A DNA stretch of 64,000 nt from Naegleria gruberi. Its lineage: Eukaryota. The stretch is from NCBI GenBank assembly GCA_000004985.1, contig GG738887.1, one strand, 5' to 3'. Numbering within the stretch: position 1 is the first letter of the stretch; each line of letters opens with the position of its first letter. The notes below the pieces were generated by a model that saw nothing but the letters and a program-made list of their open reading frames with translations, ran no database searches and was not told where the DNA came from. Positions 1 to 64,000 of this stretch are shown piece after piece. The translations under genes and the position numbers were made by a program.

Positions 1-1
1 A

Positions 2-1771
2 AAAGCTAAAGTTGTTATTTTACATACTTTTACACTTGAAAGTAATAACAATCATCATCATCAACAATCTACCACTTCAACAACACATGTAAATGAACAA
101 AAACCTGTTACAAATGTACAACCACAAAGATCAAATCCGACAAGCAATCCTACTCCAAGTAGTAATGTTAAACCTCCATCATTCTCTGTAAATAATAGTC
201 ATTCTAATAATACTGTCAATAATCAACCACAACAAGTAAATAGAAATAATCAACCACAACCAAATACTTTCAACAGGCCACAACCACAACAAACAGCAAC
301 TAATAGTAATCCTGTACAACAAAGAAATCAACAACAAACATTTAATAGACCAAGCAATCCAACTAATAATGCACCTAGACAATCAGTAGGAAATGTAGGA
401 CCTCTTAAAACTAAACAAATATTACCATTAGTAGGTATTACTCCTTGGGTCAGTGATTGGGTAATTAAAGTTAGAGTTACCAAGAAAGGAGAACTTAAAA
501 AATGGTCTAATCCAACAAAAGAAGGTCATTTATTTTCACTTGAACTAATTGATGAAGATGGAGTTGAAATTAGAGCTACATTTTTTACTAACAAATTTTA
601 TGATCATATTAAGGAATCTAAAGTTTACTTTATGAAAGGTGGTAAAGCTAAATCAGCTGATAAAAAGTATTCAAGATTACCACATAGTTATGAACTTACA
701 TTCTATGATAATTCAGTAATTGAAGAAGCTGAAGATGATCAAGCAAAGAATATTCCTCAAGGTCATTTTGAATTCATACCTTTCGAACAATTGAAAACTA
801 TTGAAAAGAAGAATGGTGTTGATATTGTTGGTGTTGTTAAATCAATTGGTAATTCAGAACAAATGACAATTAAATCAAAACAAGATCCAAATGCTATTGA
901 AAAACAAACAACAAAGAGAGAATTAATATTAATTAACAAAGATAATGATGGTAATATTTATGAAGCTGCAATTACATTATGGGGAGAGGATAATATTTCT
1001 TTTAATATTGGTGATACTGTTATATTTACTGCACTCACAATCAAAGAATTCAAAGGTGGAGTTAAATTGAGTACATCAAAATCAACAAAAATTTTAACTA
1101 ATTTTGATTTACCTGAAAGTAGAAGAGTTATGGAACAATTTGCAAATTTAGAAACTCCAATTGAAGAAATTAAGGGTGTTTTATTAAGTGCTATTGAATC
1201 AAGTGGATCATTTAAGAAATATTCTCTTGAAGATTTAGATACTGTCAGAGTACAAGATTTAGAACAAGAGAAGTTTAAATCAAAAACATTTTTCATCAGA
1301 TCACATTTCTCTTTATTTAAAGATGGAAATTTAACCTATTGTGCTTGTGTAAATGAAGAATGCAAATCAAAGAAACTGAAGAGAGATGAAATGGATAACT
1401 CATATACCTGTCCTCTTTGTAATACTAAATATGACGAAACAACAGCAGCTCACAAGTATATGACTTCTGTTGTGTTAGGAGATCATACTTGTACAAAGAC
1501 TTTAACTGCTTTTGACAAAGGTATGACATTACTTTTAGGTGTGCCTGCAGGTGATTTTTATGCACTAGATGATCGTACTAAGGATGAATATAAGTCCATT
1601 GCTCAATCTAAAATTGCCACTTATATGGTAAGAGCAGGTGTTCAAAATAATAATGAACAAGGACCTCAAGTTAGATTTTCCTTTGTTGGACTTAAGGAAC
1701 CTGAATGGGCTAAAGAAGCAAAAGGATGTCTTGGTACAATCAATGCTTACTGCAGAACTTTTGGAATCTAA
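2..1771 (+). CDS. RPA1: Replication protein A large subunit (RPA70), N-terminus truncated by the window edge
   Basis: Frame 2 is open from nt 2 with no upstream stop, and the track ORF 632..1771 is only its Met-initiated tail. The translation gives a linker rich in N/Q/P. OB-fold DBD-A follows (ILPLVGITPWVSDWVIKVRVTKKGELKKWSNPTKEGHLFSLELIDEDGVEIRATFF), then DBD-B. DBD-C carries the RPA70 zinc ribbon CACVNEECKSKK..13..CPLCN (C-x2-C-x13-C-x2-C). The stop is TAA at 1769-1771. Confidence 0.85.
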   Translation, partial: KAKVVILHTFTLESNNNHHHQQSTTSTTHVNEQKPVTNVQPQRSNPTSNPTPSSNVKPPSFSVNNSHSNNTVNNQPQQVNRNNQPQPNTFNRPQPQQTATNSNPVQQRNQQQTFNRPSNPTNNAPRQSVGNVGPLKTKQILPLVGITPWVSDWVIKVRVTKKGELKKWSNPTKEGHLFSLELIDEDGVEIRATFFTNKFYDHIKESKVYFMKGGKAKSADKKYSRLPHSYELTFYDNSVIEEAEDDQAKNIPQGHFEFIPFEQLKTIEKKNGVDIVGVVKSIGNSEQMTIKSKQDPNAIEKQTTKRELILINKDNDGNIYEAAITLWGEDNISFNIGDTVIFTALTIKEFKGGVKLSTSKSTKILTNFDLPESRRVMEQFANLETPIEEIKGVLLSAIESSGSFKKYSLEDLDTVRVQDLEQEKFKSKTFFIRSHFSLFKDGNLTYCACVNEECKSKKLKRDEMDNSYTCPLCNTKYDETTAAHKYMTSVVLGDHTCTKTLTAFDKGMTLLLGVPAGDFYALDDRTKDEYKSIAQSKIATYMVRAGVQNNNEQGPQVRFSFVGLKEPEWAKEAKGCLGTINAYCRTFGI

Positions 1772-1798
1772 GTAAATTAAATACAAATATATTTCTAT

Positions 1799-2572
1799 TT
1801 AAATTTTCCATGCTTTGTGATAGTTTGGTAAAATACTTCTTAGTGTGAGTAATTGTTGTTGAATTTGATGTTCATGTAAAGATCTAATCTTCTCTTTTTG
1901 TTTTAACATTGATTTTCTAGCTCCATTCAAACCAAGAATGATTGTGTAGGAGGGTAACTGACACATAGCTCCATTATCTCCACCCAATTCACACAAAGCA
2001 TTAATGATACAATATTCCTCAATTTTCACATTATTATCAATTTTGCACTTGCATTCCAGTACGTTATAGTCACCAATTTTTACATTTCCACTAATATACA
2101 CTCCAGCTTTGATATGATTGTTATTTCCAATGGTGAGTGTATCTGTTCCTTGATTGATTATTACAACTCCTTCCTCAATAATATTATTCTTTCCAATTTT
2201 AATTCCTTTTGAATTATTTCCACATTCCAAAACACATCTTGGATGTATAATTGTTCCTTCATCAATATAAATCATATGTTGTGATAGAAGAATATTTTCT
2301 TGAACCTTGTTATTAATCAGAAAGGAAGATGCTGTTGTTACTAAGGCAGAAAGAGGAGGTTTTACCATTGCACTACTAATAGCATCACGTTTGTTTAAAT
2401 TAACCAAAGATATGGCACTCATCTTGTTCGGAACTGATAAACCTTGTTGTATTGGAGTTGAAGAGTTGCTGTTGTTACTGTTGGTTGTATTATTGTTTGA
2501 AGTAGTTTTTGATATTCCCTCTCGAATAGTTACATCATGACATACAAAACACGAGTCGTGAATAAAAACCAT
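1799..2572 (-). CDS. Hexapeptide-repeat (left-handed beta-helix) protein, dynactin p25/p27-like
   Basis: 257-aa ORF with imperfect hexapeptide repeats (IGKNNIIEEGVVIINQGTDTLTIGNNNHIKAGVYISGNVKIGDYNVLECKCKIDNNVKIEE) and an N/S-rich low-complexity insert. Family assignment rests on the repeat pattern only. Confidence 0.4.
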   Translation of the reverse strand: MVFIHDSCFVCHDVTIREGISKTTSNNNTTNSNNSNSSTPIQQGLSVPNKMSAISLVNLNKRDAISSAMVKPPLSALVTTASSFLINNKVQENILLSQHMIYIDEGTIIHPRCVLECGNNSKGIKIGKNNIIEEGVVIINQGTDTLTIGNNNHIKAGVYISGNVKIGDYNVLECKCKIDNNVKIEEYCIINALCELGGDNGAMCQLPSYTIILGLNGARKSMLKQKEKIRSLHEHQIQQQLLTLRSILPNYHKAWKI

Positions 2573-2602
2573 CCTCTAAAGGTTGTTGTGTATTTTTCTT
2601 TT

Positions 2603-3897
2603 TTATTGAATTCCAGCATGACCGAATGATTCTCTAATTATTGTTGTAATGTTGGAGAGGCATCTTTGAATCGATTCAGAAACCTTGTTGGATTGTTCAT
2701 TATTGTTTGTTTCTTCCAATTGTAAATCTCCAGATATAAAGTTACGAACTATTAGTCCTTCATGAGAGTGTTTTTCTGAGAATTTTTGCATATACTTGAC
2801 AACATGATGAGTGTTGATAAGGGCATGTCTTATTTGTGATGAGGAACCAACCATTACATCTTGATCATTGATACATCTCTGAATTAAAAGTAGTTCACTA
2901 CTCAGTTGGATGGGTTCATAAGGATAAACTGTAATTAAATTGTTAATGGTGATAATTTTCAATGGAGATGGACTACTTACTGTCTATTGAGGAATGTTTG
3001 AATTGATCCATAGCAATTTCAATTAATTGATCCATTATTTCACCAAGTGTTTCATCAGTAAAATATTTTTCAAATAAATCAGAGTTGTCAATAAGGTAAA
3101 TCCACAGATATCTTCTCAATACCCAAAGTGATTCGTGACCAGGGAAGAAAATAATTAAATACTGGCTATAATAGAATAATTTCAAGGAATATATTAAAAA
3201 GTATGGTATCTCCTTTTCATTTCCTAAATCCAATAGAGCTCTTTTGTAAGATTTCATTAAAATAATAATGTGGTTGACACATGAATGATCACTCACATTT
3301 CTCTTCAACCAATTAAATAAATCTTCCAATTTGGATTTGAGAAGATTCACTCGAATACTATTAACCTCTTCCTTTGAAGGTAAAAAATCACAGCTCATTA
3401 ACATATTTACAAGTTGTTGTCTATAAGACCAAGAATAATAGTTTCTTGGGTAGATTGTTACAGTCTTTTCACAATTTGAAATTTCATTATTAAAAAATTC
3501 TACATTAATTGTGTCAGTCAGAAGCTAAACAGGAATGAAACCAACCTAAAAATTCGTCCCTATCGGAAAAGAACTTTCCGTTATTAAATATCAAATTTCT
3601 AATGATCCAACTTCTATGCTCCCATGAATCACAACTCTTTGGATGCTTTGTTGCTACTAAATTCAAAAATTTTAATTCCTTCAAAACAATATCACGATTG
3701 TCCTTGTTGTTCGTCAGGTATTCCTTTCTCCTACTCCATGCTGTAAAGCAATCGGCATTAATTAATAATATTGCTCTGGTAATTTTCAACATTTCCTCTT
3801 GAGTGTGATTGTCATGGTCAATTAATTTAGAATATGCATATCTGTACAACAATGGTAAACACCAAAATGATAATCCAATCCTATGATCCTTATACAA
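2603..3897 (-). CDS. Protein prenyltransferase alpha subunit (PPTA repeats); three 3' exons resolved, 5' exon not found
   Basis: Exon model complement(join(2603..2928,2981..3499,3546..>3897)), with introns 2929..2980 (GTAAGT...ACAG) and 3500..3545 (GTTGGT...GTAG), both phase 1. PPTA motifs are present: FTAWSRRKEYL, KSCDSWEHRSWIIRNL and PRNYYSWSYRQQLVNML. The track ORF at 3897 starts on TTG and the frame is open to a stop at about 3905, so the ATG exon lies further upstream and is unresolved. FTase/GGTase-I alpha cannot be told apart from RabGGTase alpha by sequence alone. Confidence 0.6.
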
Positions 3898-4272
3898 GAA
3901 GGGTATATTAGTTTCAACATGTCTTTAAAAAGTGGAGAAATAAGCTATGCAAAATATTGAGGTGAGGTAAGTTAGTTACTCGAGCAAAGAGAGGGCACCT
4001 CAGCACCTTCCATTTAGCAACGCGTAGCGAAATGAAATAGTTGTGATCGAAATTGGGTTTGGCAGAGCGGCAACTATATCGAGCTGCTTAAATGTTATTC
4101 CATTGAGAGAGGTAAGGATGATGATCATGATCAGTGAGCCTCCTTGACGATTAGCATCTACCTTTATTTTTAAGATCATATCCCCTAATACTACAGTAAT
4201 CATCTGTAAAAAAAGTCGTTAAGCAATTGTTCTTTCTCTTTTAATATATACATTATTTAATAGTGATGAAAG

Positions 4273-7200
4273 ATGAGTTCAATGCAGCCGAATGATGATA
4301 AAACACCACCAAATCAGCAAACACCGACTACTTCTACAAATCCTTTCGGTGCTGTTTTAAATAAGGCTGGTATACTCAGGAGGAGGATGTCAAGTCCTCA
4401 TGGTGATAATATTAACAAAGCAGAGGCACTGGTTACTAAGCAATTATCAAACTTGGAGAACTCTATCAAGGATACAGTGAAAAAAACTGTGGTAAAATTT
4501 GGTAATGAAGTTGATGATTTGATCGATAATTTAAATAAGATTGAGGATACATCAGCATTATTGAAGGAACAGATAGAAAAAGAGGCGGATCTTAAAAGGA
4601 AGCTTACGGAAGTAGAAAAGGAAAATGAGGATTTGAAGAAACAAGTAGAAAAGTTAAGCAAAGATTATAAATCAAAATGTGATGATGTTGAATCAAAGGA
4701 TTCTGCCATTGAAAAACTACTCAAGAGAGCCGCAGAAAGAGAAAAGGAGCTTAATGATACTAAGGATTTGCTAAGACAAAAAAATCAGAAAATTTCCTTT
4801 CTAGAAAATATCCACTCTGAAATTTTGAAAAATGCTACAAAAGAGGAGAAATTTAAATTGAGCTATATAGATTCAGAAACAAAGAGGATGGTGTTGGAAA
4901 ATGAAGTCAGCGATATGAAGAGAAGTCTGGAAAGTATGCAAGCTGAACAAGGTATCAAATCTTCTTCCAAGAGATTCCAAAATCAGTTGGAAGCGCAAGC
5001 TCTTGAAAAGGAGAAGGATAATCTTGAGAAACAAGTACAATCTCTTTTAAAACAATGTAAAGATACTGAGAGACAACGAGATGCTTGTAAAAAGATTGCC
5101 GCAGAAGCTAATGATAAAGTTACTAGAATGGAAGCAACATTAAAGGAATGTGAAGATAAGCGAGTGAAGGCAGTTGAAGAAACCATGAAGAGAAGTACGG
5201 AACTTAAGAATTCAGCACAAAAGATCAAGGAGTTGGAAACCAAATTGGCTCTAAGTGAACAAAAGATTCAAGATATCGAAGATCTTACATTGTTATCCAA
5301 GCTCCATGAGGAAGAAATGAAGGGAACCGGATCTGTAGAACAGTTGAGAAGACTGCACACCTACAGGCAAAATAAGCTGGATAAGGCCAATTCAAGTTCT
5401 TCTGTACAACTTCGTATCCTTGAGAAGGAACATAATGCTTTACGAATGAATTATGATCTTACCATGATGGAAGTTAGTAACTTATTTGATCTTAACCAAT
5501 CCTTAACTTCACAATTGAAGGAGCTTAAAGAAGGAGCAACACCTACAAATTCCGAAGAATGGAAGATTTTAAAGCAAGAAGAAAAATCAGAGTTGGAAAA
5601 TTTACAAACAATTCAAAAGTTAAAGGAAGAAATTGATAGATTGAGGGAAGAAAATGACAAATCGAAGAATGCCATTGAAATTAAATGTATGGAAATCTCA
5701 AGCTTTAAGGATCAAATTGATGAAATGAAATCAAGATTTCAAAATTTGTCAACCGAAGCTAAAAGTGATTATGAGACTTATGCCGAGAGGGAAACCAATT
5801 TATTGCGAAGTATGGATGCCTGTGAGCAAGTTATTGAAGAAAAGAAGAAGGAAATTGTTGAACTCGTGTCTACTAATAACACATTGAAGCAACAAATAGA
5901 AGAAGTGAGCACAACAATGAATGCAAAGATTGAAGAAATCCAGGAACAAAGTAAAAAGGAAATTGAAGAAATCACAGAAAAAAGCAACAAGAAGATTGAA
6001 GAAATTACAGAGAAAACCTCTAAACAAATTGAGGAAATTACGGAACAAACTTCAAAACAAATTGAGGAGGTAAAATCACAATATCAAAAGGAGCTTTGTG
6101 AAGCATCAGTTATCACTGATCCAAATGATCAATCTGAAAATGCATCCCAAACAGAACAAATTTCTGGAGATCTTAACTCTAAATCAGATATTGAATCAGA
6201 ATTGGATACTCTCAATCAACAACTTGAATTGGTCACTTCTCAAGTGAAAGAAATAACTGCATTGAAACAAGCAGAAAAGGAGAATTTTGATATAGATGAT
6301 AACAGCCAAGAAACAGGAAATGAAGGTTTTGCTTGATGAGAAAAAGAGAAACCTAGAAGAAATCATGTCCCTTAATAATCAAAGAACCAAACTTGAGGAC
6401 ATTGTAAAACAAGAAACAGAAAAGTTGGAACGTATTGTAAAACAGAAGAATCTTGTAATTTTAAGCCAAAATGATGTAAACTACGAAACACAACCAAGCA
6501 ACATTGAAATCATTGAAACTATTGAAACAAATAATGAAACCTTTTCCGTACAGGGAAGCAAAGAGGAGGAAGAGGACGTTGATGAGTTTGACATTGTTTA
6601 TTCTAATGAAATTCAAACTCCTAATCATTTAGAATCTGAAGAGCAAGCCAATACTGATGACGATATTTGTAATGTAGATTTACCACAGGATGGAACTAGT
6701 ATTTCTCAAAACTATGAACCTACTCCTGATTATTCATTACGGGAAGACCTCGAGCATGAAGACGAAATTATGAAGAGAGTCAAAGAACTGCAATCTTGTT
6801 TAAGTCCAGATTACGCTCTTACATCATATGAAGATGTGGAGCAACACCTTGGACATGAAGCCCAAACGAACACTACACCAATGTCTCTTGATCATTCTGT
6901 TGAGGGTACTCCCCTTACTCCTCTTAGTTTGTTATCTCCACAAACTGATGAACAGAGCTTGTCTGAGAAAAAGGATGTCTGTGTTGAAACAGATGTATTC
7001 TATGAGATTGAGCCAACAACCAAAGTCACCAAGTTTGAAAAGCTGTTTACCCAAAAGTGGAATGATTTTGAAGAAGATGAAAGTGATTATTTCCTCAACA
7101 TTCCTTCACCAAAAACTGCTAAAAAACAAGTCTACTATTATGAAAAGAAATATTTACATCTCAAGATGAAATATAGACAGATGGTTGAAGAACTTGTCCG

Positions 7201-7369
7201 ATTTGAACTTGGATCAAGACAATACAAACAAAGAACTCGTAAATATAGGGAAGATCTGGAAACCTCTAAGAAGAAACTTGTTTCGCTTAATAAGGAAAAG
7301 AAAGAGTTGGAACGTGATCTTAAAGCCAGAATTTTAGGTCTCGAAAAGAAGCTCAAGAGGAATCAATAA
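4273..7369 (+). CDS. Long coiled-coil protein (myosin-tail/SMC-like heptads) with acidic S/T-rich C-terminal half; reading frame changes near 6292-6336
   Basis: Track ORFs 4273..6336 (687 aa) and 6296..7369 (357 aa) overlap by 41 nt in different frames. Both are E/K/Q-rich heptad sequence that continues across the junction (…KQAEKENFDI / …KKQEMKVLLDEKKRNLEEI). No GT..AG intron fits, so this is one gene carrying an indel, or a pseudogene. Confidence 0.55.
5935..6075 (+). repeat. Imperfect in-frame tandem repeat (about 39-42 nt unit) inside the coiled-coil gene
   Basis: Encodes KKEIEEITEKSNK / KIEEITEKTSKQ / IEEITEQTSKQ / IEEVKSQ, i.e. repeated aagattgaagaaattacagagaaa-like units. Confidence 0.6.
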
Positions 7370-7396
7370 ATTGTAAAGACATTATATAACAAATGT

Positions 7397-9607
7397 TTAA
7401 CTGGTATAAATTTTTACAATACTGTCAGCACCACCCGAAGCCAGTAAATCTTGTGAATGATGATAGGAAACACAATTAATAGATTCATCAAACTTCTTTC
7501 TATGACCAGGAAGTTCTTGAACACAAGACTTGGAACCAATATCCCAAACTCTTAGAGAGGAGTCATGACCAACAGTTGCAAAGTATAATCCACTACGATC
7601 AAAGGCCACTGAAGTAACTGCCTCCTTGTGACCAACCATTTGACTAAGTACCTTACCACTTGATGAATCATAGAATCTGATCTTCTTATCTTCATTAGCA
7701 GTTACTATGATTGGGAGTTTATCGTGACATGCGAATTGATAGACTAATGCGTCTGTCTTACCATCATCAATATTCTCTGAAATCCATATTGATTTTCCTG
7801 TTTCCACATCAAAAGCAGCAATTTTAGAATTAGTGAAAGAGGCAATAAACTTGGAAGTATCACTTGGCAAGAAAGAAACGCAAGTAGGTGTTCCAATCTT
7901 TGAAAGCATGAAAGTTTTCTTAATTTCTCCTCTTTCATAATCCCAAAGAATAACTGAATCGTCAGAACTTGCTGATAACAGTGATTGATTACTTTCATTT
8001 AAGGAAAGAGACCAAACAACATCTGTATGTCCTTTGAGTGTAGTCTTTAAGAATGGAGTAGCAAAACCATAATTTGTGTATGGATTATGATCCAATTGAG
8101 GAATATCCCATACAATAATTGTTTCATCAAAACCTGCACTAAAACAATGTGATGAACCACATTTAACAGTACAAACTCCTCCTGTGTGACCTCTCAATGT
8201 TTGAATTGGAGTATCACTGTTTCTTGTTAATATTATTCAAATTAAAAATGAAACTTACTTAGTACCAGTGAGTCCAGAAACATTCCAAACCTTTAATGTA
8301 CAATCCTCGGAACCGCTAATCATGCAATTCAAAGTTGGGTGGAATGCAACAGATCTTATAGAATCCAAATGATGTCTAAGAGTATATTTAGGTTTCCAAG
8401 AAATTGGTTGATGGTGGATAATTTGTGGTTGTTGGACTGGCATTGGTGGTAATTGTGTAGGTAGTTGTTGAGTTTCTTCAGTATTCCATGATAATGTCTT
8501 CCTTCCGAAAAATGTTCCTTCCTCTTTGCTATTTGAATTATCTTCATCCTTCCAAGGTTTAACTTCCTCTAACATGTCATCAGGAATTTTAGCTCCAATC
8601 TTTTTCTCAATTAATTTATCAGAATATCCTCTTTGTCTTAATTGTGTAATGAATTTTCTCATATCCTCATCCTCAGGAATCTCATTAGAAGAACTGTTTT
8701 TATGCTTGTTCTTCTTTTTATGCTCTTTTGTTGGTGTTGTAGGCAACTCTGCAACTGGTTCTTGTTTTGGTTTTGTTTCTTGTATTGATGACTCATTTTC
8801 TGTTGTTATTACTGTAGGTGAATTAAAGACTGGTGATTGAATATCAGATTTTGGTGTTGATGGTGTTGTTTCTGTTGTTGCTAAACCAGCATCTTTACTT
8901 GGTTCAGAACTTGGTAATACCAAATTAGAATTCATAGCAGTCGATGGAATATTGTCGGGTATGTCCACAAGGAGGGACATTAAATCTGATGAATCAATTT
9001 CTTTCAAATAGCTACAGAAAATAAGAAAATCTTAATTTACACCGATCATTAACAAAACTTACCCTCTTAAAAGTTCTAAACTCTTTGGTTTTGCTCCGGA
9101 TGTAGTTATACTAGTTGTAGAAGCAGGTTTACTTGGAGGAACATCATTCACTGGTTTTGCTGTTGTTACAAGTGATTCACAAAATGAAATCAAGTTCTTC
9201 TTGTAATCACCATCATTAGTTTCTGTGTTTTTAATATAATCTACAAGTGTTGAATATTTTGATCTTTCCGTTCGAAGAGCAAATTCTAACATTTTGATTC
9301 TACGCAATAAATCATATTGTATCTTTTCTTGACTTTTACGAAAAGCTTCAAGATGCGAAATAGTTGTCGATAACTCTCCTCTCTCTAATTCCCATAACTC
9401 CTTTTCATTCTCGTATTTACGAAATTCTCGTTGTAGAAAATTTATAGTTGTTGGGAAATTTAATTTTTGTAGTAGCTGATTATTTACAGAATTATTCATA
9501 CTATAAAATCCACTACCATTATTTGTTGGAGTATTTGTATTATTAATTGATGAAGAAGAGGTGGGTGATGATACACCATTATTATTGGGTGTGGCAAAAC
9601 CACTCAT
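7397..9607 (-). CDS. strn: Striatin (STRIPAK scaffold: N-terminal striatin/coiled-coil domain plus C-terminal WD40 propeller)
   Basis: Exon model complement(join(7397..8222,8259..9011,9063..9607)), with introns 9012..9062 (GTAAGT...TGTAG, 51 nt) and 8223..8258 (GTAAGT...ACAAG, 36 nt). The N-terminus FLQREFRKYENEKELWELERGELSTTISHLEAFRKSQEKIQYDLLRRIKMLEFALRTERSKY matches the conserved striatin domain (human …EWARFEMERAHWEVERAELQARIAFLQGERKGQENLKKDLVRRIKMLEYALKQERAKY). WD40 repeats (…IRSVAFHPTLNCMISGSEDCTLKVWNV…TLRGHTGGVCTV…WD) follow through to the stop. Confidence 0.85.
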
Positions 9608-9852
9608 TTTTTAATCTTTTGATTTTTCATCATCTATCACTTATTCTTAGTGGCAAAGGAAAAATTCAAGAAAAACAAGGCTTGATATCATTATCATTAT
9701 ATAGATTATCTCGATGATACCAGGAACGAATGGCTTTAAAGTGTTAAGGTTGAAGAATTTGATTTTTTAATACATTCTCTCATACAATGATGAGCGCACA
9801 ATTTATTATTATTATTAATATTTTCAAAATTAAATCATAATGATGACGACAA

Positions 9853-10812
9853 TTACATTAAGAGACACTTTTTTTGTTTCTTAGCAGCATAGGTTTCCAT
9901 TTGTTCCAAATCCGAATCATCAAGTCCCTTAATAAATTTAAATAAATATTAAATATTTTAAATATTTTAAATATTTTTTACAATAATATTAATAAATATA
10001 TAATTATTTAAAAAAACAAACCTTCTTTCTGAATTGTCCATTTGCTTGGTAAAGACATCTTAATAAAATATTCATTACATAATCAACACAATCCACTGAA
10101 ACTTGAGGTAACTCAATGAAGGCAGTCATATCTCCTACCTTCTTTGCAAAATTGATAATATCATCATGTGGTATTCTATCTTCGATATTTCTTTTCACTG
10201 GACCTTTTGGATTCCAATCAAATGAAAATAAGACAAATGGCATTTCCTTTTTTGCTTTCTTTTTGACACTTAATATTTCAGGAAGGTATTTTTTTTCTAA
10301 TAATTTCAGATGCTCCTTCTCGTATGGATTGAAACAGAGAACAAATCCTGTTGAGTAATAGTAGGCATCTTTTCTAATTCCAATAGTCTTTAATTTTCCA
10401 TATTTGGAATATTTAAATATTATTCAAAATATTTAAAAGACATACTTCTGCATCATCGTCATCTCTCAAATCACGAGGATCGAATGTAACTCTATGATCT
10501 GCACTCAAATTAATTACGTAATTAGAGTGTGCAAAATAAATTGGTAATTCCATTTCTTTTGGAACTTTCTTCTTTCCGTGAGTGTACAGAACCTTTCGAA
10601 AAACAATTTGAATTATCCAAAACATGTAAATTCCATTAAAATCCCAATAAACATACTCCTGTTTTATAACAATCTTTAGGTCCTACAAAACTAATGATAA
10701 TTTTTTCGTCCATTTCGTTATCGGAAAGTACTGCAGTTCTGGCAACCTCATGAAGTTTATCCTTCATCCCTTGAGAAACTGCCATTATCTGGCTAGGTGA
10801 ATATTTAGACAT
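9853..10812 (-). CDS. Hypothetical conserved protein of about 247 aa in four exons; family not recognised
   Basis: Exon model complement(join(9853..9927,10022..10387,10446..10592,10657..10812)) with GTATGT/GTTTGT donors and AAAG/TAAG acceptors. The product is MSKYSPSQIMAVSQGMKDKLHEVARTAVLSDNEMDEKIIISFVGPKDCYKTG|VLYTHGKKKVPKEMELPIYFAHSNYVINLSADHRVTFDPRDLRDDDDAE|TIGIRKDAYYYSTGFVLCFNPYEKEH…FDWNPKGPVKRNIEDRIPHDDIINFAKKVGDMTAFIELPQVSVDCVDYVMNILLRCLYQANGQFRKK|GLDDSDLEQMETYAAKKQKKCLLM. Track ORFs 10004..10243, 10413..10625 and 10636..10917 are its exons. Confidence 0.5.
9945..9990. repeat. AT microsatellite (AAATATTTTA)n within intron 3 of the preceding gene
   Basis: aaatattaaatattttaaatattttaaatatttttt read directly. 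Confidence 0.6.
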
Positions 10813-10990
10813 TTTTTTGATGATTGTTGATATCATTGACAGTATGAAAATCTGAAATCTTGCCGTAAATTTTAAGTCATAAAAAAGCCTCAAGACATCT
10901 ACGGAAATCAAAACCACTTATTACAATGGAATTTTTGAACGTGTGCTGCAATTTTGAAAAAGAATTATTATTACACCTAACTTTAAAAAA

Positions 10991-12391
10991 ATGGCACAAC
11001 TTGAATCTAGCTCTTTCAATGCTAAATTAATAATAAATGAATTGGATCGTATAAAGGCTGATTATTTGAAGACTTGCTCCGATCATGGTGATTGTATTAT
11101 TAATTCTTCAAATTCCGATTGTTTAAATTCTTCATCACATAAAACTTTGGTTCAATTTATTGGAGAGGAAATGAAATTGAAACATGCTGTCAATGTGACC
11201 GTTCATGGGAAATATCCACAGAGATTAATTTGTTTGCATTATAATCAAACGAGAGCAAATTTTGAAAATTCATTGACTAGGGCATGTCGTGGAGTAATTG
11301 TAGATTTGGAAGAGATGAGGATTGTTCATATGCCTTTTTCAAAGTTTTTCAATTTTAATGAACCAATGGCTAAGAGAGATTCAGAAATTATTTCAGAACA
11401 TTTCGATCATGTTAAAATTTATGAGAAATTCGATGGATCAATTGTGAATTTTTACTTTTTTGATGGAGAATGGAGGGTGGCTTCATCATCAACTCCTGAT
11501 GGAAGTGCCAAGATGGGATTTTATTCAGTTTCAAAGGATAAAGAGGAAAATGAAAAACATAGACAGGAATCAAAGACTTTTGTATTTGCTGATTTGGTGT
11601 GGAATGCTTTTAATGACCTCGGTTTCAAAATACCACCAACAGAATTTGAGGGAAAATATTCATTTACATTTGAATTATTAACTCAAAAACATCCATTAGT
11701 TGTACAACATCCAGAACAGGATAATTTAATTTTACATGGTGTGAGATGCTTGGAAACATTTTCAGAAAAATCAATTGAACCATTTGCTCAACAATTCAAT
11801 TGGAAATACGCAACATGCGTTAAGGAAAAATTCGGATTCAAATCATTGGAAGATGTTTCCAAGATGGCTGATGAAAGAAATGCCTATGAACACGAAGGGT
11901 TTGTCGTTTGTTATGAAACTCCAGATAACAACGGGTCTGAATCAGTTGATTTCATTAGAGTGAAGATTAAAAATTCTGAATATGTGAAAATTTCACTCAC
12001 CTTATTCGATTCCGTGGAAAAAAGAGAAAACTCCTTTATAGAAATTATTAAGAAGAATGAATCTAGTGAATTTTTAGCTTATTTCCCTCAATTCGAATCG
12101 GCTTTCCACAGATTAAAGTTAGAATATAACTCCATAGTGGAAAAGTTGAACAATGTTAGAGGGAAAATAGAGGGAATAGTTGAGGAACTTGTAAAACAGG
12201 AAACTGACACTATCAGTGTCACAAGGATGAAAGCTCTTCAATCCATTGCCATTCAACAAGCCAAAGATGAACTCAAATTCTCCAAAACGATTGCAGATAT
12301 AATGTTTGGATTATGTTCTGATAGACAACTCATGGTTGAGGATGTTCTCAAATCAATGCCTCTTAAACGATACAAAACTCTCCTTTTCTAA
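10991..12391 (+). CDS. ATP-dependent polynucleotide (RNA) ligase, Rnl1/Rnl5-like nucleotidyltransferase
   Basis: Single 466-aa ORF. Covalent nucleotidyltransferase motif I is K-x-D-G in EKFDGSIVNFYFFDGEWRVASSS, motif IV is YEHEGFVVCYETPD and motif V is DFIRVKIKNSEYVK. No OB domain of the DNA-ligase/capping-enzyme type is evident, so it is Rnl-like. Confidence 0.6.
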   Translation: MAQLESSSFNAKLIINELDRIKADYLKTCSDHGDCIINSSNSDCLNSSSHKTLVQFIGEEMKLKHAVNVTVHGKYPQRLICLHYNQTRANFENSLTRACRGVIVDLEEMRIVHMPFSKFFNFNEPMAKRDSEIISEHFDHVKIYEKFDGSIVNFYFFDGEWRVASSSTPDGSAKMGFYSVSKDKEENEKHRQESKTFVFADLVWNAFNDLGFKIPPTEFEGKYSFTFELLTQKHPLVVQHPEQDNLILHGVRCLETFSEKSIEPFAQQFNWKYATCVKEKFGFKSLEDVSKMADERNAYEHEGFVVCYETPDNNGSESVDFIRVKIKNSEYVKISLTLFDSVEKRENSFIEIIKKNESSEFLAYFPQFESAFHRLKLEYNSIVEKLNNVRGKIEGIVEELVKQETDTISVTRMKALQSIAIQQAKDELKFSKTIADIMFGLCSDRQLMVEDVLKSMPLKRYKTLLF

Positions 12392-12591
12392 TTTATTCCA
12401 ATATTAATTATGCATAAAATCTAACAATTTACATTTCTTCCATGAATTGACGAGTTCAATTACATCAATTACACATTTTGATTTGTGCTAACGAGGAGAA
12501 GTTGAAATAAGCTTCTCCCTAGATTGTAAAGTTGCTCAACTGCGCCAAAACAATCGCACAATTTCAAAAAAAAAATCAAACTAATTGAATA

Positions 12592-13965
12592 ATGACTACG
12601 TGGCCCGAACATAGAGTGTTCAAAAGGCTTCACGGAGGAGCCTTTGTGTTGCTAGCAATTTATTGTACATTTAAACGAGTGTTTAGTCATGAAGCTTTGG
12701 ATGCCTTTCCGGAACGTGCCACTCGATTGGATATTTGGATGAAGAATATGTTTTTATTGATAATGGCAACATTGATGAGCTATTATTCGATTAAAAGAAT
12801 ACTCTCGGATATATTTGTAAATTTAAAAGGAATTAAGAGACAATTATTATTTATTATTTTAATTTATTTATCATTGGCATTGTATGGACAAGTTTATTCT
12901 AATATGAGTGGAAGAATGAAATCATTTTACTTTAGAATTTTCATAACATATGTTGGTAATTTGTGGCAAATGATAGCCATGCTATTCCTTACATTTTTGC
13001 TAGTGTTTTATGTTCCGATTTACTACATGATGAGGAAATTGAGTGACAATTTTGAGACAATGAAGAAAATTATATTATTTATTTCAGTAACTTTGTGTTT
13101 GTTTGGACTTTATCATACTTTGAGTCCAAGAGTTGTAATGGAACATTCAGTGAACGTTTCAAAAGGATTGGATCAAAAGAGATACATTAAGATTATTCCT
13201 ATTAGTGATGTACATTTGGGGCATTCAATGAGTGTTAAGGATTTTTCAAATTTGAGTCAGGACATTTTGAATATTGTAAATAGAGATCCAGAAAATACGC
13301 TTGTACTTTTTATGGGAGACTTTTTCACTTTTGAATCAGAATTTAACGTTGCCTTCGAAGATGCAATTTATGAAGGATTGAAACCACTCCAATCCATTCA
13401 CAAGAATGTCTATGTAGCTCTAGGAAATCATGATATAGATCTTCTGGATACTGTTCTTTACCAGCTAAAAAGATTACAAATTACAATTCTTACAGATGAA
13501 AGTTTGGTATTGAAGAAGAAACGAATTCAATTGACAGGTTTCAATTACTTCTTTAAGAATGCTGACATTTTATCTAAACAAGTAGCAAGTAATGCCAAGA
13601 TGGAGAAGGATGTAGATTTAAGACTTTTATTATTACATAATCCTTCTCACTTTAAATATGCTGCTAGTGAATTGAATGACAAGATTCCATCTATTACTTT
13701 TAGTGGACATTTTCACGGTGGACAATTCAGTGCTCGTAATTTCTTCAGATCTCTAAGGATAGGTTTTGTTGAGGCTATTACTGGTCATCCTGACTATGAA
13801 TGGTATGGATTTGATTTTGAATCTGAAACTGTCAAGTCCCTTAGCTCTATTGCTTTGAAACCTTCCAATCCATTACTCTATGTTTGTTCAGGGGCTGGTT
13901 TTTATGGACCTCCTTTACGAATTGGCACATCCTCCGAGTTACCAATTATTCATATCAATTACTAA
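12592..13965 (+). CDS. Transmembrane protein with calcineurin-like metallophosphoesterase domain (TMPPE-like)
   Basis: 457-aa ORF with about five N-terminal hydrophobic helices. Metallophosphoesterase motifs follow: IPISDVHLG, LVLFMGDFF, ALGNHD, LLLLHNPSH and GHFHGGQ. Confidence 0.65.
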   Translation: MTTWPEHRVFKRLHGGAFVLLAIYCTFKRVFSHEALDAFPERATRLDIWMKNMFLLIMATLMSYYSIKRILSDIFVNLKGIKRQLLFIILIYLSLALYGQVYSNMSGRMKSFYFRIFITYVGNLWQMIAMLFLTFLLVFYVPIYYMMRKLSDNFETMKKIILFISVTLCLFGLYHTLSPRVVMEHSVNVSKGLDQKRYIKIIPISDVHLGHSMSVKDFSNLSQDILNIVNRDPENTLVLFMGDFFTFESEFNVAFEDAIYEGLKPLQSIHKNVYVALGNHDIDLLDTVLYQLKRLQITILTDESLVLKKKRIQLTGFNYFFKNADILSKQVASNAKMEKDVDLRLLLLHNPSHFKYAASELNDKIPSITFSGHFHGGQFSARNFFRSLRIGFVEAITGHPDYEWYGFDFESETVKSLSSIALKPSNPLLYVCSGAGFYGPPLRIGTSSELPIIHINY

Positions 13966-14196
13966 TAAATTCCATATCTTTTTCAATTTGCTGCTCACAA
14001 AGCATCCAATTAAGTTAAATAATTATTGAGGTGAACATTCCAAATTGCTATTTTTCAATTTTTAAAAAACAAAAAAATTAAACTAGTTTCATCTTCGCTC
14101 TGTTGGTCCTAAAAAATCAAGATTAATAATAGGAAGAACAATAAACAGGAACATTGGACGAAGCAAAAAATTGATACTAGCAGAGATCTGATCATT

Positions 14197-15946
14197 ATGG
14201 AATCATCATCATCGGAAAATTTAAAAAGCAAATGGGAAGTGAATAGGAAAAGTTGTCTCATAACAAGTACTTCTGCGGATGCTCCTCGACTTGAAATTTA
14301 TATAAAGAGGGGAGTTAATTTGGCTTTTAGAGAAAATAATGGTATGTTTAAACGAGTGATGATTTTACTAATAATAATAATTTATAATAATATTAATTAT
14401 TTATTTATACTTCTCATCAATCATCATCATCAATAATTAGATCCATTCCTTGTTGTGTGGTCTCATGCAAGATCGAGTGCAACCTCTGATTATTATACGA
14501 GTAGAAAATTAAAATCAAAGACAGCTAAATCATCAGCTAATCCAGAGTGGAGAGAAGTTTTTGAGGTGAGTTGTTTTGTATTGGTCAATCTAAATAATAT
14601 TATTTAAATTATTATTATTTTGTAATAATTATTAAACTTTTAGGTATCTGTTACTTGTGACGACAATAATAATCCACTTGATACAATTTCAATTTATATA
14701 TGGGACAAGGATAATTCTAAATTGGACGATTTCTTGGGATCGGCTGATATTCCACTTTCGACAATTATTAGAGATAGGGAAAATGTAATGAGTCTTCCAT
14801 TGGATGGAGTAGAAAGTGGACAACTTGATATTGTAGTATATCCTCACAATTTCGGAAAGGAAGATTCTTCTAAAATTGAAATTTCTGCATATCTGAACTC
14901 GTCACTCATTCAAAATTTAGGAGGTGGAACTGCTCCATCAATTAAGAATGTTTCAAGTTTTTTAAATACCAAGAAGGATAGTAAATTGAATAATAGATAT
15001 ACCATTATTAGAAACTTGGAAAAGGGTGGTTTTGGAATTGTAAGTTTTGGTTTCTTTGGAGCTGGATTTGACATTTTTCAAAGGTGTTTGTGGTAAAGGA
15101 TGAGAAAACAGGAGAAGAAAAAGCTTTAAAGAAAATCATGTGTAAAACATTGGAAGACGCCAACAGAGCAATCAAAGAAGCATGGCCATTTAAGAGCTTG
15201 GTTCATGAAAATCTTGTATTATATGAAGATATGTTTTTGGATGTTGAACAAAATATGGGAGAGTTTATATTCTATGTTTGTTATATTATGCCATTCTATA
15301 AACAAGGAGATTTGCATGCTTTATTAGAAGGAAAGCAAAGATCAAAGCCAAAGAAATATTTTAAACCTGTAGTATTAGCAAATTGGATTGTTCAAATAGC
15401 CAAGGGCATTGAATATCTGCATAATTATAAGGTAGTTCACAGAGATTTGAAACATAAGAATATTTTCTTTACCGAGGGATACAAACAGTTAAAGTAAGTT
15501 TTCACATAATTATGGAACTAACTGATATCTATTTAAATAGGATTGGAGATTTTGGCTTTGCAAAACAAGTAGAAGAAGGAAGAGCTTATACTCAACTTGG
15601 AAGTTCAGGATATATTGCACCAGAAATTCAGACCTCCTCTTCTGGTTATGGGCTTGGTGTAGATATTTGGAGTTTTGCAGTCATGGTCTATGAAATGATT
15701 ACATTGAAAATTGGAAGAGAACAAATCTCTCATGCCATACTGGCTCAATATAACTTTGATGATTATTGGAAGAATAATATTGAAGCTGAGGTCAAGAAAG
15801 CTTATCCTGATCCACAAATACATTCTTTACTTATCAACTTTTTGAGTAAGACACTGCGGATAGATCCTAACGAAAGAGCTAGTGCATCCGAATGTGTGAA
15901 AATGGCTAGAGAACTCAGACAAATGTTTGTTGAAAAGGAAAAATAA
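14197..15946 (+). CDS. C2 domain-containing Ser/Thr protein kinase (five exons)
   Basis: Exon model join(14197..14341,14441..14565,14644..15039,15084..15493,15541..15946), with introns of 99, 78, 44 and 47 nt (GTATGT/GTGAGT/GTAAGT donors, TTAG/TTTAG/AAAG/ATAG acceptors). The N-terminal C2 domain is LEIYIKRGVNLAFRENNGDPFLVVWSHARSS…NPEWREVFEVSVTCDD…IYIWDKDNSKLDDFLGSADIPLSTI. The kinase has the G-loop EKGGFGIVFVV, the lysine motif ALKKI, the catalytic loop HRDLKHKN, then DFGFAK and GYIAPE. Confidence 0.75.
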
Positions 15947-15964
15947 ACTTGTACAATATATTCT

Positions 15965-17671
15965 TTACTTGTCAGTTACTTGCTCCTTTACAAAATCATA
16001 ATTTAACGGGAAGTCCTCATTTGCTTTGAGTTCTTGTTCAAGAGCATTCATAATCGCAAGTACAACATCCTCTCTCCAATAACGACCAGCAACTTGAATG
16101 CAAACTGGTAACCCCTTACTATTCTTAAAGTTTTGATTACAAATCTTAAGTGGGAGTTCATTTGGGTTTTTAGAGAGAGGGCAGGAAATGTGATTTTCTT
16201 CTTGTTCTGATTCTGAAACTCTGGTTATAGGACAAACACCAGCCGGGAGTCCAAGGTAATTGAAAAGATGTACATATGTCATGTTCAAAACAACATCTGG
16301 CACATTCTCATGTTTACAATTGACAGAGCTTGCAGGGCACAAAACAGCATCATATCTTCCCTTATCAAGCAACTCGAAGAATGATCTTCTGAAATCATCT
16401 CTGTTAGCTACATGTCCCCACAATTCTGAAACAGTAATAGGAAGGAAACTATCCATTGATTTGGCTAAAATTGTTTGACCCAACCATGAAACCACAGTTC
16501 CCAACACTCCAACAAACCATTTCGGTAACAAGGATACATATTTGATACTCTTGGCCATTGGTGTTAATTTACTTCCAGCTATTTCCTTTCTATAACAGCT
16601 CATTCCATCTCCCATTAAGAAATGAACATAGCTCCTCCAATTCTCAAATGTTTTCATTTCTTTTGGAAGTTCAATTTCTTCGACGTGAGCTCCAAGTTTT
16701 CTCAATGTTTGAGCTGCCTCATCAAGACCTCTTTTAACTGATTTTGGAACAGTGAGTATTCCATTGTCTTTGAAAAGTGCAATTCTCAACTTGGAAATAT
16801 CAATCTTGTATGGATCTCTCAACTCTACAGGTGGATGCTTGATAGATTCATGTGAAAATCCACTAGAATAATCATCGTATTCATATCTTGTTAAAACTTT
16901 CATGGCAGTAATCAAGTTACTTGTAGATCGTCCCATAGGACCCATTTGTGACATGATAGCTTCCATTCCTCTATACAGCTCAGCATGTCCACTCAATGTT
17001 AATCTTCCACTTGTTGGTTTCAATCCAAATATTCCACAATGTGATGAAGGCAATCTAATAGATCCTCCAATATCTGATCCAATTCCCAATATTGATCCTC
17101 CAGCTCCAATAATTGCTCCTTCTCCACCACTACTTCCACCAGAGGTACGTGTCAAATCGAATGGATTATTGGTTCTTCCATAAACTGGATTATCAGAATC
17201 ATCAGCAGCCAACATTAATGCAACATTTGTCTTTCCCAAAACGATGGCTCCAGCATTCTTTAATCTCTTCACAAGAATTCCATCATCCTGAGCGAGAATA
17301 CCCACTCTACTGCTTAAACCCATTGTACATTGAGTTCCTTTAACATGAATAGACTCTTTAATGGTAACAGGAATTGAAAATAAGGGTTTTTCACAGAGAA
17401 TCTTCTCAATCCATTCACTCATTAAATTTTCATCTTGATCCGTAGGTCTCTCCTCAGATAACCACTTATCCAATTTCAATGCCTCTTCTCTGGCCTCTTC
17501 AAAGAGTGGAATACAAACAGCATTTAAAAGTTTGTTGGTTTTCTCAATTCGTGAGATGAAATATTCAATCAATTTCAGTGATGTTAATTCTCCTCGGAGC
17601 ACTTGACGAGATAATTGTTCAGCAGGAATTTGAAAAATTTGTTTTCTATCATCATCAACATGTTGCGACAT
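15965..17671 (-). CDS. Amidase-signature enzyme, fatty-acid amide hydrolase-like
   Basis: 568-aa single-exon ORF. The AS signature is GGSSGGEGAIIGAGGSILGIGSDIGGSIRLPSSHCGIFGLKPTSGR, upstream of the conserved catalytic-lysine region of AS enzymes. Confidence 0.8.
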   Translation of the reverse strand: MSQHVDDDRKQIFQIPAEQLSRQVLRGELTSLKLIEYFISRIEKTNKLLNAVCIPLFEEAREEALKLDKWLSEERPTDQDENLMSEWIEKILCEKPLFSIPVTIKESIHVKGTQCTMGLSSRVGILAQDDGILVKRLKNAGAIVLGKTNVALMLAADDSDNPVYGRTNNPFDLTRTSGGSSGGEGAIIGAGGSILGIGSDIGGSIRLPSSHCGIFGLKPTSGRLTLSGHAELYRGMEAIMSQMGPMGRSTSNLITAMKVLTRYEYDDYSSGFSHESIKHPPVELRDPYKIDISKLRIALFKDNGILTVPKSVKRGLDEAAQTLRKLGAHVEEIELPKEMKTFENWRSYVHFLMGDGMSCYRKEIAGSKLTPMAKSIKYVSLLPKWFVGVLGTVVSWLGQTILAKSMDSFLPITVSELWGHVANRDDFRRSFFELLDKGRYDAVLCPASSVNCKHENVPDVVLNMTYVHLFNYLGLPAGVCPITRVSESEQEENHISCPLSKNPNELPLKICNQNFKNSKGLPVCIQVAGRYWREDVVLAIMNALEQELKANEDFPLNYDFVKEQVTDK

Positions 17672-17737
17672 TTTTTTTATTTGTATATGCTCATTAAAAC
17701 TTCATCCAACAAATTGATTGATGTCCAAATTAGTCAA

Positions 17738-17796
17738 ATTAAATATTTAAATATTCTTTAATAATTTAAATATTTAACATTTAAATATTTAAAAAA
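17738..17796. repeat. Clustered TTAAATATTT/AAATATTTAA motifs in the 127-bp divergent intergenic region between the amidase and terpene synthase genes
   Basis: ttaaatatttaaatattctttaataatttaaatatttaacatttaaatattt read directly. The same decamer recurs at 9945-9990, 10396-10435, 23441-23462 and 63696-63715. Confidence 0.5.
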
Positions 17797-17798
17797 AA

Positions 17799-18923
17799 AT
17801 GATGAACAAAATATCTATCGCTCATCTTCCCTACTTTTTAATGAAATGTCCTCCTCCGAGAATTCACGATCCAAATCGCCAACTTGCCATAGACCATCTA
17901 ATCCAACAATGCTTAAAACATTCAATAATTTCCTCCCCGAAACATGCTCAATTATTTCGTTCCAAACTCGACCAATACAATCATATTGGATTAATTTATA
18001 ATTGTTATTATCCATCGAATTTAAATTATCAAAATGTTGTTGATGTTGATGATGCTGGAAAGGCTTGCCAACAAGTACAATTGCAACATTTGAAATTTAT
18101 TACCAATTATTTCTTCTTCTTGTTTAGTGTTGATGATCGGATTGATAGTGTTGTGGAGAATGATGATAGGGAGGCGATGGAAAGGAAGAATTGTTTGATT
18201 GATCAGTTGGTTGAGGTTTTGAGGGTTTATAGAAAGTTGGAGGATGGTAAGGTTGAGAGTAAGGATCCACATGTCAATTTCCTGATTCAAATTATGGAGG
18301 ATTTACATTTAATGACTGGAAATCAGGAGACAATTGATAGATTTGTGGGAAATATGGAGGGATTTTTCAATATTGGAGTGAGGGGTAATCAAGAGAATGA
18401 AACACCTGAAAATTATTTGGAGAGGAGAATTTATGATAGTGCCACTTATGCCATGTTGAATGTTTTGGAAATTACTTCGAGTAGAAATGCAGTTGGGTTG
18501 ATTGGGGAGGATTACAATACTGAACTCTTCTCAAAAGCTCACAGATTGTGTGCTATTGTTTTTTCAATGGTTAATGATTTACTTTCCTATCATAAGGATG
18601 TGGTACTGCCATCAGGAGGAAATTTATTGGGATTGGATTCGAATTTATCGTATATTCAGGTATTGTTGAAGAATAATAAGGATCTTTCATTAGAGCAGGC
18701 AACAAATCAATGTTTAGACTATATCCTTGAATCGAAATCTCAATTTGAGGCCATTATGAAATTGTGTGTAGATAATTGTAACGAGAAGCAATTGGATTAT
18801 ATTAGAGGAGTAGAAAAGCTCATGGATGGAATGTGTCTTTGGATGCTCTATTCCAACAGATACAGACACGAGGAGCAAGTTTATGAGGAATTGACAAAAT
18901 TGGTTGATGAGGAAAAATTCTAG
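17799..18923 (+). CDS. Class I terpene synthase (microbial/amoebal-type TPS)
   Basis: 374-aa ORF. It has an Asp-rich metal-binding motif FLFSVDDRID (DDxxD-like) and a downstream NSE/DTE-type motif VNDLLSYHKD, spaced as in sesquiterpene synthases of dictyostelids, bacteria and fungi. Confidence 0.7.
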   Translation: MMNKISIAHLPYFLMKCPPPRIHDPNRQLAIDHLIQQCLKHSIISSPKHAQLFRSKLDQYNHIGLIYNCYYPSNLNYQNVVDVDDAGKACQQVQLQHLKFITNYFFFLFSVDDRIDSVVENDDREAMERKNCLIDQLVEVLRVYRKLEDGKVESKDPHVNFLIQIMEDLHLMTGNQETIDRFVGNMEGFFNIGVRGNQENETPENYLERRIYDSATYAMLNVLEITSSRNAVGLIGEDYNTELFSKAHRLCAIVFSMVNDLLSYHKDVVLPSGGNLLGLDSNLSYIQVLLKNNKDLSLEQATNQCLDYILESKSQFEAIMKLCVDNCNEKQLDYIRGVEKLMDGMCLWMLYSNRYRHEEQVYEELTKLVDEEKF

Positions 18924-18961
18924 ATTTTGAAATGATAAATTTATATTCACACATTAATTGT

Positions 18962-20812
18962 TTACAAGTATTGAAGATTATGTTGTTGAATCTTATATCT
19001 AGAGAATGTATCCAGGGCAAGGTTTGACTTGACAGCATTGAACAGCTTATCGAACAAATCAAGTTGTCCTACACCTTTAACAATAACACCCATTTCCTTC
19101 TTTACAACATGGCCAGCAAGATTGATTGGAAAGGATGATTTTTCCTCCATTAAGAAGGTCTGAATGATACTCTCTTGTTTGATCATTCTCTCATGAGTAT
19201 GTTTAAATGTCTTGTATTCCAATACTGCATCCAAGAATAACATATTTTCCTCAGATTTTTCAGATTTACAGAATTGTTTAAATCTTTCCTTTTCTTCAGA
19301 GTTTAAGAGTAATCTGTCAAATTCATTGTCCATTGAGAAGAGTGAACTGGATTTAGAAATTGAAGAGCCCAACATTTGTGATGAAATTCTACCAACAAAG
19401 ACAAACATATGTTGATCTCCAGATGACATTTTAGATTTGGTGATATAGGCATCAAAATCAATATTCTTTCTCTTCTTTGTGACACCAGTGAATGGATGTG
19501 ACATGAGATCATCATAACTGGAAATAACTTGACTCAAGCCCTCACCTGCTTTGGCAGCCTCTTTCAATTGAGGGAAGATTTTATCGAGAGGCATCTTGGT
19601 AATTCCTTCAACATCCACAGCACTATAACCAAATCTTTCATAGAATGCAGTGTTTGCATGTGAAATAAAACCATCAGGTGTAACTGTCAAGACAATATCC
19701 TTAATACTATTCATAATGGAGGTTGTTCTTTCTTCAGCAACTGAAATTCTTTCTAAAAGCTTTTTCAATAATTCCTGCTCTTGAATTTGTTGCTCCAAGA
19801 GAACATCCAAACTATCCAACATGTAATTAATATTCTTGGAGACAGTTCCTAGCTCATCAGTACCTGTTGTTGAATCTGAAACTGAAACTCTTTGTTTGCT
19901 GTCATTGGATGCTGTAATACGTTGAATTTGAGTGGTGAGTGTTGTGAGACGTGACAAGACTCTTCTCTCAATGAAAAAGATGACAATCATGGAAGCAATG
20001 GCACAAACAACAAGCAATAAACCAATGGCCAACAAGACCGATTGAATTCCCAACAAGTAAACATCTCTTGCAATATCAGTTCTTACAATCATCAACTTGT
20101 TACCATAAATATCATTCACTAATTCTAGAGAGGCAAATCTTTGTTCACTCAACATAGTTCCATTAGTTTTCCAGCATTGTCTCTTTGAAAGAGAATCAGA
20201 AGAGAGAACTTCATAGGCAAAAACATCCAAATTGTCCCAATCAGCAGAAGTTTGATAAACATAAGTTCCATTCACTGAGCTCACTTGTTTAGAATAACTT
20301 GAAACAACTGCATCACTTGTATCCGAAAGTAAATGGAATGAGCAACACAACTGAGCACTATTTGCCAATGCATTAATAAATTTCGAGCTCATAATTCTAC
20401 CAAAAACCAAAACTCCTGAAGTATCTGATTGATCTGTATAATCACTCACAGACAATGGAGATGCAGAAAGCATAACAAGTTGTGAATTGTAATTATAAAA
20501 TCCACCATTTCTAGTATTTGGAGAGTCCATGTTTTTCATCAATGGATGACTTGATGGGAGGTATTGTAAAAACGTTGGAAGTGATGAAATACTTGTAGAA
20601 ATAATTCCAGTTGAGAAATCAATTGATCTTGGAACAGCAACTGTTCCATTCTTGAAATAATAAACAACCCAATTAACTTTAGATGATGTCATGATTGCCT
20701 TTGGAAAGTTTGAATCCATATAATCACTAACTTCATTGACAGTTGCCAAATTATTGGCATATCTCTTGAAAATATCATACGGAACTGTCCAAGCAGAAAA
20801 TGGCAATAAATT
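18962..20812 (-). CDS. Single-pass transmembrane sensor-like protein: extracellular domain, TM, coiled coil, PAS, C-terminal RGS domain; 5' end unresolved
   Basis: Track ORF 18962..20806 starts on TTG and the frame is open to a stop at about 20815, so the ATG exon is missing. One TM helix is IQSVLLAIGLLLVVCAIASMIVIFFI. After it comes a HAMP-like/coiled-coil segment (RRVLSRLTTLTTQIQRITAS…ELLKKLLERISVAEERTTSI), then a PAS-like segment (IKDIVLTVTPDGFISHANTAFYERFGYSAVDVEGI), then an RGS box (LLNSEEKERFKQFCKSEKSEENMLFLDAVLEYKTF…LDTFSRYK). Confidence 0.65.
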   Translation of the reverse strand, partial: NLLPFSAWTVPYDIFKRYANNLATVNEVSDYMDSNFPKAIMTSSKVNWVVYYFKNGTVAVPRSIDFSTGIISTSISSLPTFLQYLPSSHPLMKNMDSPNTRNGGFYNYNSQLVMLSASPLSVSDYTDQSDTSGVLVFGRIMSSKFINALANSAQLCCSFHLLSDTSDAVVSSYSKQVSSVNGTYVYQTSADWDNLDVFAYEVLSSDSLSKRQCWKTNGTMLSEQRFASLELVNDIYGNKLMIVRTDIARDVYLLGIQSVLLAIGLLLVVCAIASMIVIFFIERRVLSRLTTLTTQIQRITASNDSKQRVSVSDSTTGTDELGTVSKNINYMLDSLDVLLEQQIQEQELLKKLLERISVAEERTTSIMNSIKDIVLTVTPDGFISHANTAFYERFGYSAVDVEGITKMPLDKIFPQLKEAAKAGEGLSQVISSYDDLMSHPFTGVTKKRKNIDFDAYITKSKMSSGDQHMFVFVGRISSQMLGSSISKSSSLFSMDNEFDRLLLNSEEKERFKQFCKSEKSEENMLFLDAVLEYKTFKHTHERMIKQESIIQTFLMEEKSSFPINLAGHVVKKEMGVIVKGVGQLDLFDKLFNAVKSNLALDTFSRYKIQQHNLQYL

Positions 20813-20900
20813 CTACAATTCAATTCATAACAAAAATCAATATAATCCATTAACAATATAATTTAAAAAACAATATAATCATCAAATTACCAAATTTCAA

Positions 20901-21638
20901 TCAACCTACAACTAAATTAATATTCAAATCATCATATAAAACTTTCATCATTCTCCTAGAAGCATTCGAACTATCATTCTTCTCCAATTGACCAAAATTC
21001 ACAGGTAAAAGAGTTCCAATAATCACAACAAATGCCAAAATCATAATTGTAAACATGAATGTTAAAACTACAAGTGTTGTAATTCTCAAACTCTTTAAAC
21101 AACTCCAAACTTGTTCCTTATTTGGACCTTTTCTTTCTCCATTTCCAAACAAATTTTTATCCTTATTCTTCTCCACAATTCGTTGAACTTCTGCTTTTAA
21201 AGGATCGACAAGTACGAGTCCACTATTTACTAAAGAAGATGATGTGGACTGTCTCTTGTCATTTGATGAAATACCCATTGATTGATCGGTAGAGGATTGG
21301 CTTCCTACAGAGCCGATAATAATGGCTTGATTTTCAGAAGGTGATGTTGCCATGGGTGAATTTTTGTATTGTTGATGTGCTGACAGCGAATTTGAACTAT
21401 TGACACTTGACGTCACAGGAAGAACACCTCCTGTTGTTGTAGTTGTTGTGTTGTTGTTATTGTTGTCTGTTGGAAGGATATTGCTGAAGGTATCCATTTC
21501 CTTGCTCATTTTTTTGATTGGCAGGTGGCAGGTATTGGATGACTTTAATTTTTTTTGTGATCGAAAGGTTTCTCTTGTGTCAAAGTTTCCGTTATGTTTG
21601 TTGGTAACATGCCATCTGTCAGTTATCGATTTGGACAA
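20901..21638 (-). CDS. Hypothetical S/T/N-rich protein with a C-terminal transmembrane helix
   Basis: 245-aa ORF. It has a poly-N/poly-T low-complexity region and a hydrophobic segment LVVLTFMFTIMILAFVVIIGTLL near the C-terminus. No recognisable domain. Confidence 0.35.
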   Translation of the reverse strand: MSKSITDRWHVTNKHNGNFDTRETFRSQKKLKSSNTCHLPIKKMSKEMDTFSNILPTDNNNNNTTTTTTGGVLPVTSSVNSSNSLSAHQQYKNSPMATSPSENQAIIIGSVGSQSSTDQSMGISSNDKRQSTSSSLVNSGLVLVDPLKAEVQRIVEKNKDKNLFGNGERKGPNKEQVWSCLKSLRITTLVVLTFMFTIMILAFVVIIGTLLPVNFGQLEKNDSSNASRRMMKVLYDDLNINLVVG

Positions 21639-21768
21639 TCAAAAGTTCATATGACACGAAAACTCATAATAGTTTGAAACTTCTGCCATCCAAGAACCTT
21701 TTCTTCACATTTATCAGAATTCATATCTATTCTATTAGAAACAATCCAAATAATAAACAATTTCTTTA

Positions 21769-22707
21769 TTACATTCCAATAAATAATGCAAAAATAATCA
21801 ATACGAAACTCAACCAAGTACTATACGAAACTTGATAACTTTCACTCGATCTACTGGTACGTGCCACAAAAGCTCCAAAACTTCTTCCATTACCAAAAGT
21901 TCTCACATAACAAGAAGGACAATTTTTCACATTATTTCTCTGCCAAGCACTCAAATCATAGGCATAACCAATAGTTGCATGAATTTTCTTTGAGAGAATC
22001 ATTTCGAATTGTTCATCATATCCTAAAGGAAACTTTTGAGCGAGTGGGAATGATTGGTTAGCTACACCTTCATATAAAGTTCCTGCATAATATCCAATTT
22101 TGTAAAATGGTTGATTGAGTTGTGAAATGGAAGTGGCATTGACATATTTATCCATGTCTAGCTCACCACGAAGGAAACCATCAAAAGTGAAACCATATGG
22201 ACATGAAGCAAATGTAACAAGTTTTGTTCTTTCTTCAGTAATGATAGCATTAGAAACCACAACGTCACATGTTCCACTATTTAAGGCATTTGTCATGGAA
22301 TCGAAAAATCCTTGACTTGTGTTGACAAGTACATATTGAGCTTCCAATGTTGTTTTGTAATTGGTATTCAATTGATCGATAATTCCTTTACCAATCATTC
22401 GATACAAGTCAAAATAAACCTTTTCTAATTCTGTCACATCTTCATAACACATCTTTAATGATTTGACAGATGAAGGAATTGGATTTCTTGTTGGGTAGGC
22501 AGGTAATTGAGGACTACATTGAGGAACTGTGAATGGTAAATTGACAGTCACAAAATCTTGAAAACTTTGTGTGATAACAAGTCTTGCCATGGCAGCATCA
22601 AAAGCTTGATTAAATTCGACACTTGACACTTGACTTTGGGCAGCTGTTGCATAGAAAAACAATAAACAACACAAACAATATGAAACTATAGACGATATCT
22701 TGACCAT
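21769..22707 (-). CDS. Secreted, probably GPI-anchored protein with a periplasmic-binding-protein-like flavour
   Basis: The ORF runs to 22731, and the likely start is the internal Met giving the signal peptide MVKISSIVSYCLCCLLFFYATAAQSQ. The C-terminus is hydrophobic (WLSFVLIIFALFIGM), consistent with a GPI-attachment signal. Cys residues are scattered, and the weak PBP-like motif is IHATIGYAYDLSAW. Confidence 0.4.
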   Translation of the reverse strand: MVKISSIVSYCLCCLLFFYATAAQSQVSSVEFNQAFDAAMARLVITQSFQDFVTVNLPFTVPQCSPQLPAYPTRNPIPSSVKSLKMCYEDVTELEKVYFDLYRMIGKGIIDQLNTNYKTTLEAQYVLVNTSQGFFDSMTNALNSGTCDVVVSNAIITEERTKLVTFASCPYGFTFDGFLRGELDMDKYVNATSISQLNQPFYKIGYYAGTLYEGVANQSFPLAQKFPLGYDEQFEMILSKKIHATIGYAYDLSAWQRNNVKNCPSCYVRTFGNGRSFGAFVARTSRSSESYQVSYSTWLSFVLIIFALFIGM

Positions 22708-23138
22708 TTTTTTTTGATTCTGTTCATACACTCAACAGCTTCAATCATAATTGTGAAAAACAGTTTCGTAATCATTAAAGATGGAAATGATTGAACATTT
22801 TTGGATAGTGAGTGGGTGAAATTAGCAAATGCAAATGGGGTTTGGGTAACAACTCATAGAGTTATTTCTCCCAAGTTGAACATGTCAAACGCATCTGGGG
22901 CAAGTAGTGGCAGTTTTTAAACAAAACCGAAAACGAATCTTGTAACGGTTGACTGGAAATTTCACATTATCACAATGAAATTCTTTAGAAATCTCTTTTC
23001 ATGGAATCTAAAATCATACTGCCTTTCCATATTTCAGATAAGCGGCAGCAACTTCCTGTTAAAATTATGTGAACTCTAGCAAATTACAATAAACATTAAA
23101 TTATTAAATTATTACAATTTTAATTCATTGAAGAAAAA

Positions 23139-25783
23139 ATGTTCAAACGAGGCCTGCACTCACTCTCACAAAACAAAATTTCAAAAACCAATTCTCTACT
23201 CACTCCTCTTGTGAATTCTTTTGGGAAATCATTGAATTGGAAATCATCCTCTTGTGAAACATGTTCCGATTTGGAAAAATTCTTTTTTTGCAATAATTTA
23301 ATTTTTCATCGTGATCGGAATTTTCATTTCAATTCAAAGAAAATGATGCAATCATCATCATCATCACAACATAAATATACAAATAGACTTGCCAAAGAGG
23401 CATCTCCCTACTTGTTACAACATGCTCACAATCCAGGTATTTAAATAATATTAAATAATATTGTGTTAATATTGTAAAGTGGATTGGTATCCTTGGGGAG
23501 AGGAAGCTTTTGAAAAAGCAAGAAATGAGAATAAGCCAATATTCCTTTCAATTGGATATTCAACTTGTCATTGGTGTCATGTGATGGAAAAGGAATCATT
23601 TGAGAATGAAGAAATTGCAGCAATTATGAATCAAAACTTTGTAAATATTAAGGTAGATAGAGAAGAGAGACCAGATATAGATAGAGTATACATGACAGTA
23701 TGTTTTAGACAATTCAATTTATTCGAATATTTATTGATTGATTGAATATTAGTTTGTTCAATTGACTACTGGAAGTGGTGGATGGCCATTGAGCTGTTTC
23801 TTAACACCACAGTTGAAACCAATATTTGGAGGAACTTATTTTCCACCGAAGGAATCAATTTATAGAGGTAATATTTCATTTCCATCCTTGCTAAACAAGA
23901 TTCACAACATGTGGACCAATAAGAGAGAAGCTCTGGTTTCACAAGGTGATAAGATTGTCTCAGTTCTAAAGAAGGCATTCACAGAGAAGGAGAATGAAGA
24001 AGAGCCAGCAAAGAGTGCAGATCATATTCTGAAATTCGCTCACGAATATGTAGCATCTACTGTTGAGGATTTTCTCTCATCATTTGATACAGTTTATGGA
24101 GGATTTTCACAAGCTCCCAAATTTCCTCGTCCTGTTGTAATTGATTTCCTATTGAGATCTTACTATGAAGAGAAGGATGATAGGAGAAAGTTGGATATTA
24201 TCAATTCAGTCACTTTTACTTTGGATAAGATGGCTAGGGGAGGATTGTACGACCATTTGGGAGGTGGTTTTCATAGATATTCTGTGGATACCTATTGGCA
24301 TGTTCCACACTTTGAGAAAATGATGGTAAGTGATATGGAGAATCAAATTTACTCAATTTAAAAAAGTATGATCAAGGTCAATTAGCAATTGTGTTTGCAG
24401 AAGCATACAAGGCCACTAGAAATGAATACTACAAACAAATATTGGAAGAAATTCTTCTCTACATTGAAAGAGATATGTCACTTGGTGAATCATCTGATAT
24501 GATTGGATTCTTTTCAGCTGAAGATGCAGACAGTTTACCAACTTTTGATTCTAAAGAAAAGAGAGAAGGTGCTTTCTATGCTTGGGATTACCAACAAGTT
24601 GTTGATATTATTGATAATATGGTTCCTCATATTGGAAGTGTGAAACCTTCTGACATATTTTCATTCATGTTTGATTTAAAACAAGATGGAAATGTGAGAC
24701 AATCAAGTGATCCACATGGTGAGTTGACTGGATTAAACGTACTGTATATGGATAAGTCGTTGAAGGAGACCCAGGATAGATTCAGTACTATTCCACCTGA
24801 ATCAGTGGCTAATGTAATTATGGATTGCAAAGATATTCTATTCAAGGAAAGAAACAAGATGAAACCAAGACCACATTTGGACGACAAGATTATCACTGCT
24901 TGGAATGCTTATGTAATTAGTGCATTCTCGAGATCAGCCCTCCTTCTCTCAGAGCCAGGTTATTTGAAAATTGCCGAAAGAGCTGCCAATTTCATTTATG
25001 AAAAACTCTATGATCGAGAAACTAAGGTATTACACAGAATTTTCAAGAAAAACTCTGAAAAGGAAAGAAATATTGCTGGATTCCTTTCTGATTATGCAAA
25101 TATGATTTCAGCTTTGATTGATCTCTATGAAGCATCTGGTTCAATTAAGTGGCTTAATTGGGCATTTGAATTGCAAGATATTCAAGATTCATACTTTTAC
25201 GATCAGACAAATGGTGGATACTTTGAAGAAAGAGGTAATGATCCAACCATTATCTATAGATTGAAAGAGACAAGTGGTAAGTAATTGACCAGTTAATCAT
25301 TATTCAAATTACAATGAAAAAGATTCTGCTGAGCCAAGTGGAAATAGCGTCAGTTGTATGAATTTGGTTCGATTGAGAAACTATGATGTAAATAAGAAGG
25401 CAGAATATGAAGAAAAACTATCCAAAATATTTGAATTGAATGCCAGTCTCATTTTGGAACATCCAAGTGCATTGCCAGGTGTAATGTCAGCTTTGGCACG
25501 ATTGACTTCAGGGAGAGAAACTCATATTGCTCTAGTATTTGACAAGACAGTAACCAACTTGAAACCAATAATGGAAGAAATAGTCAAAGATACTGTAGAA
25601 TCTCACAGATCTCTAGTTTTCGTCAATAAGGATGACGAAGAAAGTCTCAAATTTATGAATGAAAGATTACCATACCTTAAGGATGCCAAGGTATTGAACA
25701 ACAAGACAACCATAATTCTCTGTAGAAATAATACATGTAATCTCCCAACCAATGACATTAGTGTCATTCAAGAACTCAAATAA
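23139..25783 (+). CDS. SPATA20: Spermatogenesis-associated protein 20 homologue (DUF255 thioredoxin-like domain plus six-hairpin glycosidase-like domain)
   Basis: Exon model join(23139..23436,23480..23697,23753..24325,24367..25276,25323..25783), with introns of 43, 55, 41 and 46 nt (GTATTT/GTATGT/GTAAGT...AAAG/TTAG). Near-identical blocks to human SPATA20: [57 protein letters not shown]…[36 protein letters not shown]…FGGTYFPP, then …[17 protein letters not shown] and …[16 protein letters not shown]. Confidence 0.85.
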
Positions 25784-25818
25784 ATCTAATACTAATTAAA
25801 AACTCATGTTATGATAAT

Positions 25819-26505
25819 TTATTGAGACAAACAAGTATTAATTGATGGACAAGAAGATGGAACAGTGAAAACATTTGAATCAACCTTTTCAACCATATCA
25901 TAATAAGTTTGATCTTGAGAAGCAGTAGGAACAACAACAAAGGTATTCAAAATCCAACACTTATCATTGGCCATTTGTGGCTCTCTGAATGTCCAGATAG
26001 TACCAGTTGCTCCATATTGAGTATTTACAATCTTCAATGCATCATAGGAACCAATCTTTGCTTTGGTAACAGTTCCAGAATTTGGAAGACAGAGTGCATC
26101 CCATTGATTGAAATCTTGAACCTTACGACAAGTACATTTTCCACTTTGTAAATCATAGGAAACAGTAATAGAAGAACTAATCTTAAAGTCCCAATTAGTA
26201 TAGGTATTGACAGCTCCATCAACTGTGTAAGTGATATCTTGTCTAATTTTACCAGCATTGTAATCACCAGCAAATGTGAAACCACCTTCGACTGGTTGTA
26301 AGGTACTGTTATTGGCAACGATGGAAACTTGATTGAAAACACCCTTCATGGAGAAGACATTTGGCAAACAACAGATGTTTGAAGAGGTTGGAGATCTCTT
26401 GTTGACACTTTCGAATTGTTTAACGAAAGAAAAAATAGGAGAAGCATAGGCAGAGGAAGCAATGATTGCAACGATCAAGACTGAAAGAATTGCTTGTTTA
26501 AACAT
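25819..26505 (-). CDS. Secreted Cys-containing protein of about 229 aa, unknown family
   Basis: An internal Met gives a clean signal peptide MFKQAILSVLIVAIIASSAYASP. The track ORF extends to 26565 through an alternative start. Beta-strand-like alternating polar/aromatic sequence follows. No homology recognised. Confidence 0.4.
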   Translation of the reverse strand: MFKQAILSVLIVAIIASSAYASPIFSFVKQFESVNKRSPTSSNICCLPNVFSMKGVFNQVSIVANNSTLQPVEGGFTFAGDYNAGKIRQDITYTVDGAVNTYTNWDFKISSSITVSYDLQSGKCTCRKVQDFNQWDALCLPNSGTVTKAKIGSYDALKIVNTQYGATGTIWTFREPQMANDKCWILNTFVVVPTASQDQTYYDMVEKVDSNVFTVPSSCPSINTCLSQ

Positions 26506-26756
26506 TTTTTTTTTGAATGAGAAATTAGGCAAATACAGACATCTGAAATATTTAAACGAAGACAAATGGAAACATCCTCGAACCTTTTACAATAAACCAA
26601 CTCCACATTGGAAATATCTTGGATTTGAGGAAGAGGACAGTGCAGATAAGATGTCCTTTTATATATTACACTTTTATCCTACAACCTTCAATCCCGTAGC
26701 CAAAAAGCATAGAGAAATAGTTTTGGCTGTAGTCAATAGTACTTACTTTTCATTCT

Positions 26757-27866
26757 TCATAGATACTCTTCTCCAAATAAATCGAATGCATAGTGTTCGT
26801 TATCGTCTTCATCATCATCACCCACAACTGTGAAAATGAATGTTTCAAATTGTGACCCTATCTTATCAATATCTGTTGAAGAATGTTCACGAATGACACC
26901 AACGTCAAGATATTTCAATGATTGAGTAATGCTCTTGTTAGCAATTAGGGATTTACAAGCATCAAAATCAGAGACTAGGATTGCCAATTTTTCAAGTTTG
27001 AGAGTACACGCCAAACTACTGATATTCTTTTTTACAGAGGTGGCCAAATACAATTCTTTCAGATTTGACCATACTGGATTGGCCATAATACTAAACAAGT
27101 CTTCCTCTGGTAAGGAAAACTCAACAGTGAGTTTTTTCAAATTGGAAAAGAGTTGATTCTTGCACACAAGTTGAATATCGTAGGAATAGTCATTCCAACC
27201 ACAAGTTAATTCTTCCAACTGTTTTAATGTGTCAGTTCCCATGCTAGATGTTCCAAAATTGCTAAAACAATTTCTATCCAAATGAAGTGCTTTGAGTTTC
27301 TTTAAAACTGGGCTGTTGAATATATCTGAAAGTCCAGTATTTCCTAAATTATGATTGATGATTGTCAACTTTTCCAAATTGGAGAAATTTTCACAATTAG
27401 CAAAAAGTGCAACATTATCCCCAAGCTTGAATTCCTGATCTTCGTATGAATCATCATCATCAAACAAACTACCCATCGACTCCTCACATTCCAAATATAA
27501 TACTTGCAGATGTTTCAAACGAGGATTTTTAACAAATCTTTTAAACCTGTCCACAGTAAATTTGTTATCCAGCATAACCAACTCGGAAACATGCTCCATC
27601 AAGACATGTTCAGTAATTTTAAAGAAATTGGAAATATCATATGTAAATTCCAATTTGATCGCATGAAAGTGTTCACTTGCTTCGAGCCAGGCTTTAGAAA
27701 TTTGTCTCATCTTGAGTGCTTCTTTGCCTCCGATCATTTCCATCACAAGTAGACAAATTTCTGGAATGAAAACCTCACCAAGTAGTTCTTGATCTTTCTC
27801 ATCCGAATGATCATCATGATCATCACAATTATTATCTTGCTGATGTAGTGTTTGATCTTTGTACAT
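26757..27866 (-). CDS. F-box-like / leucine-rich-repeat protein
   Basis: 369-aa ORF with an acidic N-terminus. An F-box-like segment (IPEICLLVMEMIGGKEALKMRQISKAWLEAS) is followed by LxxLxL-type LRRs (LKHLQVLYLECE, LEKLTIINHNLGNTGLSDIF, LKALHLDRNCFS). Confidence 0.45.
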   Translation of the reverse strand: MYKDQTLHQQDNNCDDHDDHSDEKDQELLGEVFIPEICLLVMEMIGGKEALKMRQISKAWLEASEHFHAIKLEFTYDISNFFKITEHVLMEHVSELVMLDNKFTVDRFKRFVKNPRLKHLQVLYLECEESMGSLFDDDDSYEDQEFKLGDNVALFANCENFSNLEKLTIINHNLGNTGLSDIFNSPVLKKLKALHLDRNCFSNFGTSSMGTDTLKQLEELTCGWNDYSYDIQLVCKNQLFSNLKKLTVEFSLPEEDLFSIMANPVWSNLKELYLATSVKKNISSLACTLKLEKLAILVSDFDACKSLIANKSITQSLKYLDVGVIREHSSTDIDKIGSQFETFIFTVVGDDDEDDNEHYAFDLFGEEYL

Positions 27867-28220
27867 TTTGTTATTTTTGAATTTGCACTTGAAATTATGA
27901 TGAACCTGGTGAGTTAAGGAATTTGTTGGAGGTCATCTAGATCATGGTCTAGTAAGATAAAGATATAAAACTTCCACTATTATTAATACTACTGTGTACC
28001 TGATTTCTTATTGTTTGTTAAAAAATTTCTTCACCATTAAACTTTTGTGTACGGTAAAATTTGAGCGGCAAAATTTCTTTAACAAAAAACAATACAGCAC
28101 AATATTGCTTATCTTCTCTCAACATGATGAAGTACATGGCACAAACAAGAAGAACATAATGGAGTATTATTATGAACTTTAAAACAAGTGCAAATTCAAA
28201 AAAAACAAATTAACACTTAG

Positions 28221-31200
28221 ATGATCACTGCTTCTTCATCTTCGGGTGAAAGGAATGAAAAACTTTCATCCATCGCTTTGGATATTAATAATGATAGGAA
28301 TAACAACAAACCTCTCTTATCCTTTACCATCTACAATAATTGTTCATCGTCTTCATTAGAAGCTTCCTTGCCAAATACTGCAAGTTTATTAAATTGTGAA
28401 TTTAGTATTTCACCAATCAATGCTACTGATGAGAACAATCAAGTTACAATGATTGGAGTGGAAATTACACAAGCCAAGTTTGTAAATGTTAGGAGAACTG
28501 TATTTGATGCAATTTTAAGTGATTTTCCTTCGGGTTGGATTGAACCAAAGGATGTGGATCATGTTTTCTTTACTGAACATGAGTCAGTTATCAAATTGAT
28601 GGAAGGAGCTCTTTGCTATGATGATGATGGGTTCAAGTTCTTTTCTACATTGCAATCAGCACCTGTTGATGTAGATTTAAAAGATTTGAATAGTTTTTGT
28701 GATGATCTTTTTGGGTTGAATGGAACATTTGTTCTGTATGATGAATCAGCTCCATTATGTATTAGTTGTAAAGAACTGTAACAAGTGGAATAGTTATGCA
28801 AGATTGGGAAGTGGAGATATTCCAGAGGCATTCCACAAGTTTAGGATTTATCATTCGAAAATTACTGTCTTGCAAGAGTCTCAGGCCTATGAGCTGATTG
28901 ATCAAAGTGACGAAATCAAATATTATTTAAGTTGTGTTCAAGAGAATTTACCACTCGTCAGGGTTACGCCAAGAATTCTATCCATGTTTACAGAAGGATT
29001 GGAAAAGCTTACAATTTCCAATAGTTTCTCAGAGAATTCTTTGGCAATGTCAGTATATACAGCTTCCTTCTCCAACATTTTGCAATCTCATCCTTTTTCA
29101 AATGAGGATCAAATCATTTCACTTATGAATTCATCTTTAACATGCTACGAATTTCCCAGAGTAGATCACAGATTTATTAGGTCAATTACTTCAAAATGTA
29201 GAAATGGAGTTTTTGAATGTCAAGTACATTTACCTGAGATATCCGAGACTAACAGGTTATTTAACAAGTTAGGAACTGATGGATTTCTTAAAGTGAAAAT
29301 CATTGGACAAGTTCCCTCTGGAATATATTTACAGGGAAAGACCTATTTACCGCTTGGAGGTTCATCCAACATGATGAGGGAGAGAAATATGTATTTTTAT
29401 GACTCATCCTTGTATGAATCTGTGGAGACTATCATTTCACAAATGGGAGAAATATCTATTGATAATTTGCATCAATTATGTGAAACTGAATGTAATGAAC
29501 CGGAGCAAATCAATAATGGAGAACCTGGATATCTCACTCCCTCTATGACTCATTCATTAATTGCTTTGGGCGTTCAACCACTAGTTCTTCAAACTATTTT
29601 TGAAGAATGGTTCAATTCTACCGTCAGTAATTTGACCAATCCAAACTTTTTGCTTGATTTACTAAAGGGAAGGTGTAGGGAAACTCTTCCTGCTGTCCAA
29701 AATCTCTCCGAGATACCAGACAACCCATTTATTGAAGACTTATTGCGACATTTAGTATCTTCCCATTTGCAGAAAGTTCAAAATAACCTCATTATTCCAA
29801 TTGACAAGTCAATTACAACTACAAGTTTAATTGATGAGAATAAGTGTTTAAAAGAAAATGAAATGATGGTTATACTTGGAAATGAATATTTAGAGGATGG
29901 TACGATTGTTCTAGTGTGTAATGAGCCATGTCTTTCCCAATCAAATGTTAAACTTTTCACAGTTAGAAATGACGAAACTTTGAAAGTCAAGTACGAAACA
30001 AACCATTCATTAGTTATTCTCCCAAGTATCCTGAAGAGTGATAGTGTCTTTGCATGTTGGGACTCAAGAATGATTCCAACTCTTGTTTCCAGTCAAATTA
30101 CCAATTCATACCAAAAATTGAAAACAGTACAATCTGAGGATTTACAGAGTCAAATTCTTGACGGATGGATTGCTGTTTCTGACAAGGAAGGCGCAACATC
30201 CACAAAGGCAATTGAGCTTTCTAATTTATTTAATGAAATTAGGAATAGCAACAAGATTGAGCTTCCTAATTGGTTTAACAGCTGTCTAATTCCATCTCTA
30301 GATATTTGGCAAAATTCAGATTGGACCAACTAGAAAAAATAGAAAGCAAATTAAATGGATATAAGAAGAATCTTGCAGATCAACAGAAAGAGCAGGATGA
30401 TATTTACATAGTAGGATCCTTATCAATTCTACTCCATGATCCAAACGAAACAGACTGTGATTGGTTTATTGAACCAGTTTCTGATAATCCAACATTCTTT
30501 GATGATCTATGTCACAGACTTTCGACTTATTTCAAACCAATCAAGGAAGAATATCACAAATCCGTTCCTCTATTTAGAATTTATTTACAAGAAAGGGATT
30601 TGAGATTTTTAGAATTGATAGATTTGACCAATGGAGATACTGGGTTCAGAAAAAAGCATCACATGAGATTATATTTAGCACAACAGCCGAAACTCTTGCT
30701 TATTCTCAGAATTTTATTCGATATTATCAAAAAGATTTGTGCTTTCCATGTTAAAACTTTCCAACTCACTTGGGAAGTTGTGGATTTTTGCATTTTGAGA
30801 AATTACATTCACAGGGAAAGACCACCAACGAGAAAGGAGTCAGTGGACCAGGAGAAACAGTTCTCAGACTCTTCTTTTATGAAATCAGTTCTTTCTAAAT
30901 GTTTGGAATCTGAAAATTTTGAAAAGGAATCCGAACTAATCATTGATTTTATGAAATTTTTCAAATTGAAAAATAACATGGAATTTCCAGATAATCTTGA
31001 CGATTCAAAATCCTATTCAGCTACCAGTGATGAAAGAAAACTTGAATATGCTCATGATTTGATTCAAACATGTCTTATCAACTTGCACCTTTATAGAGAT
31101 TTCACCAAGGCAATTTTGCCAACACAAGTAATTCAAAAAACATTTGAGGAATTTAAGAATGTTGATGCTAAACCTGTTTTCAGAGCTGAATCTAGAGATT

Positions 31201-31925
31201 TTGTGGATGGCTCTGTATTGACACTTTTTAAAGGAGATTCAGGAGAAAGTCCAATTAATTTCACATTTTACAAAGGTCATGTTCATGCTCAACATGCCAA
31301 ACTTCCAATCCATAGGCCTTCTTTAGAAAAATACAATCCAGAATCTAATAACTTGATATCGCCTATGTATGATCAAAAGCTTTCTAGTCAATTAACTAAA
31401 ATGGAAGATAAACCAGAGAATTACGTGTTTATTATTAGATTTGGAGTTTACTATTTGGTGAATATGCAAAAATCAATCTTCTCTGAAATTACCAAGCCAG
31501 AAAATTCATCTGTGTTTAATGAATGTATGAGAAAGAAAGCAAAAGTAGTGAAAGGTCCCTCAGCAGACTCATTTGCTACTGGTGTCAGTGAAAACGTTGT
31601 GCCTTTCCTTCGTCCAACCGATTCTCCTGCAAGAATGACTGAATATTCAGTCAGTTTTTACAAGAATGTCAATAACAAATCAACTGAATTCAAAGTGAGA
31701 TTGGACGAAAATATGAAATTGAAAACCAAAGTAATTAGTGGTCAATTGAGAGTAATTTCACATACTTTTATTGGTAAAAACAATGATATGAGATTCTACA
31801 TTAATCACTTGCAATATTTGGATGTAAATAATGAAATTTCAGAACTAGTTGACAAATTGGACAAGAAAGGATGGTTAATCAAACAAGGAGCCAATGACAC
31901 AGAAATAGTTTTAACAAGAAACTAG
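28221..31925 (+). CDS. Large hypothetical protein (about 1260 aa if joined) broken into three frame-shifted ORFs (28221..28781, 28720..30333, 30306..31925)
   Basis: Consecutive same-strand ORFs overlap by 62 nt and 28 nt in different frames. No GT..AG intron of plausible length fits at either junction. No domain recognised. This is one gene with two frame disruptions, or a pseudogene. Confidence 0.4.
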
Positions 31926-32429
31926 AATTAATCAAAACTATTCGAATGGAAGAAAGAGAAACCTATCCAATCCACATTAATGGAGAATTCATGGAATTGG
32001 ACATTGTAAAAGTGAGAACTTTCAATTTACCTCAAAATTCTCGAAATCAAACATTGATTTTTAAGGAAGAACATTACGAAGTTGAAATCACCCTGCCAAA
32101 TGACAAGATTCATTCAACAAGTTCTTGCATTAATTTGATTAATTGTGGAATTCATTACTGGAATCAATTTATTGATAAGTAACAGTTTTATTCTGTTGTC
32201 AAATCATACGACGGTTCTATATTCATAATGTATTGTTTAGATGGGTAATCGTTTCTGAAATCTTGATGATCTTTTTGATTTTTAGCCAATTGCTTGATTG
32301 ACTATGATGAAAGAATACTATTGTTAAGTATCAAGAATAATGTTCTCTTTAAAATCTAATGTGCTACAAGGTAAAAGTAAATAACCATTAGCAGATATCT
32401 TTCATTCTGATGATGTTTGGAATTGAATC

Positions 32430-34802
32430 TTAATTTTGTAAAAATATTGTAGGATTTGTTATTTGGTCTAAAAGTTTGATTTTGATATCTGATAATGGAA
32501 ATAAAGATAAAAAGATATCCTTATTTTCTACAATAAATGTATAATGATCGAATTTTTCTCCATCTGGTAGCACCTCAATAACAATCACTGACTTGGTTGA
32601 TCTATCGACATTCTTTAGAGCTCTTGAAATTCCAGAACAAATTCTTGTAAAGTACACGTACTTTTGTGGAGTATAATCTTCGCCATTGCAAGTGTCTTTC
32701 TCATCTGGCCATCGAATATTATCCACAGTTCTGTTGAAGAAAGTTTTTTGAATGTATGAGGATAATATTGGAATAATAGGAAACATTGAAATACTAATCA
32801 ATTCCAAGACTTGGAAGAAATTAGATGAATAATCTTGCTTGAGTCTTCTCTTGAGTTTGGTTATCCTCTTCAGAGTAAGGAGAATATTACGAAAATCTTT
32901 CAGTATTTGATGGTAACCTTGGTTTTCATAATTTTTCTTAGAGCTTTCCATAAATTGATAGATTTGAATCTCAAATATTGATCCAATATATTTTCATGAA
33001 TTGGAAAGTGATCCTATTTTCTTACTCTTCCTCAGAATTTCTCCTAAAAGTGAATTAAGCATCATTCTATCATATTCCTTATCGTAGTTACGAATATTGG
33101 AAAAATTAAACATGTTGATAAAGTCTGGAAAACCAATATCATAATGAATCATTGATTTTGGAAATGACATAGACCTTCTTCTTGGATTATCTAAAGAAGG
33201 GAAATTATAATAAAGGAATCTATATGGTTGCTTTCTAAAATATGAAGAAAAACTTGCTAAAAAAAGGCCCTCTTTTTGATAGTTTAGGATGTGAATATTA
33301 GTGTGATGTAAAACTCTCTGTTGCAGAGTGTGGAAAATTGTTCCATTATGTGATTGACAGACAGGGTTTAGAATATACTCCCATATCTCATCAGTCAATT
33401 CGTCCAATCCAATGTGATTCTCCTTAAAGAAAATGAAACACAATATAAATGCGCTTGATATCAAATAATTGTACAAACGTTCTTTTGGTGTAAACTCTGC
33501 ATTTCTGGAAATAATAATCTTTTTCTTTCTTCTTATCAAGTTCTTAATTTTCATATCAGTGATTTGGTTATCAGGTAACCATTCTCTAATGCCATCGAGC
33601 ATTAAACACCACCTATTTTCTAATGATACTGTATTTTTTGTTGAATACGTTTCTCCAACAAATCCATAATCAAAGCCCAAATCTCTTTCAATTAGTATTG
33701 ATCTTACTCTTTCTGCAATTTCAAATTCATTACCTGGTTTCTTTTCTACTATTTTGGATCTCAACATCTTGCTGGAAATGTTTACATCAAGGTGAATTGT
33801 CACTGGTAAATCCAAGTTATGAATATTGAACACTTCTCTCTCATATTGTTTGCCAGCAAATGTTGTTTCAATATAATAATTAACTTCATCCATGGATTCG
33901 AACTTTCTAGAGTTGAACTGTAAGATTTCACGTTCTGATTGGTTTGGACAATACTTATCCAAGAGAGAATACCAGTAATTCGAATAGCAAGTGTTTAGCT
34001 TGTGAGTATAGTAGTTATTCAGAACAATGAAAAGATCATGTGGAATAATACTACAATTAACTCTAGCTTCACTAAAACAAATTGGACTCAATATCATAAG
34101 ACAACTTCCTATCCTTTGATTTTGAAGTGCTAAATTATCTGCAAAGTTTCTATTACACAATATTAATTCATTTCCATTTGTTTCGTACAGTCTCAACTCA
34201 TTGTACACTATTTCACAAACAACACAAGAAAACAAGTTTTGCAATCCACCATTACACACCACAGGAATATAAATAGGATAATCATTATATGATTCCAATT
34301 CCATTGGGTATGGCTTTTGTAAATACATTTTAACTATTGTTTTCTGTAAAACTTGCATTTGATAATTAGAATCAAATGTTGGTACTTTTTGAATTAATTT
34401 CCTCTTCCTCATTGCTCTGTGAACAAAATCTCCAAAACTCTGTAAGTAAGATTCAATTTCATCAAAGTAAATTCTAATATTCCTAGAAAAGTGTTGAAAA
34501 CAATGCAAAACAGATTGCTTGTACGAATCTGGGAGTTCCTCTCCATTACAACGTCTAATAATGATGATCGGAGTGCAACTTTCACCCTTCAATTTCTTTA
34601 ATTTATATTGAATATCGACTAATTGTGCCTGTCTATATTGATGAATAGTAAGATTGTGAACATCTTTATCCTCCACAATAATTGTGGTCGAGATGATCAT
34701 CATTGATTGAAGTGTATTATTATTGGGTATTAATTCTTCCTGTTCTTCTTCGTGATGACAATATTCTTTACCCTGCAAAATGTGTTCCATTTGTGATGAC
34801 AT
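32430..34802 (-). CDS. Hypothetical protein: 602-aa ORF (32994..34802) followed 42 nt later by a 173-aa same-strand ORF (32430..32951), possibly exons of one gene
   Basis: ATG at 34802. A GTAAGA sits about 20 nt before the stop of the first ORF, so a short intron could join the two. No recognisable domain. The gene borders a scaffold gap. Confidence 0.35.
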
Positions 34803-34839
34803 TTTTTTTCTGATTGAGATGGTTGGAGGGAAATTGGTT

Positions 34840-34924
34840 NNNNNNNNNNNNNNNNNNNNNNNNNNNNNNNNNNNNNNNNNNNNNNNNNNNNNNNNNNNNN
34901 NNNNNNNNNNNNNNNNNNNNNNNN
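34840..34924. other. Assembly gap (85 N)
   Basis: Run of n read directly. Confidence 1.
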
Positions 34925-35317
34925 TGCCAGATTGTTTAATCGTTTTTTGAAATTGCCAACAATTACAAGATCAGTTATTTAGCAGATGCAAATATTAAAT
35001 CCAACAACACAGAAAGTACTGATTCTGTGTGTATCTATAATGCTGAGATAGAGATTGGGATGTTACTTTCAAGACATTCCTCCAATAATTTGTGTTGAAT
35101 AGTCAAGGACTAATTTTTGATCTCCATTTACTCTAGTGTAGTGTTGCTAAACAATTCCAATTCCAATATCCGAGTGTATCCGATTTAATAATCCTCTGAA
35201 ATGAATAAAAATTACCAAAATGACGAGAAATTCATATTCTTGTTGGTATTTTTTTTTATTTTGAAAATAAAAATTACAAAAAAATGGATTTAACGGAAGA
35301 GGAACATTTTTCTACCT

Positions 35318-36802
35318 TTGCCAAACTTTCCCACTTTCTCATCACCTATGAAACATGTTTTAATATTCGGAGGAGGCAACAAGTCAAATTTTGAGGAAAA
35401 ACTTGTTGATTTCTTCATATTCAATCATTTTGAAACAACCATTCCGGAGGAGTGGAGAAGTGATTTGATGAATATGAGTACGAGAGAATTAATGGACATG
35501 TCTCAATTCTCCAATATTGAAAATATTAAAAATCAAAAATTGAAGGAATTTGTGGAGGCTTGTAGAGATTTGTTTGTTTCGGAAAAGATTACTTCTCCAA
35601 CGGGTCAACAAGATAATAAAAAGAAGAAGAAATTAAAGAGTTTGGAAAAGGGATTAAATCCTAAAAAGAAATATGAAATTGAAAGGCTGAGTAAATGTAT
35701 TAGAGATTTGTCCAAGACAAGTAATTGTAATAGTATTTGTGATATTGGAGGAGGACAAGGTTATTTGAGTCAGAAAATATTGATTGACCAATCAGTGGAA
35801 AATGATTCTAATATTTCTTATATTTATAATATTGATTGTAATGGTTATTTGACAGAGAATGCAATGAATAGAATTAAGATGGTTAATTCTGTATTGGATA
35901 AATATCATCAGGATGAAAAGATGCATCAATGTTCATATAATGCCATTACCTCACATTTATCCTTCTCATTGAATGATGAGGAATTTTCACAGATTGTAAA
36001 TGAATTGGAAGGACTCGTTGCTACAAATGACGATTTGCGAATGCTCATGATTGGACTTCACACATGTGGACCTTTGGCTAGTTCTATTATCAAGCTCTTC
36101 TTGCAATCGAATATGTGTCATTCATTAGTGAATGTTGGTTGCTGCTATCATAAATTAAAGGAAGGATCAAGCTTTCCACTTTCTTCCCACTACAAGAACA
36201 ATAACAAGATTTACATGTCCAATCTTGGTAAATCTATGGCATGTATTAATCCATTCAATTGGTCTCACTCCAATATGAAGGAGTGTAATGAACAATTCAG
36301 ACTTAAGAGTTACAGATATGCTTTCCAGTACTTGCTCAATTCATTACTTGGGTATGAAAATTCAACGGACCTAATCGTGAGACAAGCATCTAAAACCAAC
36401 AGTACAACATTTGGCACTTTTGCTTATCATACACTCCAGAATTTATTCAAAGATTATCCAACCATTTCTGAAAATCTTCCTTTAGAATTGACTTCAGCAA
36501 GTGTAGATTCATTTACACAAAAGTACAATGAGTATTACCAGTCGGAATTTAATCCTAATGAACATGATGTAGTGAAACAGGTGGAGGCATGTTGGTTTTT
36601 CAGAAGTCTTATTGGACCAGTTATTGAACACTACATTCTTTTGGATCGTTTATTATTCATCCATGAACACAGCAACACTATGATCAAGAAGGTTTATTTA
36701 GAAAGAATTTTCACACCATCAATTTCACCAAGAGGTGTTGTACTAGTTGCCATCAAGAAGGAAATTGATGAAGTTGATGAAATTTCGACTTCTAGCATTT
36801 AA
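35318..36802 (+). CDS. METTL25/Rrg1-family SAM-dependent methyltransferase-like protein
   Basis: Motif I is ICDIGGGQGYLSQ (human METTL25 VIDLGSGKGYLSS). Downstream conserved blocks are LMIGLHTCGPLASS, NVGCCYHKL and YILLDRLLFIHE. The N-terminus is uncertain: an ATG at 35284 in another frame encodes FAKLSHFLITYE, which also resembles the METTL25 N-terminus, so a small intron or an indel may be present. Confidence 0.65.
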   Translation: MPNFPTFSSPMKHVLIFGGGNKSNFEEKLVDFFIFNHFETTIPEEWRSDLMNMSTRELMDMSQFSNIENIKNQKLKEFVEACRDLFVSEKITSPTGQQDNKKKKKLKSLEKGLNPKKKYEIERLSKCIRDLSKTSNCNSICDIGGGQGYLSQKILIDQSVENDSNISYIYNIDCNGYLTENAMNRIKMVNSVLDKYHQDEKMHQCSYNAITSHLSFSLNDEEFSQIVNELEGLVATNDDLRMLMIGLHTCGPLASSIIKLFLQSNMCHSLVNVGCCYHKLKEGSSFPLSSHYKNNNKIYMSNLGKSMACINPFNWSHSNMKECNEQFRLKSYRYAFQYLLNSLLGYENSTDLIVRQASKTNSTTFGTFAYHTLQNLFKDYPTISENLPLELTSASVDSFTQKYNEYYQSEFNPNEHDVVKQVEACWFFRSLIGPVIEHYILLDRLLFIHEHSNTMIKKVYLERIFTPSISPRGVVLVAIKKEIDEVDEISTSSI

Positions 36803-36844
36803 TCGAACTGTCATTGATACTTTTGAATACTATTTAAATTTAAT

Positions 36845-37600
36845 ATGTTGAACTTTTTCACAATCAAAAAAAAAATGAATCAAAAACAACTTGAAGAAAA
36901 GGCCCTCTCACTCATCACTGCACCTGATCACTATGATTTGTTTTTAGAAATTGTCAAGGAAGGACGAATGAAAAGAAAACCAGTTTGGAAGGGATTAAAA
37001 ACTGGCGTTCCACACGATTGTCTCTCTGATAAATGTCTCAGAAAGTGGTCTCCACCACCATATCAGGTTATTGTAAATGATGATTACTATTGTCCATCAT
37101 GTGTATTGCACCATCGGAATAATATGAATAGATTTAAGGAGGGTCATCTGGTATGGTCTTCACATGTACCAAATACTTTTTATTTATTCCAAATTACAGA
37201 TCCACAAACAAATAAGAAACTATTCAAATTTGGAAGAACACAACACCTTGATTCTCTGAAAAGGTATTCTACAGCAGAATTGAAAGGTTATGACATGAAA
37301 TTATTATTGCAATTGAGAGGTAGATTAGAAACCATGACACAAATAGAGAATTGGTGGAAAGAACAAGCAGAGTTAATGGATTTGTTTTCTCGATTTTCTG
37401 ATGAATCTTTTCATGGACTTACTGAATGTTTAGAAATGGATGAAACATCATTGGAGGATTTTATGGCCTATAGTAATGCGATTGAGAAGTCTGATAGGTC
37501 AAAGTTTGAGGAGTGGAATCGTCAATACTGTGAAAGGTTGCAACAATTTATAGATAAAAGAGTTTCGTCAACAATTGGAGAACAATCCAATGTTGAATAA
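36845..37600 (+). CDS. Hypothetical protein of 251 aa
   Basis: ATG at 36845. A Cys/His-containing segment (CLSDKCLRKWSPPPYQ…YYCPSCVLHH) may be a zinc-binding module. No confident family. Confidence 0.35.
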   Translation: MLNFFTIKKKMNQKQLEEKALSLITAPDHYDLFLEIVKEGRMKRKPVWKGLKTGVPHDCLSDKCLRKWSPPPYQVIVNDDYYCPSCVLHHRNNMNRFKEGHLVWSSHVPNTFYLFQITDPQTNKKLFKFGRTQHLDSLKRYSTAELKGYDMKLLLQLRGRLETMTQIENWWKEQAELMDLFSRFSDESFHGLTECLEMDETSLEDFMAYSNAIEKSDRSKFEEWNRQYCERLQQFIDKRVSSTIGEQSNVE

Positions 37601-37727
37601 ATGGAATTGATCAATACACTGAATGTTGACGAAACTCTTTCGTACGAATATTAGCATAATCACAGCTGAGAATAAATGTTAATAGTTTCATTAATCCACC
37701 AAAAAGAAGAAAATTCGGTTCTAATTT

Positions 37728-38471
37728 GTGATAGATATAGAAGGTGGTCTCACAGATGGTTACAAAAACGACAAAAAAAACAAATCAACAATGAATTTTC
37801 TCTTTGGAATAGGTTCTGATAACCCAAACTCTTTCAGCTTGTCAAATTTTGGGGCTTCTTTAGGATTAAATGTAAATGATCATCACTCAAGTGCCAGTGT
37901 TAACATGAATCTGCCTAATCTACCTCCTACTCCTTATCATCATCCTCCTAATATGATCATACCAAGTCAACCACAATATTACCATCACCATTATTATCAT
38001 GAAATGCCACCAATGGGTATGAACATGAGTATGCCAGGTTTTGGAATTTCACTTCAAACCAACATGTGTCAAGTGCCACCACCAATGGGAAATGCTCTCG
38101 CTCAACAAATTATTGCAGCTCTTAGAAATTCCTCATTCAAAGGAGAAATGTACAATGCTGTACAAACCTATTCTTCATCTCTTCATTGTCCAGTGAGTGG
38201 ATCAGATTTGTGTACAATTTTGGGTTTCTTTGATTTTGACAATGACAAGTTCAATACTATTATTCAATTGAAACAAACAAATAATATTGCACAAATGAGC
38301 GCCTATGAAGCAAGCAATATTATGAGATTGTTTGATTTTGATAATTCTAGATTGAATGCTTTGCAATTGCTCGTCACTTTTATTTATGACAGAAGAGTGG
38401 CAGCTGAGACAGTTGCTGGTACATTTGATTTTGATCCAACAAGAGCCAGAAACATTCTCCTGACTCAATAA
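37728..38471 (+). CDS. Hypothetical protein with H/Y/P/M-rich prion-like N-terminus and three C-terminal FDFD repeats (DUF4476-like)
   Basis: Repeats are LGFFDFDNDKFNTIIQLKQ, MRLFDFDNSRLNALQLLV and AGTFDFDPTRARNIL. A likely alternative start is the internal Met at about 37791 (MNFLFGIGSD). Confidence 0.45.
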   Translation: MIDIEGGLTDGYKNDKKNKSTMNFLFGIGSDNPNSFSLSNFGASLGLNVNDHHSSASVNMNLPNLPPTPYHHPPNMIIPSQPQYYHHHYYHEMPPMGMNMSMPGFGISLQTNMCQVPPPMGNALAQQIIAALRNSSFKGEMYNAVQTYSSSLHCPVSGSDLCTILGFFDFDNDKFNTIIQLKQTNNIAQMSAYEASNIMRLFDFDNSRLNALQLLVTFIYDRRVAAETVAGTFDFDPTRARNILLTQ

Positions 38472-38526
38472 GGCCATATTTTTAGTAGTTGGTACATCAA
38501 ATAGATATGAAATAAATTCATCAAAA

Positions 38527-39309
38527 CTATATTTGCAGGAAATCATTTAAAATTTCCAAACAATGCTTTTTGTCTAGGTTGTAAATTTTGTTGATAATTG
38601 TTTCTTGATTCTCTTGTCGTGCCTTTTCATTTGAAGTGAATGTAAAGGCATTATTCAACTCTAGACTCAAATAATCATAGACGCGAATAACATCCATACT
38701 ACTTTCAAACCACAATCTACACTTGTAGATTATATTAAGCAACAGTAATGGTCTGGATGGATGAGATAATGAGTTTTTTGACACTTTTCTCGCTGCATAT
38801 ATTCTCATATAAAGGCATTCATCAAATAATAGATGTGGTAGTGATTTTTCAGGACAACCAATACCAAATGCAAATGTTGAATGACATCTTGAGCTCTTTG
38901 GTGGATTTTTAATAGTAAAAGAGTATACAAGAAAGTTGTCTGTGTTGTAATTTCTAATGTCCAACAAGTGATGTTTCACTGGGTCAGATATATTAAGGGA
39001 AATGTCTTTGGAAACTTCCTTACACCATGGCTTTAAAGGTGGTTGTTCTTCTTTTATGGGAGTTTTAAAGAGCTGCATAATGGACTCCTTAAAACCTTTT
39101 GATGTTTCCGATAGTTGGCTTCTCTCACCCGAAAGTAATTGATTTGGCTCAACAGTGGAACATAAAATTTCCCATGTATCAGAATTTCCGTAATTGTTTG
39201 CTATTGATATAAGGACTGAGTCGCTCTGGTATAAAATGTCGAGCCCTTTGTTGTGGCCTGCAATTATCGACAAAAAGGAAAAATCAAAGAATGCCATTTT
39301 TTTAAGCAA
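38527..39309 (-). CDS. Hypothetical protein of about 255 aa
   Basis: ORF with no recognisable motif; Cys-containing. Codon usage matches neighbouring genes. Confidence 0.3.
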   Translation of the reverse strand: MLKKMAFFDFSFLSIIAGHNKGLDILYQSDSVLISIANNYGNSDTWEILCSTVEPNQLLSGERSQLSETSKGFKESIMQLFKTPIKEEQPPLKPWCKEVSKDISLNISDPVKHHLLDIRNYNTDNFLVYSFTIKNPPKSSRCHSTFAFGIGCPEKSLPHLLFDECLYMRIYAARKVSKNSLSHPSRPLLLLNIIYKCRLWFESSMDVIRVYDYLSLELNNAFTFTSNEKARQENQETIINKIYNLDKKHCLEILNDFLQI

Positions 39310-40166
39310 TTCTTAATTCATTCATATTGGAAAATTCACCATTAGTGAATTTTATTGATGATCACTAAGATTTTTTTCCTTAATGATCGGAATGACGATA
39401 TTGCTGATAAAATAAATGATAAAGTGAAAGTTCCAGAACTCAAATTAAGTGGAAAATTTCCAATCACCATTACACAAGATGAGAACTTGAAGATTATGAT
39501 GAAGACAACAACAACTAGTGGTGAATGTTTCAACAATACACCTTACTGATAAGGAACCAACAACAATGGAAAAACAATTAGACACAACAATTAACAATTG
39601 AAGTAATTAGAGGCTTAACATTCTCATCCACTGAAAAATCAAATGAAACAATATCCAGTGCCACCAATTCACTTTGGAAAGGAAAAATCCAGGACAACAT
39701 TTGCACGATAAGAATGAGATAGCTCAATTTTTATTGATCTACTTGTTCAGTTAGCAAATCTGATAAAACTGCAACCTTATTCACAACGATATCAACCCCA
39801 AAATATGATAGATACTACTTGTTTATCGATTATGATTCTAATAAATTCTAGGACTGTAGATTGATACAACAACAGAAGAAACAAACAAATTAATCAACAA
39901 ATTAGGAAGATATTTGTAAAGTTTGGAAATCTAATTGGTTACTCCCTCCCACAATTTATCCGAAATGGTTAACTATCATAACCATCACTTAGCGTGATAA
40001 GGAAACAAAAGAAAATGTTCGACAATCATCGAGTCTTTTACCCACTCCAGAGCAGGCTCTTTCGAATCCTCTTCCTTCTCCTTCCACTTTTATTTTACTG
40101 TTCATGTGAAATTATGAAAATCACAAGTGAATTGACTAGATCAAATACTCAACAAATGATGAATAG

Positions 40167-40391
40167 NNNNNNNNNNNNNNNNNNNNNNNNNNNNNNNNNN
40201 NNNNNNNNNNNNNNNNNNNNNNNNNNNNNNNNNNNNNNNNNNNNNNNNNNNNNNNNNNNNNNNNNNNNNNNNNNNNNNNNNNNNNNNNNNNNNNNNNNNN
40301 NNNNNNNNNNNNNNNNNNNNNNNNNNNNNNNNNNNNNNNNNNNNNNNNNNNNNNNNNNNNNNNNNNNNNNNNNNNNNNNNNNNNNNNNNNN
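40167..40391. other. Assembly gap (225 N)
   Basis: Run of n. Track ORFs 39994..40437 (+) and 40136..40483 (-) are artefacts spanning it. Confidence 1.
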
Positions 40392-40448
40392 TTTATATCA
40401 TCTCTCAATAATGGTACTGTTAAAACAATTGGAATAACTTTTGTAATA

Positions 40449-43400
40449 ATGGCATCTGACAATAATTTTTGTGATTTCCACATGACAACACTGTATGATT
40501 CATTGATTAATTATGAATTATTCTTTGTAAAACATCAGGCTGTGGCAAATGTGGTTTTGTCCTGTCAAAAGACAAATGGAACTAATTTATTTGAGGAGAG
40601 AGCTGACATTTCACATTTATACTTTCAAAAGTTGGTATTCTATATGATTGTAATGAAGAGTTGCTCACCCATGTCCTTATCATTGATTCAAAGTCAATGG
40701 TCATCTGTAGGATTTTTTATTCAGTCATTTACAGAAAAGTCCAGTTGTTTAAACGAAACTCAACCTTCTATATTTGGAAATGTACTAATTGACAGCTCCC
40801 ACATTTCAAATTCTGTAATATTTTTCAAATACTCTAATCTGATTAGGTTGAATTATGTTTCCATCATGGAGATTGTGCATTGTCTTTTAGTTTCTCTGAA
40901 AAATTACTCGCCACAAATATCCTATTCGATTCCACAGGAATGTTCTTCACTGAGAGAGTGAAACAACTACATTTCTCCAATTACCAAAGTATTGGTAGGA
41001 CCTCAAGAACATACTTGACAGCATTTGGTAGAATTGTGATGAAAAACTCCATTTTCAGAGATTATGTCTATAACTTTCCATCACTCATTATTGAGAATGG
41101 AAATGTTGCTCAATTGAGTGAAATAGTTGCTTTATCCAATACTATTTGGGCTTCTTTTAGATATATTGATAATTTTTCTTTAAAGAATGTCAAAGTGACT
41201 GGAAATCAAATTGTGAATGTCAAAATGACATCTGATAGTCCAATAACAATTACTAATTGCAATCAGATTACAATTGCTGACTCTTTCTTCAACAAGAACG
41301 TTGGATACATTGGAGGGAGTATCCTAATTAATGAATATATCAATATTGACCTGTTTAACAACACCTTTACAAATTGTAAATCTTTTAAAAAAGGAGGAGC
41401 CCTCAATATTGAAAACTATCAACAATCATCACTCATTACTCAAAGTACTATCAATATCATGAGCAATACCTTTGAAAATAATTGGAGCTCAACTGTTGGA
41501 GGTGCCATTTCAATTTTAACAGCCAATCAACTCTATGTGAAAAATAACATTTTCAAAAGAAATGCTGCAAACTCTGCAGGTGGAGCATTTGCCATCACGA
41601 CACATGTCATTAAAGGAGAGTTGGAATCGTACTTTGAAGATAACAGTGTCACTGGCTCATTTCATTCCTTGAATAATTCACAATACTCCTCTGATTCGAA
41701 TCTTTATTTGATGGGAGCTGGTGGAGCTTGTTTGATTCTAAATATGCCGCAGTTTAGTTTTGTCATATCTAGATCTGTATTTGTGGGAAATGAGGCTGAG
41801 AAAGGAGGAGCTGTTGCATGTGGAGCTGACTCGTTGAAAACATCTAAACAGTTAGTTCAAGAATGCAAATTTAGTGAAAATAGAGCTTCCAAAATAGGAA
41901 ATGCTATTTATTTTATTAGACCACAAAGTGTAAACGTAATTGATCAGGAAGTGAGTGGAGATCAAGAGTTATTCTCCTCAACTCCTACAGTTTTTGAAAT
42001 TTTAGAAATGCAACCAAATATAGTATTCCCTGGACAATCAATTTCCTTAACAGTATATTTGGAGAATGTTTTTGGAAATGTTGTGAATGTCACTACTCAA
42101 AATATAATGTTCAGTGCTCAGGATGTTTTTGAAACTTTCCTTAGATATTCACCAAACAGTAATTCCTCATTATTATTTACTCCCTATGCCAAAACAAGTA
42201 ATGTCAAAGATTCTGTTCAGAATTTAACACTTTACTCTGAAGATGGTCGATTGAGTAGAGTTTTATCCTTCACACTAACTGATTGTCCTTCGGGGTTTAT
42301 CATGGAAAAGACAGTTTTCAACTCATTGTTGGTATACGAATGTAAAATTGACACTCGACTGAATGTCAAGTTACTAATTGGTCTCATTGTTCCTCTTGGA
42401 CTCATTGTCTTGGTGATTGGTATCATAATCGGCTTGCTGACCTTCTTAATTATCAGATTTGTCTTTGCACAATTGAAAATGTTAAGAGAAAAACAAAAAG
42501 CAGAAAAAAGTTTGGAAATGCGAATAATTGACAAGAAGGTCATTTTCAATTCTTTTGAAAATACATCACATAATGATTTATCAATTCCATTAATTGATGA
42601 TTCAGCTGAAAAGGAAAAGAAACCATCTTTTATTATTCCAATAGAAAGTATTGAAATTATTCGAAAGCTGGCTGAAGGTGGTTTGGGAATTATTTATCTT
42701 GGTAAATTGTGGAAGAAAATTAACATTGCCATCAAATTATTGAAATCAGACGAGCAAGATGATGAATTTGAACAGGAAGTTTCACTTCTGAGCTCTTTAA
42801 GACATGACAATATTGTGACATTTTATGGAATTTGTGTCACTGATCAAGGAAAGTACATGATAACAGAGTTTGTGGAGAAGGGATCGCTCGATAGGACTCT
42901 ATACAAGGCAAGAATAGGTGAAATTGATTTGTCTCTCCATCAAAAGATTTCCATTCTCATAGCTACAGCCAAGGGAATCGAATATCTTCATTCATTAACC
43001 CCAGTAGTTGTGCATCGTGATTTGGTAAGTTTCTTAATTACAGTGGAATAATTAGTAATTGTCAACAGAAACCTGGAAATATCCTACTAGACGATAAGAA
43101 TATTGCCAAGATTTGTGATTTTGGCTTGTCAAGAGTTGTGTCAACCACAACAATGCAAAGTGTCATGACTACCAATTTGGGAACTTTATTCTATTGTCCA
43201 AGGTATGTTGTTTTTTGTTAACATTTGTTGACATTTTTGAAAGTGAGGTGATTGAGGGACCAACTGAAACAAATTTGGCCTCTAAACAAACAGCTACAAA
43301 GATAGATGTCTATAGTTTTGCAATTATCATGTGGGAAGTTTTTTTCGAGCTGGTTCCTTACTCTACAAATGTCGAAAAATTGATTCCACAATTTGAAATT

Positions 43401-43682
43401 TCCAAGCAAGAGGAAGAAGCTCTCAAAATTAATGGTTTCAACATTCCATATTATGTAGTGAAGGGTGTGAGACCATTTATTCCTTTCAAAACTGATGAGC
43501 AAATACGAAAGTGGCTGGAACTCTACATGCCAAACGAATTGAAAAATTCAGAAATTATTCTAATTGTTAAGACTTATTTCACAATAATGAAACAAGCATG
43601 GTCTCACAATGCCACAAAAAGACCTACCATCGATTCAGTTCGATCAGAATTGGAACAATTGGAAGAATTGTTAAGAATCTAA
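40449..43682 (+). CDS. Receptor-type TKL protein kinase with Pmp-like parallel beta-helix repeat ectodomain
   Basis: Exon model 40449..about 40900 (frame break relative to 40880..), then join(40880..43024,43069..43202,43244..43682) with introns of 44 nt (GTAAGT...CAACAG) and 41 nt (GTATGT...GAAAG). The ectodomain has repeated GGA[IL]/FxxN units (GGSILINEYINIDLFNNTF, GGALNIEN, GGAISILTANQLYVKNNIFKRNAANSAGGAFAI, GGACLILN, GGAVACGAD). The TM is LLIGLIVPLGLIVLVIGIIIGLLTFLII. The kinase has ILGKLW..IAIKLL, HRDLKPGNILLD, DFGLSR and VYSFAIIMWE. Confidence 0.7.
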
Positions 43683-44087
43683 TTTCAGAAAATTATTAAA
43701 TTAATGTAAATTCAGACAATGGAGGGAATATTTAACTTGGTTGCCTTTTATAAAAAGCGAGCCTCTCTTGAAATAAACTCTCCTCTGAAATATCAGAATT
43801 ATTCAGATCAAAAACATTCATTTTGTCCATTCCACATTGTTTGAAATACACTCGAAATTCCACTTCCAATTTTTCTTACTAGATTATTCATACCAATCTG
43901 ATCGAGTGAAATATAGAGTGATTCATCGACATGGCTTACAGAAGGATCTGTCAATTTGGTTGAGTCAATTTCTAATAGTTTTTCACTCAATCCCTCAAAA
44001 TATCATTCCACTCGAACAGTGGTTGGAGAAGGGTTTTTCAATATTATGGTGGATAATTTCCATATTAGATGAATTGAGGTCTATGTT

Positions 44088-46340
44088 TTATAATTTCATT
44101 TCAAAAGGAGAGGTTGTTGGATAGGCTACTCCAATATTATTAGGAGTGGTTCTCGAGTTGTATAATAAAATATTCATTTCTTCCCTGCTTGAGAGAAGAA
44201 GTGACTTGATTTCTTCCAGCTCTTGCCTGATAAAGCCAGATTGTCTTTGGTGTTCCTCATTTATGTGTGCAGAGGCTGTTGCAGCAGAACCTTTGTATTT
44301 GGAGGAGAACGTCTCTTTGAATCGCTGGTATTTTTGATTGGATTGATAATTTTTTTCATCAAGATATCTAGTATCAGGAATGTAAGGTTTAAAGTTGATT
44401 TTTTCCTTGATGCTTGGCCTTTCAGTTTCGGTTGACTTTGCGATGAACAATGGTTTGGAAGATGCCTCTGTTTGTGTTTTTGATGAATAACTGGTAGTAG
44501 AGTTGGAGGAAGTTGGGGGTGTTCTTGAAATATTGGATGGTGGTGGAATGTTTGATCTTGGAAATGATGAAAAGGAAGAAAGAGGTCGTTGAGGAAAAGC
44601 TTGAGCATATGGATTTCTAAAGTACGCAAGAGGTGGTGGATAATAAGGAACAAAGTTGGGAGAGTAAAAGTTACAATTACAATGATCACAACACAAGTTG
44701 CTGTGAGCTTGTGGAGGAATATTTCCATTATTGGTGCCCTGATAATTGGTGTTGAAAACTTGGGAATGGTAAGCTGTTTGAGTTGCATATGTTCTCGAAT
44801 CTTTTGTGAGATCATCAGTCCCAATAGATATACTCTGGACATCCTTTGGCAGAGGAGGTTTTTCTCTCTCAATAGTAATTATTCTATTCGATTCCCTATT
44901 ATCTTTGGAAGGAAGATCCAATTCAGTTTCGTGAACAATTTCTATTTTTCTTTCTGTTCTAATTGGAATCTCGATAACTCTTTCCATATTTCGTTCAACT
45001 ATTGGTTCCGATATCATCTGCTCTGCTTTCTTAATGATAGGTTTTGGCTCTTTTTCAGGAATTATTGTCTCTTTCGAGATCTCTTTTTGTTTAGGCAATG
45101 GCTCTTCCTCAACTTGTTTTGAGCTTGTTGTTGGAGATGGTGTTCTTGAAGCAGGTATAACAGTCTCTGCGTTTTGTGGCTTTTGCAAAGATACGACTTT
45201 AACTGGTTCCTTTTCCACTTGCTTTTGAACTGCAACTTGTTCTGATTTCTTCGGTTCTGGCTTTTTAATTGGTTTTTCTGGTTCAGGTTTCTTAATAGGC
45301 TCTGCGGCTGGTTTTGGTTTTGAGGTAGTTGGAATGGTTATTGGTTTTTGTGGTTCCTTCTTTGGAGGAGGCTTCACCTCCTCTTCTTCATCATCAAAGT
45401 CATCGAAACTGTCATTGCTGTTATCTAAAAAGTTATCTTCAAACGATTCATTATCATCAAAATCACTGAATTCATCCTCGTCCTTCTTGTGTGTATGGGA
45501 GGGTTTGTGGTGATGATCCTCATCGTCCTCAATCTCCTCTTCAAAATCATCAAATGAACTTTCCTGTGTAGAGTTGTGACCATTATCGTTTTCTTCAATT
45601 ATTTCCTCATCTCCAAAATCTGAAAAGTCATCCTCACTAAAATTTTCTTCCTCACTCATTACAAAATCCTCTTGAACAACTCGAGCAGGTTCTCTGTAGA
45701 GTGGTTTTGGTTTTACTGGCTCTGGTTTTTTAATTGGTTGTTGAGCTACAGCTGGTGACTTAGCATGTGTGCCAACGGGATTTGGAGAGGGTGTCTTCTT
45801 GGGCTGTTCTTTGACTGGTGGTTGCTTTTTCACCACAACTACAGAAGGGGAAGGATCTTCTCCTCCCTCCTCATCTGAAAAATCAGAAAACTCATCAAGT
45901 GTCTTTACATTAAACGAATCATTCTCACTGGATGAAGCATACTCGGTCTCTATAACTTGTTTCTTATTTACATTTGTTGGCTTAGTGTTTTTTTGATGAT
46001 TATTATTTGAAATTGTCGGTTTGTTAGTAACAACTGGTTTCGGAAGTTCGTCCTCATCCTCATCATAATTTAATTTTACAGATTTTTGTGATCGTTGAGA
46101 GCTAGAAAGAGTTGGTGAAGGATTGGTTGGAGTAGGTGTTCGTGAAGCAATTCCAAACATTGAATTTACTTTCTGAAACATGTTTCCGAAGTTTGATGTT
46201 GAAGAGCCGTGAGAGGCATGCGATCCATTCGAAGACGAAGAATGTGATCGTCTCATCATTGCATACGGATCATTTCCAATAATCGAACCAGATGAGTAGG
46301 CATCAAATGAGGCTGCAACTGGTTGAGGCTTTTTTTTCAT
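44088..46340 (-). CDS. Low-complexity P/E/D/S/K-rich acidic protein (750 aa)
   Basis: Long ORF with strong compositional bias (EPxKP repeats, DEE/FSDFDD acidic blocks) and a Q/N/Y-rich C-terminus with a CCDHCNC motif. Opposite-strand ORFs 44146-45996 are shadows of this bias. Confidence 0.4.
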   Translation of the reverse strand: MKKKPQPVAASFDAYSSGSIIGNDPYAMMRRSHSSSSNGSHASHGSSTSNFGNMFQKVNSMFGIASRTPTPTNPSPTLSSSQRSQKSVKLNYDEDEDELPKPVVTNKPTISNNNHQKNTKPTNVNKKQVIETEYASSSENDSFNVKTLDEFSDFSDEEGGEDPSPSVVVVKKQPPVKEQPKKTPSPNPVGTHAKSPAVAQQPIKKPEPVKPKPLYREPARVVQEDFVMSEEENFSEDDFSDFGDEEIIEENDNGHNSTQESSFDDFEEEIEDDEDHHHKPSHTHKKDEDEFSDFDDNESFEDNFLDNSNDSFDDFDDEEEEVKPPPKKEPQKPITIPTTSKPKPAAEPIKKPEPEKPIKKPEPKKSEQVAVQKQVEKEPVKVVSLQKPQNAETVIPASRTPSPTTSSKQVEEEPLPKQKEISKETIIPEKEPKPIIKKAEQMISEPIVERNMERVIEIPIRTERKIEIVHETELDLPSKDNRESNRIITIEREKPPLPKDVQSISIGTDDLTKDSRTYATQTAYHSQVFNTNYQGTNNGNIPPQAHSNLCCDHCNCNFYSPNFVPYYPPPLAYFRNPYAQAFPQRPLSSFSSFPRSNIPPPSNISRTPPTSSNSTTSYSSKTQTEASSKPLFIAKSTETERPSIKEKINFKPYIPDTRYLDEKNYQSNQKYQRFKETFSSKYKGSAATASAHINEEHQRQSGFIRQELEEIKSLLLSSREEMNILLYNSRTTPNNIGVAYPTTSPFEMKL

Positions 46341-46404
46341 TTTTTTTTGGCGCCAAACACCTTACATTTCGATAACTTTTATAACTGTTTTATTGAGAGG
46401 GAAA

Positions 46405-47934
46405 TTATTTCTTATGTTTTCCAATGGAAAATACAGTGATAGATACAATAACAATGAGACATCCAATAATACTGACCAAGTTATCAATCCACTCACCAAG
46501 TATAACACTTGACAATAAGAGACCAATAACAATACGAATTGGAAATAGAATTCCATAACTGCCTCCACCAATTTCCTTTGCACAAATGACCTCACCTACT
46601 GCAGCAACCAATCGATTCATTACAATGAACCAAACAAAAAATACCCATCTGACCCAATCCCAATTTGCAAAAATATTCCAATCCTCCAAAATAAACATTG
46701 GGATAATTGGCCATAAAACCAAAAGATACTTTTGAATATAGAAAAGATCTTCTGGTGAAACTTCTGGAGGGACATACTCTTCCTGTTTGGCAGTAGTTGC
46801 TTCTGAACCTTGAAGGAGAGGTGTCTCAATGGAACCGTGTTCATATGATTCGTTTGAATGATTTGAGATATTGTCTCTATCATCGATTGGTTGAGTTTCT
46901 GGTTCCTCTTCATTATCGAAAATTCCACTATTAAGGGCAGCACTGGATTGAGTTTCAGCAATCATAATATGCTCACGTGCATTTGATTCTTCAGGTGAAA
47001 CAAATTGTCTTTCATCATTTTCATCGCCCTCCTTTTTCTCATTTGATAATCTGGTTGGGGACAATCTATTAACAGTATTCATCTTCATAGAGAAGAAGAA
47101 ACTAGAAATAAGGGCAATAATCATTCCGATAAAATCATTTGGCCAATTGAATCCAGAACCAATCTTTGACAAGTCTGGAAACCATTTCCAACTATATTGA
47201 ATTGGATTTCCATTTTCATCCTCAGTTGCTCTTGTTGTTGAAGCCAAAATAATAATTACAGCACCAGTTACAGTAAAAATACAAGATATTAAATCTAACC
47301 AAGAGAATTTCTCAGTCTGATATTGCATGTGTAAGAATTAACAAATTGCATGACAAATTCAAAAACATACCTTGAATATAAAAATACCCATAAAATAGAT
47401 AATGAAAGGAGAACTCAACAAAATCAATTGGGTATAAGTAGATGTGGTATAATAGGTGGCAATTTCTCTCAAACTCGAACCAGCAACAATTGATAATTGA
47501 TACAAACACATCATGGCAATGAATGATTTGTGCTTCCACAATAATCTGAAAAAACCACCTCCCTCATGTATAACTGTTCTTGCCCTACGAAAAACACTTG
47601 GCCTAGCATACTTGTACATCATTCTCGGAGTGTACAAAATCAAAGCACCAAGATTTGATAAACACAACAAGGTAAAAGGAGTAATTGAAAACTTTTTACC
47701 TCCATAGTGTTGTAAATATCTCGAAATCACTTGATTAGTTGCCATGATCAAGTGAACTAAAAGTGCCAATAGCCAAAAAAATAAAAACCAAAACGAATAT
47801 GTTCTGGTTGACCACCATGTTCCGGTCGGTGCTACTGCCTGCTTCTTCTCATCTAGAACATCATCGTGTGGCACAACAGTATGATGATCATCGTTAATTT
47901 GCTGATAATCTGTGGCAGCAGAGGTTCCTGTCAT
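46405..47934 (-). CDS. Polytopic membrane protein, DMT/EamA-like (about 10 TM) with a long acidic central loop
   Basis: Exon model complement(join(46405..47316,47371..47934)), intron 47317..47370 (GTATGT...TATCAG, 54 nt). Hydrophobic helices flank an E/D/N-rich loop of about 130 aa. Confidence 0.5.
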
Positions 47935-48167
47935 TTTCTTTTAATGTAATGTCTGACAATGTGCTGTTTTTGTTATGGCATTTGAAATGAAACAAAATAT
48001 TGGAAATTCCAAGACGGGAATTTTAAAGCGGGAATTTCCAAGTCTTATTTTCTGAAATTCCAGGAGTTCACGATAGTGGACAAGAAAGAAATAGGTATTA
48101 AGTGATTCGACATAAAATGATTGCAATAATGTCGTCCTACTATGTCTATTGAACAGATGAGGATGGA

Positions 48168-49517
48168 TTATTCACAAGGGCAAAGTCGTGCTTGCATAAA
48201 TTTCGAAGCATTACAATCGAATCGACTTCTTCTTGTTGAGATGAAACAGAATCCTTGGAAGGTATGTGGAGCTCTCGAAAGAATATACTTTTCTCTCTCA
48301 CATTTACATTTAGGATTATACTTGGCTAGCTCTCTACAATTATTGATGAATGGGAAATATTCAGCAGCACACCTTCTTCCATTTCTTGAGCAACAAGTGG
48401 TACAACTTTCACCTTGCTTACAATGAATAGCTTTGAAAGAGTGTAAGGCAGAGAGGGAAATGTTTGATGATGCTGGTGCGAAATGTTCCTCAATTATATC
48501 AAGTGCTGGTTCCGTCTTCATTTGTCTAACCTCATTTTCACATGGGCTAAACATGGAATGTGGACATTTATCCATCTCAAATGAAAACATGAGCTTGGAA
48601 TGAATTTGAGCTTCAAAACATTGGGGAAAGTCCAAATCGTTTTGAGTTCCAGGTCTGGTATTTCCAACTGAGGAAACTACTCCAATATGTTTCATTAATT
48701 GTAAACGATAGGTAAAGAATTTTCTCTCCTTGTAATAATTCTCTCCCATTTGATCGTGTTGATTCCAAAATTCCTCCAATAACCAATCAATAGGAGTAGC
48801 TCTTCCTGAATGTCTCTTTAAAAACTCAGTTGTGGCCAATAAATCTCTTCCTTTCAATATGACTCCATTCAAACCAAATGAAACTCTCACTCCAGCCCAT
48901 TTTCTCTTTTCCATTTCTGTCAAAATGTAGGAAAGGTGATAGGCAGAATTGGGACAAAACACAAAATCATCCTCCATCAACATGACATAATCATTCAAAT
49001 ATTTCATCTTGACAAGATTAATAATTGAGTAAAAATCATTCAAATGTTGTTTCTTTTTCTGTGGTAGTAAAACACTTGTGAATACAGACTCAGTTTCCAT
49101 TTGATCGACAATTTCAATCCTACTCCTTCCATTCCTCAAACTTTCCAAACTTGGTCTATTATTCACACCCTTCACATTCAACAGTACAATACATGGCTTG
49201 AAAAACTCTCCCTCCAAATCCAAAATACTATCCAATGTCTGTTTCAAATAGAGAAATGGACTTTTCAAGCTGGCTCTAGGAGCAGTCATGATGAGAAATC
49301 GCATCGAGCATTCATTCGTATTGGTTGATGAATGTTGTTGATTATTAATTGGTAGTGATGATGATGGTTGTGAAGTGGCAGATTTATTGCCACGAAAGGA
49401 GAAAAAGATGAGCAAGATGATGATTATTGCACAGACAATTAAAATAATTTTTCCTCTCATGGTTCGATAGAAACCTCCGAACTGTGACATGAATTGTGTT
49501 AATTGTTTGTTTAACAT
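48168..49517 (-). CDS. Type II membrane glycosyltransferase, GT54 (N-acetylglucosaminyltransferase IV / MGAT4-like)
   Basis: N-terminal signal anchor (IILIVCAIIIILLIFF). Blocks align to GnT-IV: FLIMTAPRASLKSPFLYLKQTLDSILD (human [27 protein letters not shown]), MLMEDDFVFCPN (IQLEDDIIVKQN), ATPIDWLLEEFW (EKPIDWLLDHIL) and YRLQLMKHIGVVSSVG (FRPSLFQHVGLHSSLSG). The C-terminus is Cys-rich. Confidence 0.6.
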   Translation of the reverse strand: MLNKQLTQFMSQFGGFYRTMRGKIILIVCAIIIILLIFFSFRGNKSATSQPSSSLPINNQQHSSTNTNECSMRFLIMTAPRASLKSPFLYLKQTLDSILDLEGEFFKPCIVLLNVKGVNNRPSLESLRNGRSRIEIVDQMETESVFTSVLLPQKKKQHLNDFYSIINLVKMKYLNDYVMLMEDDFVFCPNSAYHLSYILTEMEKRKWAGVRVSFGLNGVILKGRDLLATTEFLKRHSGRATPIDWLLEEFWNQHDQMGENYYKERKFFTYRLQLMKHIGVVSSVGNTRPGTQNDLDFPQCFEAQIHSKLMFSFEMDKCPHSMFSPCENEVRQMKTEPALDIIEEHFAPASSNISLSALHSFKAIHCKQGESCTTCCSRNGRRCAAEYFPFINNCRELAKYNPKCKCEREKYILSRAPHTFQGFCFISTRRSRFDCNASKFMQARLCPCE

Positions 49518-49764
49518 TTTTTTTAATTGTTGAATAAAAATAAATTTAATATTTTAATATTGAGTGTAATTTCAAAATATCTTTGGATAGAACGAATTCT
49601 AGAATGTCGATAGTAGAAAACAAACGAATGCTAATTCATGGATGCAATACTTGATATCCAATTTAATACATGAAATCAATTTTGTAAACTTTCAAAAGAG
49701 GTAATCATGTTAATCAGTAAACATTCTACATTTGAATCAGACCAAAAAAACTTTTTAAAAAACA

Positions 49765-50508
49765 ATGAATAGTCTTGGCACCACACCCTACATTTCCACA
49801 ACAGAGAGGGAAAACAAGGATGTTAACTATCAAAATCTCGAAACCAGTCAACCACAATCTATCGATTCAAGTCTTTACAATAGAGGAGATCAGGATGTAT
49901 TCTCATTGAGTCAGTTGAAACATGTTGCTCCTTCCTCAAACATTTCTGGAATGGCAGAACCAAGTCCCCTCACTAACAGTAGTCAATCAAGTGGTTTTTT
50001 CAATGGAGAAGAAACTAAACCACTGTTGTCTGACTATACCAAACCAGAGGCCGAACAAAAACCATTCCAATCTTCCACATTTGAATCTCCAACATCATTC
50101 AAGAGTGATCCTCCAGAAATCAAAGATGATAAAGGTGAAAGCACATCCAATTACTTGTCATCAAATCCTACCTTTGATAAGGTTGACATCACTCCACCCA
50201 AAATTTCTGAAGATACTGTTATTAGTTCTACCAATGACAAGAACAAGGACTATGGCACTAATATAGCCTCCTCATCTATTGCTTACAAACCAAGTACAAC
50301 ACCAAGCAAGGACACCTCACAAGTTGTTGCCACAGGAGAAGGAGCCACCAAAACTTTAAAGCAAGTAGGCCACATTATTCAAAGCCAAGCACAAACAATG
50401 GCTACTTCTATCAGAAACAATGTAAATAGTGATAATATTCTCAACATTCTTATTAATAGCTTCCTTGTAATTGTAATTGCTGTCTTGTTGTACTTTGGAA
50501 TATGGTGA
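49765..50508 (+). CDS. S/T-rich tail-anchored protein (single C-terminal TM)
   Basis: 247 aa. S/T/P/N-rich and mucin-like, with a terminal hydrophobic segment ILINSFLVIVIAVLLYFGIW just before the stop. Confidence 0.35.
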   Translation: MNSLGTTPYISTTERENKDVNYQNLETSQPQSIDSSLYNRGDQDVFSLSQLKHVAPSSNISGMAEPSPLTNSSQSSGFFNGEETKPLLSDYTKPEAEQKPFQSSTFESPTSFKSDPPEIKDDKGESTSNYLSSNPTFDKVDITPPKISEDTVISSTNDKNKDYGTNIASSSIAYKPSTTPSKDTSQVVATGEGATKTLKQVGHIIQSQAQTMATSIRNNVNSDNILNILINSFLVIVIAVLLYFGIW

Positions 50509-50530
50509 ATAAATATATTGTAATGATTAT

Positions 50531-50956
50531 TCAACATTCCAAATAATTGGTGGCAAGTATTAGTTCGATAACAATTTGTCTATGCTCTTCGTTTTCTGGA
50601 TTTAATTCCTTGAGTGGATTGAACTTGCCCATGAATTCTCCCTTGATCGATTTTTGTACCCTGTCGATAATAATATTATGATTATTTAAATAATTGTTTT
50701 AGTGATATAATAATTATTATTATTTAGTGATGAACAATACCTACAAGAATTGACAAATAATTTCCAAAACATCTGTAGAAATATCACTCAATCTAATACT
50801 ATTCGATGTCATGTAATCTCCCGATAAATATTGAAGTAAATATTTAGATTGGCTTGCAGCCTTCTTGGAAATTTTAAACTCGAAATTTTCAGCGCTGACC
50901 AGAGTGATGTACTCCTTGTCGGAGAAGTTATTGACTGAAGTTTCTTCTGCTTGCAT
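50531..50956 (-). CDS. Elongin C (SKP1-fold BTB/POZ protein)
   Basis: Exon model complement(join(50531..50660,50745..50956)), intron 50661..50744 (GTAGGT...CGACAG, phase 2). The product is MQAEETSVNNFSDKEYITLVSAENFEFKISKKAASQSKYLLQYLSGDYMTSNSIRLSDISTDVLEIICQFLVQKSIKGEFMGKFNPLKELNPENEEHRQIVIELILATNYLEC. Compare human Elongin C …[29 protein letters not shown]…[23 protein letters not shown]. Confidence 0.7.
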
Positions 50957-51147
50957 TTTAATTGAAATTTAATTTTTTAATTAATATTAATGTAATTTTT
51001 TCAGCTGCTAAAGAATAATATGAAGCCAACATTCTCAACCAATGATGTCTTCTCCAATAAATCAGTACTTTCATGGAGGTTGATTTGAACTAATATTAAT
51101 ATTCTCAAAATTAATATCACCATTAAGCTGATCAAGTGACCACTGTG

Positions 51148-54100
51148 ATGACGAAGAATAAATATTTATTATTGTCTTACAAAAAAATGTACTCGCAAGG
51201 CTTTGGAGGAGGTGAGTTGAGAGAAAGGCAAAATATTGCTTCATCTTCATCAGGTATTGCTCCTCATCTTCAAAATAGTGGATTTGATGATGTAAATTTA
51301 TTTGATCATCGTACCAATGCCGGATCTAATTATTCAGCAACTTATCAACAAGATTATCAACAACAACAACAATATACTCAACAACAACAAATTCACACCT
51401 TTATGAATGAAAAGTTTCAAAACGGATCTTTCCTCTACAATAAGAGAATTGTTCCAATCTTGTTTTTAAGTATGATCCCTGTTTTTGCTTTGGCTGGTAA
51501 ATACAGTCTTTTCATTCTTACAATGGGCTTGATCGCCATGTATACCTTGGATTTCCTTGAACAAAAGGCTTATGCTTTCTTGATTTTCTGGGTTTCAATG
51601 TGTTTATTCTGGGCTAGTATTTATACCACAAGCATCTCTTTGCTTTTTGTATCTGTTTTCAACATATTTATATTACTTAATGGAAGTTTATTTGTTCTAG
51701 TTCTTGGTTTTTGGGCATCACTTCAATCGGAATGGTTCAAGACATTCTCCCATGATTTAGTTTTCCTTGCTGAAAGACTTGTCTTTGCTGGATTACCAAT
51801 TATTAGTATTCCTTTGGTTATTTCAATGGTGGTTGGTCTTGTTGGTATTGGTAATGCACCATTCTATTTGGTTGGCGTTTTGTGTGTCTATGTACACTTG
51901 TTTGGAAAGAGAGAAGTTTCATCTTTCTGCAAGACTAGATATATTCAAAATCCACTTGAATCAAGAATTTTGATTGCTTTACTTTTCCTTCTTCCTCCAA
52001 TTTTCCACGGTGTAGTCTATCATAATGTTATCTTTGATGATTTCTTAACAAGCACTTACTCTATGAACGCCTATGTTGCTCTTTCTGTGCTTTTTATTTC
52101 ATCTGATCCAGCTGCTTATTTATGGGCTTTCACTGATGCCTCTAATGAAATTTCTGTTACTCAAACAAAGAAGGGAATCAACTTGAAGACTGAAAGCCAA
52201 AACAGCTTTAGATATATTGTTCAACTCGTTTCAATTGTTTTGCTTAACATTTGGGTTGAATTTAAAGTTGTTTTACCTAGATATCACCACCTTATTCCAC
52301 TTTCCAGCCCATGGGACACTATCTTTGTTTTCCTTGTTTTGAACGGTTTGGCTAACTTTATTCTTTTATTGATCTATAACCAAAATTTTGTTGGTGGAAA
52401 TAATAATAGTAGTGTATCAAGAACAGCCCTTTCCCTTTTCATGATTGGATCTTCATTCTTTGGTGGTATTATTATTGGACTTCCATTTTATTTGATTCCT
52501 TTACCAGTTATTGGATTGTACTTTGCTGCTGGTTACTTGTTTACCAGAAAGTTGTACCAATATTTCATTTTCGTTGGATCAGTCTTTATTTGTGCTGTTT
52601 GGTTTGTTGTGCACCACTTCTGGTTCTTGAACTTTGAATTTATTTGTTCATTCTTGCCATTCGATTGGTCACTTAGAATGAGCCATGCTACTGTCTTGAT
52701 GGTTTTATTTGGAGCAGCATCCTTGCTTACAGTTCCATTCATTCTTCCAGACAAGTCTGATTCCAAGAATATTGGTTCAGGTACTAACAAGGTTGATTAC
52801 TCACTTTCTCGTAACATTGCCCTCGTTGTCCAAGTTTTATTGTTGGCTTTACTTGAACAATTACTCTATGAACAACCTGAAGGTTTCTACTCACCAACTC
52901 TTATCATGTTGACAACAGGTATTGGTATTGTTTTCTCAAAGAGACTTTATGAACTCAAACTTATTTCCATTGATGTGGTTTCATTCTTGGTTGCCCTTTA
53001 CATTTCAAAGATGGCCATCATGCTTACTCAAGATGGTGTTCATGGTACTTTCATCTCTGCATTCTTTACTACTGTTGCTATGACCAGAATTTACTTTGCC
53101 TCATTGACTGGTGATAGTGAAAAGATGTTTAAGGAATCTGCTGTTTGCAAATTCTACATTTTGGCTTGTGGTATCACATTGTATCTCACTCGTCACGTCT
53201 TGCTTAGAACCCTTGTTACAAGCTTTATTGATAGTAGATTCTATGATATGAATGAGGCTCACTTGTTTGGCTTCTTCTGTTTGGCTTGGGGTGTTGCTAT
53301 TTTGCCACTTTCTATTAACTTTATGAGACATAGCTCATTTGTTAAGCGTTTCACCGTTTTCCTCATCCTTATTGGTTTGGTTATTTCTATCCTCCAACCA
53401 AGTGTTGCTTTCTTCTCATTCAGTGACATTTCTAGTACATCTTTGACTGGAACTGCTGGTATTGCTGGTGACTTTGCTTCTCTTGGAAGTATCTCTGAGT
53501 CCATTTCCGATTATGTTCCATGGGTTGTTATCATTACTGTCATTATTTTGTTCAGTTTAGATATTATTTCACTTGGAGAAAAATCTAATCCAATGGTTAG
53601 AATTATTTTCTTTGCTTTGGTTGCTATTGGATTTTCTATTAGTTACTCTGGACTCTATCTCTATTATACTAGAATTTGGACACATGTCTTTGTTCTTATT
53701 ACATTGGTAATTGCATCCTTGGTAATTTATTCTACACATTTCCCAATCAATCACTCATACAAGGCATCATTGACTCTCTTTGCCATGTTTATTATTTCAC
53801 TCCCAATTACCTACTTGGCTATCACTATTGACGAAGAATCATTGAAGCAAAAGAACTCTTTCCTCAGTAAGGAAGGTCTTCATCCAAGCACATACACCTT
53901 TGTTATCAGTGAGCTCACAAAGAGCGCTAGAATTGCTGTTTTAGGTCTTCATTGTGCTTTGAGTGCTCTCATTGCTATTTTGATCAAATTCAAGCTTATT
54001 GGATATCCACTCATTAGAGTTAGAAAGTCCAACAAGGTATTGAATGTTGTCACTGAAGGTAATAACGAATTTGCTACTCAAACCATTGATCCATATCTTT

Positions 54101-54681
54101 CTGTTCCTGGTTCTGATGAATTATCAGTTGTTAACAATGGTGCTGCTGTAACCTGTTTTGTTTTGTGCATTACCCTCACAACTTGGTTGAACCCAGATAG
54201 ATATGAAGCTTACTTGCTCTTCTGTTGTATCTTCTTATTATTGAATAGAGATAGTTTATACTTGTCTGAATTCAAGGATAGTTTCAGATTCATCTTTGTC
54301 TTGTTGGCTATGGAAGTGTGTATGGCCATGTTCTTCATGATTGATACCATTCTCTTCTTTAGTACTTCTGCCACCTCAAGCACTATTACATTTGATACAA
54401 TGATTTCACAATACTCTCTCAAGTTCCTCCTTTTGATTCTTACTTTACCAAGTCACACCCTCTTTGTGAGATTCTTATTGAGATTGAACAAGCCAAACTT
54501 GAAGCCAATTTTGATTTCCCTTCCTTTCAGTATCTTGTCAGCTGTTTTGACAGTCATGTTTTCATTGTATTTGGATAGCTTCTATAGTTTAATTTATATT
54601 ACTATCAGTGCTGTTGGTGCCTCAATACTGCAAGCCATGATTTCAGCTCAATATGTCAGAGAACAAATTATCCTTCTTTAA
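51148..54681 (+). CDS. Very large polytopic membrane protein (about 1175 aa, about 30 predicted TM segments), unknown family
   Basis: Single uninterrupted ORF, with the first ATG at 51148 (the track starts at GTG 51136). A Q-rich N-terminus is followed by near-continuous hydrophobic helices to the C-terminus. No transporter signature recognised. Confidence 0.5.
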   Translation: MTKNKYLLLSYKKMYSQGFGGGELRERQNIASSSSGIAPHLQNSGFDDVNLFDHRTNAGSNYSATYQQDYQQQQQYTQQQQIHTFMNEKFQNGSFLYNKRIVPILFLSMIPVFALAGKYSLFILTMGLIAMYTLDFLEQKAYAFLIFWVSMCLFWASIYTTSISLLFVSVFNIFILLNGSLFVLVLGFWASLQSEWFKTFSHDLVFLAERLVFAGLPIISIPLVISMVVGLVGIGNAPFYLVGVLCVYVHLFGKREVSSFCKTRYIQNPLESRILIALLFLLPPIFHGVVYHNVIFDDFLTSTYSMNAYVALSVLFISSDPAAYLWAFTDASNEISVTQTKKGINLKTESQNSFRYIVQLVSIVLLNIWVEFKVVLPRYHHLIPLSSPWDTIFVFLVLNGLANFILLLIYNQNFVGGNNNSSVSRTALSLFMIGSSFFGGIIIGLPFYLIPLPVIGLYFAAGYLFTRKLYQYFIFVGSVFICAVWFVVHHFWFLNFEFICSFLPFDWSLRMSHATVLMVLFGAASLLTVPFILPDKSDSKNIGSGTNKVDYSLSRNIALVVQVLLLALLEQLLYEQPEGFYSPTLIMLTTGIGIVFSKRLYELKLISIDVVSFLVALYISKMAIMLTQDGVHGTFISAFFTTVAMTRIYFASLTGDSEKMFKESAVCKFYILACGITLYLTRHVLLRTLVTSFIDSRFYDMNEAHLFGFFCLAWGVAILPLSINFMRHSSFVKRFTVFLILIGLVISILQPSVAFFSFSDISSTSLTGTAGIAGDFASLGSISESISDYVPWVVIITVIILFSLDIISLGEKSNPMVRIIFFALVAIGFSISYSGLYLYYTRIWTHVFVLITLVIASLVIYSTHFPINHSYKASLTLFAMFIISLPITYLAITIDEESLKQKNSFLSKEGLHPSTYTFVISELTKSARIAVLGLHCALSALIAILIKFKLIGYPLIRVRKSNKVLNVVTEGNNEFATQTIDPYLSVPGSDELSVVNNGAAVTCFVLCITLTTWLNPDRYEAYLLFCCIFLLLNRDSLYLSEFKDSFRFIFVLLAMEVCMAMFFMIDTILFFSTSATSSTITFDTMISQYSLKFLLLILTLPSHTLFVRFLLRLNKPNLKPILISLPFSILSAVLTVMFSLYLDSFYSLIYITISAVGASILQAMISAQYVREQIILL

Positions 54682-54791
54682 TTGTATTTCAATATAAAAA
54701 ATTATTATTAAATTATTTCAATCAAAATCTTCTTCTTATCAACTTGATATTTCCAAATTGATTAATTTGACTGAAAATCAAATATTAAAAA

Positions 54792-55729
54792 ATGCTTGAA
54801 GAAACATTTAAAAATCTCGTACTTTGGAAGAATTACATTTCGCAACAAGTAGTATCAAGCCAACCAGCTACTTTTATGAATAACAAAATTTATAAACCTT
54901 ACATTCAACCACTTTATACTGAACACATTGAAAAGAAAATATCACCCGAATTAATACACAATGCAAAAATTGCAGCTTGTACTTTATTACTTTACGGAAT
55001 CGGAAGAAGAATTTACAAATCAGGAGTATGTTTTAATTAACAATATTTGGAGTAAATTGGAATTTTAAATAGTTTATGAGGATTAAATCTAATGCCAAGC
55101 TAACGGAAAGGGATTTTTCAATTCAAAGAAAACTAATTGGAAGAGTACCACATGTTGGTGATAGTGATAATTTCAGAATTATTCATTTTCCACCATTTTT
55201 GAGTCCAATATATTCTCTTTTACCAATGCAGAAAAAGATGAAGCTTAGTGAGGAAACTATCCATGTGAGAATTGCTGGTATTGATGCTCCTGAATGTGCT
55301 CATTTTGGAATGCCAGGTTAGTAGTATTGGTATATTTTGAGATAATTTAATCCTTCTTCAGGTCAACCTTATGGAGAACATGTGAAAAAGTGGCTCACTG
55401 AATTTTTAAAGAATGAAAAAGTCAATGTCTACTTGTTGAGAAATGATCAGTATGGAAGAGCTGTTTGTTCTGTCTATGTCAGAAAATGGTGGTACTATTT
55501 ATGGTTGAAGAGATTGAATTTAAGTGAATACATGTTAAAGAAGGGATATGCAGTTTGTTACGAGGGTGAAGGTGAAGTTTATGTGGAAGGATCCAAAAAT
55601 AAGAACAAATCTTACAAAAATTATTACAAATCATTGGAAGAGAAGGCCAGGAAAGCTAAAAAGGGAATGTGGGCCAAAGCAAGTACAAGTGAATCACCAA
55701 GAGATTACAAGAGGAGAATGAAATCTTAA
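54792..55729 (+). CDS. Staphylococcal-nuclease-like (thermonuclease fold) protein with N-terminal membrane anchor, LCL3-like
   Basis: Exon model join(54792..55025,55073..55316,55362..55729), introns 55026..55072 (GTATGT...AAATAG) and 55317..55361 (GTTAGT...TTCAG). A TM segment (AKIAACTLLLYGIGRRIY) precedes the SNase motifs [40 protein letters not shown] and NLSEYMLKKGYAV…KARKAKKGMW. Confidence 0.7.
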
Positions 55730-55804
55730 TTTTATAATACAATATGTTTCAAAGAGTGTTGAGAACCATTTTCCATAGTTTTCTGTATATTCTATTTGAA
55801 TGAG

Positions 55805-56581
55805 TTATTTGAAAGCTTCATCAGGAATTAAAAAGTCTTTTGAACTCATCATTTCATACTTTTTGAGGAATCTTTGGAATCGTTCAGCCAAATGAGTCTT
55901 CTTTTCAAAGGCAGCAAATTGTTCTTGATGTACATAGTACGAGAATGCAAATATTCTGTAAATTCTTCTACATAAAATCCTAATTTCCTTCATTGACTTT
56001 TTGGAAATATCATTTCTTGATGGAAATAATTTTGTATCATTTAGCACTCCAGTAGATTGTGTATGAATATGGACCATATAGTCAATAGCAGGAACATTTT
56101 CCGGAGGAGTAAAAACTGGACACAAATACATTAATTCCTCACTCTCGTTAACATTGAGCATATTTGATGAAATTTTCATTTCTGGTTGTGTTTCTTTTGT
56201 ACAAACATCCTTGTGAGCAAGAATAAACAAATTGATCTCCAACAAAAATTGTCTCATATGTTCATATATCCAAACGTTTTTATCAATGGAAGCTGATGAT
56301 TGTTCTGATGATCCATTTTCATCTCCGTTTCCTTCATCATCAACCTTTCCGAATTTTGGAATGGAAATTAATCTTTTTACTTTTTTACAGCTTTTTCTAA
56401 TTTGTTTTTGTATAATTTCTTGAACAATAAACGGATTATCAAAATCCTCTTGCATTGTTGTATCGTCAGCGGATGATGATGATGATTTAGATTCCCAGCC
56501 AAAGAGTTCCTTCTTTTTAGTGCCGGGACGATTACGTCTACCACTAACAGCAGTTGTGATTCCGTTATTGTTGTTGCTCAT
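55805..56581 (-). CDS. MOB kinase activator family protein (MOB/phocein-like)
   Basis: 258-aa ORF. The MOB core is WIYEHMRQFLLEINLFILAHKDVCTKE…LMYLCPVFTPP…IDYMVHIHTQSTGVLNDTKLFPS…KEIRILCRRIYRIFAFSYYVHQEQFAAFEKKTHLAERFQRFL, with the same C/H spacing as the MOB1 zinc site. The N-terminus is N/S-rich. Confidence 0.65.
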   Translation of the reverse strand: MSNNNNGITTAVSGRRNRPGTKKKELFGWESKSSSSSADDTTMQEDFDNPFIVQEIIQKQIRKSCKKVKRLISIPKFGKVDDEGNGDENGSSEQSSASIDKNVWIYEHMRQFLLEINLFILAHKDVCTKETQPEMKISSNMLNVNESEELMYLCPVFTPPENVPAIDYMVHIHTQSTGVLNDTKLFPSRNDISKKSMKEIRILCRRIYRIFAFSYYVHQEQFAAFEKKTHLAERFQRFLKKYEMMSSKDFLIPDEAFK

Positions 56582-56752
56582 ATTTTTTGTTGTGATTGAT
56601 GAAATTCAAGTACGTCCTCATTATCATTAAGAATTAAAAAATCGCGCCAACCAATTTTTTCATCTCTCAAGCCTTAGCGTTTTACAGCTTGAGATAGAAA
56701 CTGAAAAAGAATTTTACGAAAGAAATGGACCTGATTTATTTAGATACTCAGG

Positions 56753-57448
56753 CTAGTATTCTTCAAAATCAAAACTTTCTTCTGGATAATCTCCCACATT
56801 GATATGATCTGGTCTAATAAAGATGCCGTGCTTTTGAGGGCAAGTGAAATATTTCTTCTTATTGACAGAACCATCATTGGTGCCGAGTGGTTCATCCAAT
56901 TGAACTCCCACCCAATAACCTTTATCAAATTGTACCTTTCCAACAAATTTAACTGTTCCTCTCATTTTCGATTCTTTCAATTCACATCTATTTTCCTTTT
57001 CAATTCCTTCTATTATTGAGGGCGAGCTATATTTTTCTTCTTCAGCAGAGAGTGGCTTTGTAGTTTTGGAAACAAATGGATCAATATTCTTTTTCTTCCA
57101 CTTTCTGAATGTATCATCTCTTTTATCATAATCTTCCTCACTAATCACATATTTTTCAACTTCCTCATCCTCATATGAAATCTTATTATTAGGATCAGTA
57201 TCAATGACGTGAATTCTCATTCTATCCCTCTGAATACCATATTCAAACAATGTCTTTCCGTCACTCAAACTGGATACTGTTGGTACTGTGTCTTCTTCCT
57301 TTGAAAATAATTGTAAATTCATAAATTGAGGTTCTGTTCCGACAATCGGATACAACTTTTTCTTCAACTCTTCCACTGTAATACCCTCATCAAATTGCTT
57401 TTCTGTTCTCAACTCCATTGTTGAGTGAGTGATAATTAACCAAACCAT
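56753..57448 (-). CDS. TBCB: Tubulin-folding cofactor B (ubiquitin-like domain plus CAP-Gly)
   Basis: 231 aa. The N-terminus VWLIITHSTMELRTEKQF matches human TBCB VTVFISSSLNTFRSEKRY. The C-terminal CAP-Gly is GTVKFVGKVQFDKGYWVGVQLDEPLGTNDGSVNKKKYFTCPQKHGIFIRP. Confidence 0.8.
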   Translation of the reverse strand: MVWLIITHSTMELRTEKQFDEGITVEELKKKLYPIVGTEPQFMNLQLFSKEEDTVPTVSSLSDGKTLFEYGIQRDRMRIHVIDTDPNNKISYEDEEVEKYVISEEDYDKRDDTFRKWKKKNIDPFVSKTTKPLSAEEEKYSSPSIIEGIEKENRCELKESKMRGTVKFVGKVQFDKGYWVGVQLDEPLGTNDGSVNKKKYFTCPQKHGIFIRPDHINVGDYPEESFDFEEY

Positions 57449-57766
57449 TTTTCTTTTGTTGTATTTCTTAAAGAATTGTGTTACCTAGATTGGGTGGTGT
57501 TATTTTTTTTAATCTTATTTTAAAATTAGATTTTTTAGAACAATGGCTGAATACAATATATTAAGAAAATTGGCGGGAACAAGATGTTCCTTACATACAA
57601 ATTTGAAAGCCATTTCGGTAATTCTTCTACCGAGGTGCTTACAATAAAAAAGTTTTCAAAATTAGTAACTTGTGAAATTACTCCTTGCCACAGTAAACTT
57701 AGCAATCATTGTCAATTTAAAATATCAGTTGAAGCTTTTTTCAGTTTGTTTACAAAATCAAAAAAA

Positions 57767-58942
57767 ATGTCTCAACAACTAATCTCGCTCCCAGCCAGTC
57801 AAACAAAATTCTCTTCCGATCTCTTTGGTGAATTGCTAACAACATTATCCGGTAACAATCTTGTATTTTCTCCCTTGTCTATTTTTATGGCTCTTTTAAT
57901 GACACTCGGAGGAGCTGATGGAGAAACGTTGACTGTGATGAAGAAGGCTCTTCATATTGCAATCAATAATACTGATATAAAGAGATGGAGAGAAAATACA
58001 ATGAAGGGATATGTGAAAGATACAATGTCTCTTGTCAAGAATAATCCTGATATGATTTCAATGGCTAATAGAATTTTCTTGGAACAATCGTCTATGATAT
58101 TGGAAGATTATAAGAGCTGGGTCGAAAATACTTTTGAAGTTTCTGTTCAATTGAGTAATTTTGTTGGAAATTCGAATGAAGAAAGGTTGAAAATCAATGA
58201 GTGGGTTGAAAAACAAACTAACAATCTGGTCAAAAACTTGTTGTCTAGTTCTAGTATTGATTCATCAACTGTGATTGTGTTGGTGAATTGTATATATTTC
58301 CTTGGAAAATGGAAAACCACTTTCAATGTGTCTGAAACTCTTTCAAATCAAGTTTTTAGAACAGTTAATGGAGACACTAATTCAGCAACATTAATGAATA
58401 TGCGAAATAAGCAAATATTATATGGAGAGAATTCACAAGTTAAATATGTTAATCTTCCTTATGAAAATCCTGGATATTCCATGTACTTTGTCATGTCCTC
58501 TGATGATGCTACCATTTCAGATAGCACGGAAAAAGAAACTGAGAAATGGCTGTCAGAACAATTGAAAAACAATTCCCTAAAACAAGTTCTTCCTACACTC
58601 GAGAAAAAACTCAATCATCTTACAATTCCAAAATTTGAAATTGAATATGACATCTCACTGAAAGATATCTTATCGAAACAACCATTTGATATGAGTGTTG
58701 CTTTTTCAGCACATTGTGATTTGAGTAACATGATTGGAAATTCTATTCAAATATCAGATGTAATTCACAAGTCAGTAATAAGAGTATCAGAGCAAGGAAC
58801 AGAAGCTGCAGCAGCCACTGCTGTTATTGGTACAAGGAAAAGCAAACCAAGAATTTACAACTTTGTGGCAGATAGACCATTTATTTTTGTGATAGCTCAC
58901 GAAGATACAATACTATTCATGGGAAAGGTCAATAAATTGTAA
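57767..58942 (+). CDS. Serpin (inhibitory type; reactive-centre loop P1 probably Lys)
   Basis: The start is taken at the ATG at 57767 (the track ORF begins further upstream at an alternative start). Serpin core blocks are present, including NRIFLEQ. The hinge is canonical: EQGTEAAAATAVIGTRK|S. The C-terminus is DRPFIFVIAHEDTILFMGKV. Confidence 0.85.
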   Translation: MSQQLISLPASQTKFSSDLFGELLTTLSGNNLVFSPLSIFMALLMTLGGADGETLTVMKKALHIAINNTDIKRWRENTMKGYVKDTMSLVKNNPDMISMANRIFLEQSSMILEDYKSWVENTFEVSVQLSNFVGNSNEERLKINEWVEKQTNNLVKNLLSSSSIDSSTVIVLVNCIYFLGKWKTTFNVSETLSNQVFRTVNGDTNSATLMNMRNKQILYGENSQVKYVNLPYENPGYSMYFVMSSDDATISDSTEKETEKWLSEQLKNNSLKQVLPTLEKKLNHLTIPKFEIEYDISLKDILSKQPFDMSVAFSAHCDLSNMIGNSIQISDVIHKSVIRVSEQGTEAAAATAVIGTRKSKPRIYNFVADRPFIFVIAHEDTILFMGKVNKL

Positions 58943-59052
58943 TGCTTCTACATTTAATAGTCATAAAAGTAAGCTTTTGATTTACATTTCACAAAAATAT
59001 TTACACAAATTTATTATTTTCAGATTTGATTCAATTTGATTCACACTGCTGC

Positions 59053-62000
59053 TTAATCAATTACAGTTCTTCTTTCAGCTGATCCAATTACAGTTTTTTG
59101 AACTGGCTTTGTAGTTGTGCTAACAGGAACATGAGTGGTTGATGTTGGAGTTGAGTGAAGAAGAGAGGATGAGCCACGGGAATATTCGCCTCCTTCTTGT
59201 GGCCAATCACCAATTTGTCCTTCAGTTGTTCCAGCAGTGTTAATTCCCATTCTACCAATAATTCCAGTCAACATTCCACCTTGCTCTCCTTGACCAGCCA
59301 TTACATTACCTTGAATGATAGTTTGTTCAATCAAGTCATTCAATCTTTCGATCAATTCTCTAATGTTGGTATTCAAGGCAGTTTCAAGATTGTCATGAAT
59401 CTTTCTTCTGACACGACTTTGAATGATTGGTGAAAGCATCTTGAGCATGAGTTTGTGCTTTTCAGCTTGCTTGAATTTGATATGGAGAGTGTCAACACCA
59501 ACTACAATTCCCTTAACATAGAATGGACGATTCTGACTTAATCTGGCCTTAAGCTTGAGTTTGATGTTAATACCACCTCTATCGAAATCAATATCCATTA
59601 AACCACGATCAGAAATTGATGGGAATGAACGACGATCGAATAAGAAACCAACATCCTTCAAGTGAGCAGTCATACCAAACAAGTGAGCTCCAATGAGGGT
59701 TGCACTTTCAGCCAATCTGTCAGTTGGTTTCAATTCTTCATATTTCATGGAGGTTCTATTCTTGACCTTGAATTTAACATCATCTGGGAGAATATCATTG
59801 GCCTTCAATGTAATATTGGAAATCTTAAAGTATTGACTTCCATCATCACCTTCAACCTCAATGGCATTCCAATTATTGATGGCTTCTTGAATGGCAACAA
59901 AGAGGATGGTTCTGATTTGTTCCAATGCAGATGGCTTCAATTGGAATTTACCTTGTTCATCAAGGAAGAGACGTGAAATTAACTTTTGACTTCTGTCACG
60001 AATTTCAGTATTCAATTCATCATTACGCATACTGGTTAATAATTCACGACCATAGGTAAGCATGTCATTAGTCAAGTCCATGTTCTTCTTCTCTTCAAGA
60101 ACAGTTCTACATTGCCACAATCTTTGTCTCAATTGTTCCTTTTCTTGATGAGATTCTAATAAAGTTGGTTGATTACCATATCTTCTGAAATCATTCATGA
60201 TATCTCTGAGAACTCCCTTCATTCTTTCATCAGTTCTCAAGTGAATAAAGAAAGCATTAGTAGTATCAAGCCACTTATCAAACATTTCCTTATTAGAGAA
60301 TTCATAAAGAATCAACTTGGCATAATTGAGTAAGCTCTTGAAATCATCATCTTCTCTCAATCTTTCAACTGTCTTGGTCTTTTCACCTCCTTGAGTGGCA
60401 GTATCACCAAACAAGCTCTTAACTTGATTAAACAAGTTGAACAATCCATAGAGAGCTCTTTGATAGTTTGGATCCTTGGAGAAACGTTTGTTCAATTGGA
60501 CATAACGATCAATGAGGGAATCTTCAATTTCTCTTCTGTTCTTATCATGGCTGACTGGTTCTTCTTGAGTGGATTGAGAACCAGAAATATTGGAAAGTCC
60601 AGATTTGATTGTAGGTTGTTGTTGACCAACCATTGATTGTTGAGGAACTTGTGGAATATTGGATTGGTATGGTTGACTAATTCCACTTTGGAAACCTTGT
60701 TGGGAGACATCAGATGGTTGCCATTGTTGTTGACCAAATTGTTGTTGTTCAGAAACTGGTCTAAATTGTTGAGCTTGGACATTGGATTGGAGAGATGGTT
60801 CTCTATATTGATCATCAACAATATTCTTATCAGAGAAATGACCAACTTGTCCAATTGACTGTTGGAAAGGAGCAATTCCTTGATGGGAGGTACCATAAAG
60901 TGAAGTTGGTTTCAACTCTTGACTAATACCAGAACTCAAAGGTTGTTGTTGACTGCTACCAATTCCAGAGTATCCAGAACTCAAAGGTTGTTGTTGAGAG
61001 AATTCTGGTTGTTGATAAGAAGGTTGACCAACCATTGATTGTTGAGGAATTTGTGGAATATTGGATTGTTGACCCATTCTTTGTTGACTAAGGTTTGGAT
61101 CAGTAACTCCAAATCCAGAATATTTTTCTTGAGATGGAACATTTCCAACACTTCCCATACCACTACCACTTGCGAAAGATGAGGAAGGTTGTTGCCATTG
61201 CTGACCTACCATTCCAGGTTGTTGACTAACCATTCCAGATTGACCAAATTGTTGACCATATTCTTGCTGTTGTTGCATTCTGGAGAATTCACCTGGTTCA
61301 CTAAGCTGTCCTTGATTTCTCTTCAATTCTTCTTCAGAGTGAACTTTTGAAGGGAGCAATGATTCTTCTTGCTTGTGTTGGAGATTGAGTGTTGCACCAC
61401 TGACAGAGGAAACTACTTCAGAGGTGGTTTCATGAACTGGTTCAGTCTTGCTACTCTCATCAGAAACACCCATTGATTTGATGCCACTTGCCAATTTGGA
61501 AATAATATTACCAGAGCCCTTCTCATCAATGTTGACTTCACCTGCAAGAATTTGCAAATATTGGAAGAATTCACCAATGGCCTCTCTGAAATCAGCACTT
61601 CTAATAAGTTGGAAGACAAAATCACGAAGACCAACAATGGATTGATAGACATCCCTGGTAGCTCCCTTCTGAGAAGTTTCGTATCCACCTTTTTTAAAAA
61701 ACATCATCCAACCATCTTGTTTTCAATGAACAAAATCATGAAAATACTTACGTTTCACACCATATCTGATATCTTCTCCAAATTCTGGAGCATACTTTTG
61801 AGAGAGATTTCTGAAACAAACGAGAAATTGTTGCATCTTCTCATCAGAGTTTCTATCTTCAATGATCAATCTGATCAGATCCAAGAGAATTAAGGTGTCT
61901 CTCTGGATTGTCTTACCTTCCCTTGTGAGGAGTGATTGACTGGAGAGAATGGATTGCTTGGCTTGTTCAATACCTACAAGAACAGCTTCATTGGATGGTG

Positions 62001-62163
62001 GAACTCCTTCACGAATTCCAGTTAATCCTTGGAATGCTGTTTCAGTTTGAGGATTTTGGAAGTGTACTTTGGTTTGACCAGGTAGAACAGGTTGAGTTTC
62101 AGTTGGAACGACACCTGGTTGACCAACAACGGTCGGTTGAGTAACTGGTTTATGTTCGACCAT
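59053..62163 (-). CDS. Large Q/S/G-rich protein (about 1025 aa) with conserved N- and C-terminal globular regions, unknown family
   Basis: Exon model complement(join(59053..61715,61752..62163)), intron 61716..61751 (GTAAGT...ACAAG, 36 nt, phase 1), joining …DIRYGVK|HGWMMFFKKGGYETSQKG…. The central roughly 350 aa are poly-Q/prion-like. The C-terminal roughly 450 aa are ordered (…FDRGGINIKLKLKARLSQNRPFYVKGIVVGVDTLHIKFKQAEKHKLMLKML…). Confidence 0.5.
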
Positions 62164-62503
62164 TTTTGAATGATGGATTAGTTTTCACACAGTATGCTTT
62201 TAGTATTGCTTGGTATGTACAAAAGTTGTTGAAAATAGCACTACGCTGAAGACACTATGAGAATTTTTGTTTTAATCTTTAAAAAATGCAAGATCTTTGA
62301 AGATTTTAAACTAATCGAACGAATTGACTATTAAGGAATCTGGAAACAGAAAAGGATTTAGCACGTATTTGGATAATTGGCAAAGTAGACAGTGTATTAA
62401 ACTGTATACTCCTCTAACATAATGTAAATGGTAATTGCTTTTACTAGGAAATGATTTAAAAGTACAATAAGTGATAGTATTACAGTGATTGAATCTTCAC
62501 ATA

Positions 62504-63682
62504 TTAGAAATAATCTACATTGATTTGTTGTAATGCCTTTACGTTTTGACCAACATTGGTAACGTTACTATTCATGAAATGAGATTCATCCTTGATAGCA
62601 TCCAAACGTTGCTTTTTCAGTGTCTTTCTAGGTGCTGCATAAAAGGTGTTGTAAAATTTATCCAAATTTCTGTTCACTTCCAAAATTGCTGCAACATTTC
62701 CACATCTATTACAATAATTAGGAGCTGACCAAATGGTTGACAATTTATCGTCCCATAAAACCTGATATCCATCCATACATAATTGATGTGAACGAACAAT
62801 GTGACTAATCTTATTGGTAGCACAAAATTCATTGGCAAATTTCTTTGAATAGACAAATCCAATACCACGTAAATTTAATTTGAAATCTCCAACATTTCCA
62901 TCTCTTTTATCTTCATCATCTTGACTTGGATCAGACCATAAAAGATCTGAAATTGGTCCCTCAGATGGAACATCTTTAAATCTTTCAAGAACTCTGATTT
63001 GATCAAGTGTTGCAATAGAAGGACTCAATCCTCCATGAACACAGAAAATTGAATCATCAATTAATGCACAAATTGTCAAATAATCAAACATGTCAGTGAA
63101 ATATTTCCAAACATTGGCATTACCATATTTTAGAATACATTCTTGATAAAATCCGTAAACTTGTGTAATTGGTCTTGATTCGTGATTTCCTAAATTTTTG
63201 TTATATTTTTCATCATTAAATTCGAAAGTAAATATTCGAAACCAAGCAAATCACATCACGATCATCATGAAATATATTTAAAATAATATTATTAACCATC
63301 ACATCACCATTTAACAAAACAACAACAAATACCACTACTACTAACCTCTCAACAATGTAATCCTCTCCGGATACCTCAATTTATAACAAGTCAATAGAGA
63401 AATAGTTTCCACCGATTGTGTTCCTCTATTCACATAATCACCCAGGAATAAATAATTGGTATCTGGAATTTTACCTCCCACTCTAAACATTTCCTTCAGA
63501 TCCAAGAATTGTCCATGAATATTACCAACAACACTGACCGGAGATTTCACTCGTTGAACGTTGGCTTCATCGATGAGAATTTCCTTGACTTTTTCACAGA
63601 TGAATTTTACTTCAAATTCTGATAAAAGACGACCTGCTTCGAGCTTTTCGATACATCTATTAACGTCCACAACTGATGACAT
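62504..63682 (-). CDS. Ser/Thr protein phosphatase catalytic subunit, PPP family, PP2A/PP4/PP6 clade
   Basis: Exon model complement(join(62504..63189,63346..63682)), intron 63190..63345 (GTTAGT...TTTAG, phase 1). Motifs present: GNIHGQF, GDYVNRG, GNHE(S), [48 protein letters not shown]. The C-terminus ends …DYF. An insertion of about 25 aa ([19 protein letters not shown]) follows LWSDP. Confidence 0.85.
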
Positions 63683-64000
63683 TTTTTTTAATTAAATATT
63701 AAATAAATTTGATGACAGATGACTTATGTTACAAGTAAAAAAAGTTGAATTGTTAAATTATTGATCTAGATCAGGTTTGGTTCCTTCAAATTATTAAGAA
63801 AAGTTCCAACAGAACAGAAAAATTCACATATTAATTGGTCAAGAATCGAAAAGACGACCCCAACTCGGAATTTAAAAAAAAATACAATGCAAAGCCTTCT
63901 TCTTAGTAGTTTCACTTGTTTCGCCTCACCGCTCAAACGACAATGAGCACCCGAAGAAGCACACTTCGGGAAGGTTCCACAATCAAATAATATAAAAATA

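What the first reader, a model, noticed from the sequence alone, without database searches (positions are those of the whole stretch)
10991..13965. Stand-alone Rnl-type ATP-dependent RNA ligase next to a membrane-anchored metallophosphoesterase
The 466-aa protein has ligase nucleotidyltransferase motifs I (KFDGS), IV (EGFVV) and V (RVKIK) but no OB or other DNA-ligase accessory domain. It resembles T4 Rnl1, baculovirus and Naegleria Rnl-type RNA repair ligases, which are rare in eukaryotes outside tRNA ligase. About 200 bp downstream, in the same orientation, is a calcineurin-like metallophosphoesterase with about five N-terminal TM helices. In bacterial RNA-repair cassettes a metallophosphoesterase (for example the Pnkp phosphatase) heals RNA ends for the ligase. 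A eukaryotic, possibly membrane-associated, heal-and-seal pair would be new.
Basis: partly seen in the sequence, partly recalled or inferred. Interest (0 to 1): 0.5.

Follow-up and report, generated by a model that had tools for sequence, protein, structure and literature searches.

The report
Known Naegleria RNA ligase, unrelated neighbour
The gene is a real T4-type RNA repair ligase of the amoeba Naegleria gruberi that a 2015 paper already listed by accession, and the membrane phosphoesterase gene next to it sits there only in N. gruberi and one very close relative, so the two are most likely not a repair pair.

Summary
The window is Naegleria gruberi DNA. ORF 10991-12391 (+) is identical to EFC41136.1/XP_002673880.1.

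**The ligase is real and is Rnl1-type.**
- It matches Pfam PF09511 at 2e-30 and PHROG 562 at 1.6e-31.
- Eleven of twelve T4 Rnl1 key residues are conserved, including the adenylylation lysine K146.
- Unciuleac & Shuman 2015 (PMC4408790) already list this accession as one of seven N. gruberi Rnl1-family ligases. None has been tested biochemically.

**The neighbour is as described.** ORF 12592-13965 (+) encodes five N-terminal hydrophobic helices followed by an intact metallophosphoesterase domain of the bacterial YaeI / 'MPP superfamily' kind.

**The heal-and-seal reading fails its own linkage test.**
- In N. lovaniensis, N. fowleri and a fourth Naegleria-like lineage, the ligase follows a HAM1_N gene and is followed by other genes.
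- In N. lovaniensis and N. fowleri the phosphoesterase orthologue lies elsewhere, after a DEAD-box helicase.
- Only N. gruberi and an 85%-identical relative have the adjacency.
- In 25 bacterial loci of this ligase subfamily, 10 have a P-loop kinase neighbour and 9 of these carry the HAD_PNKP phosphatase domain, as in T4 Pnkp.

Verdict: two ordinary, separate genes. Low novelty.

The parts
10991..12391 (+). Intron-less gene for a 466-aa Rnl1-family ATP-dependent RNA ligase (N. gruberi EFC41136.1 / XP_002673880.1 / NAEGRDRAFT_51245)
11426..11440 (+). Motif I KFDGS (residues 146-150). K146 is the predicted AMP-accepting lysine.
   Evidence: Aligns to T4 Rnl1 K99-D101-G102-S103 and is invariant in all 9 homologues plus T4.
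11288..11350 (+). Rnl1-type N-terminal sub-domain residues R100, K118 and F120 (residues 100-120)
   Evidence: Align to T4 Rnl1 R54, K75 and F77 and are invariant. R54 and K75 contact the ATP gamma phosphate and are essential in T4 Rnl1 (PMC6379707).
11894..11971 (+). Motif IV EGFVV (residues 302-306) and motif V RVKIK (residues 323-327)
   Evidence: Align to T4 E227-G228 and K240/K242 and are invariant.
11975..12388 (+). All-helical C-terminal domain (residues 329-466), predicted to share the T4 Rnl1 C-domain fold
12392..12591 (.). 200-bp AT-rich intergenic spacer between two separate genes
   Evidence: Stop codon at 12389-12391 and next ATG at 12592. The annotated ligase protein ends here.
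12592..13965 (+). Gene for a 457-aa membrane-anchored metallophosphoesterase. Five hydrophobic helices occupy residues 9-178 (nt 12616-13125) and the catalytic domain occupies residues 198-457 (nt 13183-13962).
   Evidence: PF00149 1.2e-8. YaeI model NF008460 2.7e-12, below its cut-off. All metallophosphoesterase motifs are conserved with bacterial 'MPP superfamily phosphohydrolase' homologues that also carry N-terminal hydrophobic segments. Hydropathy and AF2 helices agree. Orthologues exist in N. fowleri and N. lovaniensis at 50% and 47% identity.
59053..61707 (-). Context only: the HAM1_N-domain gene that lies immediately upstream of the ligase in other Naegleria. Here it is 47 kb away on the opposite strand.
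   Evidence: PF19343 4.2e-27. tblastx shows orthology to the gene upstream of the ligase in L001, L002 and L038.

Best explanation
These are two independent Naegleria gruberi genes that became neighbours through a lineage-specific rearrangement.

**Gene 1** encodes a catalytically competent Rnl1-family ATP-dependent RNA ligase. It is one of seven paralogues catalogued in 2015.
- Inferred mechanism: K146 attacks ATP to form ligase-AMP, with R100 and K118 holding the gamma phosphate and E228, E302, K325 and K327 completing the active site.
- AMP is then passed to an RNA 5'-phosphate, and the 3'-OH attacks to seal the break.
- The helical C-terminal domain is predicted to have the T4 Rnl1 C-domain fold. 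This suggests the substrate is a break in a single-stranded loop, such as a tRNA anticodon loop, rather than a nick in a duplex.
- Any end-healing would come from an unlinked kinase/phosphatase of the Pnkp type, which is the partner this ligase subfamily has in bacteria and in amoebozoan fusion proteins.

**Gene 2** encodes a five-helix membrane-anchored metallophosphoesterase of the YaeI / MPP-superfamily kind. It has the same architecture as animal TMPPE. Its substrate is unknown and nothing connects it to the ligase.

**Shown versus inferred.** Family membership, residue conservation, predicted fold and gene order in relatives are shown. Enzymatic activity, substrate and partner are inferred.
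For: **Identity and prior listing.** The ORF is 100% identical to EFC41136.1. That accession is named among the seven N. gruberi Rnl1 family members in PMC4408790.

**Family.**
- PF09511 2e-30 and PHROG 562 1.6e-31 over the full length.
- T4 residues R54, K75, F77, K99, D101, G102, E159, E227, G228, K240 and K242 are all conserved.

**Gene order.**
- N. lovaniensis and N. fowleri have HAM1_N, then the ligase, then Aldedh.
- A fourth lineage has HAM1_N, then the ligase, then a weakly F-box-like gene.
- The HAM1_N orthologue in this window lies at 59,278-62,073 on the minus strand.
- The phosphoesterase orthologues in N. lovaniensis and N. fowleri follow a DEAD-box helicase. In N. lovaniensis this is a different contig from the ligase.

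**Usual partner of this ligase subfamily.**
- A cyanobacterial homologue overlaps a downstream kinase + HAD_PNKP gene by 4 bp.
- Among 84 neighbour ORFs at 25 bacterial loci, 10 carry AAA_33 and 9 carry HAD_PNKP.
- Amoebozoan relatives fuse the ligase to a kinase plus a DSP phosphatase.

**Phosphoesterase subfamily.** It matches YaeI, LpxG and SbcD-type models. Its nearest solved relatives by sequence are Mre11/SbcD, nucleotidases and LpxH, with no Pnkp phosphatase among them.
Against: - The pair is same-strand, only 200 bp apart, and retained in a relative at 85% identity. Co-regulation in this lineage is therefore not excluded.
- One of the 25 bacterial loci (L026, an Abditibacterium MAG) has a phosphoesterase of the same subfamily two genes downstream of the ligase on the same strand (E 9e-36 against the family profile).
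- No activity, expression or localisation data exist for either protein.
- T4 K119, which I recall as essential, is Ser166 here.
- The C-domain resemblance rests on a predicted model. The domain's sequence alone shows nothing against the T4 C-domain.
Confidence: 0.85

Rival explanations
1. One reading: the ligase and the membrane phosphoesterase form a eukaryotic heal-and-seal RNA repair pair. The phosphoesterase would remove 2',3'-cyclic or 3'-phosphates at a membrane, and the ligase would seal the ends.
For: The two genes are on the same strand with a 200-bp gap. The adjacency is kept in an 85%-identical Naegleria. One Abditibacterium MAG has an Rnl1 ligase, a C26 peptidase and a same-family phosphoesterase in a row. 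From general knowledge, some metallophosphoesterases such as the Clostridium thermocellum Pnkp phosphatase domain do heal RNA 3' ends.
Against: - The genes are unlinked in N. lovaniensis, N. fowleri and a fourth Naegleria-like lineage.
- HAM1_N followed by the ligase is the shared arrangement, so the N. gruberi adjacency is most simply explained as derived.
- There is no kinase to make the 5'-phosphate.
- The subfamily's recurrent partner is a T4-Pnkp-type kinase/HAD phosphatase, found at 10 of 25 bacterial loci against 1 of 25 with a phosphoesterase nearby.
- The phosphoesterase is not close to any Pnkp phosphatase.
- Eukaryotic neighbours are not operons, and in a genome with about one gene per 2.6 kb (PMC4408790) same-strand neighbours are commonplace.
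- The other Abditibacteriota genome lacks the arrangement (L022).
Confidence: 0.05
2. The ligase is the sealing component of a Trl1-like tRNA-splicing or unfolded-protein-response pathway. It would join 3'-OH,2'-phosphate ends to 5'-phosphate ends, with the kinase and cyclic phosphodiesterase supplied in trans.
Against: - There are no KIN or CPD domains in the 466-aa protein.
- Trl1-LIG is classed as a distinct clade (Rnl6) because of its own C-domain (PMC6379707).
- N. gruberi has two RtcB ligases that could handle tRNA splicing (PMC4408790).
- The closest relatives are bacterial RnlA-Pnkp cassettes.
Confidence: 0.05
3. The protein is a degenerate or repurposed Rnl1 homologue that no longer ligates RNA.
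For: T4 K119 is replaced by Ser166. Naegleria sequences carry a 17-residue insertion between motifs I and III. The score against the T4 RnlA equivalog model TIGR02308 is 26 bits against a cut-off of 242.
Against: Eleven other catalytic residues are invariant across five Naegleria sequences that are only 54-85% identical overall, which indicates purifying selection on the active site. The Ser/Met/Asn at the K119 position is shared with the bacterial members that sit in Pnkp cassettes, so it is a subfamily trait and not decay.
Confidence: 0.04

Closest known systems
Bacteriophage T4 RNA ligase 1 (RnlA, gp63; PDB 2C5U, 5TT6, 9DO4), the Rnl1 family
   Different: - Only 17-18% identity to T4.
- Far below the TIGR02308 equivalog cut-off (26 against 242 bits).
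- About 45 extra N-terminal residues, a 17-residue Naegleria-specific insertion after motif I, and a longer C-domain.
- K119 is Ser.
- The host is a eukaryote and no Pnkp gene is adjacent.
Bacterial RnlA-Pnkp cassettes (cyanobacteria, myxobacteria, Abditibacteriota, Planctomycetota)
   Same: These are the closest non-eukaryotic relatives, at 27-34% identity with E down to 1e-40 to 5e-49. They share the Ser/Asn/Met at the T4 K119 position and the conserved ESSEFLAYF segment in the C-domain.
   Different: The bacterial genes are about 360 aa. At 10 of 25 loci they are followed by a T4-Pnkp-like kinase/HAD-phosphatase gene of about 282 aa. The Naegleria gene has no such neighbour in any of the five Naegleria loci examined.
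The other catalogued N. gruberi RNA ligases (six more Rnl1 paralogues, five Rnl2, NgrRnl/Rnl5, two RtcB; Unciuleac & Shuman 2015)
   Same: This protein is one of the seven listed Rnl1 members (EFC41136.1).
Fungal and plant tRNA ligase Trl1, LIG domain (Rnl6; PDB 6N0T, 9QW7)
   Same: [quoted passage not shown]
   Different: There are no kinase or cyclic phosphodiesterase domains. The C-domain does not align with the Trl1 C-domain.
YaeI / YkuE / 'MPP superfamily phosphohydrolase' membrane-anchored metallophosphoesterases, and animal TMPPE (five transmembrane helices plus a metallophosphoesterase domain, function unknown; PMC8327215)
   Same: The neighbour gene has the same architecture: N-terminal hydrophobic helices followed by a metallophosphoesterase domain with all metal-binding motifs. 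Its best curated model is YaeI (2.7e-12). Its homologues beyond Naegleria are bacterial proteins of 357-392 aa with this layout.
   Different: It is below the YaeI equivalog cut-off (46.7 against 188 bits). It has a Naegleria-specific insertion of about 30 residues before the last strands. Orthology to TMPPE itself was not tested.

Membership tests
Rnl1 family (T4 RnlA-type ATP-dependent RNA ligase) | Match to the family profile above the curated threshold | tested here: met
   PF09511 scores 106.8 bits against a cut-off of 28.3, E 2e-30, covering profile positions 2-227 of 227. PHROG 562 gives 1.6e-31 over profile positions 34-370 of 377.
Rnl1 family (T4 RnlA-type ATP-dependent RNA ligase) | Covalent nucleotidyltransferase motifs I, III, IV and V with the catalytic lysine | tested here: met
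   K146/D148/G149, E228, E302/G303 and K325/K327 align to T4 K99/D101/G102, E159, E227/G228 and K240/K242. All are invariant in 10 sequences.
Rnl1 family (T4 RnlA-type ATP-dependent RNA ligase) | [quoted passage not shown] | tested here: met
   R100, K118 and F120 align to T4 R54, K75 and F77. The roles of R54 and K75 are described in PMC6379707.
Rnl1 family (T4 RnlA-type ATP-dependent RNA ligase) | The family-specific all-helical C-terminal domain of T4 Rnl1 (RNA ligase families are defined by their appended domains) | tested here: inconclusive
Rnl1 family (T4 RnlA-type ATP-dependent RNA ligase) | Equivalog of T4 RnlA (NCBIfam TIGR02308 cut-off) | tested here: not met
   26.2 bits against a cut-off of 242.25. 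It is a family member but not a close equivalog of the phage enzyme.
Rnl1 family (T4 RnlA-type ATP-dependent RNA ligase) | ATP-dependent ligase-AMP formation and sealing of 3'-OH/5'-phosphate RNA ends | not testable with these tools
   This needs recombinant protein. No published assay of this protein was found.
Heal-and-seal RNA repair cassette (T4 Pnkp + Rnl1, or bacterial Pnkp/Hen1) | An end-healing enzyme (5'-kinase plus 3'-phosphatase or cyclic phosphodiesterase) linked to the ligase, with the linkage conserved across relatives | tested here: not met
   No kinase is adjacent. Ligase-phosphoesterase adjacency is absent in N. lovaniensis, N. fowleri and locus L038. Bacterial relatives pair with a kinase/HAD Pnkp at 10 of 25 loci.
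Heal-and-seal RNA repair cassette (T4 Pnkp + Rnl1, or bacterial Pnkp/Hen1) | The phosphoesterase belongs to the Pnkp-type phosphatase subfamily | tested here: not met
   The family profile's solved relatives are Mre11/SbcD, nucleotidases and LpxH. Foldseek finds UshA, SbcD and a zebrafish dimetal phosphatase. No Pnkp phosphatase appears in either list.
Trl1-type tRNA ligase | Ligase fused to polynucleotide kinase and cyclic phosphodiesterase domains, with a Trl1-specific C-domain | tested here: not met
   PF09511 is the only significant Pfam domain in the 466 aa. Only 259 residues align to Trl1-LIG.
Rnl5 (NgrRnl / DraRnl) | N-terminal OB-like domain before the nucleotidyltransferase domain, and no C-terminal domain | tested here: not met
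Membrane-anchored YaeI / MPP-superfamily metallophosphoesterase (the neighbour gene) | Intact dimetal phosphoesterase motifs (DxH, GD, GNH, H, GHxH) | tested here: met
   D206, H208, G242, D243, G278, N279, H280 and H349 are invariant in 8 sequences. GHFHGGQ aligns to bacterial GH[ST]H[KGH]GQ. PF00149 scores 36 bits against a cut-off of 21.5.
Membrane-anchored YaeI / MPP-superfamily metallophosphoesterase (the neighbour gene) | N-terminal multi-pass hydrophobic region ahead of the catalytic domain | tested here: met
   Five hydropathy peaks lie within residues 9-178 and match five long predicted helices. The region is conserved in Naegleria orthologues and present in the bacterial homologues. 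No dedicated transmembrane predictor was available.
Membrane-anchored YaeI / MPP-superfamily metallophosphoesterase (the neighbour gene) | Equivalog of E. coli YaeI (NF008460 cut-off) | tested here: not met
   46.7 bits against a cut-off of 188.
Animal TMPPE | Orthology (reciprocal best match or phylogeny) to TMPPE | not testable with these tools
   The AlphaFold-database fold library was unavailable. The profile search returned only Naegleria and bacterial proteins. Only the architecture is shared: five transmembrane helices plus a metallophosphoesterase domain (PMC8327215).

The most novel reading that the evidence does not exclude
In the N. gruberi lineage a rearrangement has placed an Rnl1 ligase directly upstream of a membrane metallophosphoesterase, and the two have become co-regulated. 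The result would be a membrane-associated RNA end-processing and sealing unit with no counterpart in other eukaryotes. A single Abditibacterium locus with the same two families two genes apart would then hint at a recurrent functional link.
Probability: 0.03. Interest if true: 0.6.

Novelty: already known. Interest (0 to 1): 0.15.

Why it matters
It matters little as a discovery. The ligase has been listed by accession as an Rnl1-family member of N. gruberi since 2015, and the proposed pairing with the phosphoesterase is not supported.

What remains of value:
- None of Naegleria's seven Rnl1 paralogues has been characterised.
- This one is conserved across the genus, including the pathogen N. 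fowleri.
- It belongs to a subclade shared with bacterial RnlA-Pnkp cassettes and with amoebozoan multi-domain RNA-repair fusions.
- That makes it a reasonable candidate for anyone asking why Naegleria keeps so many RNA ligases.

Tried and rejected
1. **TMPPE orthology.** The third homology search, with the 8-sequence phosphoesterase profile, returned only Naegleria and bacterial proteins. Orthology stays untested.
2. **C-domain homology by sequence alone.** A profile of alignment columns from residue 332 onward did not score the T4 C-domain above 1000 shuffled copies. The C-domain claim rests only on the predicted structure and on full-length profile coverage.
3. **Origin of the gene.** A neighbour-joining tree of 34 sequences gave a solid Naegleria clade (100% bootstrap). 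Its grouping with Amoebozoa had only 20% support and the deeper order among bacteria was unresolved. I make no claim about horizontal transfer.
4. **Single-sequence search of PDB sequences.** It found nothing meaningful. The profile search was needed.
5. **Foldseek of the phosphoesterase model against the PDB.** It gave only generic superfamily hits. The model is weak (mean pLDDT 67, membrane part about 50).
6. **Other features.** There are no tRNA genes, no Rfam families and no PADLOC defence models in the window or the two proteins.
7. **Membrane topology.** I considered inferring it from the positive-inside rule. Loops on both sides are rich in Lys and Arg, so I dropped it.
8. **One fusion gene.** I considered whether the two ORFs form one gene. 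This was rejected because of the in-frame stop, the annotated protein ending there, and the separate locations of the orthologues.
Full report
**Origin of the window and check of the observation.** The 466-aa product of ORF 10991-12391 (+) is identical to Naegleria gruberi EFC41136.1 / XP_002673880.1 (NAEGRDRAFT_51245, 'predicted protein'). The window is therefore N. gruberi nuclear DNA, with about 33% G+C. The second ORF, 12592-13965 (+), encodes 457 aa and starts exactly 200 bp after the ligase stop codon. The quoted motifs are present: KFDGS at residues 146-150, EGFVV at 302-306 and RVKIK at 323-327.

**What the first gene is.**
- Pfam assigns residues 99-331 to RNA_lig_T4_1 (PF09511) at 2e-30 and 106.8 bits, against a cut-off of 28.3.
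- PHROG 562, the T4 gp63 family, matches residues 78-463 at 1.6e-31.
- A profile of nine homologues finds T4 Rnl1 chains 2c5u, 9do4 and 5tt6 at about 1e-16, and fungal tRNA ligase only at 0.004.
- An AlphaFold2 model has mean pLDDT 81 and pTM 0.73. It shows a mixed alpha/beta domain followed by an all-helical region from residue 329.
- With Foldseek, T4 Rnl1 is the best hit (1e-14). Fungal Trl1-LIG (about 6e-9), Rnl3, Rnl2 and NgrRnl/Rnl5 (about 2e-5) follow, and DNA ligases appear only at 6e-3 or worse.

The protein is an Rnl1-type RNA ligase.

**Active site.** I aligned the nine homologues with the T4 Rnl1 sequence recovered from the alignment printed. T4 R54, K75, F77, K99, D101, G102, E159, E227, G228, K240 and K242 correspond to R100, K118, F120, K146, D148, G149, E228, E302, G303, K325 and K327. 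All are invariant in all ten sequences. R54 and K75 contact the ATP gamma phosphate and are essential in T4 Rnl1 (PMC6379707). The one difference is T4 K119, which I recall from the 2003 mutational analysis as essential; I could not verify this in the library. It is Ser166 here and Ser, Met or Asn in the bacterial relatives, so it looks like a trait of the subfamily rather than decay.

**C-terminal domain.** About 75 more residues align with T4 Rnl1 than with ligases that share only the adenylyltransferase domain. This suggests that the C-domain has the T4 Rnl1 fold, which in T4 confers specificity for breaks in the tRNA anticodon loop (PMC6379707). The support comes from a predicted model only. 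A profile of the C-domain alone does not score the T4 C-domain above shuffled controls.

**Already in the literature.** Unciuleac & Shuman (RNA 2015; PMC4408790) state that N. gruberi encodes seven Rnl1 family members and list their accessions, including EFC41136.1. They also list five Rnl2 members, the Rnl5 enzyme NgrRnl and two RtcB ligases. This is the only paper in the library that mentions the protein. I found no characterisation of any Naegleria Rnl1 paralogue.

**What the second gene is.**
- The 457-aa protein has five hydrophobic peaks within residues 9-178, coinciding with five long predicted helices.
- A Metallophos domain follows (PF00149, 1.2e-8).
- The best curated model is the E. 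coli phosphodiesterase YaeI (2.7e-12, below its equivalog cut-off). LpxG, SbcD and LpxH models score more weakly.
- All metal-binding motifs are conserved with bacterial 'predicted MPP superfamily phosphohydrolase' proteins of 357-392 aa that have the same layout of N-terminal hydrophobic segments.
- The solved relatives by sequence profile are Mre11/SbcD, nucleotidases and LpxH. Foldseek gives UshA, SbcD and a zebrafish dimetal phosphatase. No Pnkp-type phosphatase appears in either list.
- Animal TMPPE is described as a five-transmembrane metallophosphoesterase of unknown function (PMC8327215). The architecture is the same, but I could not test orthology.

**Linkage test.**
- N. lovaniensis has HAM1_N, then the ligase, then an aldehyde dehydrogenase, then an actin-like gene. 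N. fowleri has the same order.
- A fourth Naegleria-like lineage from a JGI metagenome (58% identity) has HAM1_N, then the ligase, then a weakly F-box-like gene.
- The phosphoesterase orthologues of N. lovaniensis (47% identity, on a different contig from the ligase) and N. fowleri (50%) both follow a DEAD-box helicase next to a polyketide synthase.
- Only an unnamed Naegleria at 85% identity keeps the N. gruberi order. That is expected at such a short distance.
- In the window, the HAM1_N orthologue lies at 59,278-62,073 on the minus strand, 47 kb away.

HAM1_N followed by the ligase is the arrangement shared by three lineages. The ligase-phosphoesterase adjacency is most simply a rearrangement product in the N. 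gruberi lineage. No outgroup was examined, so the polarity is inferred.

**What this ligase subfamily normally pairs with.**
- The exhaustive profile search finds 14,170 cluster representatives at E ≤ 0.001, and most of the top 150 listed are 350-400 aa.
- The closest non-Naegleria relative, from a cyanobacterium, overlaps by 4 bp a downstream gene with AAA_33 kinase and HAD_PNKP phosphatase domains. This is the T4 Pnkp arrangement.
- At 25 bacterial loci (cyanobacteria, myxobacteria, Abditibacteriota, Planctomycetota and others) I took up to two ORFs on each side, 84 in all. Ten carry AAA_33 and nine carry HAD_PNKP.
- A profile of the Naegleria-type phosphoesterase hits one of the 84. This is in an Abditibacterium MAG with the order SprT, FtsZ, ligase, C26 peptidase, phosphoesterase. 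The other Abditibacteriota genome lacks it. I treat it as probably coincidental but record it as the one point in favour of the rival model.
- In amoebozoan transcriptomes the same ligase module is fused to a kinase, a dual-specificity phosphatase and an AEP primase-polymerase, or to a Cid1/MTPAP-type nucleotidyltransferase. In this sample it is never fused to a metallophosphoesterase.

**Surroundings.** The neighbouring genes are an ordinary eukaryotic mix: an RPA-like gene, a striatin gene, a small conserved gene divergent from the ligase, an intron-split protein kinase, an amidase, a terpene synthase, a CHASE4-HAMP-PAS-RGS protein, an RdRP and others. There are no tRNA genes, Rfam families or defence-system models. 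Nothing else in the window points to RNA repair.

**Conclusion.** The phosphoesterase belongs to a subfamily with no known link to RNA end healing. The most likely picture is an active Rnl1-type ligase that seals 3'-OH/5'-phosphate breaks in RNA loops through K146-AMP, with any end-healing supplied by unlinked enzymes, sitting by chance next to a YaeI/TMPPE-like membrane phosphoesterase. Activity, substrate and partners are inferred and untested.

Noticed in passing
L003 1-10879 (Logan SRR25266757 contig 5087); corresponds to window about 10,021-20,757: This contig comes from a Naegleria about 85% identical to N. gruberi. Its first and last 30 bp are identical, which is a circular path in a k=31 assembly graph. 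It is a circular permutation of the window block carrying the small gene, the ligase, the phosphoesterase, the kinase, the amidase, the terpene synthase and the CHASE4-RGS gene. It could be a tandem duplication, an extrachromosomal circle or an assembly artefact.
   Followed up: partly
window 12592-13059 (residues 1-156 of the phosphoesterase ORF): The public N. gruberi gene model for the phosphoesterase (P0011, 301 aa) starts at Met157 of the 457-aa ORF and so lacks four of the five hydrophobic helices. The longer ORF is supported by orthologues that align from about residue 3. The annotation is probably truncated at the N-terminus.
   Followed up: yes
window 59053-61707 (-), compared with L001 4397-7689, L002 3-2993 and L038 2-1102: The HAM1_N-domain gene lies immediately upstream of the ligase in three other Naegleria lineages. 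In N. gruberi it is 47 kb away on the opposite strand, which indicates an intrachromosomal rearrangement with a breakpoint next to the ligase.
   Followed up: partly
P0028 (1244 aa) and P0037 (1012 aa) from Pyxidicula operculata; P0068 (1341 aa), P0084 (1490 aa) and P0136 (1039 aa) of unknown source: Close relatives of this ligase occur as large fusions. One type is AAA_33 kinase + dual-specificity phosphatase + AEP primase-polymerase + Rnl1. The other joins Rnl1 to a Cid1/MTPAP-type nucleotidyltransferase, in one case with an R3H domain as well. These look like single-chain RNA repair or tailing machines in testate amoebae. I do not know of a description of them.
   Followed up: partly
P0054 (721 aa); P0109 and P0126 have similar length and the same split-match pattern: This Rnl1 homologue is interrupted by an intein with a LAGLIDADG homing endonuclease (Pfam Intein_splicing and LAGLIDADG_2 lie between the two halves of the ligase match).
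   Followed up: no
L026 201-4853 (uncultured Abditibacterium MAG, CAXUDZ010000143.1): The genes SprT-like, FtsZ, Rnl1 ligase, C26 peptidase/GATase and a YaeI-type metallophosphoesterase are all on one strand. The phosphoesterase scores E 9e-36 against the Naegleria-family profile. This is the only one of 25 bacterial loci with this family near the ligase, and the other Abditibacteriota genome (L022) does not share it.
   Followed up: partly
window 11483-11560 (ligase residues about 165-190): All five Naegleria ligases carry a 17-residue charged insertion (SVSKDKEENEKHRQESK in N. gruberi) between motif I and motif III. It is absent from the bacterial, phage and amoebozoan relatives and is modelled with lower confidence. 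Just before it, T4 K119 is replaced by Ser166.
   Followed up: partly
window 17799-18923 (+): A 374-aa ORF matches the microbial-type terpene synthase C-terminal domain (PF19086, 4.4e-12). It lies between an amidase gene and a CHASE4-HAMP-PAS-RGS gene.
   Followed up: no
window 28720-31925 (+): Two overlapping long ORFs (537 and 539 aa) lie here, and the first matches the eukaryotic RNA-dependent RNA polymerase domain (PF05183, 1.1e-17). They are probably one gene interrupted by an intron or a frameshift.
   Followed up: no
window 10022-10817 (-): A small gene of at least two exons has no Pfam match and is transcribed divergently from the ligase, with about 170 bp between the start codons. It is conserved at about 90% amino-acid identity in the close relative L003.
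   Followed up: no

What the first reader, a model, noticed from the sequence alone, without database searches (positions are those of the whole stretch)
18962..20812. Bacterial-style sensor module (ectodomain, TM, coiled coil, PAS) fused to a eukaryotic RGS output
The order is: a large N-terminal presumed extracellular domain, one TM helix, a HAMP/coiled-coil-like linker, a PAS-like fold, then an RGS box at the C-terminus. That is the domain logic of bacterial chemoreceptors and histidine kinases, but the output is a GAP for G-alpha. It would be a ligand-regulated RGS, a one-TM analogue of the plant 7TM-RGS proteins. This could be a direct receptor-GAP route into heterotrimeric G-protein signalling.
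Basis: partly seen in the sequence, partly recalled or inferred. Interest (0 to 1): 0.6.

Follow-up and report, generated by a model that had tools for sequence, protein, structure and literature searches.

The report
Bacterial-type two-pass sensor fused to RGS
A Naegleria (amoeboflagellate) gene encodes a membrane receptor built like a bacterial sensor (extracellular CHASE4 domain between two membrane helices, then HAMP, coiled coil and PAS) whose output is a eukaryotic RGS domain, so an outside signal could directly switch off heterotrimeric G proteins without a GPCR.

Summary
The minus-strand ORF at 18962-20812 carries CHASE4, a TM helix, HAMP, a coiled coil, PAS and a C-terminal RGS box. 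It is exon 2 of a two-exon gene. Exon 1 (20910-21509) adds a cytoplasmic low-complexity N-terminus and a first TM helix. The 816-aa protein is therefore a two-pass sensor like bacterial ones, not a one-TM protein.

The window is from Naegleria. An exhaustive profile search found 38 further 50%-identity representatives with the same end-to-end architecture; the named ones are from Naegleria, Willaertia and Acrasis (Heterolobosea). The same PAS-RGS cassette follows CHASE and NIT sensors. The same CHASE4-HAMP module precedes class III cyclases.

The Galpha-contact residues of the RGS box are conserved. The HAMP-to-PAS helix varies by exactly one heptad. dN/dS is 0.11.

Best reading: a ligand-gated Galpha GAP, functionally parallel to 7TM-RGS proteins, in an organism with self-activating Galpha subunits. 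The ligand, the GAP activity and the coupling are untested.

The sequences sit unnamed in public databases. I found no description of this architecture in the searchable literature.

Novelty: new variant of a known kind. Interest about 0.6.

The parts
20910..21509 (-). Exon 1 (aa 1-200). The ATG is at 21509-21507. It encodes the cytoplasmic low-complexity N-terminus, TM1 and the first 29 residues of the ectodomain.
   Evidence: First in-frame ATG of ORF 20901..21638. The spliced product aligns continuously with the annotated N. lovaniensis orthologue and with intron-free relatives.
20813..20909 (-). Intron, 97 nt, phase 0, GTAGGT...TAG
   Evidence: Sequence read and spliced. The same intron position, with a GTAAGT donor, is present in the 91%-identical orthologue L003. 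The N. lovaniensis gene model joins at the same residue.
18962..20812 (-). Exon 2 (aa 201-816 plus the stop codon at 18962-18964). This is the finding's interval.
21084..21509 (-). N-terminal cytoplasmic region (aa 1-142). It is rich in S/T/N/Q and contains a conserved short motif, DPLKAEVQRIVEKNKD.
   Evidence: Sequence composition. The motif is shared with N. lovaniensis P0003. The cytoplasmic location is inferred.
20997..21083 (-). TM1 (aa ~143-171), a signal-anchor helix preceded by a conserved C..SLR.xT motif
   Evidence: Kyte-Doolittle scan. Conserved across relatives. 26 of 40 full-architecture proteins scanned (39 database proteins plus the window's spliced protein) show two TM segments 256-325 aa apart.
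20063..20996 (-). Extracytoplasmic sensor domain (aa 172-450, interrupted by the intron), CHASE4 type. The Pfam core is aa 229-360 (20333-20728). The invariant Cys pair is C356 (20345-20347) and C413 (20174-20176).
   Evidence: Pfam CHASE4, E 1.7e-11. The family profile hits the solved chain 9p50_A at E 8.5e-9. A low-confidence model matches only bacterial periplasmic PDC/dCache/CHASE4 domains. The Cys pair is present in 43 of 43 family members.
19967..20062 (-). TM2 (aa ~451-482)
   Evidence: Hydropathy scan.
19808..19972 (-). HAMP domain (aa 481-535), with the DELG motif; E520 is invariant
   Evidence: Pfam HAMP, 26.2 bits against a cut-off of 25. The family profile hits the Af1503 HAMP structure 2y21 at E 3.1e-4. 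The Glu is present in 43 of 43 members.
19733..19807 (-). Coiled-coil signalling helix linking HAMP to PAS (aa ~536-560)
   Evidence: The distance between the invariant anchor E520 and the near-invariant anchor E560 is 40 residues in 26 proteins and 33 in 15, a difference of exactly one heptad. The next 12 residues are fixed in 43 of 43.
19385..19732 (-). Cytoplasmic PAS domain (aa ~561-676)
   Evidence: Pfam PAS/PAS_8, E 7e-4, below the cut-off here and above it in paralogues. The family profile hits the solved chain 3mjq at 1.3e-4. N587 and F590 are invariant.
19322..19384 (-). Ser-rich PAS-RGS linker (aa 677-697). It is specific to this orthogroup and to two Willaertia paralogues.
   Evidence: Linker comparison. 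dN = 0 over these 21 codons against L003.
18992..19321 (-). RGS box (aa 698-807). It carries S720, E722 and N723 (the SEEN motif), N764, and D801, T802 and R805.
   Evidence: Pfam RGS, E 2.7e-13. Alignment to RGS10. The family profile hits RGS18/2/16/5/10/4 at E 5e-14 to 5e-12. Residue conservation across the family. dN/dS 0.035.

Best explanation
The gene encodes an 816-aa, two-pass plasma-membrane receptor of a heterolobosean family.

Layout:
- The N-terminus is cytoplasmic.
- TM1 acts as a signal anchor.
- A ~280-aa CHASE4 (Cache-superfamily) domain faces outside. It carries an invariant Cys pair that could form a disulfide.
- TM2 returns the chain to the cytoplasm.
- A HAMP domain, a coiled-coil signalling helix and a PAS domain then lead to a canonical RGS box.

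Proposed mechanism: as a homodimer, ligand binding to CHASE4 displaces TM2. HAMP and the coiled coil relay this to the PAS dimer. That changes the availability or geometry of the RGS boxes, which accelerate GTP hydrolysis on one or more Naegleria G-alpha subunits. Several Naegleria G-alpha subunits exchange nucleotide spontaneously, so GAP activity is the natural control point. The protein would then be a GPCR-independent, ligand-gated off-switch, or an on-switch if the ligand inhibits it. It would be functionally parallel to 7TM-RGS proteins.

Shown here: the gene structure, the domain identities and their order, family conservation, conserved G-alpha-contact residues, heptad-quantised helix length and purifying selection.

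Inferred: topology, dimerisation, ligand dependence, GAP activity and the G-alpha partner.
For: - Domains and order. The family profile matches solved RGS, CHASE4-type, PAS and HAMP chains.
- Two-exon model with TM1.
- Same architecture end to end in 43 of the 154 proteins held, that is 38 new 50%-identity representatives. Named members are from Naegleria gruberi, N. lovaniensis, Willaertia magna and Acrasis kona.
- RGS contact residues are present in the window protein by alignment to RGS10. The mapping to RGS4 S85/E87/N88/N128/D163/S164/R167 is my own knowledge. Family-wide conservation: the N128 equivalent in 38/43, N88 in 37/43, E87 in 37/43, R167 in 36/43, and D/E at the D163 position in 39/43.
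- The best solved relatives are GAP-competent R4/RZ/R7 boxes (E 5e-14 to 5e-12). GRK2-type RH domains score far lower (E 1e-6).
- The HAMP-to-PAS spacing is 40 or 33 residues, a difference of one heptad. The PAS-RGS linker is exactly 30 residues and charged in 27/43. This is typical of rigid helical coupling in bacterial sensors.
- The modules are reused. CHASE4-HAMP precedes class III cyclases. The PAS-RGS cassette follows CHASE and NIT sensors. So sensor and output behave as interchangeable signalling modules.
- dN/dS is 0.11 overall, 0.035 in RGS and 0.21 in the ectodomain.
- Context: N. fowleri has self-activating G-alpha subunits, 28 7TM-RGS proteins and 79 other RGS proteins, and its RGS boxes accelerate GTP hydrolysis (PMC9283941).
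Against: - There are no functional data of any kind and no expression data.
- In this orthogroup the PAS-RGS linker is a Ser-rich, probably flexible 21-residue segment. It is not the 30-residue charged linker of most paralogues. Rigid allosteric coupling to the RGS box is therefore least secure for this particular protein.
- PAS is below Pfam's cut-off in this sequence.
- Topology could not be confirmed independently. The K+R bias around the TM helices is flat. Enrichment of N-glycosylation sequons is not significant once normalised for Asn content (p 0.24).
- Structure predictions were of low confidence (pLDDT 38.7 and 50.3).
- The ligand is unknown. Known CHASE4 ligands or cues (extracellular ATP and an iron-related signal for PA2072/IsmP) cannot be transferred, because that pocket lies in the membrane-proximal subdomain, which is poorly alignable here.
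Confidence: 0.6

Rival explanations
1. The protein is a membrane-tethered RGS whose activity is not controlled by the ectodomain. CHASE4 and the TM helices mainly provide localisation and dimerisation. Regulation comes from inside the cell, through the cytoplasmic PAS domain (redox, a metabolite or a partner protein) or through phosphorylation of the Ser-rich linker. That could for example trigger endocytosis, as C-terminal phosphorylation does for AtRGS1 (my own knowledge).
For: The Ser-rich linker replaces the helical linker in this orthogroup yet is perfectly conserved between two species (dN = 0). The PAS domain is more strongly conserved than the ectodomain (dN/dS 0.061 against 0.21).
Against: The CHASE4 domain, its invariant Cys pair and the HAMP DExG motif are retained in all 43 members. 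The HAMP-PAS helix length is heptad-quantised. It is hard to see why this would be maintained if transmembrane signalling were irrelevant.
Confidence: 0.2
2. The RGS box acts as a G-alpha-binding or effector module rather than a GAP, as in RGS-RhoGEF or GRK2. The sensor would then recruit or sequester activated G-alpha at sites of ligand binding.
For: Naegleria and Entamoeba use RGS-RhoGEFs as G-alpha effectors (PMC9283941). EhRGS-RhoGEF is a significant match to the family profile (E 1.2e-10).
Against: The Asn corresponding to RGS4 N128 and the SEEN and D-[ST]-x-x-R contact motifs are conserved. Canonical GAP-competent RGS boxes score best. No effector domain follows the RGS box; the protein ends 9 residues after it.
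Confidence: 0.15
3. The finding is an artefact: a chimeric assembly, bacterial contamination, or two genes read as one.
For: The sensor half is of bacterial type. One related contig (L003) loses homology 23 nt before the end of exon 1.
Against: All domains from CHASE4 to RGS lie in one uninterrupted ORF. GC content matches the flanks, at about 0.33-0.35. The gene has a spliceosomal intron that is conserved in a relative. The same fusion occurs in independent genome assemblies of four named species. dN/dS is 0.11.
Confidence: 0.02

Closest known systems
Seven-transmembrane RGS proteins (Arabidopsis AtRGS1; the 28 N. fowleri 7TM-RGS proteins; Trichomonas 7TM-RGS)
   Same: A membrane receptor-like N-terminal part with a C-terminal cytoplasmic RGS box. 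These proteins act in organisms whose G-alpha subunits self-activate, so the GAP is the regulated step (PMC9283941). This is the closest functional analogue.
   Different: There are two TM helices, not seven. Input comes through an extracellular CHASE4 domain and a HAMP/coiled-coil/PAS relay of bacterial type. No 7TM or GPS features are present. The protein is not a member of this family.
Bacterial CHASE4 sensors, e.g. Pseudomonas aeruginosa PA2072/IsmP (periplasmic CHASE4, cytoplasmic PAS-GGDEF-EAL), and CHASE4-HAMP-PAS histidine kinases (e.g. P0069)
   Same: The order TM1-CHASE4-TM2-HAMP-PAS is the same. The Pfam family is the same. The ectodomain model matches the PA2072/IsmP CHASE4 structures 8z6n, 8wct and 8z5k among other PDC sensors.
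   Different: The output is RGS rather than GGDEF/EAL, a histidine kinase or an MCP domain. The 2016 Cache survey lists HK, MCP and c-di-GMP cyclase among the partners of CHASE4; its passages read here do not mention RGS (PMC4822843). The eukaryotic clade also has an invariant Cys pair, with the second Cys in a stretch absent from the bacterial-type sequences, a longer (~280 aa) ectodomain, much weaker Pfam scores (40-50 against 134-149 bits) and an intron.
Heterolobosean CHASE4-HAMP class III nucleotide cyclases (Acrasis kona KAL0484916 = P0038; metagenomic P0035, P0040, P0051)
   Same: These are the closest non-RGS relatives of the sensor module (131-189 bits). They carry the same Cys pair and cluster among the RGS-linked sensors in a rough NJ tree.
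   Different: The output is a cyclase attached directly after HAMP. There is no PAS-RGS cassette.
CHASE-PAS-RGS and NIT-PAS-RGS proteins (Willaertia magna KAL9641597 and KAL9643125; metagenomic P0058, P0064, P0111, P0130)
   Same: They have a homologous PAS-RGS cassette (82-116 bits to the profile) behind a bacterial-type extracellular sensor.
   Different: The sensor domain is different (CHASE or NIT) and no HAMP was detected.
Mammalian R4/RZ-type RGS boxes (RGS10, RGS18, RGS4, RGS16)
   Same: These are the best solved-structure matches. The SEEN motif, the Asn 'thumb' and the D-S/T-x-x-R motif are conserved.
   Different: They are small soluble or lipid-anchored proteins with no transmembrane sensor.

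Membership tests
RGS domain (Pfam PF00615) | Profile match above the curated threshold | tested here: met
   50.8 bits against 23.9, E 2.7e-13. The family profile hits RGS18 at 4.8e-14 and RGS4 at 5.4e-12.
RGS domain (GAP-competent class) | G-alpha switch-contact residues equivalent to RGS4 S85, E87, N88, N128, D163, S164 and R167 | tested here: met
   S720, E722, N723, N764, D801, T802 and R805, by alignment to RGS10. Conserved in 36-39 of 43 family members. The RGS4 numbering comes from my own knowledge of the sequence.
RGS domain | All-helical nine-helix bundle | tested here: inconclusive
   The AF2 model of the orthologue is helical over the RGS region, but pLDDT is about 40.
RGS domain | Acceleration of G-alpha GTP hydrolysis | not testable with these tools
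   Needs a biochemical assay.
CHASE4 (Pfam PF05228, Cache superfamily) | Profile match above the curated threshold | tested here: met
   44.9 bits against 26.2. 39.6-53 bits in seven of the eight full-architecture paralogues and cyclase relatives scanned; P0031 gave no CHASE4 hit. The family profile hits the solved chain 9p50_A at 8.5e-9.
CHASE4 | Located between two TM helices (extracytoplasmic loop) | tested here: met
   TM1 at aa 143-171 and TM2 at aa 451-482. 26 of 40 full-architecture proteins scanned (39 database proteins plus the window's spliced protein) have two TM segments. The side of the membrane is inferred, not shown (searches were uninformative).
CHASE4 | PAS-like/PDC fold with a long N-terminal helix | tested here: inconclusive
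   Model pLDDT is 50, with a core at 65-83. The Foldseek top hits are all bacterial PDC/dCache/CHASE4 sensors, but TM-scores are only 0.3-0.5.
HAMP (Pfam PF00672) | Profile match above threshold, positioned directly after a TM helix, with the DExG motif | tested here: met
   26.2 bits against 25, a marginal pass. It starts at the end of TM2. The Glu of DELG is invariant in 43/43. The family profile hits the Af1503 HAMP structure at 3.1e-4.
PAS (Pfam clan) | Profile match above the curated threshold | tested here: inconclusive
   In the window protein, PAS scores 20.0 against 22.6 and PAS_8 scores 19.8 against 21.8, both below the cut-off. Proteins with the homologous cassette pass: P0058 PAS_8 28.5, P0061 PAS 29.8. 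The family profile hits 3mjq at 1.3e-4.
7TM-RGS (AtRGS1 type) | Seven transmembrane helices N-terminal to the RGS box | tested here: not met
   Only two hydrophobic segments are present. The protein works like this family but is not a member.
Bacterial sensor kinases / MCPs / c-di-GMP enzymes | HisKA/HATPase_c, MCPsignal or GGDEF/EAL output domain | tested here: not met
   No such Pfam hit at E <= 1. The protein ends 9 residues after the RGS box.

The most novel reading that the evidence does not exclude
Heteroloboseans run a whole GPCR-independent chemosensory layer. In it, bacterial-type extracellular sensors (CHASE4, CHASE, NIT) use the bacterial HAMP/coiled-coil/PAS transmembrane relay to gate RGS GAP activity on self-activating G-alpha subunits. 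This would be a mechanical hybrid of prokaryotic receptor signalling and eukaryotic heterotrimeric G-protein signalling. The same sensor modules are alternatively wired to cyclases. The window's gene is one receptor of that system.
Probability: 0.45. Interest if true: 0.78.

Novelty: new variant of a known kind. Interest (0 to 1): 0.62.

Why it matters
Receptor-RGS proteins are currently known as 7TM-RGS proteins, in plants, Trichomonas and Naegleria. How an extracellular cue changes their GAP output is still poorly understood.

A two-pass CHASE4-HAMP-PAS-RGS receptor puts the GAP behind a relay (TM piston or rotation, the HAMP four-helix bundle, a heptad-phased coiled coil) that has been studied in detail in bacteria. 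Several experiments become possible:
- Register mutations, such as adding or removing heptads.
- Chimeras with kinase or cyclase outputs.
- Ligand screens on an isolated ectodomain.

The finding also extends the known outputs of CHASE4, CHASE and NIT sensors to a purely eukaryotic effector. It shows modular reuse of one acquired sensor with either RGS or cyclase outputs.

Naegleria fowleri is a lethal pathogen whose G-protein pathways are being considered as drug targets (PMC9283941). A family of surface receptors with a bacterial-type fold and no human counterpart is of practical interest.

Tried and rejected
1. The word-index homologue search found only five orthologues, three times over. 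The family became visible only with the exhaustive HMMER search.
The full-length orthologue model was unusable (pLDDT 38.7). The ectodomain model was marginal (pLDDT 50.3), so the fold search counts only as weak corroboration.
3. The positive-inside rule gave no bias. K+R sums were 58/69/64/73 around the two TM helices in 26 proteins.
4. N-glycosylation sequon density is higher in the ectodomain (1.69 against 1.11 per 100 aa, 19 of 24 proteins). It is not significant per Asn (p 0.24). Only the NGT sequon at aa 255 (30/43) and the invariant Cys pair remain as hints.
5. I considered a co-receptor role for the adjacent SBP_bac_3-like secreted protein, by analogy with LuxP-LuxQ, and dropped it. 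The adjacency is absent in N. lovaniensis (L001) and in L003.
6. There are no paralogues or other RGS/CHASE4 genes in the window.
7. Transferring the ATP-binding residues of PA2072 CHASE4 (N216, H218, D227, K228) was not attempted beyond inspection. The membrane-proximal subdomain does not align reliably and its model has pLDDT below 50.
8. On the literature: Anantharaman et al. 2011 (Gene 475:63, PMC3396428) is the paper most likely to have catalogued RGS architectures in Naegleria. It is not held. The supplement of de Mendoza et al. 2014 is not held either. Prior description therefore cannot be excluded.
9. Contamination and chimera explanations were rejected (see rival explanations).
Full report
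WHAT IS THERE

The finding's interval (18962-20812, minus strand) is a single open reading frame. The ORF listing reports it from an internal TTG as 614 aa. The frame is in fact open back to 20812, immediately after a TAG acceptor.

Pfam on this ORF gives RGS (E 1.8e-13), CHASE4 (1.3e-11), HAMP (7.2e-6) and PAS/PAS_8 (4e-4), in the order CHASE4 - hydrophobic helix - HAMP - PAS - RGS. The 'presumed extracellular domain' can now be named: it is a CHASE4 domain, a member of the Cache superfamily of bacterial extracytoplasmic sensors (PMC4822843).

GENE MODEL

Upstream, in the same orientation, ORF 20901..21638 ends in ...NINLV followed by GTAGGT.
- Joining 20910 to 20812 removes a 97-nt, phase-0 GT..AG intron and gives an 816-aa protein starting at the first in-frame ATG (21509).
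- The junction is supported three ways. The annotated N. lovaniensis orthologue (C9374_006285, 837 aa, 66% identity) reads ...YDDLRTNLG|NLLPFSAW across it. Nine relatives, some of them uninterrupted metagenomic ORFs, align continuously through it. The 91%-identical orthologue on L003 has an intron at the same codon, with a canonical GTAAGT donor.
- Exon 1 contributes a 142-aa hydrophilic S/T/N/Q-rich N-terminus and a strong hydrophobic helix at aa 143-171. A second helix lies at aa 451-482.

The protein is thus TM1 - CHASE4 loop (~280 aa) - TM2 - HAMP - coiled coil - PAS - linker - RGS. This is the classical two-pass layout of bacterial sensor kinases and chemoreceptors, not a one-TM protein with a signal peptide. 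On the spliced protein the Pfam hits are RGS aa 698-807, CHASE4 aa 229-360, HAMP aa 481-535 and PAS aa 561-616.

ORGANISM AND FAMILY

The closest database proteins are Naegleria. The window's sequence is also present in an ENA metagenome contig with the same terpene-synthase neighbour. The word-index search saw only five orthologues.

The exhaustive HMMER search with the orthologue profile returned 3997 hits at E <= 1e-3 and 50 at E <= 1e-30.
- Mapping profile coverage shows 43 of the 154 proteins held, that is 38 new 50%-identity representatives, with the complete CHASE4-TM-HAMP-PAS-RGS architecture. Pfam confirmed RGS in all six members tested, CHASE4 in five and HAMP in five; P0031 lacks a CHASE4 hit and P0018 a HAMP hit.
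- Named members come from Naegleria gruberi (XP_002670055, XP_002671054), N. lovaniensis, Willaertia magna (three) and Acrasis kona (three). The rest are metagenomic.
- The family is therefore multigenic and present in at least three heterolobosean genera.
- These proteins are annotated only as 'predicted protein', 'RGS/HAMP/PAS domain-containing protein' or 'RGS21'.

MODULARITY

The best non-RGS matches to the sensor half are CHASE4-HAMP-class III cyclases, including an Acrasis kona protein. Below them come bacterial-type CHASE4-HAMP-PAS histidine kinases and similar proteins (P0069, P0062).

Conversely, the PAS-RGS half matches proteins whose N-terminal sensor is CHASE or NIT, including three named Willaertia proteins: two with NIT and one with no recognised sensor domain.

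Features that separate the eukaryotic sensors from the bacterial-type ones:
- All 43 RGS-linked sensors, and the cyclase-linked ones, share two invariant ectodomain cysteines (C356 and C413 in the window protein).
- The 73 bacterial-type hits have Ser or another residue at the first position and mostly a gap at the second.
- In a rough NJ tree of CHASE4+TM2+HAMP, the bacterial-type sequences form one clan and the Cys-pair sequences form its complement. The tree has no support values and its rooting is uninformative.

This is what a single acquisition of a bacterial sensor would look like, followed by adaptation to the secretory pathway, expansion, and shuffling between RGS and cyclase outputs. 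That scenario is inference.

IS THE RGS BOX LIKELY TO BE AN ACTIVE GAP?

- In the HMMER alignment to RGS10 the window protein has EKSEENMLF, PINLAG and LDTFSRY opposite EFSEENVLF, QVNVEG and YDSYSRF.
- These are the positions of RGS4 S85/E87/N88, N128 and D163/S164/R167, which contact the G-alpha switch regions. The numbering is from my own knowledge of the RGS4 sequence.
- Across the 43 family members the N128 equivalent is Asn in 38, N88 in 37, E87 in 37 and R167 in 36. The D163 position is D or E in 39.
- The family profile's best solved matches are canonical RGS boxes (RGS18, 2, 16, 5, 6, 10, 4; E 5e-14 to 5e-12). GRK2-type RH domains are far weaker (E 1e-6).
- dN/dS against the L003 orthologue is lowest in the RGS box, at 0.035.

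IS THE SENSOR MECHANICALLY COUPLED?

- The Glu of the HAMP DExG motif is invariant.
- Between that Glu and a near-invariant Glu at the start of the PAS N-cap, the spacing is 40 residues in 26 proteins, 33 in 15 and 39 in 2. The main difference is exactly one heptad. The next 12 residues are fixed in length in all 43.
- Heptad-quantised length variation is the signature of a continuous coiled-coil signalling helix, as in bacterial sensors (established knowledge of HAMP and S-helix systems).
- Between PAS and RGS, 27 of 43 proteins have a linker of exactly 30 residues that is charged and looks helical by composition.
- The window's orthogroup and two Willaertia paralogues instead have a Ser-rich linker, GRISSQMLGSSISKSSSLFSMDNEF. 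It is nonetheless unchanged at the protein level between the window and L003 (dN = 0).

The HAMP-to-PAS relay is therefore well supported. The PAS-to-RGS step is uncertain in this particular protein and may involve phosphorylation or steric gating rather than a rigid helix.

TOPOLOGY

The claim that the RGS box is cytoplasmic rests on three points:
- A long hydrophilic N-terminus before the first TM helix, with no signal peptide.
- The universal periplasmic location of CHASE4 and cytoplasmic location of HAMP in bacteria.
- The invariant Cys pair, and an NGT sequon conserved in 30/43, in the inter-TM loop.

Independent tests were uninformative. Charge bias is flat, and sequon enrichment is not significant after normalising for Asn.

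Structure prediction was limited by the rule that only five orthologues could be used. The full-length model had pLDDT 38.7. The ectodomain model had pLDDT 50.3, with a core at 65-83. Foldseek matches to that ectodomain model are exclusively bacterial periplasmic PDC/dCache/CHASE4/LuxQ/DctB/WalK sensor domains, including PA2072/IsmP CHASE4 (E 7e-5 to 5e-3, TM-score 0.3-0.5). This is consistent but weak. Stronger evidence is the family profile's match to the solved chain 9p50_A (annotated as a diguanylate cyclase) over the ectodomain at E 8.5e-9.

BIOLOGICAL CONTEXT

Bosch et al. 2022 (PMC9283941) showed the following for N. fowleri:
- Some G-alpha subunits exchange nucleotide faster than they hydrolyse GTP, that is, they are self-activating.
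- 7TM-RGS proteins accelerate hydrolysis on selected G-alpha subunits.
- The genome encodes 28 7TM-RGS proteins plus 79 other RGS proteins, whose architectures are not described in the text or in the held supplements. Neither mentions HAMP or CHASE.

In such a system a receptor-controlled GAP is the logical input device. The CHASE4-HAMP-PAS-RGS proteins would be a second, structurally unrelated class of receptor-GAPs.

NOVELTY

Six full-text searches were run; five of them probed this architecture (RGS with CHASE4, HAMP, Naegleria, Heterolobosea or Acrasis) and none found a paper describing it. The 2016 Cache survey lists CHASE4 with HK, MCP and c-di-GMP cyclase outputs, among other listed partner categories, and mentions only one Cache protein (a cyclase) in Naegleria.

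The key comparative paper on RGS architectures (Anantharaman et al. 2011) could not be read, so prior mention cannot be ruled out. The sequences themselves are public.

I rate this a new variant of a known kind. The known kind is receptor-RGS, or GAP-gated G-protein signalling. I do not rate it categorically new.

VERDICT

- The mechanism is plausible and specific but untested. My confidence in it is 0.6.
- Interest is about 0.6.

Noticed in passing
window 21769-22731 (-): Directly upstream on the same strand is a 320-aa ORF. It has an N-terminal signal-like hydrophobic stretch, a weak SBP_bac_3 (bacterial solute-binding protein family 3) match (E 1e-5, 25.7 against 26.4 bits) and a C-terminal hydrophobic tail. 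I considered a LuxP/LuxQ-like co-receptor role. The adjacency is not conserved in N. lovaniensis (L001) or in L003.
   Followed up: partly
window 17799-18923 (+): A microbial-type terpene synthase (Terpene_syn_C_2, E 4.4e-12) lies convergent with the RGS gene. Only 38 nt separate the two stop codons. The same neighbour is present on L002 and L003.
   Followed up: partly
L003 5000-5830 versus window 20933-21509: In the 91%-identical orthologue contig (Logan SRR25266757), homology to the window stops 23 nt before the end of exon 1. Unrelated sequence replaces the upstream part, which in the window carries TM1. The next genes there are RNA ligase and a metallophosphoesterase. In the window the same pair lies at 10991-13965, on the other side of the gene. 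This is either a rearrangement that decapitated the gene in that strain or a chimeric contig.
   Followed up: partly
window 10991-12391 (+) and 12592-13965 (+): A T4-type RNA ligase (RNA_lig_T4_1, E 2e-30) sits next to a calcineurin-like metallophosphoesterase. The pair is also adjacent on L003, which suggests a conserved two-gene unit, possibly for RNA repair.
   Followed up: no
window 20904-20909: The intron donor in the window is GTAGGT, whereas the close orthologue has the canonical GTAAGT. Splicing efficiency is untested.
   Followed up: no
window 19322-19384 (-), aa 677-697: The PAS-RGS linker of this orthogroup is Ser-rich. In 27/43 paralogues it is a 30-residue charged linker. The Ser-rich version has dN = 0 against L003, so it may be a conserved phosphoregulatory segment.
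   Followed up: partly
window 28720-30333 (+) and 30306-31925 (+): The first of two overlapping ORFs has a eukaryotic RNA-dependent RNA polymerase match (RdRP, E 1.1e-17). It is probably one gene split by a frameshift or an intron.
   Followed up: no
protein P0050 (1228 aa, source unknown): A protein combines an ATG14/Vps38-like region with a C-terminal CHASE4 domain of the eukaryotic (Cys-pair) type. It is either an odd fusion or a merged gene model.
   Followed up: no
window 15965-17671 (-): A full-length amidase-signature enzyme (Pfam Amidase, E 6e-87) lies next to the terpene synthase.
   Followed up: no

What the first reader, a model, noticed from the sequence alone, without database searches (positions are those of the whole stretch)
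40449..43682. Receptor kinase whose ectodomain is built from Pmp-type (GGA[ILV]/FxxN) parallel beta-helix repeats
The extracellular region has more than eight copies of the GGAI…FxxN unit typical of Chlamydia polymorphic membrane proteins and other bacterial beta-helix adhesins. A single TM and an intact TKL-type kinase follow (HRDLKPGNILLD, DFGLSR). A receptor pairing a bacterial-like adhesin fold with a tyrosine-kinase-like domain is an unusual design. It could have arisen by horizontal transfer of the ectodomain, or it could act in recognising bacteria as prey.
Basis: partly seen in the sequence, partly recalled or inferred. Interest (0 to 1): 0.5.

Follow-up and report, generated by a model that had tools for sequence, protein, structure and literature searches.

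The report
Naegleria receptor kinase with beta-helix ectodomain
This is a real Naegleria gruberi gene for a single-pass membrane kinase whose outer part is a beta-helix built from the FxxN/GGA repeats first named in Chlamydia; the pairing is rare and unstudied, but both parts are ordinary eukaryotic building blocks and nothing points to recent gene transfer.

Summary
The window is Naegleria gruberi. The finding matches annotated gene NAEGRDRAFT_70904 (XP_002673889, 'predicted protein', 1038 aa).

**Confirmed**
- The ectodomain has 6 GG[AS]h motifs where shuffles give 0.1, forming 6-7 FxxN/GGA rungs, not more than 8.
- One transmembrane helix follows, then a kinase with all catalytic motifs. 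Its closest solved relatives are CTR1, TNNI3K and TAK1 (TKL group).
- One continuous exon spans helix, transmembrane segment and kinase N-lobe, so this is not a fused gene model.

**Pmp assignment**
- Pfam Chlam_PMP is below threshold on this protein (14.4 bits against a 20.6 cut-off).
- It passes in the N. gruberi paralogue and in N. lovaniensis homologues. A profile of the family hits Chlam_PMP/Beta_helix proteins at 1e-55.

**Context**
- A relative also occurs in Willaertia.
- Pmp-type helices also front 7TM receptors and trichomonad surface proteins in other eukaryotes, and a bacterial kinase in reversed order.
- The ectodomain carries an intron and has host-like base composition. Horizontal transfer and prey sensing remain unsupported.
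- The annotated 5' end is probably cut off by an assembly gap.

Verdict: a new variant of protist receptor kinase, of moderate interest.

The parts
40015..40166 (+). Candidate first exon with a signal peptide (MFDNHRVFYPLQSRLFRILFLLLPLLFYCSC...), running into the assembly gap. Inferred, not in the annotation.
   Evidence: An ORF with a hydrophobic N-terminal core (12-residue hydropathy maximum 2.7) lies directly upstream on the same strand. Homologues P0004, P0005 and P0217 have hydrophobic N-termini and about 150 further N-terminal residues that the annotated model lacks.
40167..40391 (.). Assembly gap (225 N) that interrupts the 5' part of the gene.
40392..40846 (+). N-terminal ectodomain exon. 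The frame is open from the gap edge, and the annotated start is ATG 40449. The exon ends at 40814 in the annotated model or at 40846 in my alternative.
   Evidence: Both intron solutions are GT..AG (32 nt and 44 nt). This part of the structure model has low confidence.
40868..41920 (+). Right-handed parallel beta-helix, about 13 rungs (P0001 residues about 130-480).
41264..41926 (+). Pmp-type part of the helix: 6-7 rungs carrying paired FxxN and GG[AS][ILVFC] motifs.
   Evidence: Positions are invariant across the family alignment. A Chlam_PMP stretch is found at protein residues 345-359.
41927..42370 (+). Membrane-proximal beta-rich stalk with a conserved PGQ motif and a conserved Cys before the membrane. 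Its fold is undetermined.
   Evidence: It is conserved in P0004, P0005, P0030 and P0217 and aligns with the 7tm_3 receptor P0003. AF2 confidence is low in two attempts.
42371..42454 (+). Single transmembrane helix, followed by a basic cytoplasmic stretch.
   Evidence: This is the only 19-residue window with hydropathy above 2.0.
42455..42652 (+). Cytoplasmic juxtamembrane segment (about 65 residues).
42653..43682 (+). Protein kinase domain with the stop codon. It is interrupted by introns 43025-43068 and 43203-43243. It contains IAIK, a conserved alpha-C Glu, HRDLKPGN and DFG, and about 45 extra residues in the C-lobe.

Best explanation
The gene encodes a type I, single-pass receptor-like protein kinase of Naegleria gruberi.

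**Anatomy**
- The extracellular part is a right-handed parallel beta-helix. Its last 6-7 rungs are held together by buried FxxN and GGA[ILV] motifs, the 'Pmp' repeat (Pfam PF02415).
- A beta-rich stalk, one transmembrane helix and a short juxtamembrane segment follow.
- The cytoplasmic part is a catalytically competent TKL-like kinase. Its HRDLKxxN catalytic loop is the Ser/Thr type.

**Family.** It belongs to a small heterolobosean family: at least two genes in N. gruberi, two in N. lovaniensis and one in Willaertia magna.

**Proposed mechanism (inferred, not shown).** The helix surface or its variable loops bind an extracellular ligand or surface. Occupancy or clustering brings the kinase domains together. 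Phosphorylation then starts a cytoplasmic response.

**Origin.** The FxxN/GGA motifs are structural, not binding, elements. The ectodomain is a eukaryotic module that has been combined with different membrane signalling parts, not a recent bacterial import.
For: **Gene and organism.** The window is N. gruberi and the gene is annotated there. One uninterrupted exon (40847/40891-43024) encodes helix, stalk, transmembrane segment and kinase N-lobe.

**Kinase.** Pfam hits are 1e-44 and 4.5e-43. All catalytic motifs are present, here and in the relatives. The closest solved kinases are CTR1, TNNI3K and TAK1.

**Repeats.** The motifs are far above chance and invariant in the family alignment.

**Pmp homology.**
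- Chlam_PMP passes its threshold in P0030, P0004 and P0005.
- The single-sequence exhaustive search finds 413 relatives. The best outside the family carry Chlam_PMP at 120-307 bits.
- The family profile hits PF02415/PF13229 proteins at 1e-55 to 1e-20.

**Role of the motifs.** In Pmps the motifs are buried rung-core elements, with loops exposed (PMC10715098).

**Divergence.** Ectodomains are 26-32% identical against 39-55% for the kinase domains, as expected for a ligand-facing part.

**Module reuse.** The same helix+stalk cassette occurs on a 7tm_3 receptor (hhalign 98.6%, E 1.4e-15).
Against: - No ligand, localisation, expression or kinase activity is known, and no paper mentions the gene.
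- A signal peptide is not demonstrated, because the 5' end is lost in an assembly gap.
- Pfam Chlam_PMP is below threshold on this protein itself.
- The first glycine of the G-loop is Ala (AEGGLG).
- The stalk fold could not be predicted.
- The beta-helix fold is shared with many glycan-degrading enzymes, so a binding role is not the only option.
- Family size is a lower bound. The searches are clustered or word-limited, and N. fowleri was not seen separately.
Confidence: 0.7

Rival explanations
1. The ectodomain was acquired by horizontal transfer from a bacterium (a Chlamydia-like or other Pmp-bearing lineage) and fused to a resident kinase.
For: - The repeat is abundant in bacteria and archaea, and many hits are bacterial or archaeal proteins with prokaryotic anchoring modules such as T9SS tails, autotransporter barrels and Big domains.
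- Amoebae live with chlamydiae (general knowledge).
- Horizontal transfer has been proposed for the trichomonad Pmp-like genes (PMC6701047).
Against: - The ectodomain-coding part contains a spliceosomal intron.
- Its GC (0.295 for 40001-42000) is at or below the window's 0.29-0.38 range, so it is not bacterial-looking.
- The whole cassette is shared by N. gruberi, N. lovaniensis and Willaertia.
- Top non-family hits mix proteins on eukaryote-like contigs (helix+7TM), Bolivina, Bryopsis, bacteria and archaea, with no nesting.
- The stalk is shared with a eukaryotic 7tm_3 receptor.
- No Pmp middle or autotransporter domain is present.
- Trees of short repeats are unreliable (PMC6701047).
Confidence: 0.1
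2. The beta-helix is an enzyme (glycan lyase, hydrolase or epimerase) tethered to the surface, and the kinase reports or regulates that activity rather than ligand binding.
For: The best structural matches are capsule depolymerases, GH110, GH87, PL6 lyases and AlgE4/AlgG epimerases.
Against: - Those matches have 5-17% identity and reflect the shared fold only.
- There is no sequence match to any solved enzyme and no Pfam glycosidase or lyase family.
- Sequence relatives are Pmp-type repeat proteins, in which conserved residues are structural (PMC10715098).
- Adhesins (PfbA, Vag8) score equally well.
Confidence: 0.07
3. The protein is chiefly an adhesion or phagocytosis receptor for bacterial prey. 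The helix sticks to bacterial surfaces and the kinase triggers engulfment.
For: - Chlamydial and trichomonad Pmp-type proteins are reported to promote adherence (PMC10715098, PMC6701047).
- Naegleria feeds on bacteria (general knowledge).
- The ectodomain evolves faster than the kinase.
Against: No data bear on the ligand. This is a special case of the main explanation, not an alternative architecture. The family is small (about two genes per species), unlike expanded prey- or host-recognition families.
Confidence: 0.2
4. Annotation artefact or pseudogene: the gap, the uncertain first intron and the missing signal peptide mean that the locus does not make a functional receptor.
For: - A gap lies at 40167-40391 and the annotated model has no signal peptide.
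- There are two possible solutions for intron 1.
- An exact-sequence look-up of P0001, and of the exon-2 ORF read from its first Met, found no other assembly or sequencing-run contig carrying them.
Against: - There is about 3.1 kb of open frame with three clean GT..AG introns and intact catalytic motifs.
- The same full architecture, with hydrophobic N-termini, is found in P0004 and P0217.
- A plausible signal-peptide exon lies just upstream of the gap.
Confidence: 0.04

Closest known systems
Trichomonad Pmp-like surface proteins (e.g. TVAG_249300; Handrich et al. 2019, PMC6701047)
   Same: Both are eukaryotic type I membrane proteins whose N-terminal ectodomain is made of FxxN/GGA[ILV] repeats. 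A single transmembrane helix replaces the bacterial autotransporter.
   Different: The trichomonad proteins have a short cytoplasmic tail with endocytic motifs (NPx[YWF]) and an ATPITK motif. The Naegleria protein has neither and instead carries a roughly 380-residue tail with a kinase domain.
Chlamydial polymorphic membrane proteins (Pmp, type V autotransporters)
   Same: Both have paired FxxN and GGA[ILV] motifs at rung periodicity in a predicted right-handed beta-helix, with loops of variable length between rungs.
   Different: There is no Pmp middle domain and no autotransporter barrel. Only 6-7 motif-bearing rungs are present, against 9-25 in Pmps. The protein is eukaryotic, its gene contains introns, and the helix is anchored by a transmembrane helix and coupled to a kinase.
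Protist and plant receptor-like Ser/Thr (TKL/RLK) kinases, e.g. Entamoeba transmembrane kinases and plant RLKs
   Same: The topology is the same: extracellular repeat domain, one transmembrane helix and a cytoplasmic TKL-like kinase. Solved plant kinase domains of receptor and Raf-like types (CERK1, CTR1) are among the nearest solved kinase domains.
   Different: The ectodomain is a Pmp-type beta-helix, not LRR, LysM, lectin or CXXC-rich repeats (0 CxxC motifs). The family is limited, as far as seen, to Naegleria and Willaertia.
Bacterial Hanks-type Ser/Thr kinase with an extracytoplasmic Pmp beta-helix (P0225, metagenomic)
   Same: It has the same two modules and one transmembrane helix, and Pfam finds kinase plus Beta_helix plus Chlam_PMP.
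   Different: The order is reversed (kinase at the N-terminus, helix at the C-terminus). The kinase is a bacterial type rather than TKL, and the combination was evidently assembled independently.
Beta-helix + 7TM receptors of uncultured eukaryotes (P0003 with 7tm_3; the P0221/P0219/P0011 family)
   Same: They have a Pmp-type helix ectodomain. For P0003 the membrane-proximal stalk also aligns with the Naegleria family (hhalign 98.6%).
   Different: The signalling part is a seven-helix membrane domain instead of one helix plus kinase.

Membership tests
Pfam PF02415 Chlam_PMP repeat proteins (Pmp-type beta-helix) | Repeated, paired FxxN and GGA[ILV] tetrapeptides at rung spacing | tested here: met
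   There are 6 GG[AS]h motifs against 0.10 in shuffles (0 of 5000 reach 6). Four strict FxxN-(3-9)-GGAx pairs are present against 0.004 expected. Spacing is 27-47 residues.
Pfam PF02415 Chlam_PMP repeat proteins (Pmp-type beta-helix) | Whole-protein score above Pfam's gathering threshold (20.6 bits) | tested here: not met
   This protein scores 14.4 bits, E 0.048. Homologues pass: P0030 48.1, P0005 43.9 and P0004 36.8 bits.
Pfam PF02415 Chlam_PMP repeat proteins (Pmp-type beta-helix) | Sequence homology to proteins that carry the repeat | tested here: met
   phmmer finds 413 hits. The top non-family hits carry Chlam_PMP at 65-307 bits. The family profile hits PF02415/PF13229 proteins at 1e-55 to 1e-20.
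Pfam PF02415 Chlam_PMP repeat proteins (Pmp-type beta-helix) | Right-handed parallel beta-helix fold | tested here: met
Chlamydial Pmp autotransporters (type V secretion) | C-terminal autotransporter beta-barrel and Pmp middle domain | tested here: not met
   Pfam finds neither at E up to 1. A transmembrane helix and a kinase follow the helix instead.
Eukaryotic protein kinases, TKL-like | Pkinase / PK_Tyr_Ser-Thr domain with the catalytic Lys, alpha-C Glu, HRD, catalytic Asn and DFG | tested here: met
   PF07714 scores 1e-44 and PF00069 4.5e-43. IAIK, EFEQEV, HRDLKPGN and DFGLS are present. The G-loop is AEGGLG, with the first Gly replaced by Ala.
Eukaryotic protein kinases, TKL-like | Placement in the TKL group by kinome phylogeny | tested here: inconclusive
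   The best solved matches are TKL members (CTR1 1e-31, TNNI3K, TAK1, RIPK2), but tyrosine kinases (BTK, CSK) score almost as well. No tree was built.
Type I receptor kinases | N-terminal signal peptide | tested here: inconclusive
   The annotated N-terminus has none, and the 5' end runs into an assembly gap. A signal-peptide-like ORF lies at 40015-40166. Homologues P0217, P0004 and P0005 start with hydrophobic segments.
Type I receptor kinases | One transmembrane helix between the ectodomain and the cytoplasmic kinase, with positive residues on the kinase side | tested here: met
   One search finds a single hydrophobic segment, followed by RFVFAQLKMLREKQK.
Type I receptor kinases | Ligand-dependent kinase activation | not testable with these tools
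   This needs biochemistry.
Trichomonad Pmp-like proteins | Short cytoplasmic tail with NPx[YWF] or an acidic cluster, and the ATPITK motif | tested here: not met
   Neither motif is present. The tail is about 380 residues and contains a kinase.

The most novel reading that the evidence does not exclude
The Pmp-type beta-helix plus stalk is a portable sensing cassette of protist receptors. Heterolobosea wired it to a TKL kinase, and other eukaryotes wired it to 7TM domains. In Naegleria it would detect a surface polymer of bacteria or of other cells and control feeding, adhesion or differentiation. That would define a previously unrecognised class of eukaryotic receptor ectodomain.
Probability: 0.25. 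Interest if true: 0.6.

Novelty: new variant of a known kind. Interest (0 to 1): 0.35.

Why it matters
Receptor kinases outside animals and plants are poorly charted, and almost nothing is known about how Naegleria senses its surroundings.

- **A candidate receptor family.** A lineage-specific family with a beta-helix ectodomain gives concrete candidates for sensing prey, surfaces or other cells. This matters for N. gruberi and probably for its pathogenic relative N. fowleri.
- **The repeat's name is misleading.** The 'Chlamydia' repeat is a general structural solution used in all three domains of life. Its presence in a eukaryote is not evidence of gene transfer.
- **An annotation fix.** The annotated gene model is probably 5'-truncated by an assembly gap.

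Tried and rejected
- **NCBIfam** scan of the ectodomain gave no hit.
- **PDB sequence search** with the ectodomain profile found nothing.
- **Stalk structure**: a second AF2 run on the stalk alone gave pLDDT 48.5, so I did not search with it and I do not call it Ig-like.
- **Synteny** with the N. lovaniensis locus of P0004 was absent, so I do not claim orthology.
- **Closing the gap**: exact look-ups of P0001 and of the exon-2 ORF in other assemblies or read sets found nothing.
- **Literature**: searches for Naegleria with Pmp, Chlam_PMP with kinase, and the locus tags and accessions found no paper on this gene or this architecture.
- **Paralogue cluster in the window**: rejected. No other ORF in the 64 kb has 3 or more GGA motifs, and the neighbours are unrelated.
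- **AF2 solenoid artefact**: considered and set aside. It concerns near-perfect repeats, PF02415 was explicitly validated by four methods, and these rungs are diverged.
- **Technical oddities**: the exhaustive representative search did not return the query's own protein. The word-indexed profile searches did not return P0004, P0005 or P0030. Family size is therefore a lower bound.
Full report
**What is at the coordinates**

The window is low-GC eukaryotic DNA (about 0.33) with very short GT..AG introns. The ectodomain query identified it as Naegleria gruberi. The annotated product of this locus is P0001, also known as EFC41145 / XP_002673889 / NAEGRDRAFT_70904 / UniProt D2VPL5. It is a 'predicted protein' of 1038 aa that starts at the same ATG (40449) and ends at the same stop (43682) as the finding.

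My own exon model is as follows:
- Exon 1 runs from 40449 to 40846. The annotated model ends it at 40814.
- Exon 2 runs from 40891 (annotated 40847) to 43024.
- Exon 3 is 43069-43202.
- Exon 4 is 43244-43682.

The last two introns are 44 and 41 nt. For intron 1 there are two GT..AG solutions, 32 or 44 nt, which I cannot decide between without RNA data.

The large exon 2 is one uninterrupted frame. It encodes the beta-helix, the stalk, the transmembrane helix, the juxtamembrane segment and the kinase N-lobe as far as HRDL. The helix-kinase combination is therefore not an artefact of gene-model fusion.

**Checking the observation**

- **Repeats.** The ectodomain holds six GG[AS][hydrophobic] motifs, against 0.10 expected from shuffling, and none of 5000 shuffles reaches six. 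Four strict FxxN-(3-9)-GGAx pairs are present against 0.004 expected. One more unit is degenerate, FSENRASKIGNAIY. That gives 6-7 paired units spaced 27-47 residues apart, fewer than the 'more than eight' reported.
- **Transmembrane helix.** There is exactly one strongly hydrophobic segment, followed by a basic stretch.
- **Kinase.** The kinase domain is unambiguous (PF07714 1e-44, PF00069 4.5e-43). It has the catalytic Lys (IAIK), the alpha-C Glu, HRDLKPGN and DFG. The only departure is Ala for the first glycine of the G-loop, a position that also varies in the relatives.
- **Kinase type.** The nearest solved kinases are Arabidopsis CTR1 (1e-31), TNNI3K, TAK1 and RIPK2, with BTK and CSK close behind. 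This is TKL-like, with a Ser/Thr-type HRDLKxxN loop. I built no kinome tree, so the group assignment is by similarity only.
- **C-lobe insertion.** The C-lobe carries about 45 extra residues between subdomains IX and XI. This is why the Tyr-kinase model aligns only to position 199 of 258.

**Is the ectodomain 'Pmp-type'?**

Chlam_PMP scores 14.4 bits (E 0.048) against a gathering threshold of 20.6, and NCBIfam finds nothing. Four other lines of evidence support the assignment.

1. An exhaustive phmmer search of 1.84 billion representatives gave 413 hits. The two best cover the whole ectodomain and are Naegleria lovaniensis proteins:
   - P0004, 1273 aa, with helix, transmembrane helix and kinase.
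   - P0005, 806 aa, ectodomain only.
   - A third full-length relative, P0030, is an N. gruberi paralogue (XP_002670288, NAEGRDRAFT_74710).
2. These relatives pass the Pfam threshold for Chlam_PMP at 36.8, 43.9 and 48.1 bits.
3. The next-best hits are proteins carrying Chlam_PMP at 65-307 bits, some also with Beta_helix at 84-258 bits. A profile of the four Naegleria ectodomains hits 67 proteins, nearly all annotated PF02415 and/or PF13229, at E-values down to 1e-55.

Foldseek gave the same fold class but only weak scores. No solved structure is a sequence relative.

A known AF2 bias towards beta-solenoids concerns near-perfect repeats. For PF02415, four prediction methods agree (PMC11795689), and the rungs here are diverged.

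According to Debrine et al. (PMC10715098), the FxxN and GGA motifs are buried core elements of each rung, and the exposed loops are the likely binding parts. The motifs therefore identify a structural type, not a function.

**Family and distribution**

A profile of full-length family members also recovered a Willaertia magna protein, P0217 (1145 aa). It has a clear signal peptide, GGA rungs, a transmembrane helix and a kinase.

Ectodomains are 26-32% identical while kinase domains are 39-55% identical. The outer part evolves faster.

The N. lovaniensis locus shows no conserved gene neighbours with the window, so I do not call P0004 an orthologue. The window holds no second Pmp-like ORF, and the neighbouring genes are unrelated: a methyltransferase, a glycosyltransferase-like gene, an amidase and a HAM1-like gene.

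**How unusual is the design?**

It is less unusual than the name 'Chlamydia repeat' suggests.
- **Trichomonads** have expanded families of Pmp-like proteins with the same repeats, one transmembrane helix and a short endocytic tail (PMC6701047).
- **Other eukaryotes.** Repeat-bearing proteins turn up in the foraminifer Bolivina and the green alga Bryopsis.
- **A 7tm_3 receptor.** P0003, from a metagenomic contig, aligns with the Naegleria family over both the helix and the stalk, up to the conserved Cys before the membrane (hhalign 98.6%, E 1.4e-15).
- **A helix+7TM family.** Twelve more of the best hits (P0221, P0219, P0011, P0016, P0022 and others) are long Pmp helices followed by a mutually homologous six- to eight-helix membrane domain with no Pfam match. 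The two whose contigs I looked up (P0221, P0219) lie on contigs with eukaryote-like sparse coding.
- **A bacterial kinase.** P0225 has the two modules in the opposite order: N-terminal Hanks kinase, transmembrane helix, then an outer Pmp helix.

The helix is thus a widely used extracellular module. What looks specific to Naegleria and Willaertia is its coupling to a TKL-like kinase.

**Horizontal transfer and prey recognition**

I found nothing that favours a recent bacterial origin.
- The ectodomain-coding part has an intron.
- Its GC is at or below the window range.
- The cassette predates the split of Naegleria and Willaertia.
- The nearest non-family hits are a mixture of eukaryotic, bacterial and archaeal proteins. 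Their scores mostly track repeat number.
- The domains specific to chlamydial Pmps are absent.

An ancient transfer cannot be excluded. It is hard to test with short repeats, a point also made for trichomonads. Prey recognition is plausible for a bacterivorous amoeba, but no data bear on it.

**Most likely mechanism**

The anatomy is shown. The function is inferred:
- The protein is a type I receptor-like kinase.
- A ligand or surface bound by the helix face or loops drives clustering or a conformational change.
- The kinase then phosphorylates Ser/Thr, possibly with dual specificity as in some TKLs.

Rival readings rank lower, for the reasons listed under each: a tethered glycan-degrading enzyme, recent horizontal transfer, and an annotation artefact or pseudogene.

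**Annotation problem**

The reading frame is open from the edge of a 225-N gap (40167-40391), upstream of the annotated ATG. The relatives have about 150 more N-terminal residues, including a conserved CG.SP..ACPSL cap and hydrophobic N-termini. Immediately upstream of the gap, on the same strand, lies an ORF beginning MFDNHRVFYPLQSRLFRILFLLLPLLFYCSC, a typical signal peptide. The true gene therefore probably starts near 40015 and crosses the gap. This is an inference. Attempts to find the missing sequence in other assemblies failed.

**Verdict**

The 'bacterial-like' and horizontal-transfer framing is not supported. The gene is an uncharacterised member of a small heterolobosean receptor-kinase family with a Pmp-type beta-helix ectodomain. 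I class it as a new variant of a known kind, of moderate interest (0.35). No publication on it was found.

Noticed in passing
window 40015-40391: A 225-N assembly gap sits inside the 5' part of the gene. A signal-peptide-like ORF (MFDNHRVFYPLQSRLFRILFLLLPLLFYCSC) lies just upstream of it. The annotated model (start 40449) is therefore probably 5'-truncated.
   Followed up: partly
window 40815-40890: There are two alternative GT..AG solutions for intron 1: the annotated 40815-40846 (32 nt) and 40847-40890 (44 nt). They give different 10-20 residue stretches in a low-confidence part of the ectodomain.
   Followed up: partly
window 34840-34924: A second assembly gap (85 N) abuts the start of a 602-aa minus-strand ORF (32994-34802) that has no Pfam hit.
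   Followed up: no
window ~15400-15600 (+): There is another protein-kinase-like gene, with HRDLKHKN at 15438 and DFGF at 15548 in different frames, which implies an intron between them. It has no Pmp-like ORF nearby.
   Followed up: no
window 44088-46340 (-): The convergent neighbour is a 750-aa ORF rich in Pro, Glu, Asp, Lys and Ser, of low complexity, with no Pfam family.
   Followed up: partly
P0221, P0219, P0011, P0016, P0020, P0022, P0029, P0074, P0088, P0120, P0190; loci L003 8001-12269 and L004 8001-13262: This is a sizeable family of 1100-2100-aa proteins: a long Pmp-type helix followed by a mutually homologous 6-8-helix membrane domain that matches no Pfam family. The two looked up (P0221 in L003, P0219 in L004) are single ORFs on large metagenomic contigs with eukaryote-like sparse coding. 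In L004 another beta-helix gene lies next to it. It may be an undescribed helix-fronted 7TM receptor family.
   Followed up: partly
L002 851-3839: P0003 combines a Pmp-type helix and stalk with a class-C-like 7tm_3 domain. The ORF just upstream (851-1564) is also Beta_helix and is probably an earlier exon of the same gene. The source organism is unknown (JGI metagenome 3300010052).
   Followed up: partly
P0225 (metagenomic, 55-kb contig): This bacterial-type Ser/Thr kinase has an N-terminal kinase, one transmembrane helix and a C-terminal Pmp/Beta_helix domain. It has the same two modules as the Naegleria protein, in reverse order.
   Followed up: partly
P0226 and its cluster (1351 aa): This is another receptor-like TKL kinase from an unidentified eukaryote. 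Its N-terminus has two or three GGAIS motifs, followed by a different, Cys-rich ectodomain. Its relation to the Naegleria family is unclear.
   Followed up: no
window 43320-43620 (kinase C-lobe): About 45 extra residues lie between kinase subdomains IX and XI. The insertion is shared, at variable length, by the N. lovaniensis, N. gruberi and Willaertia relatives.
   Followed up: no
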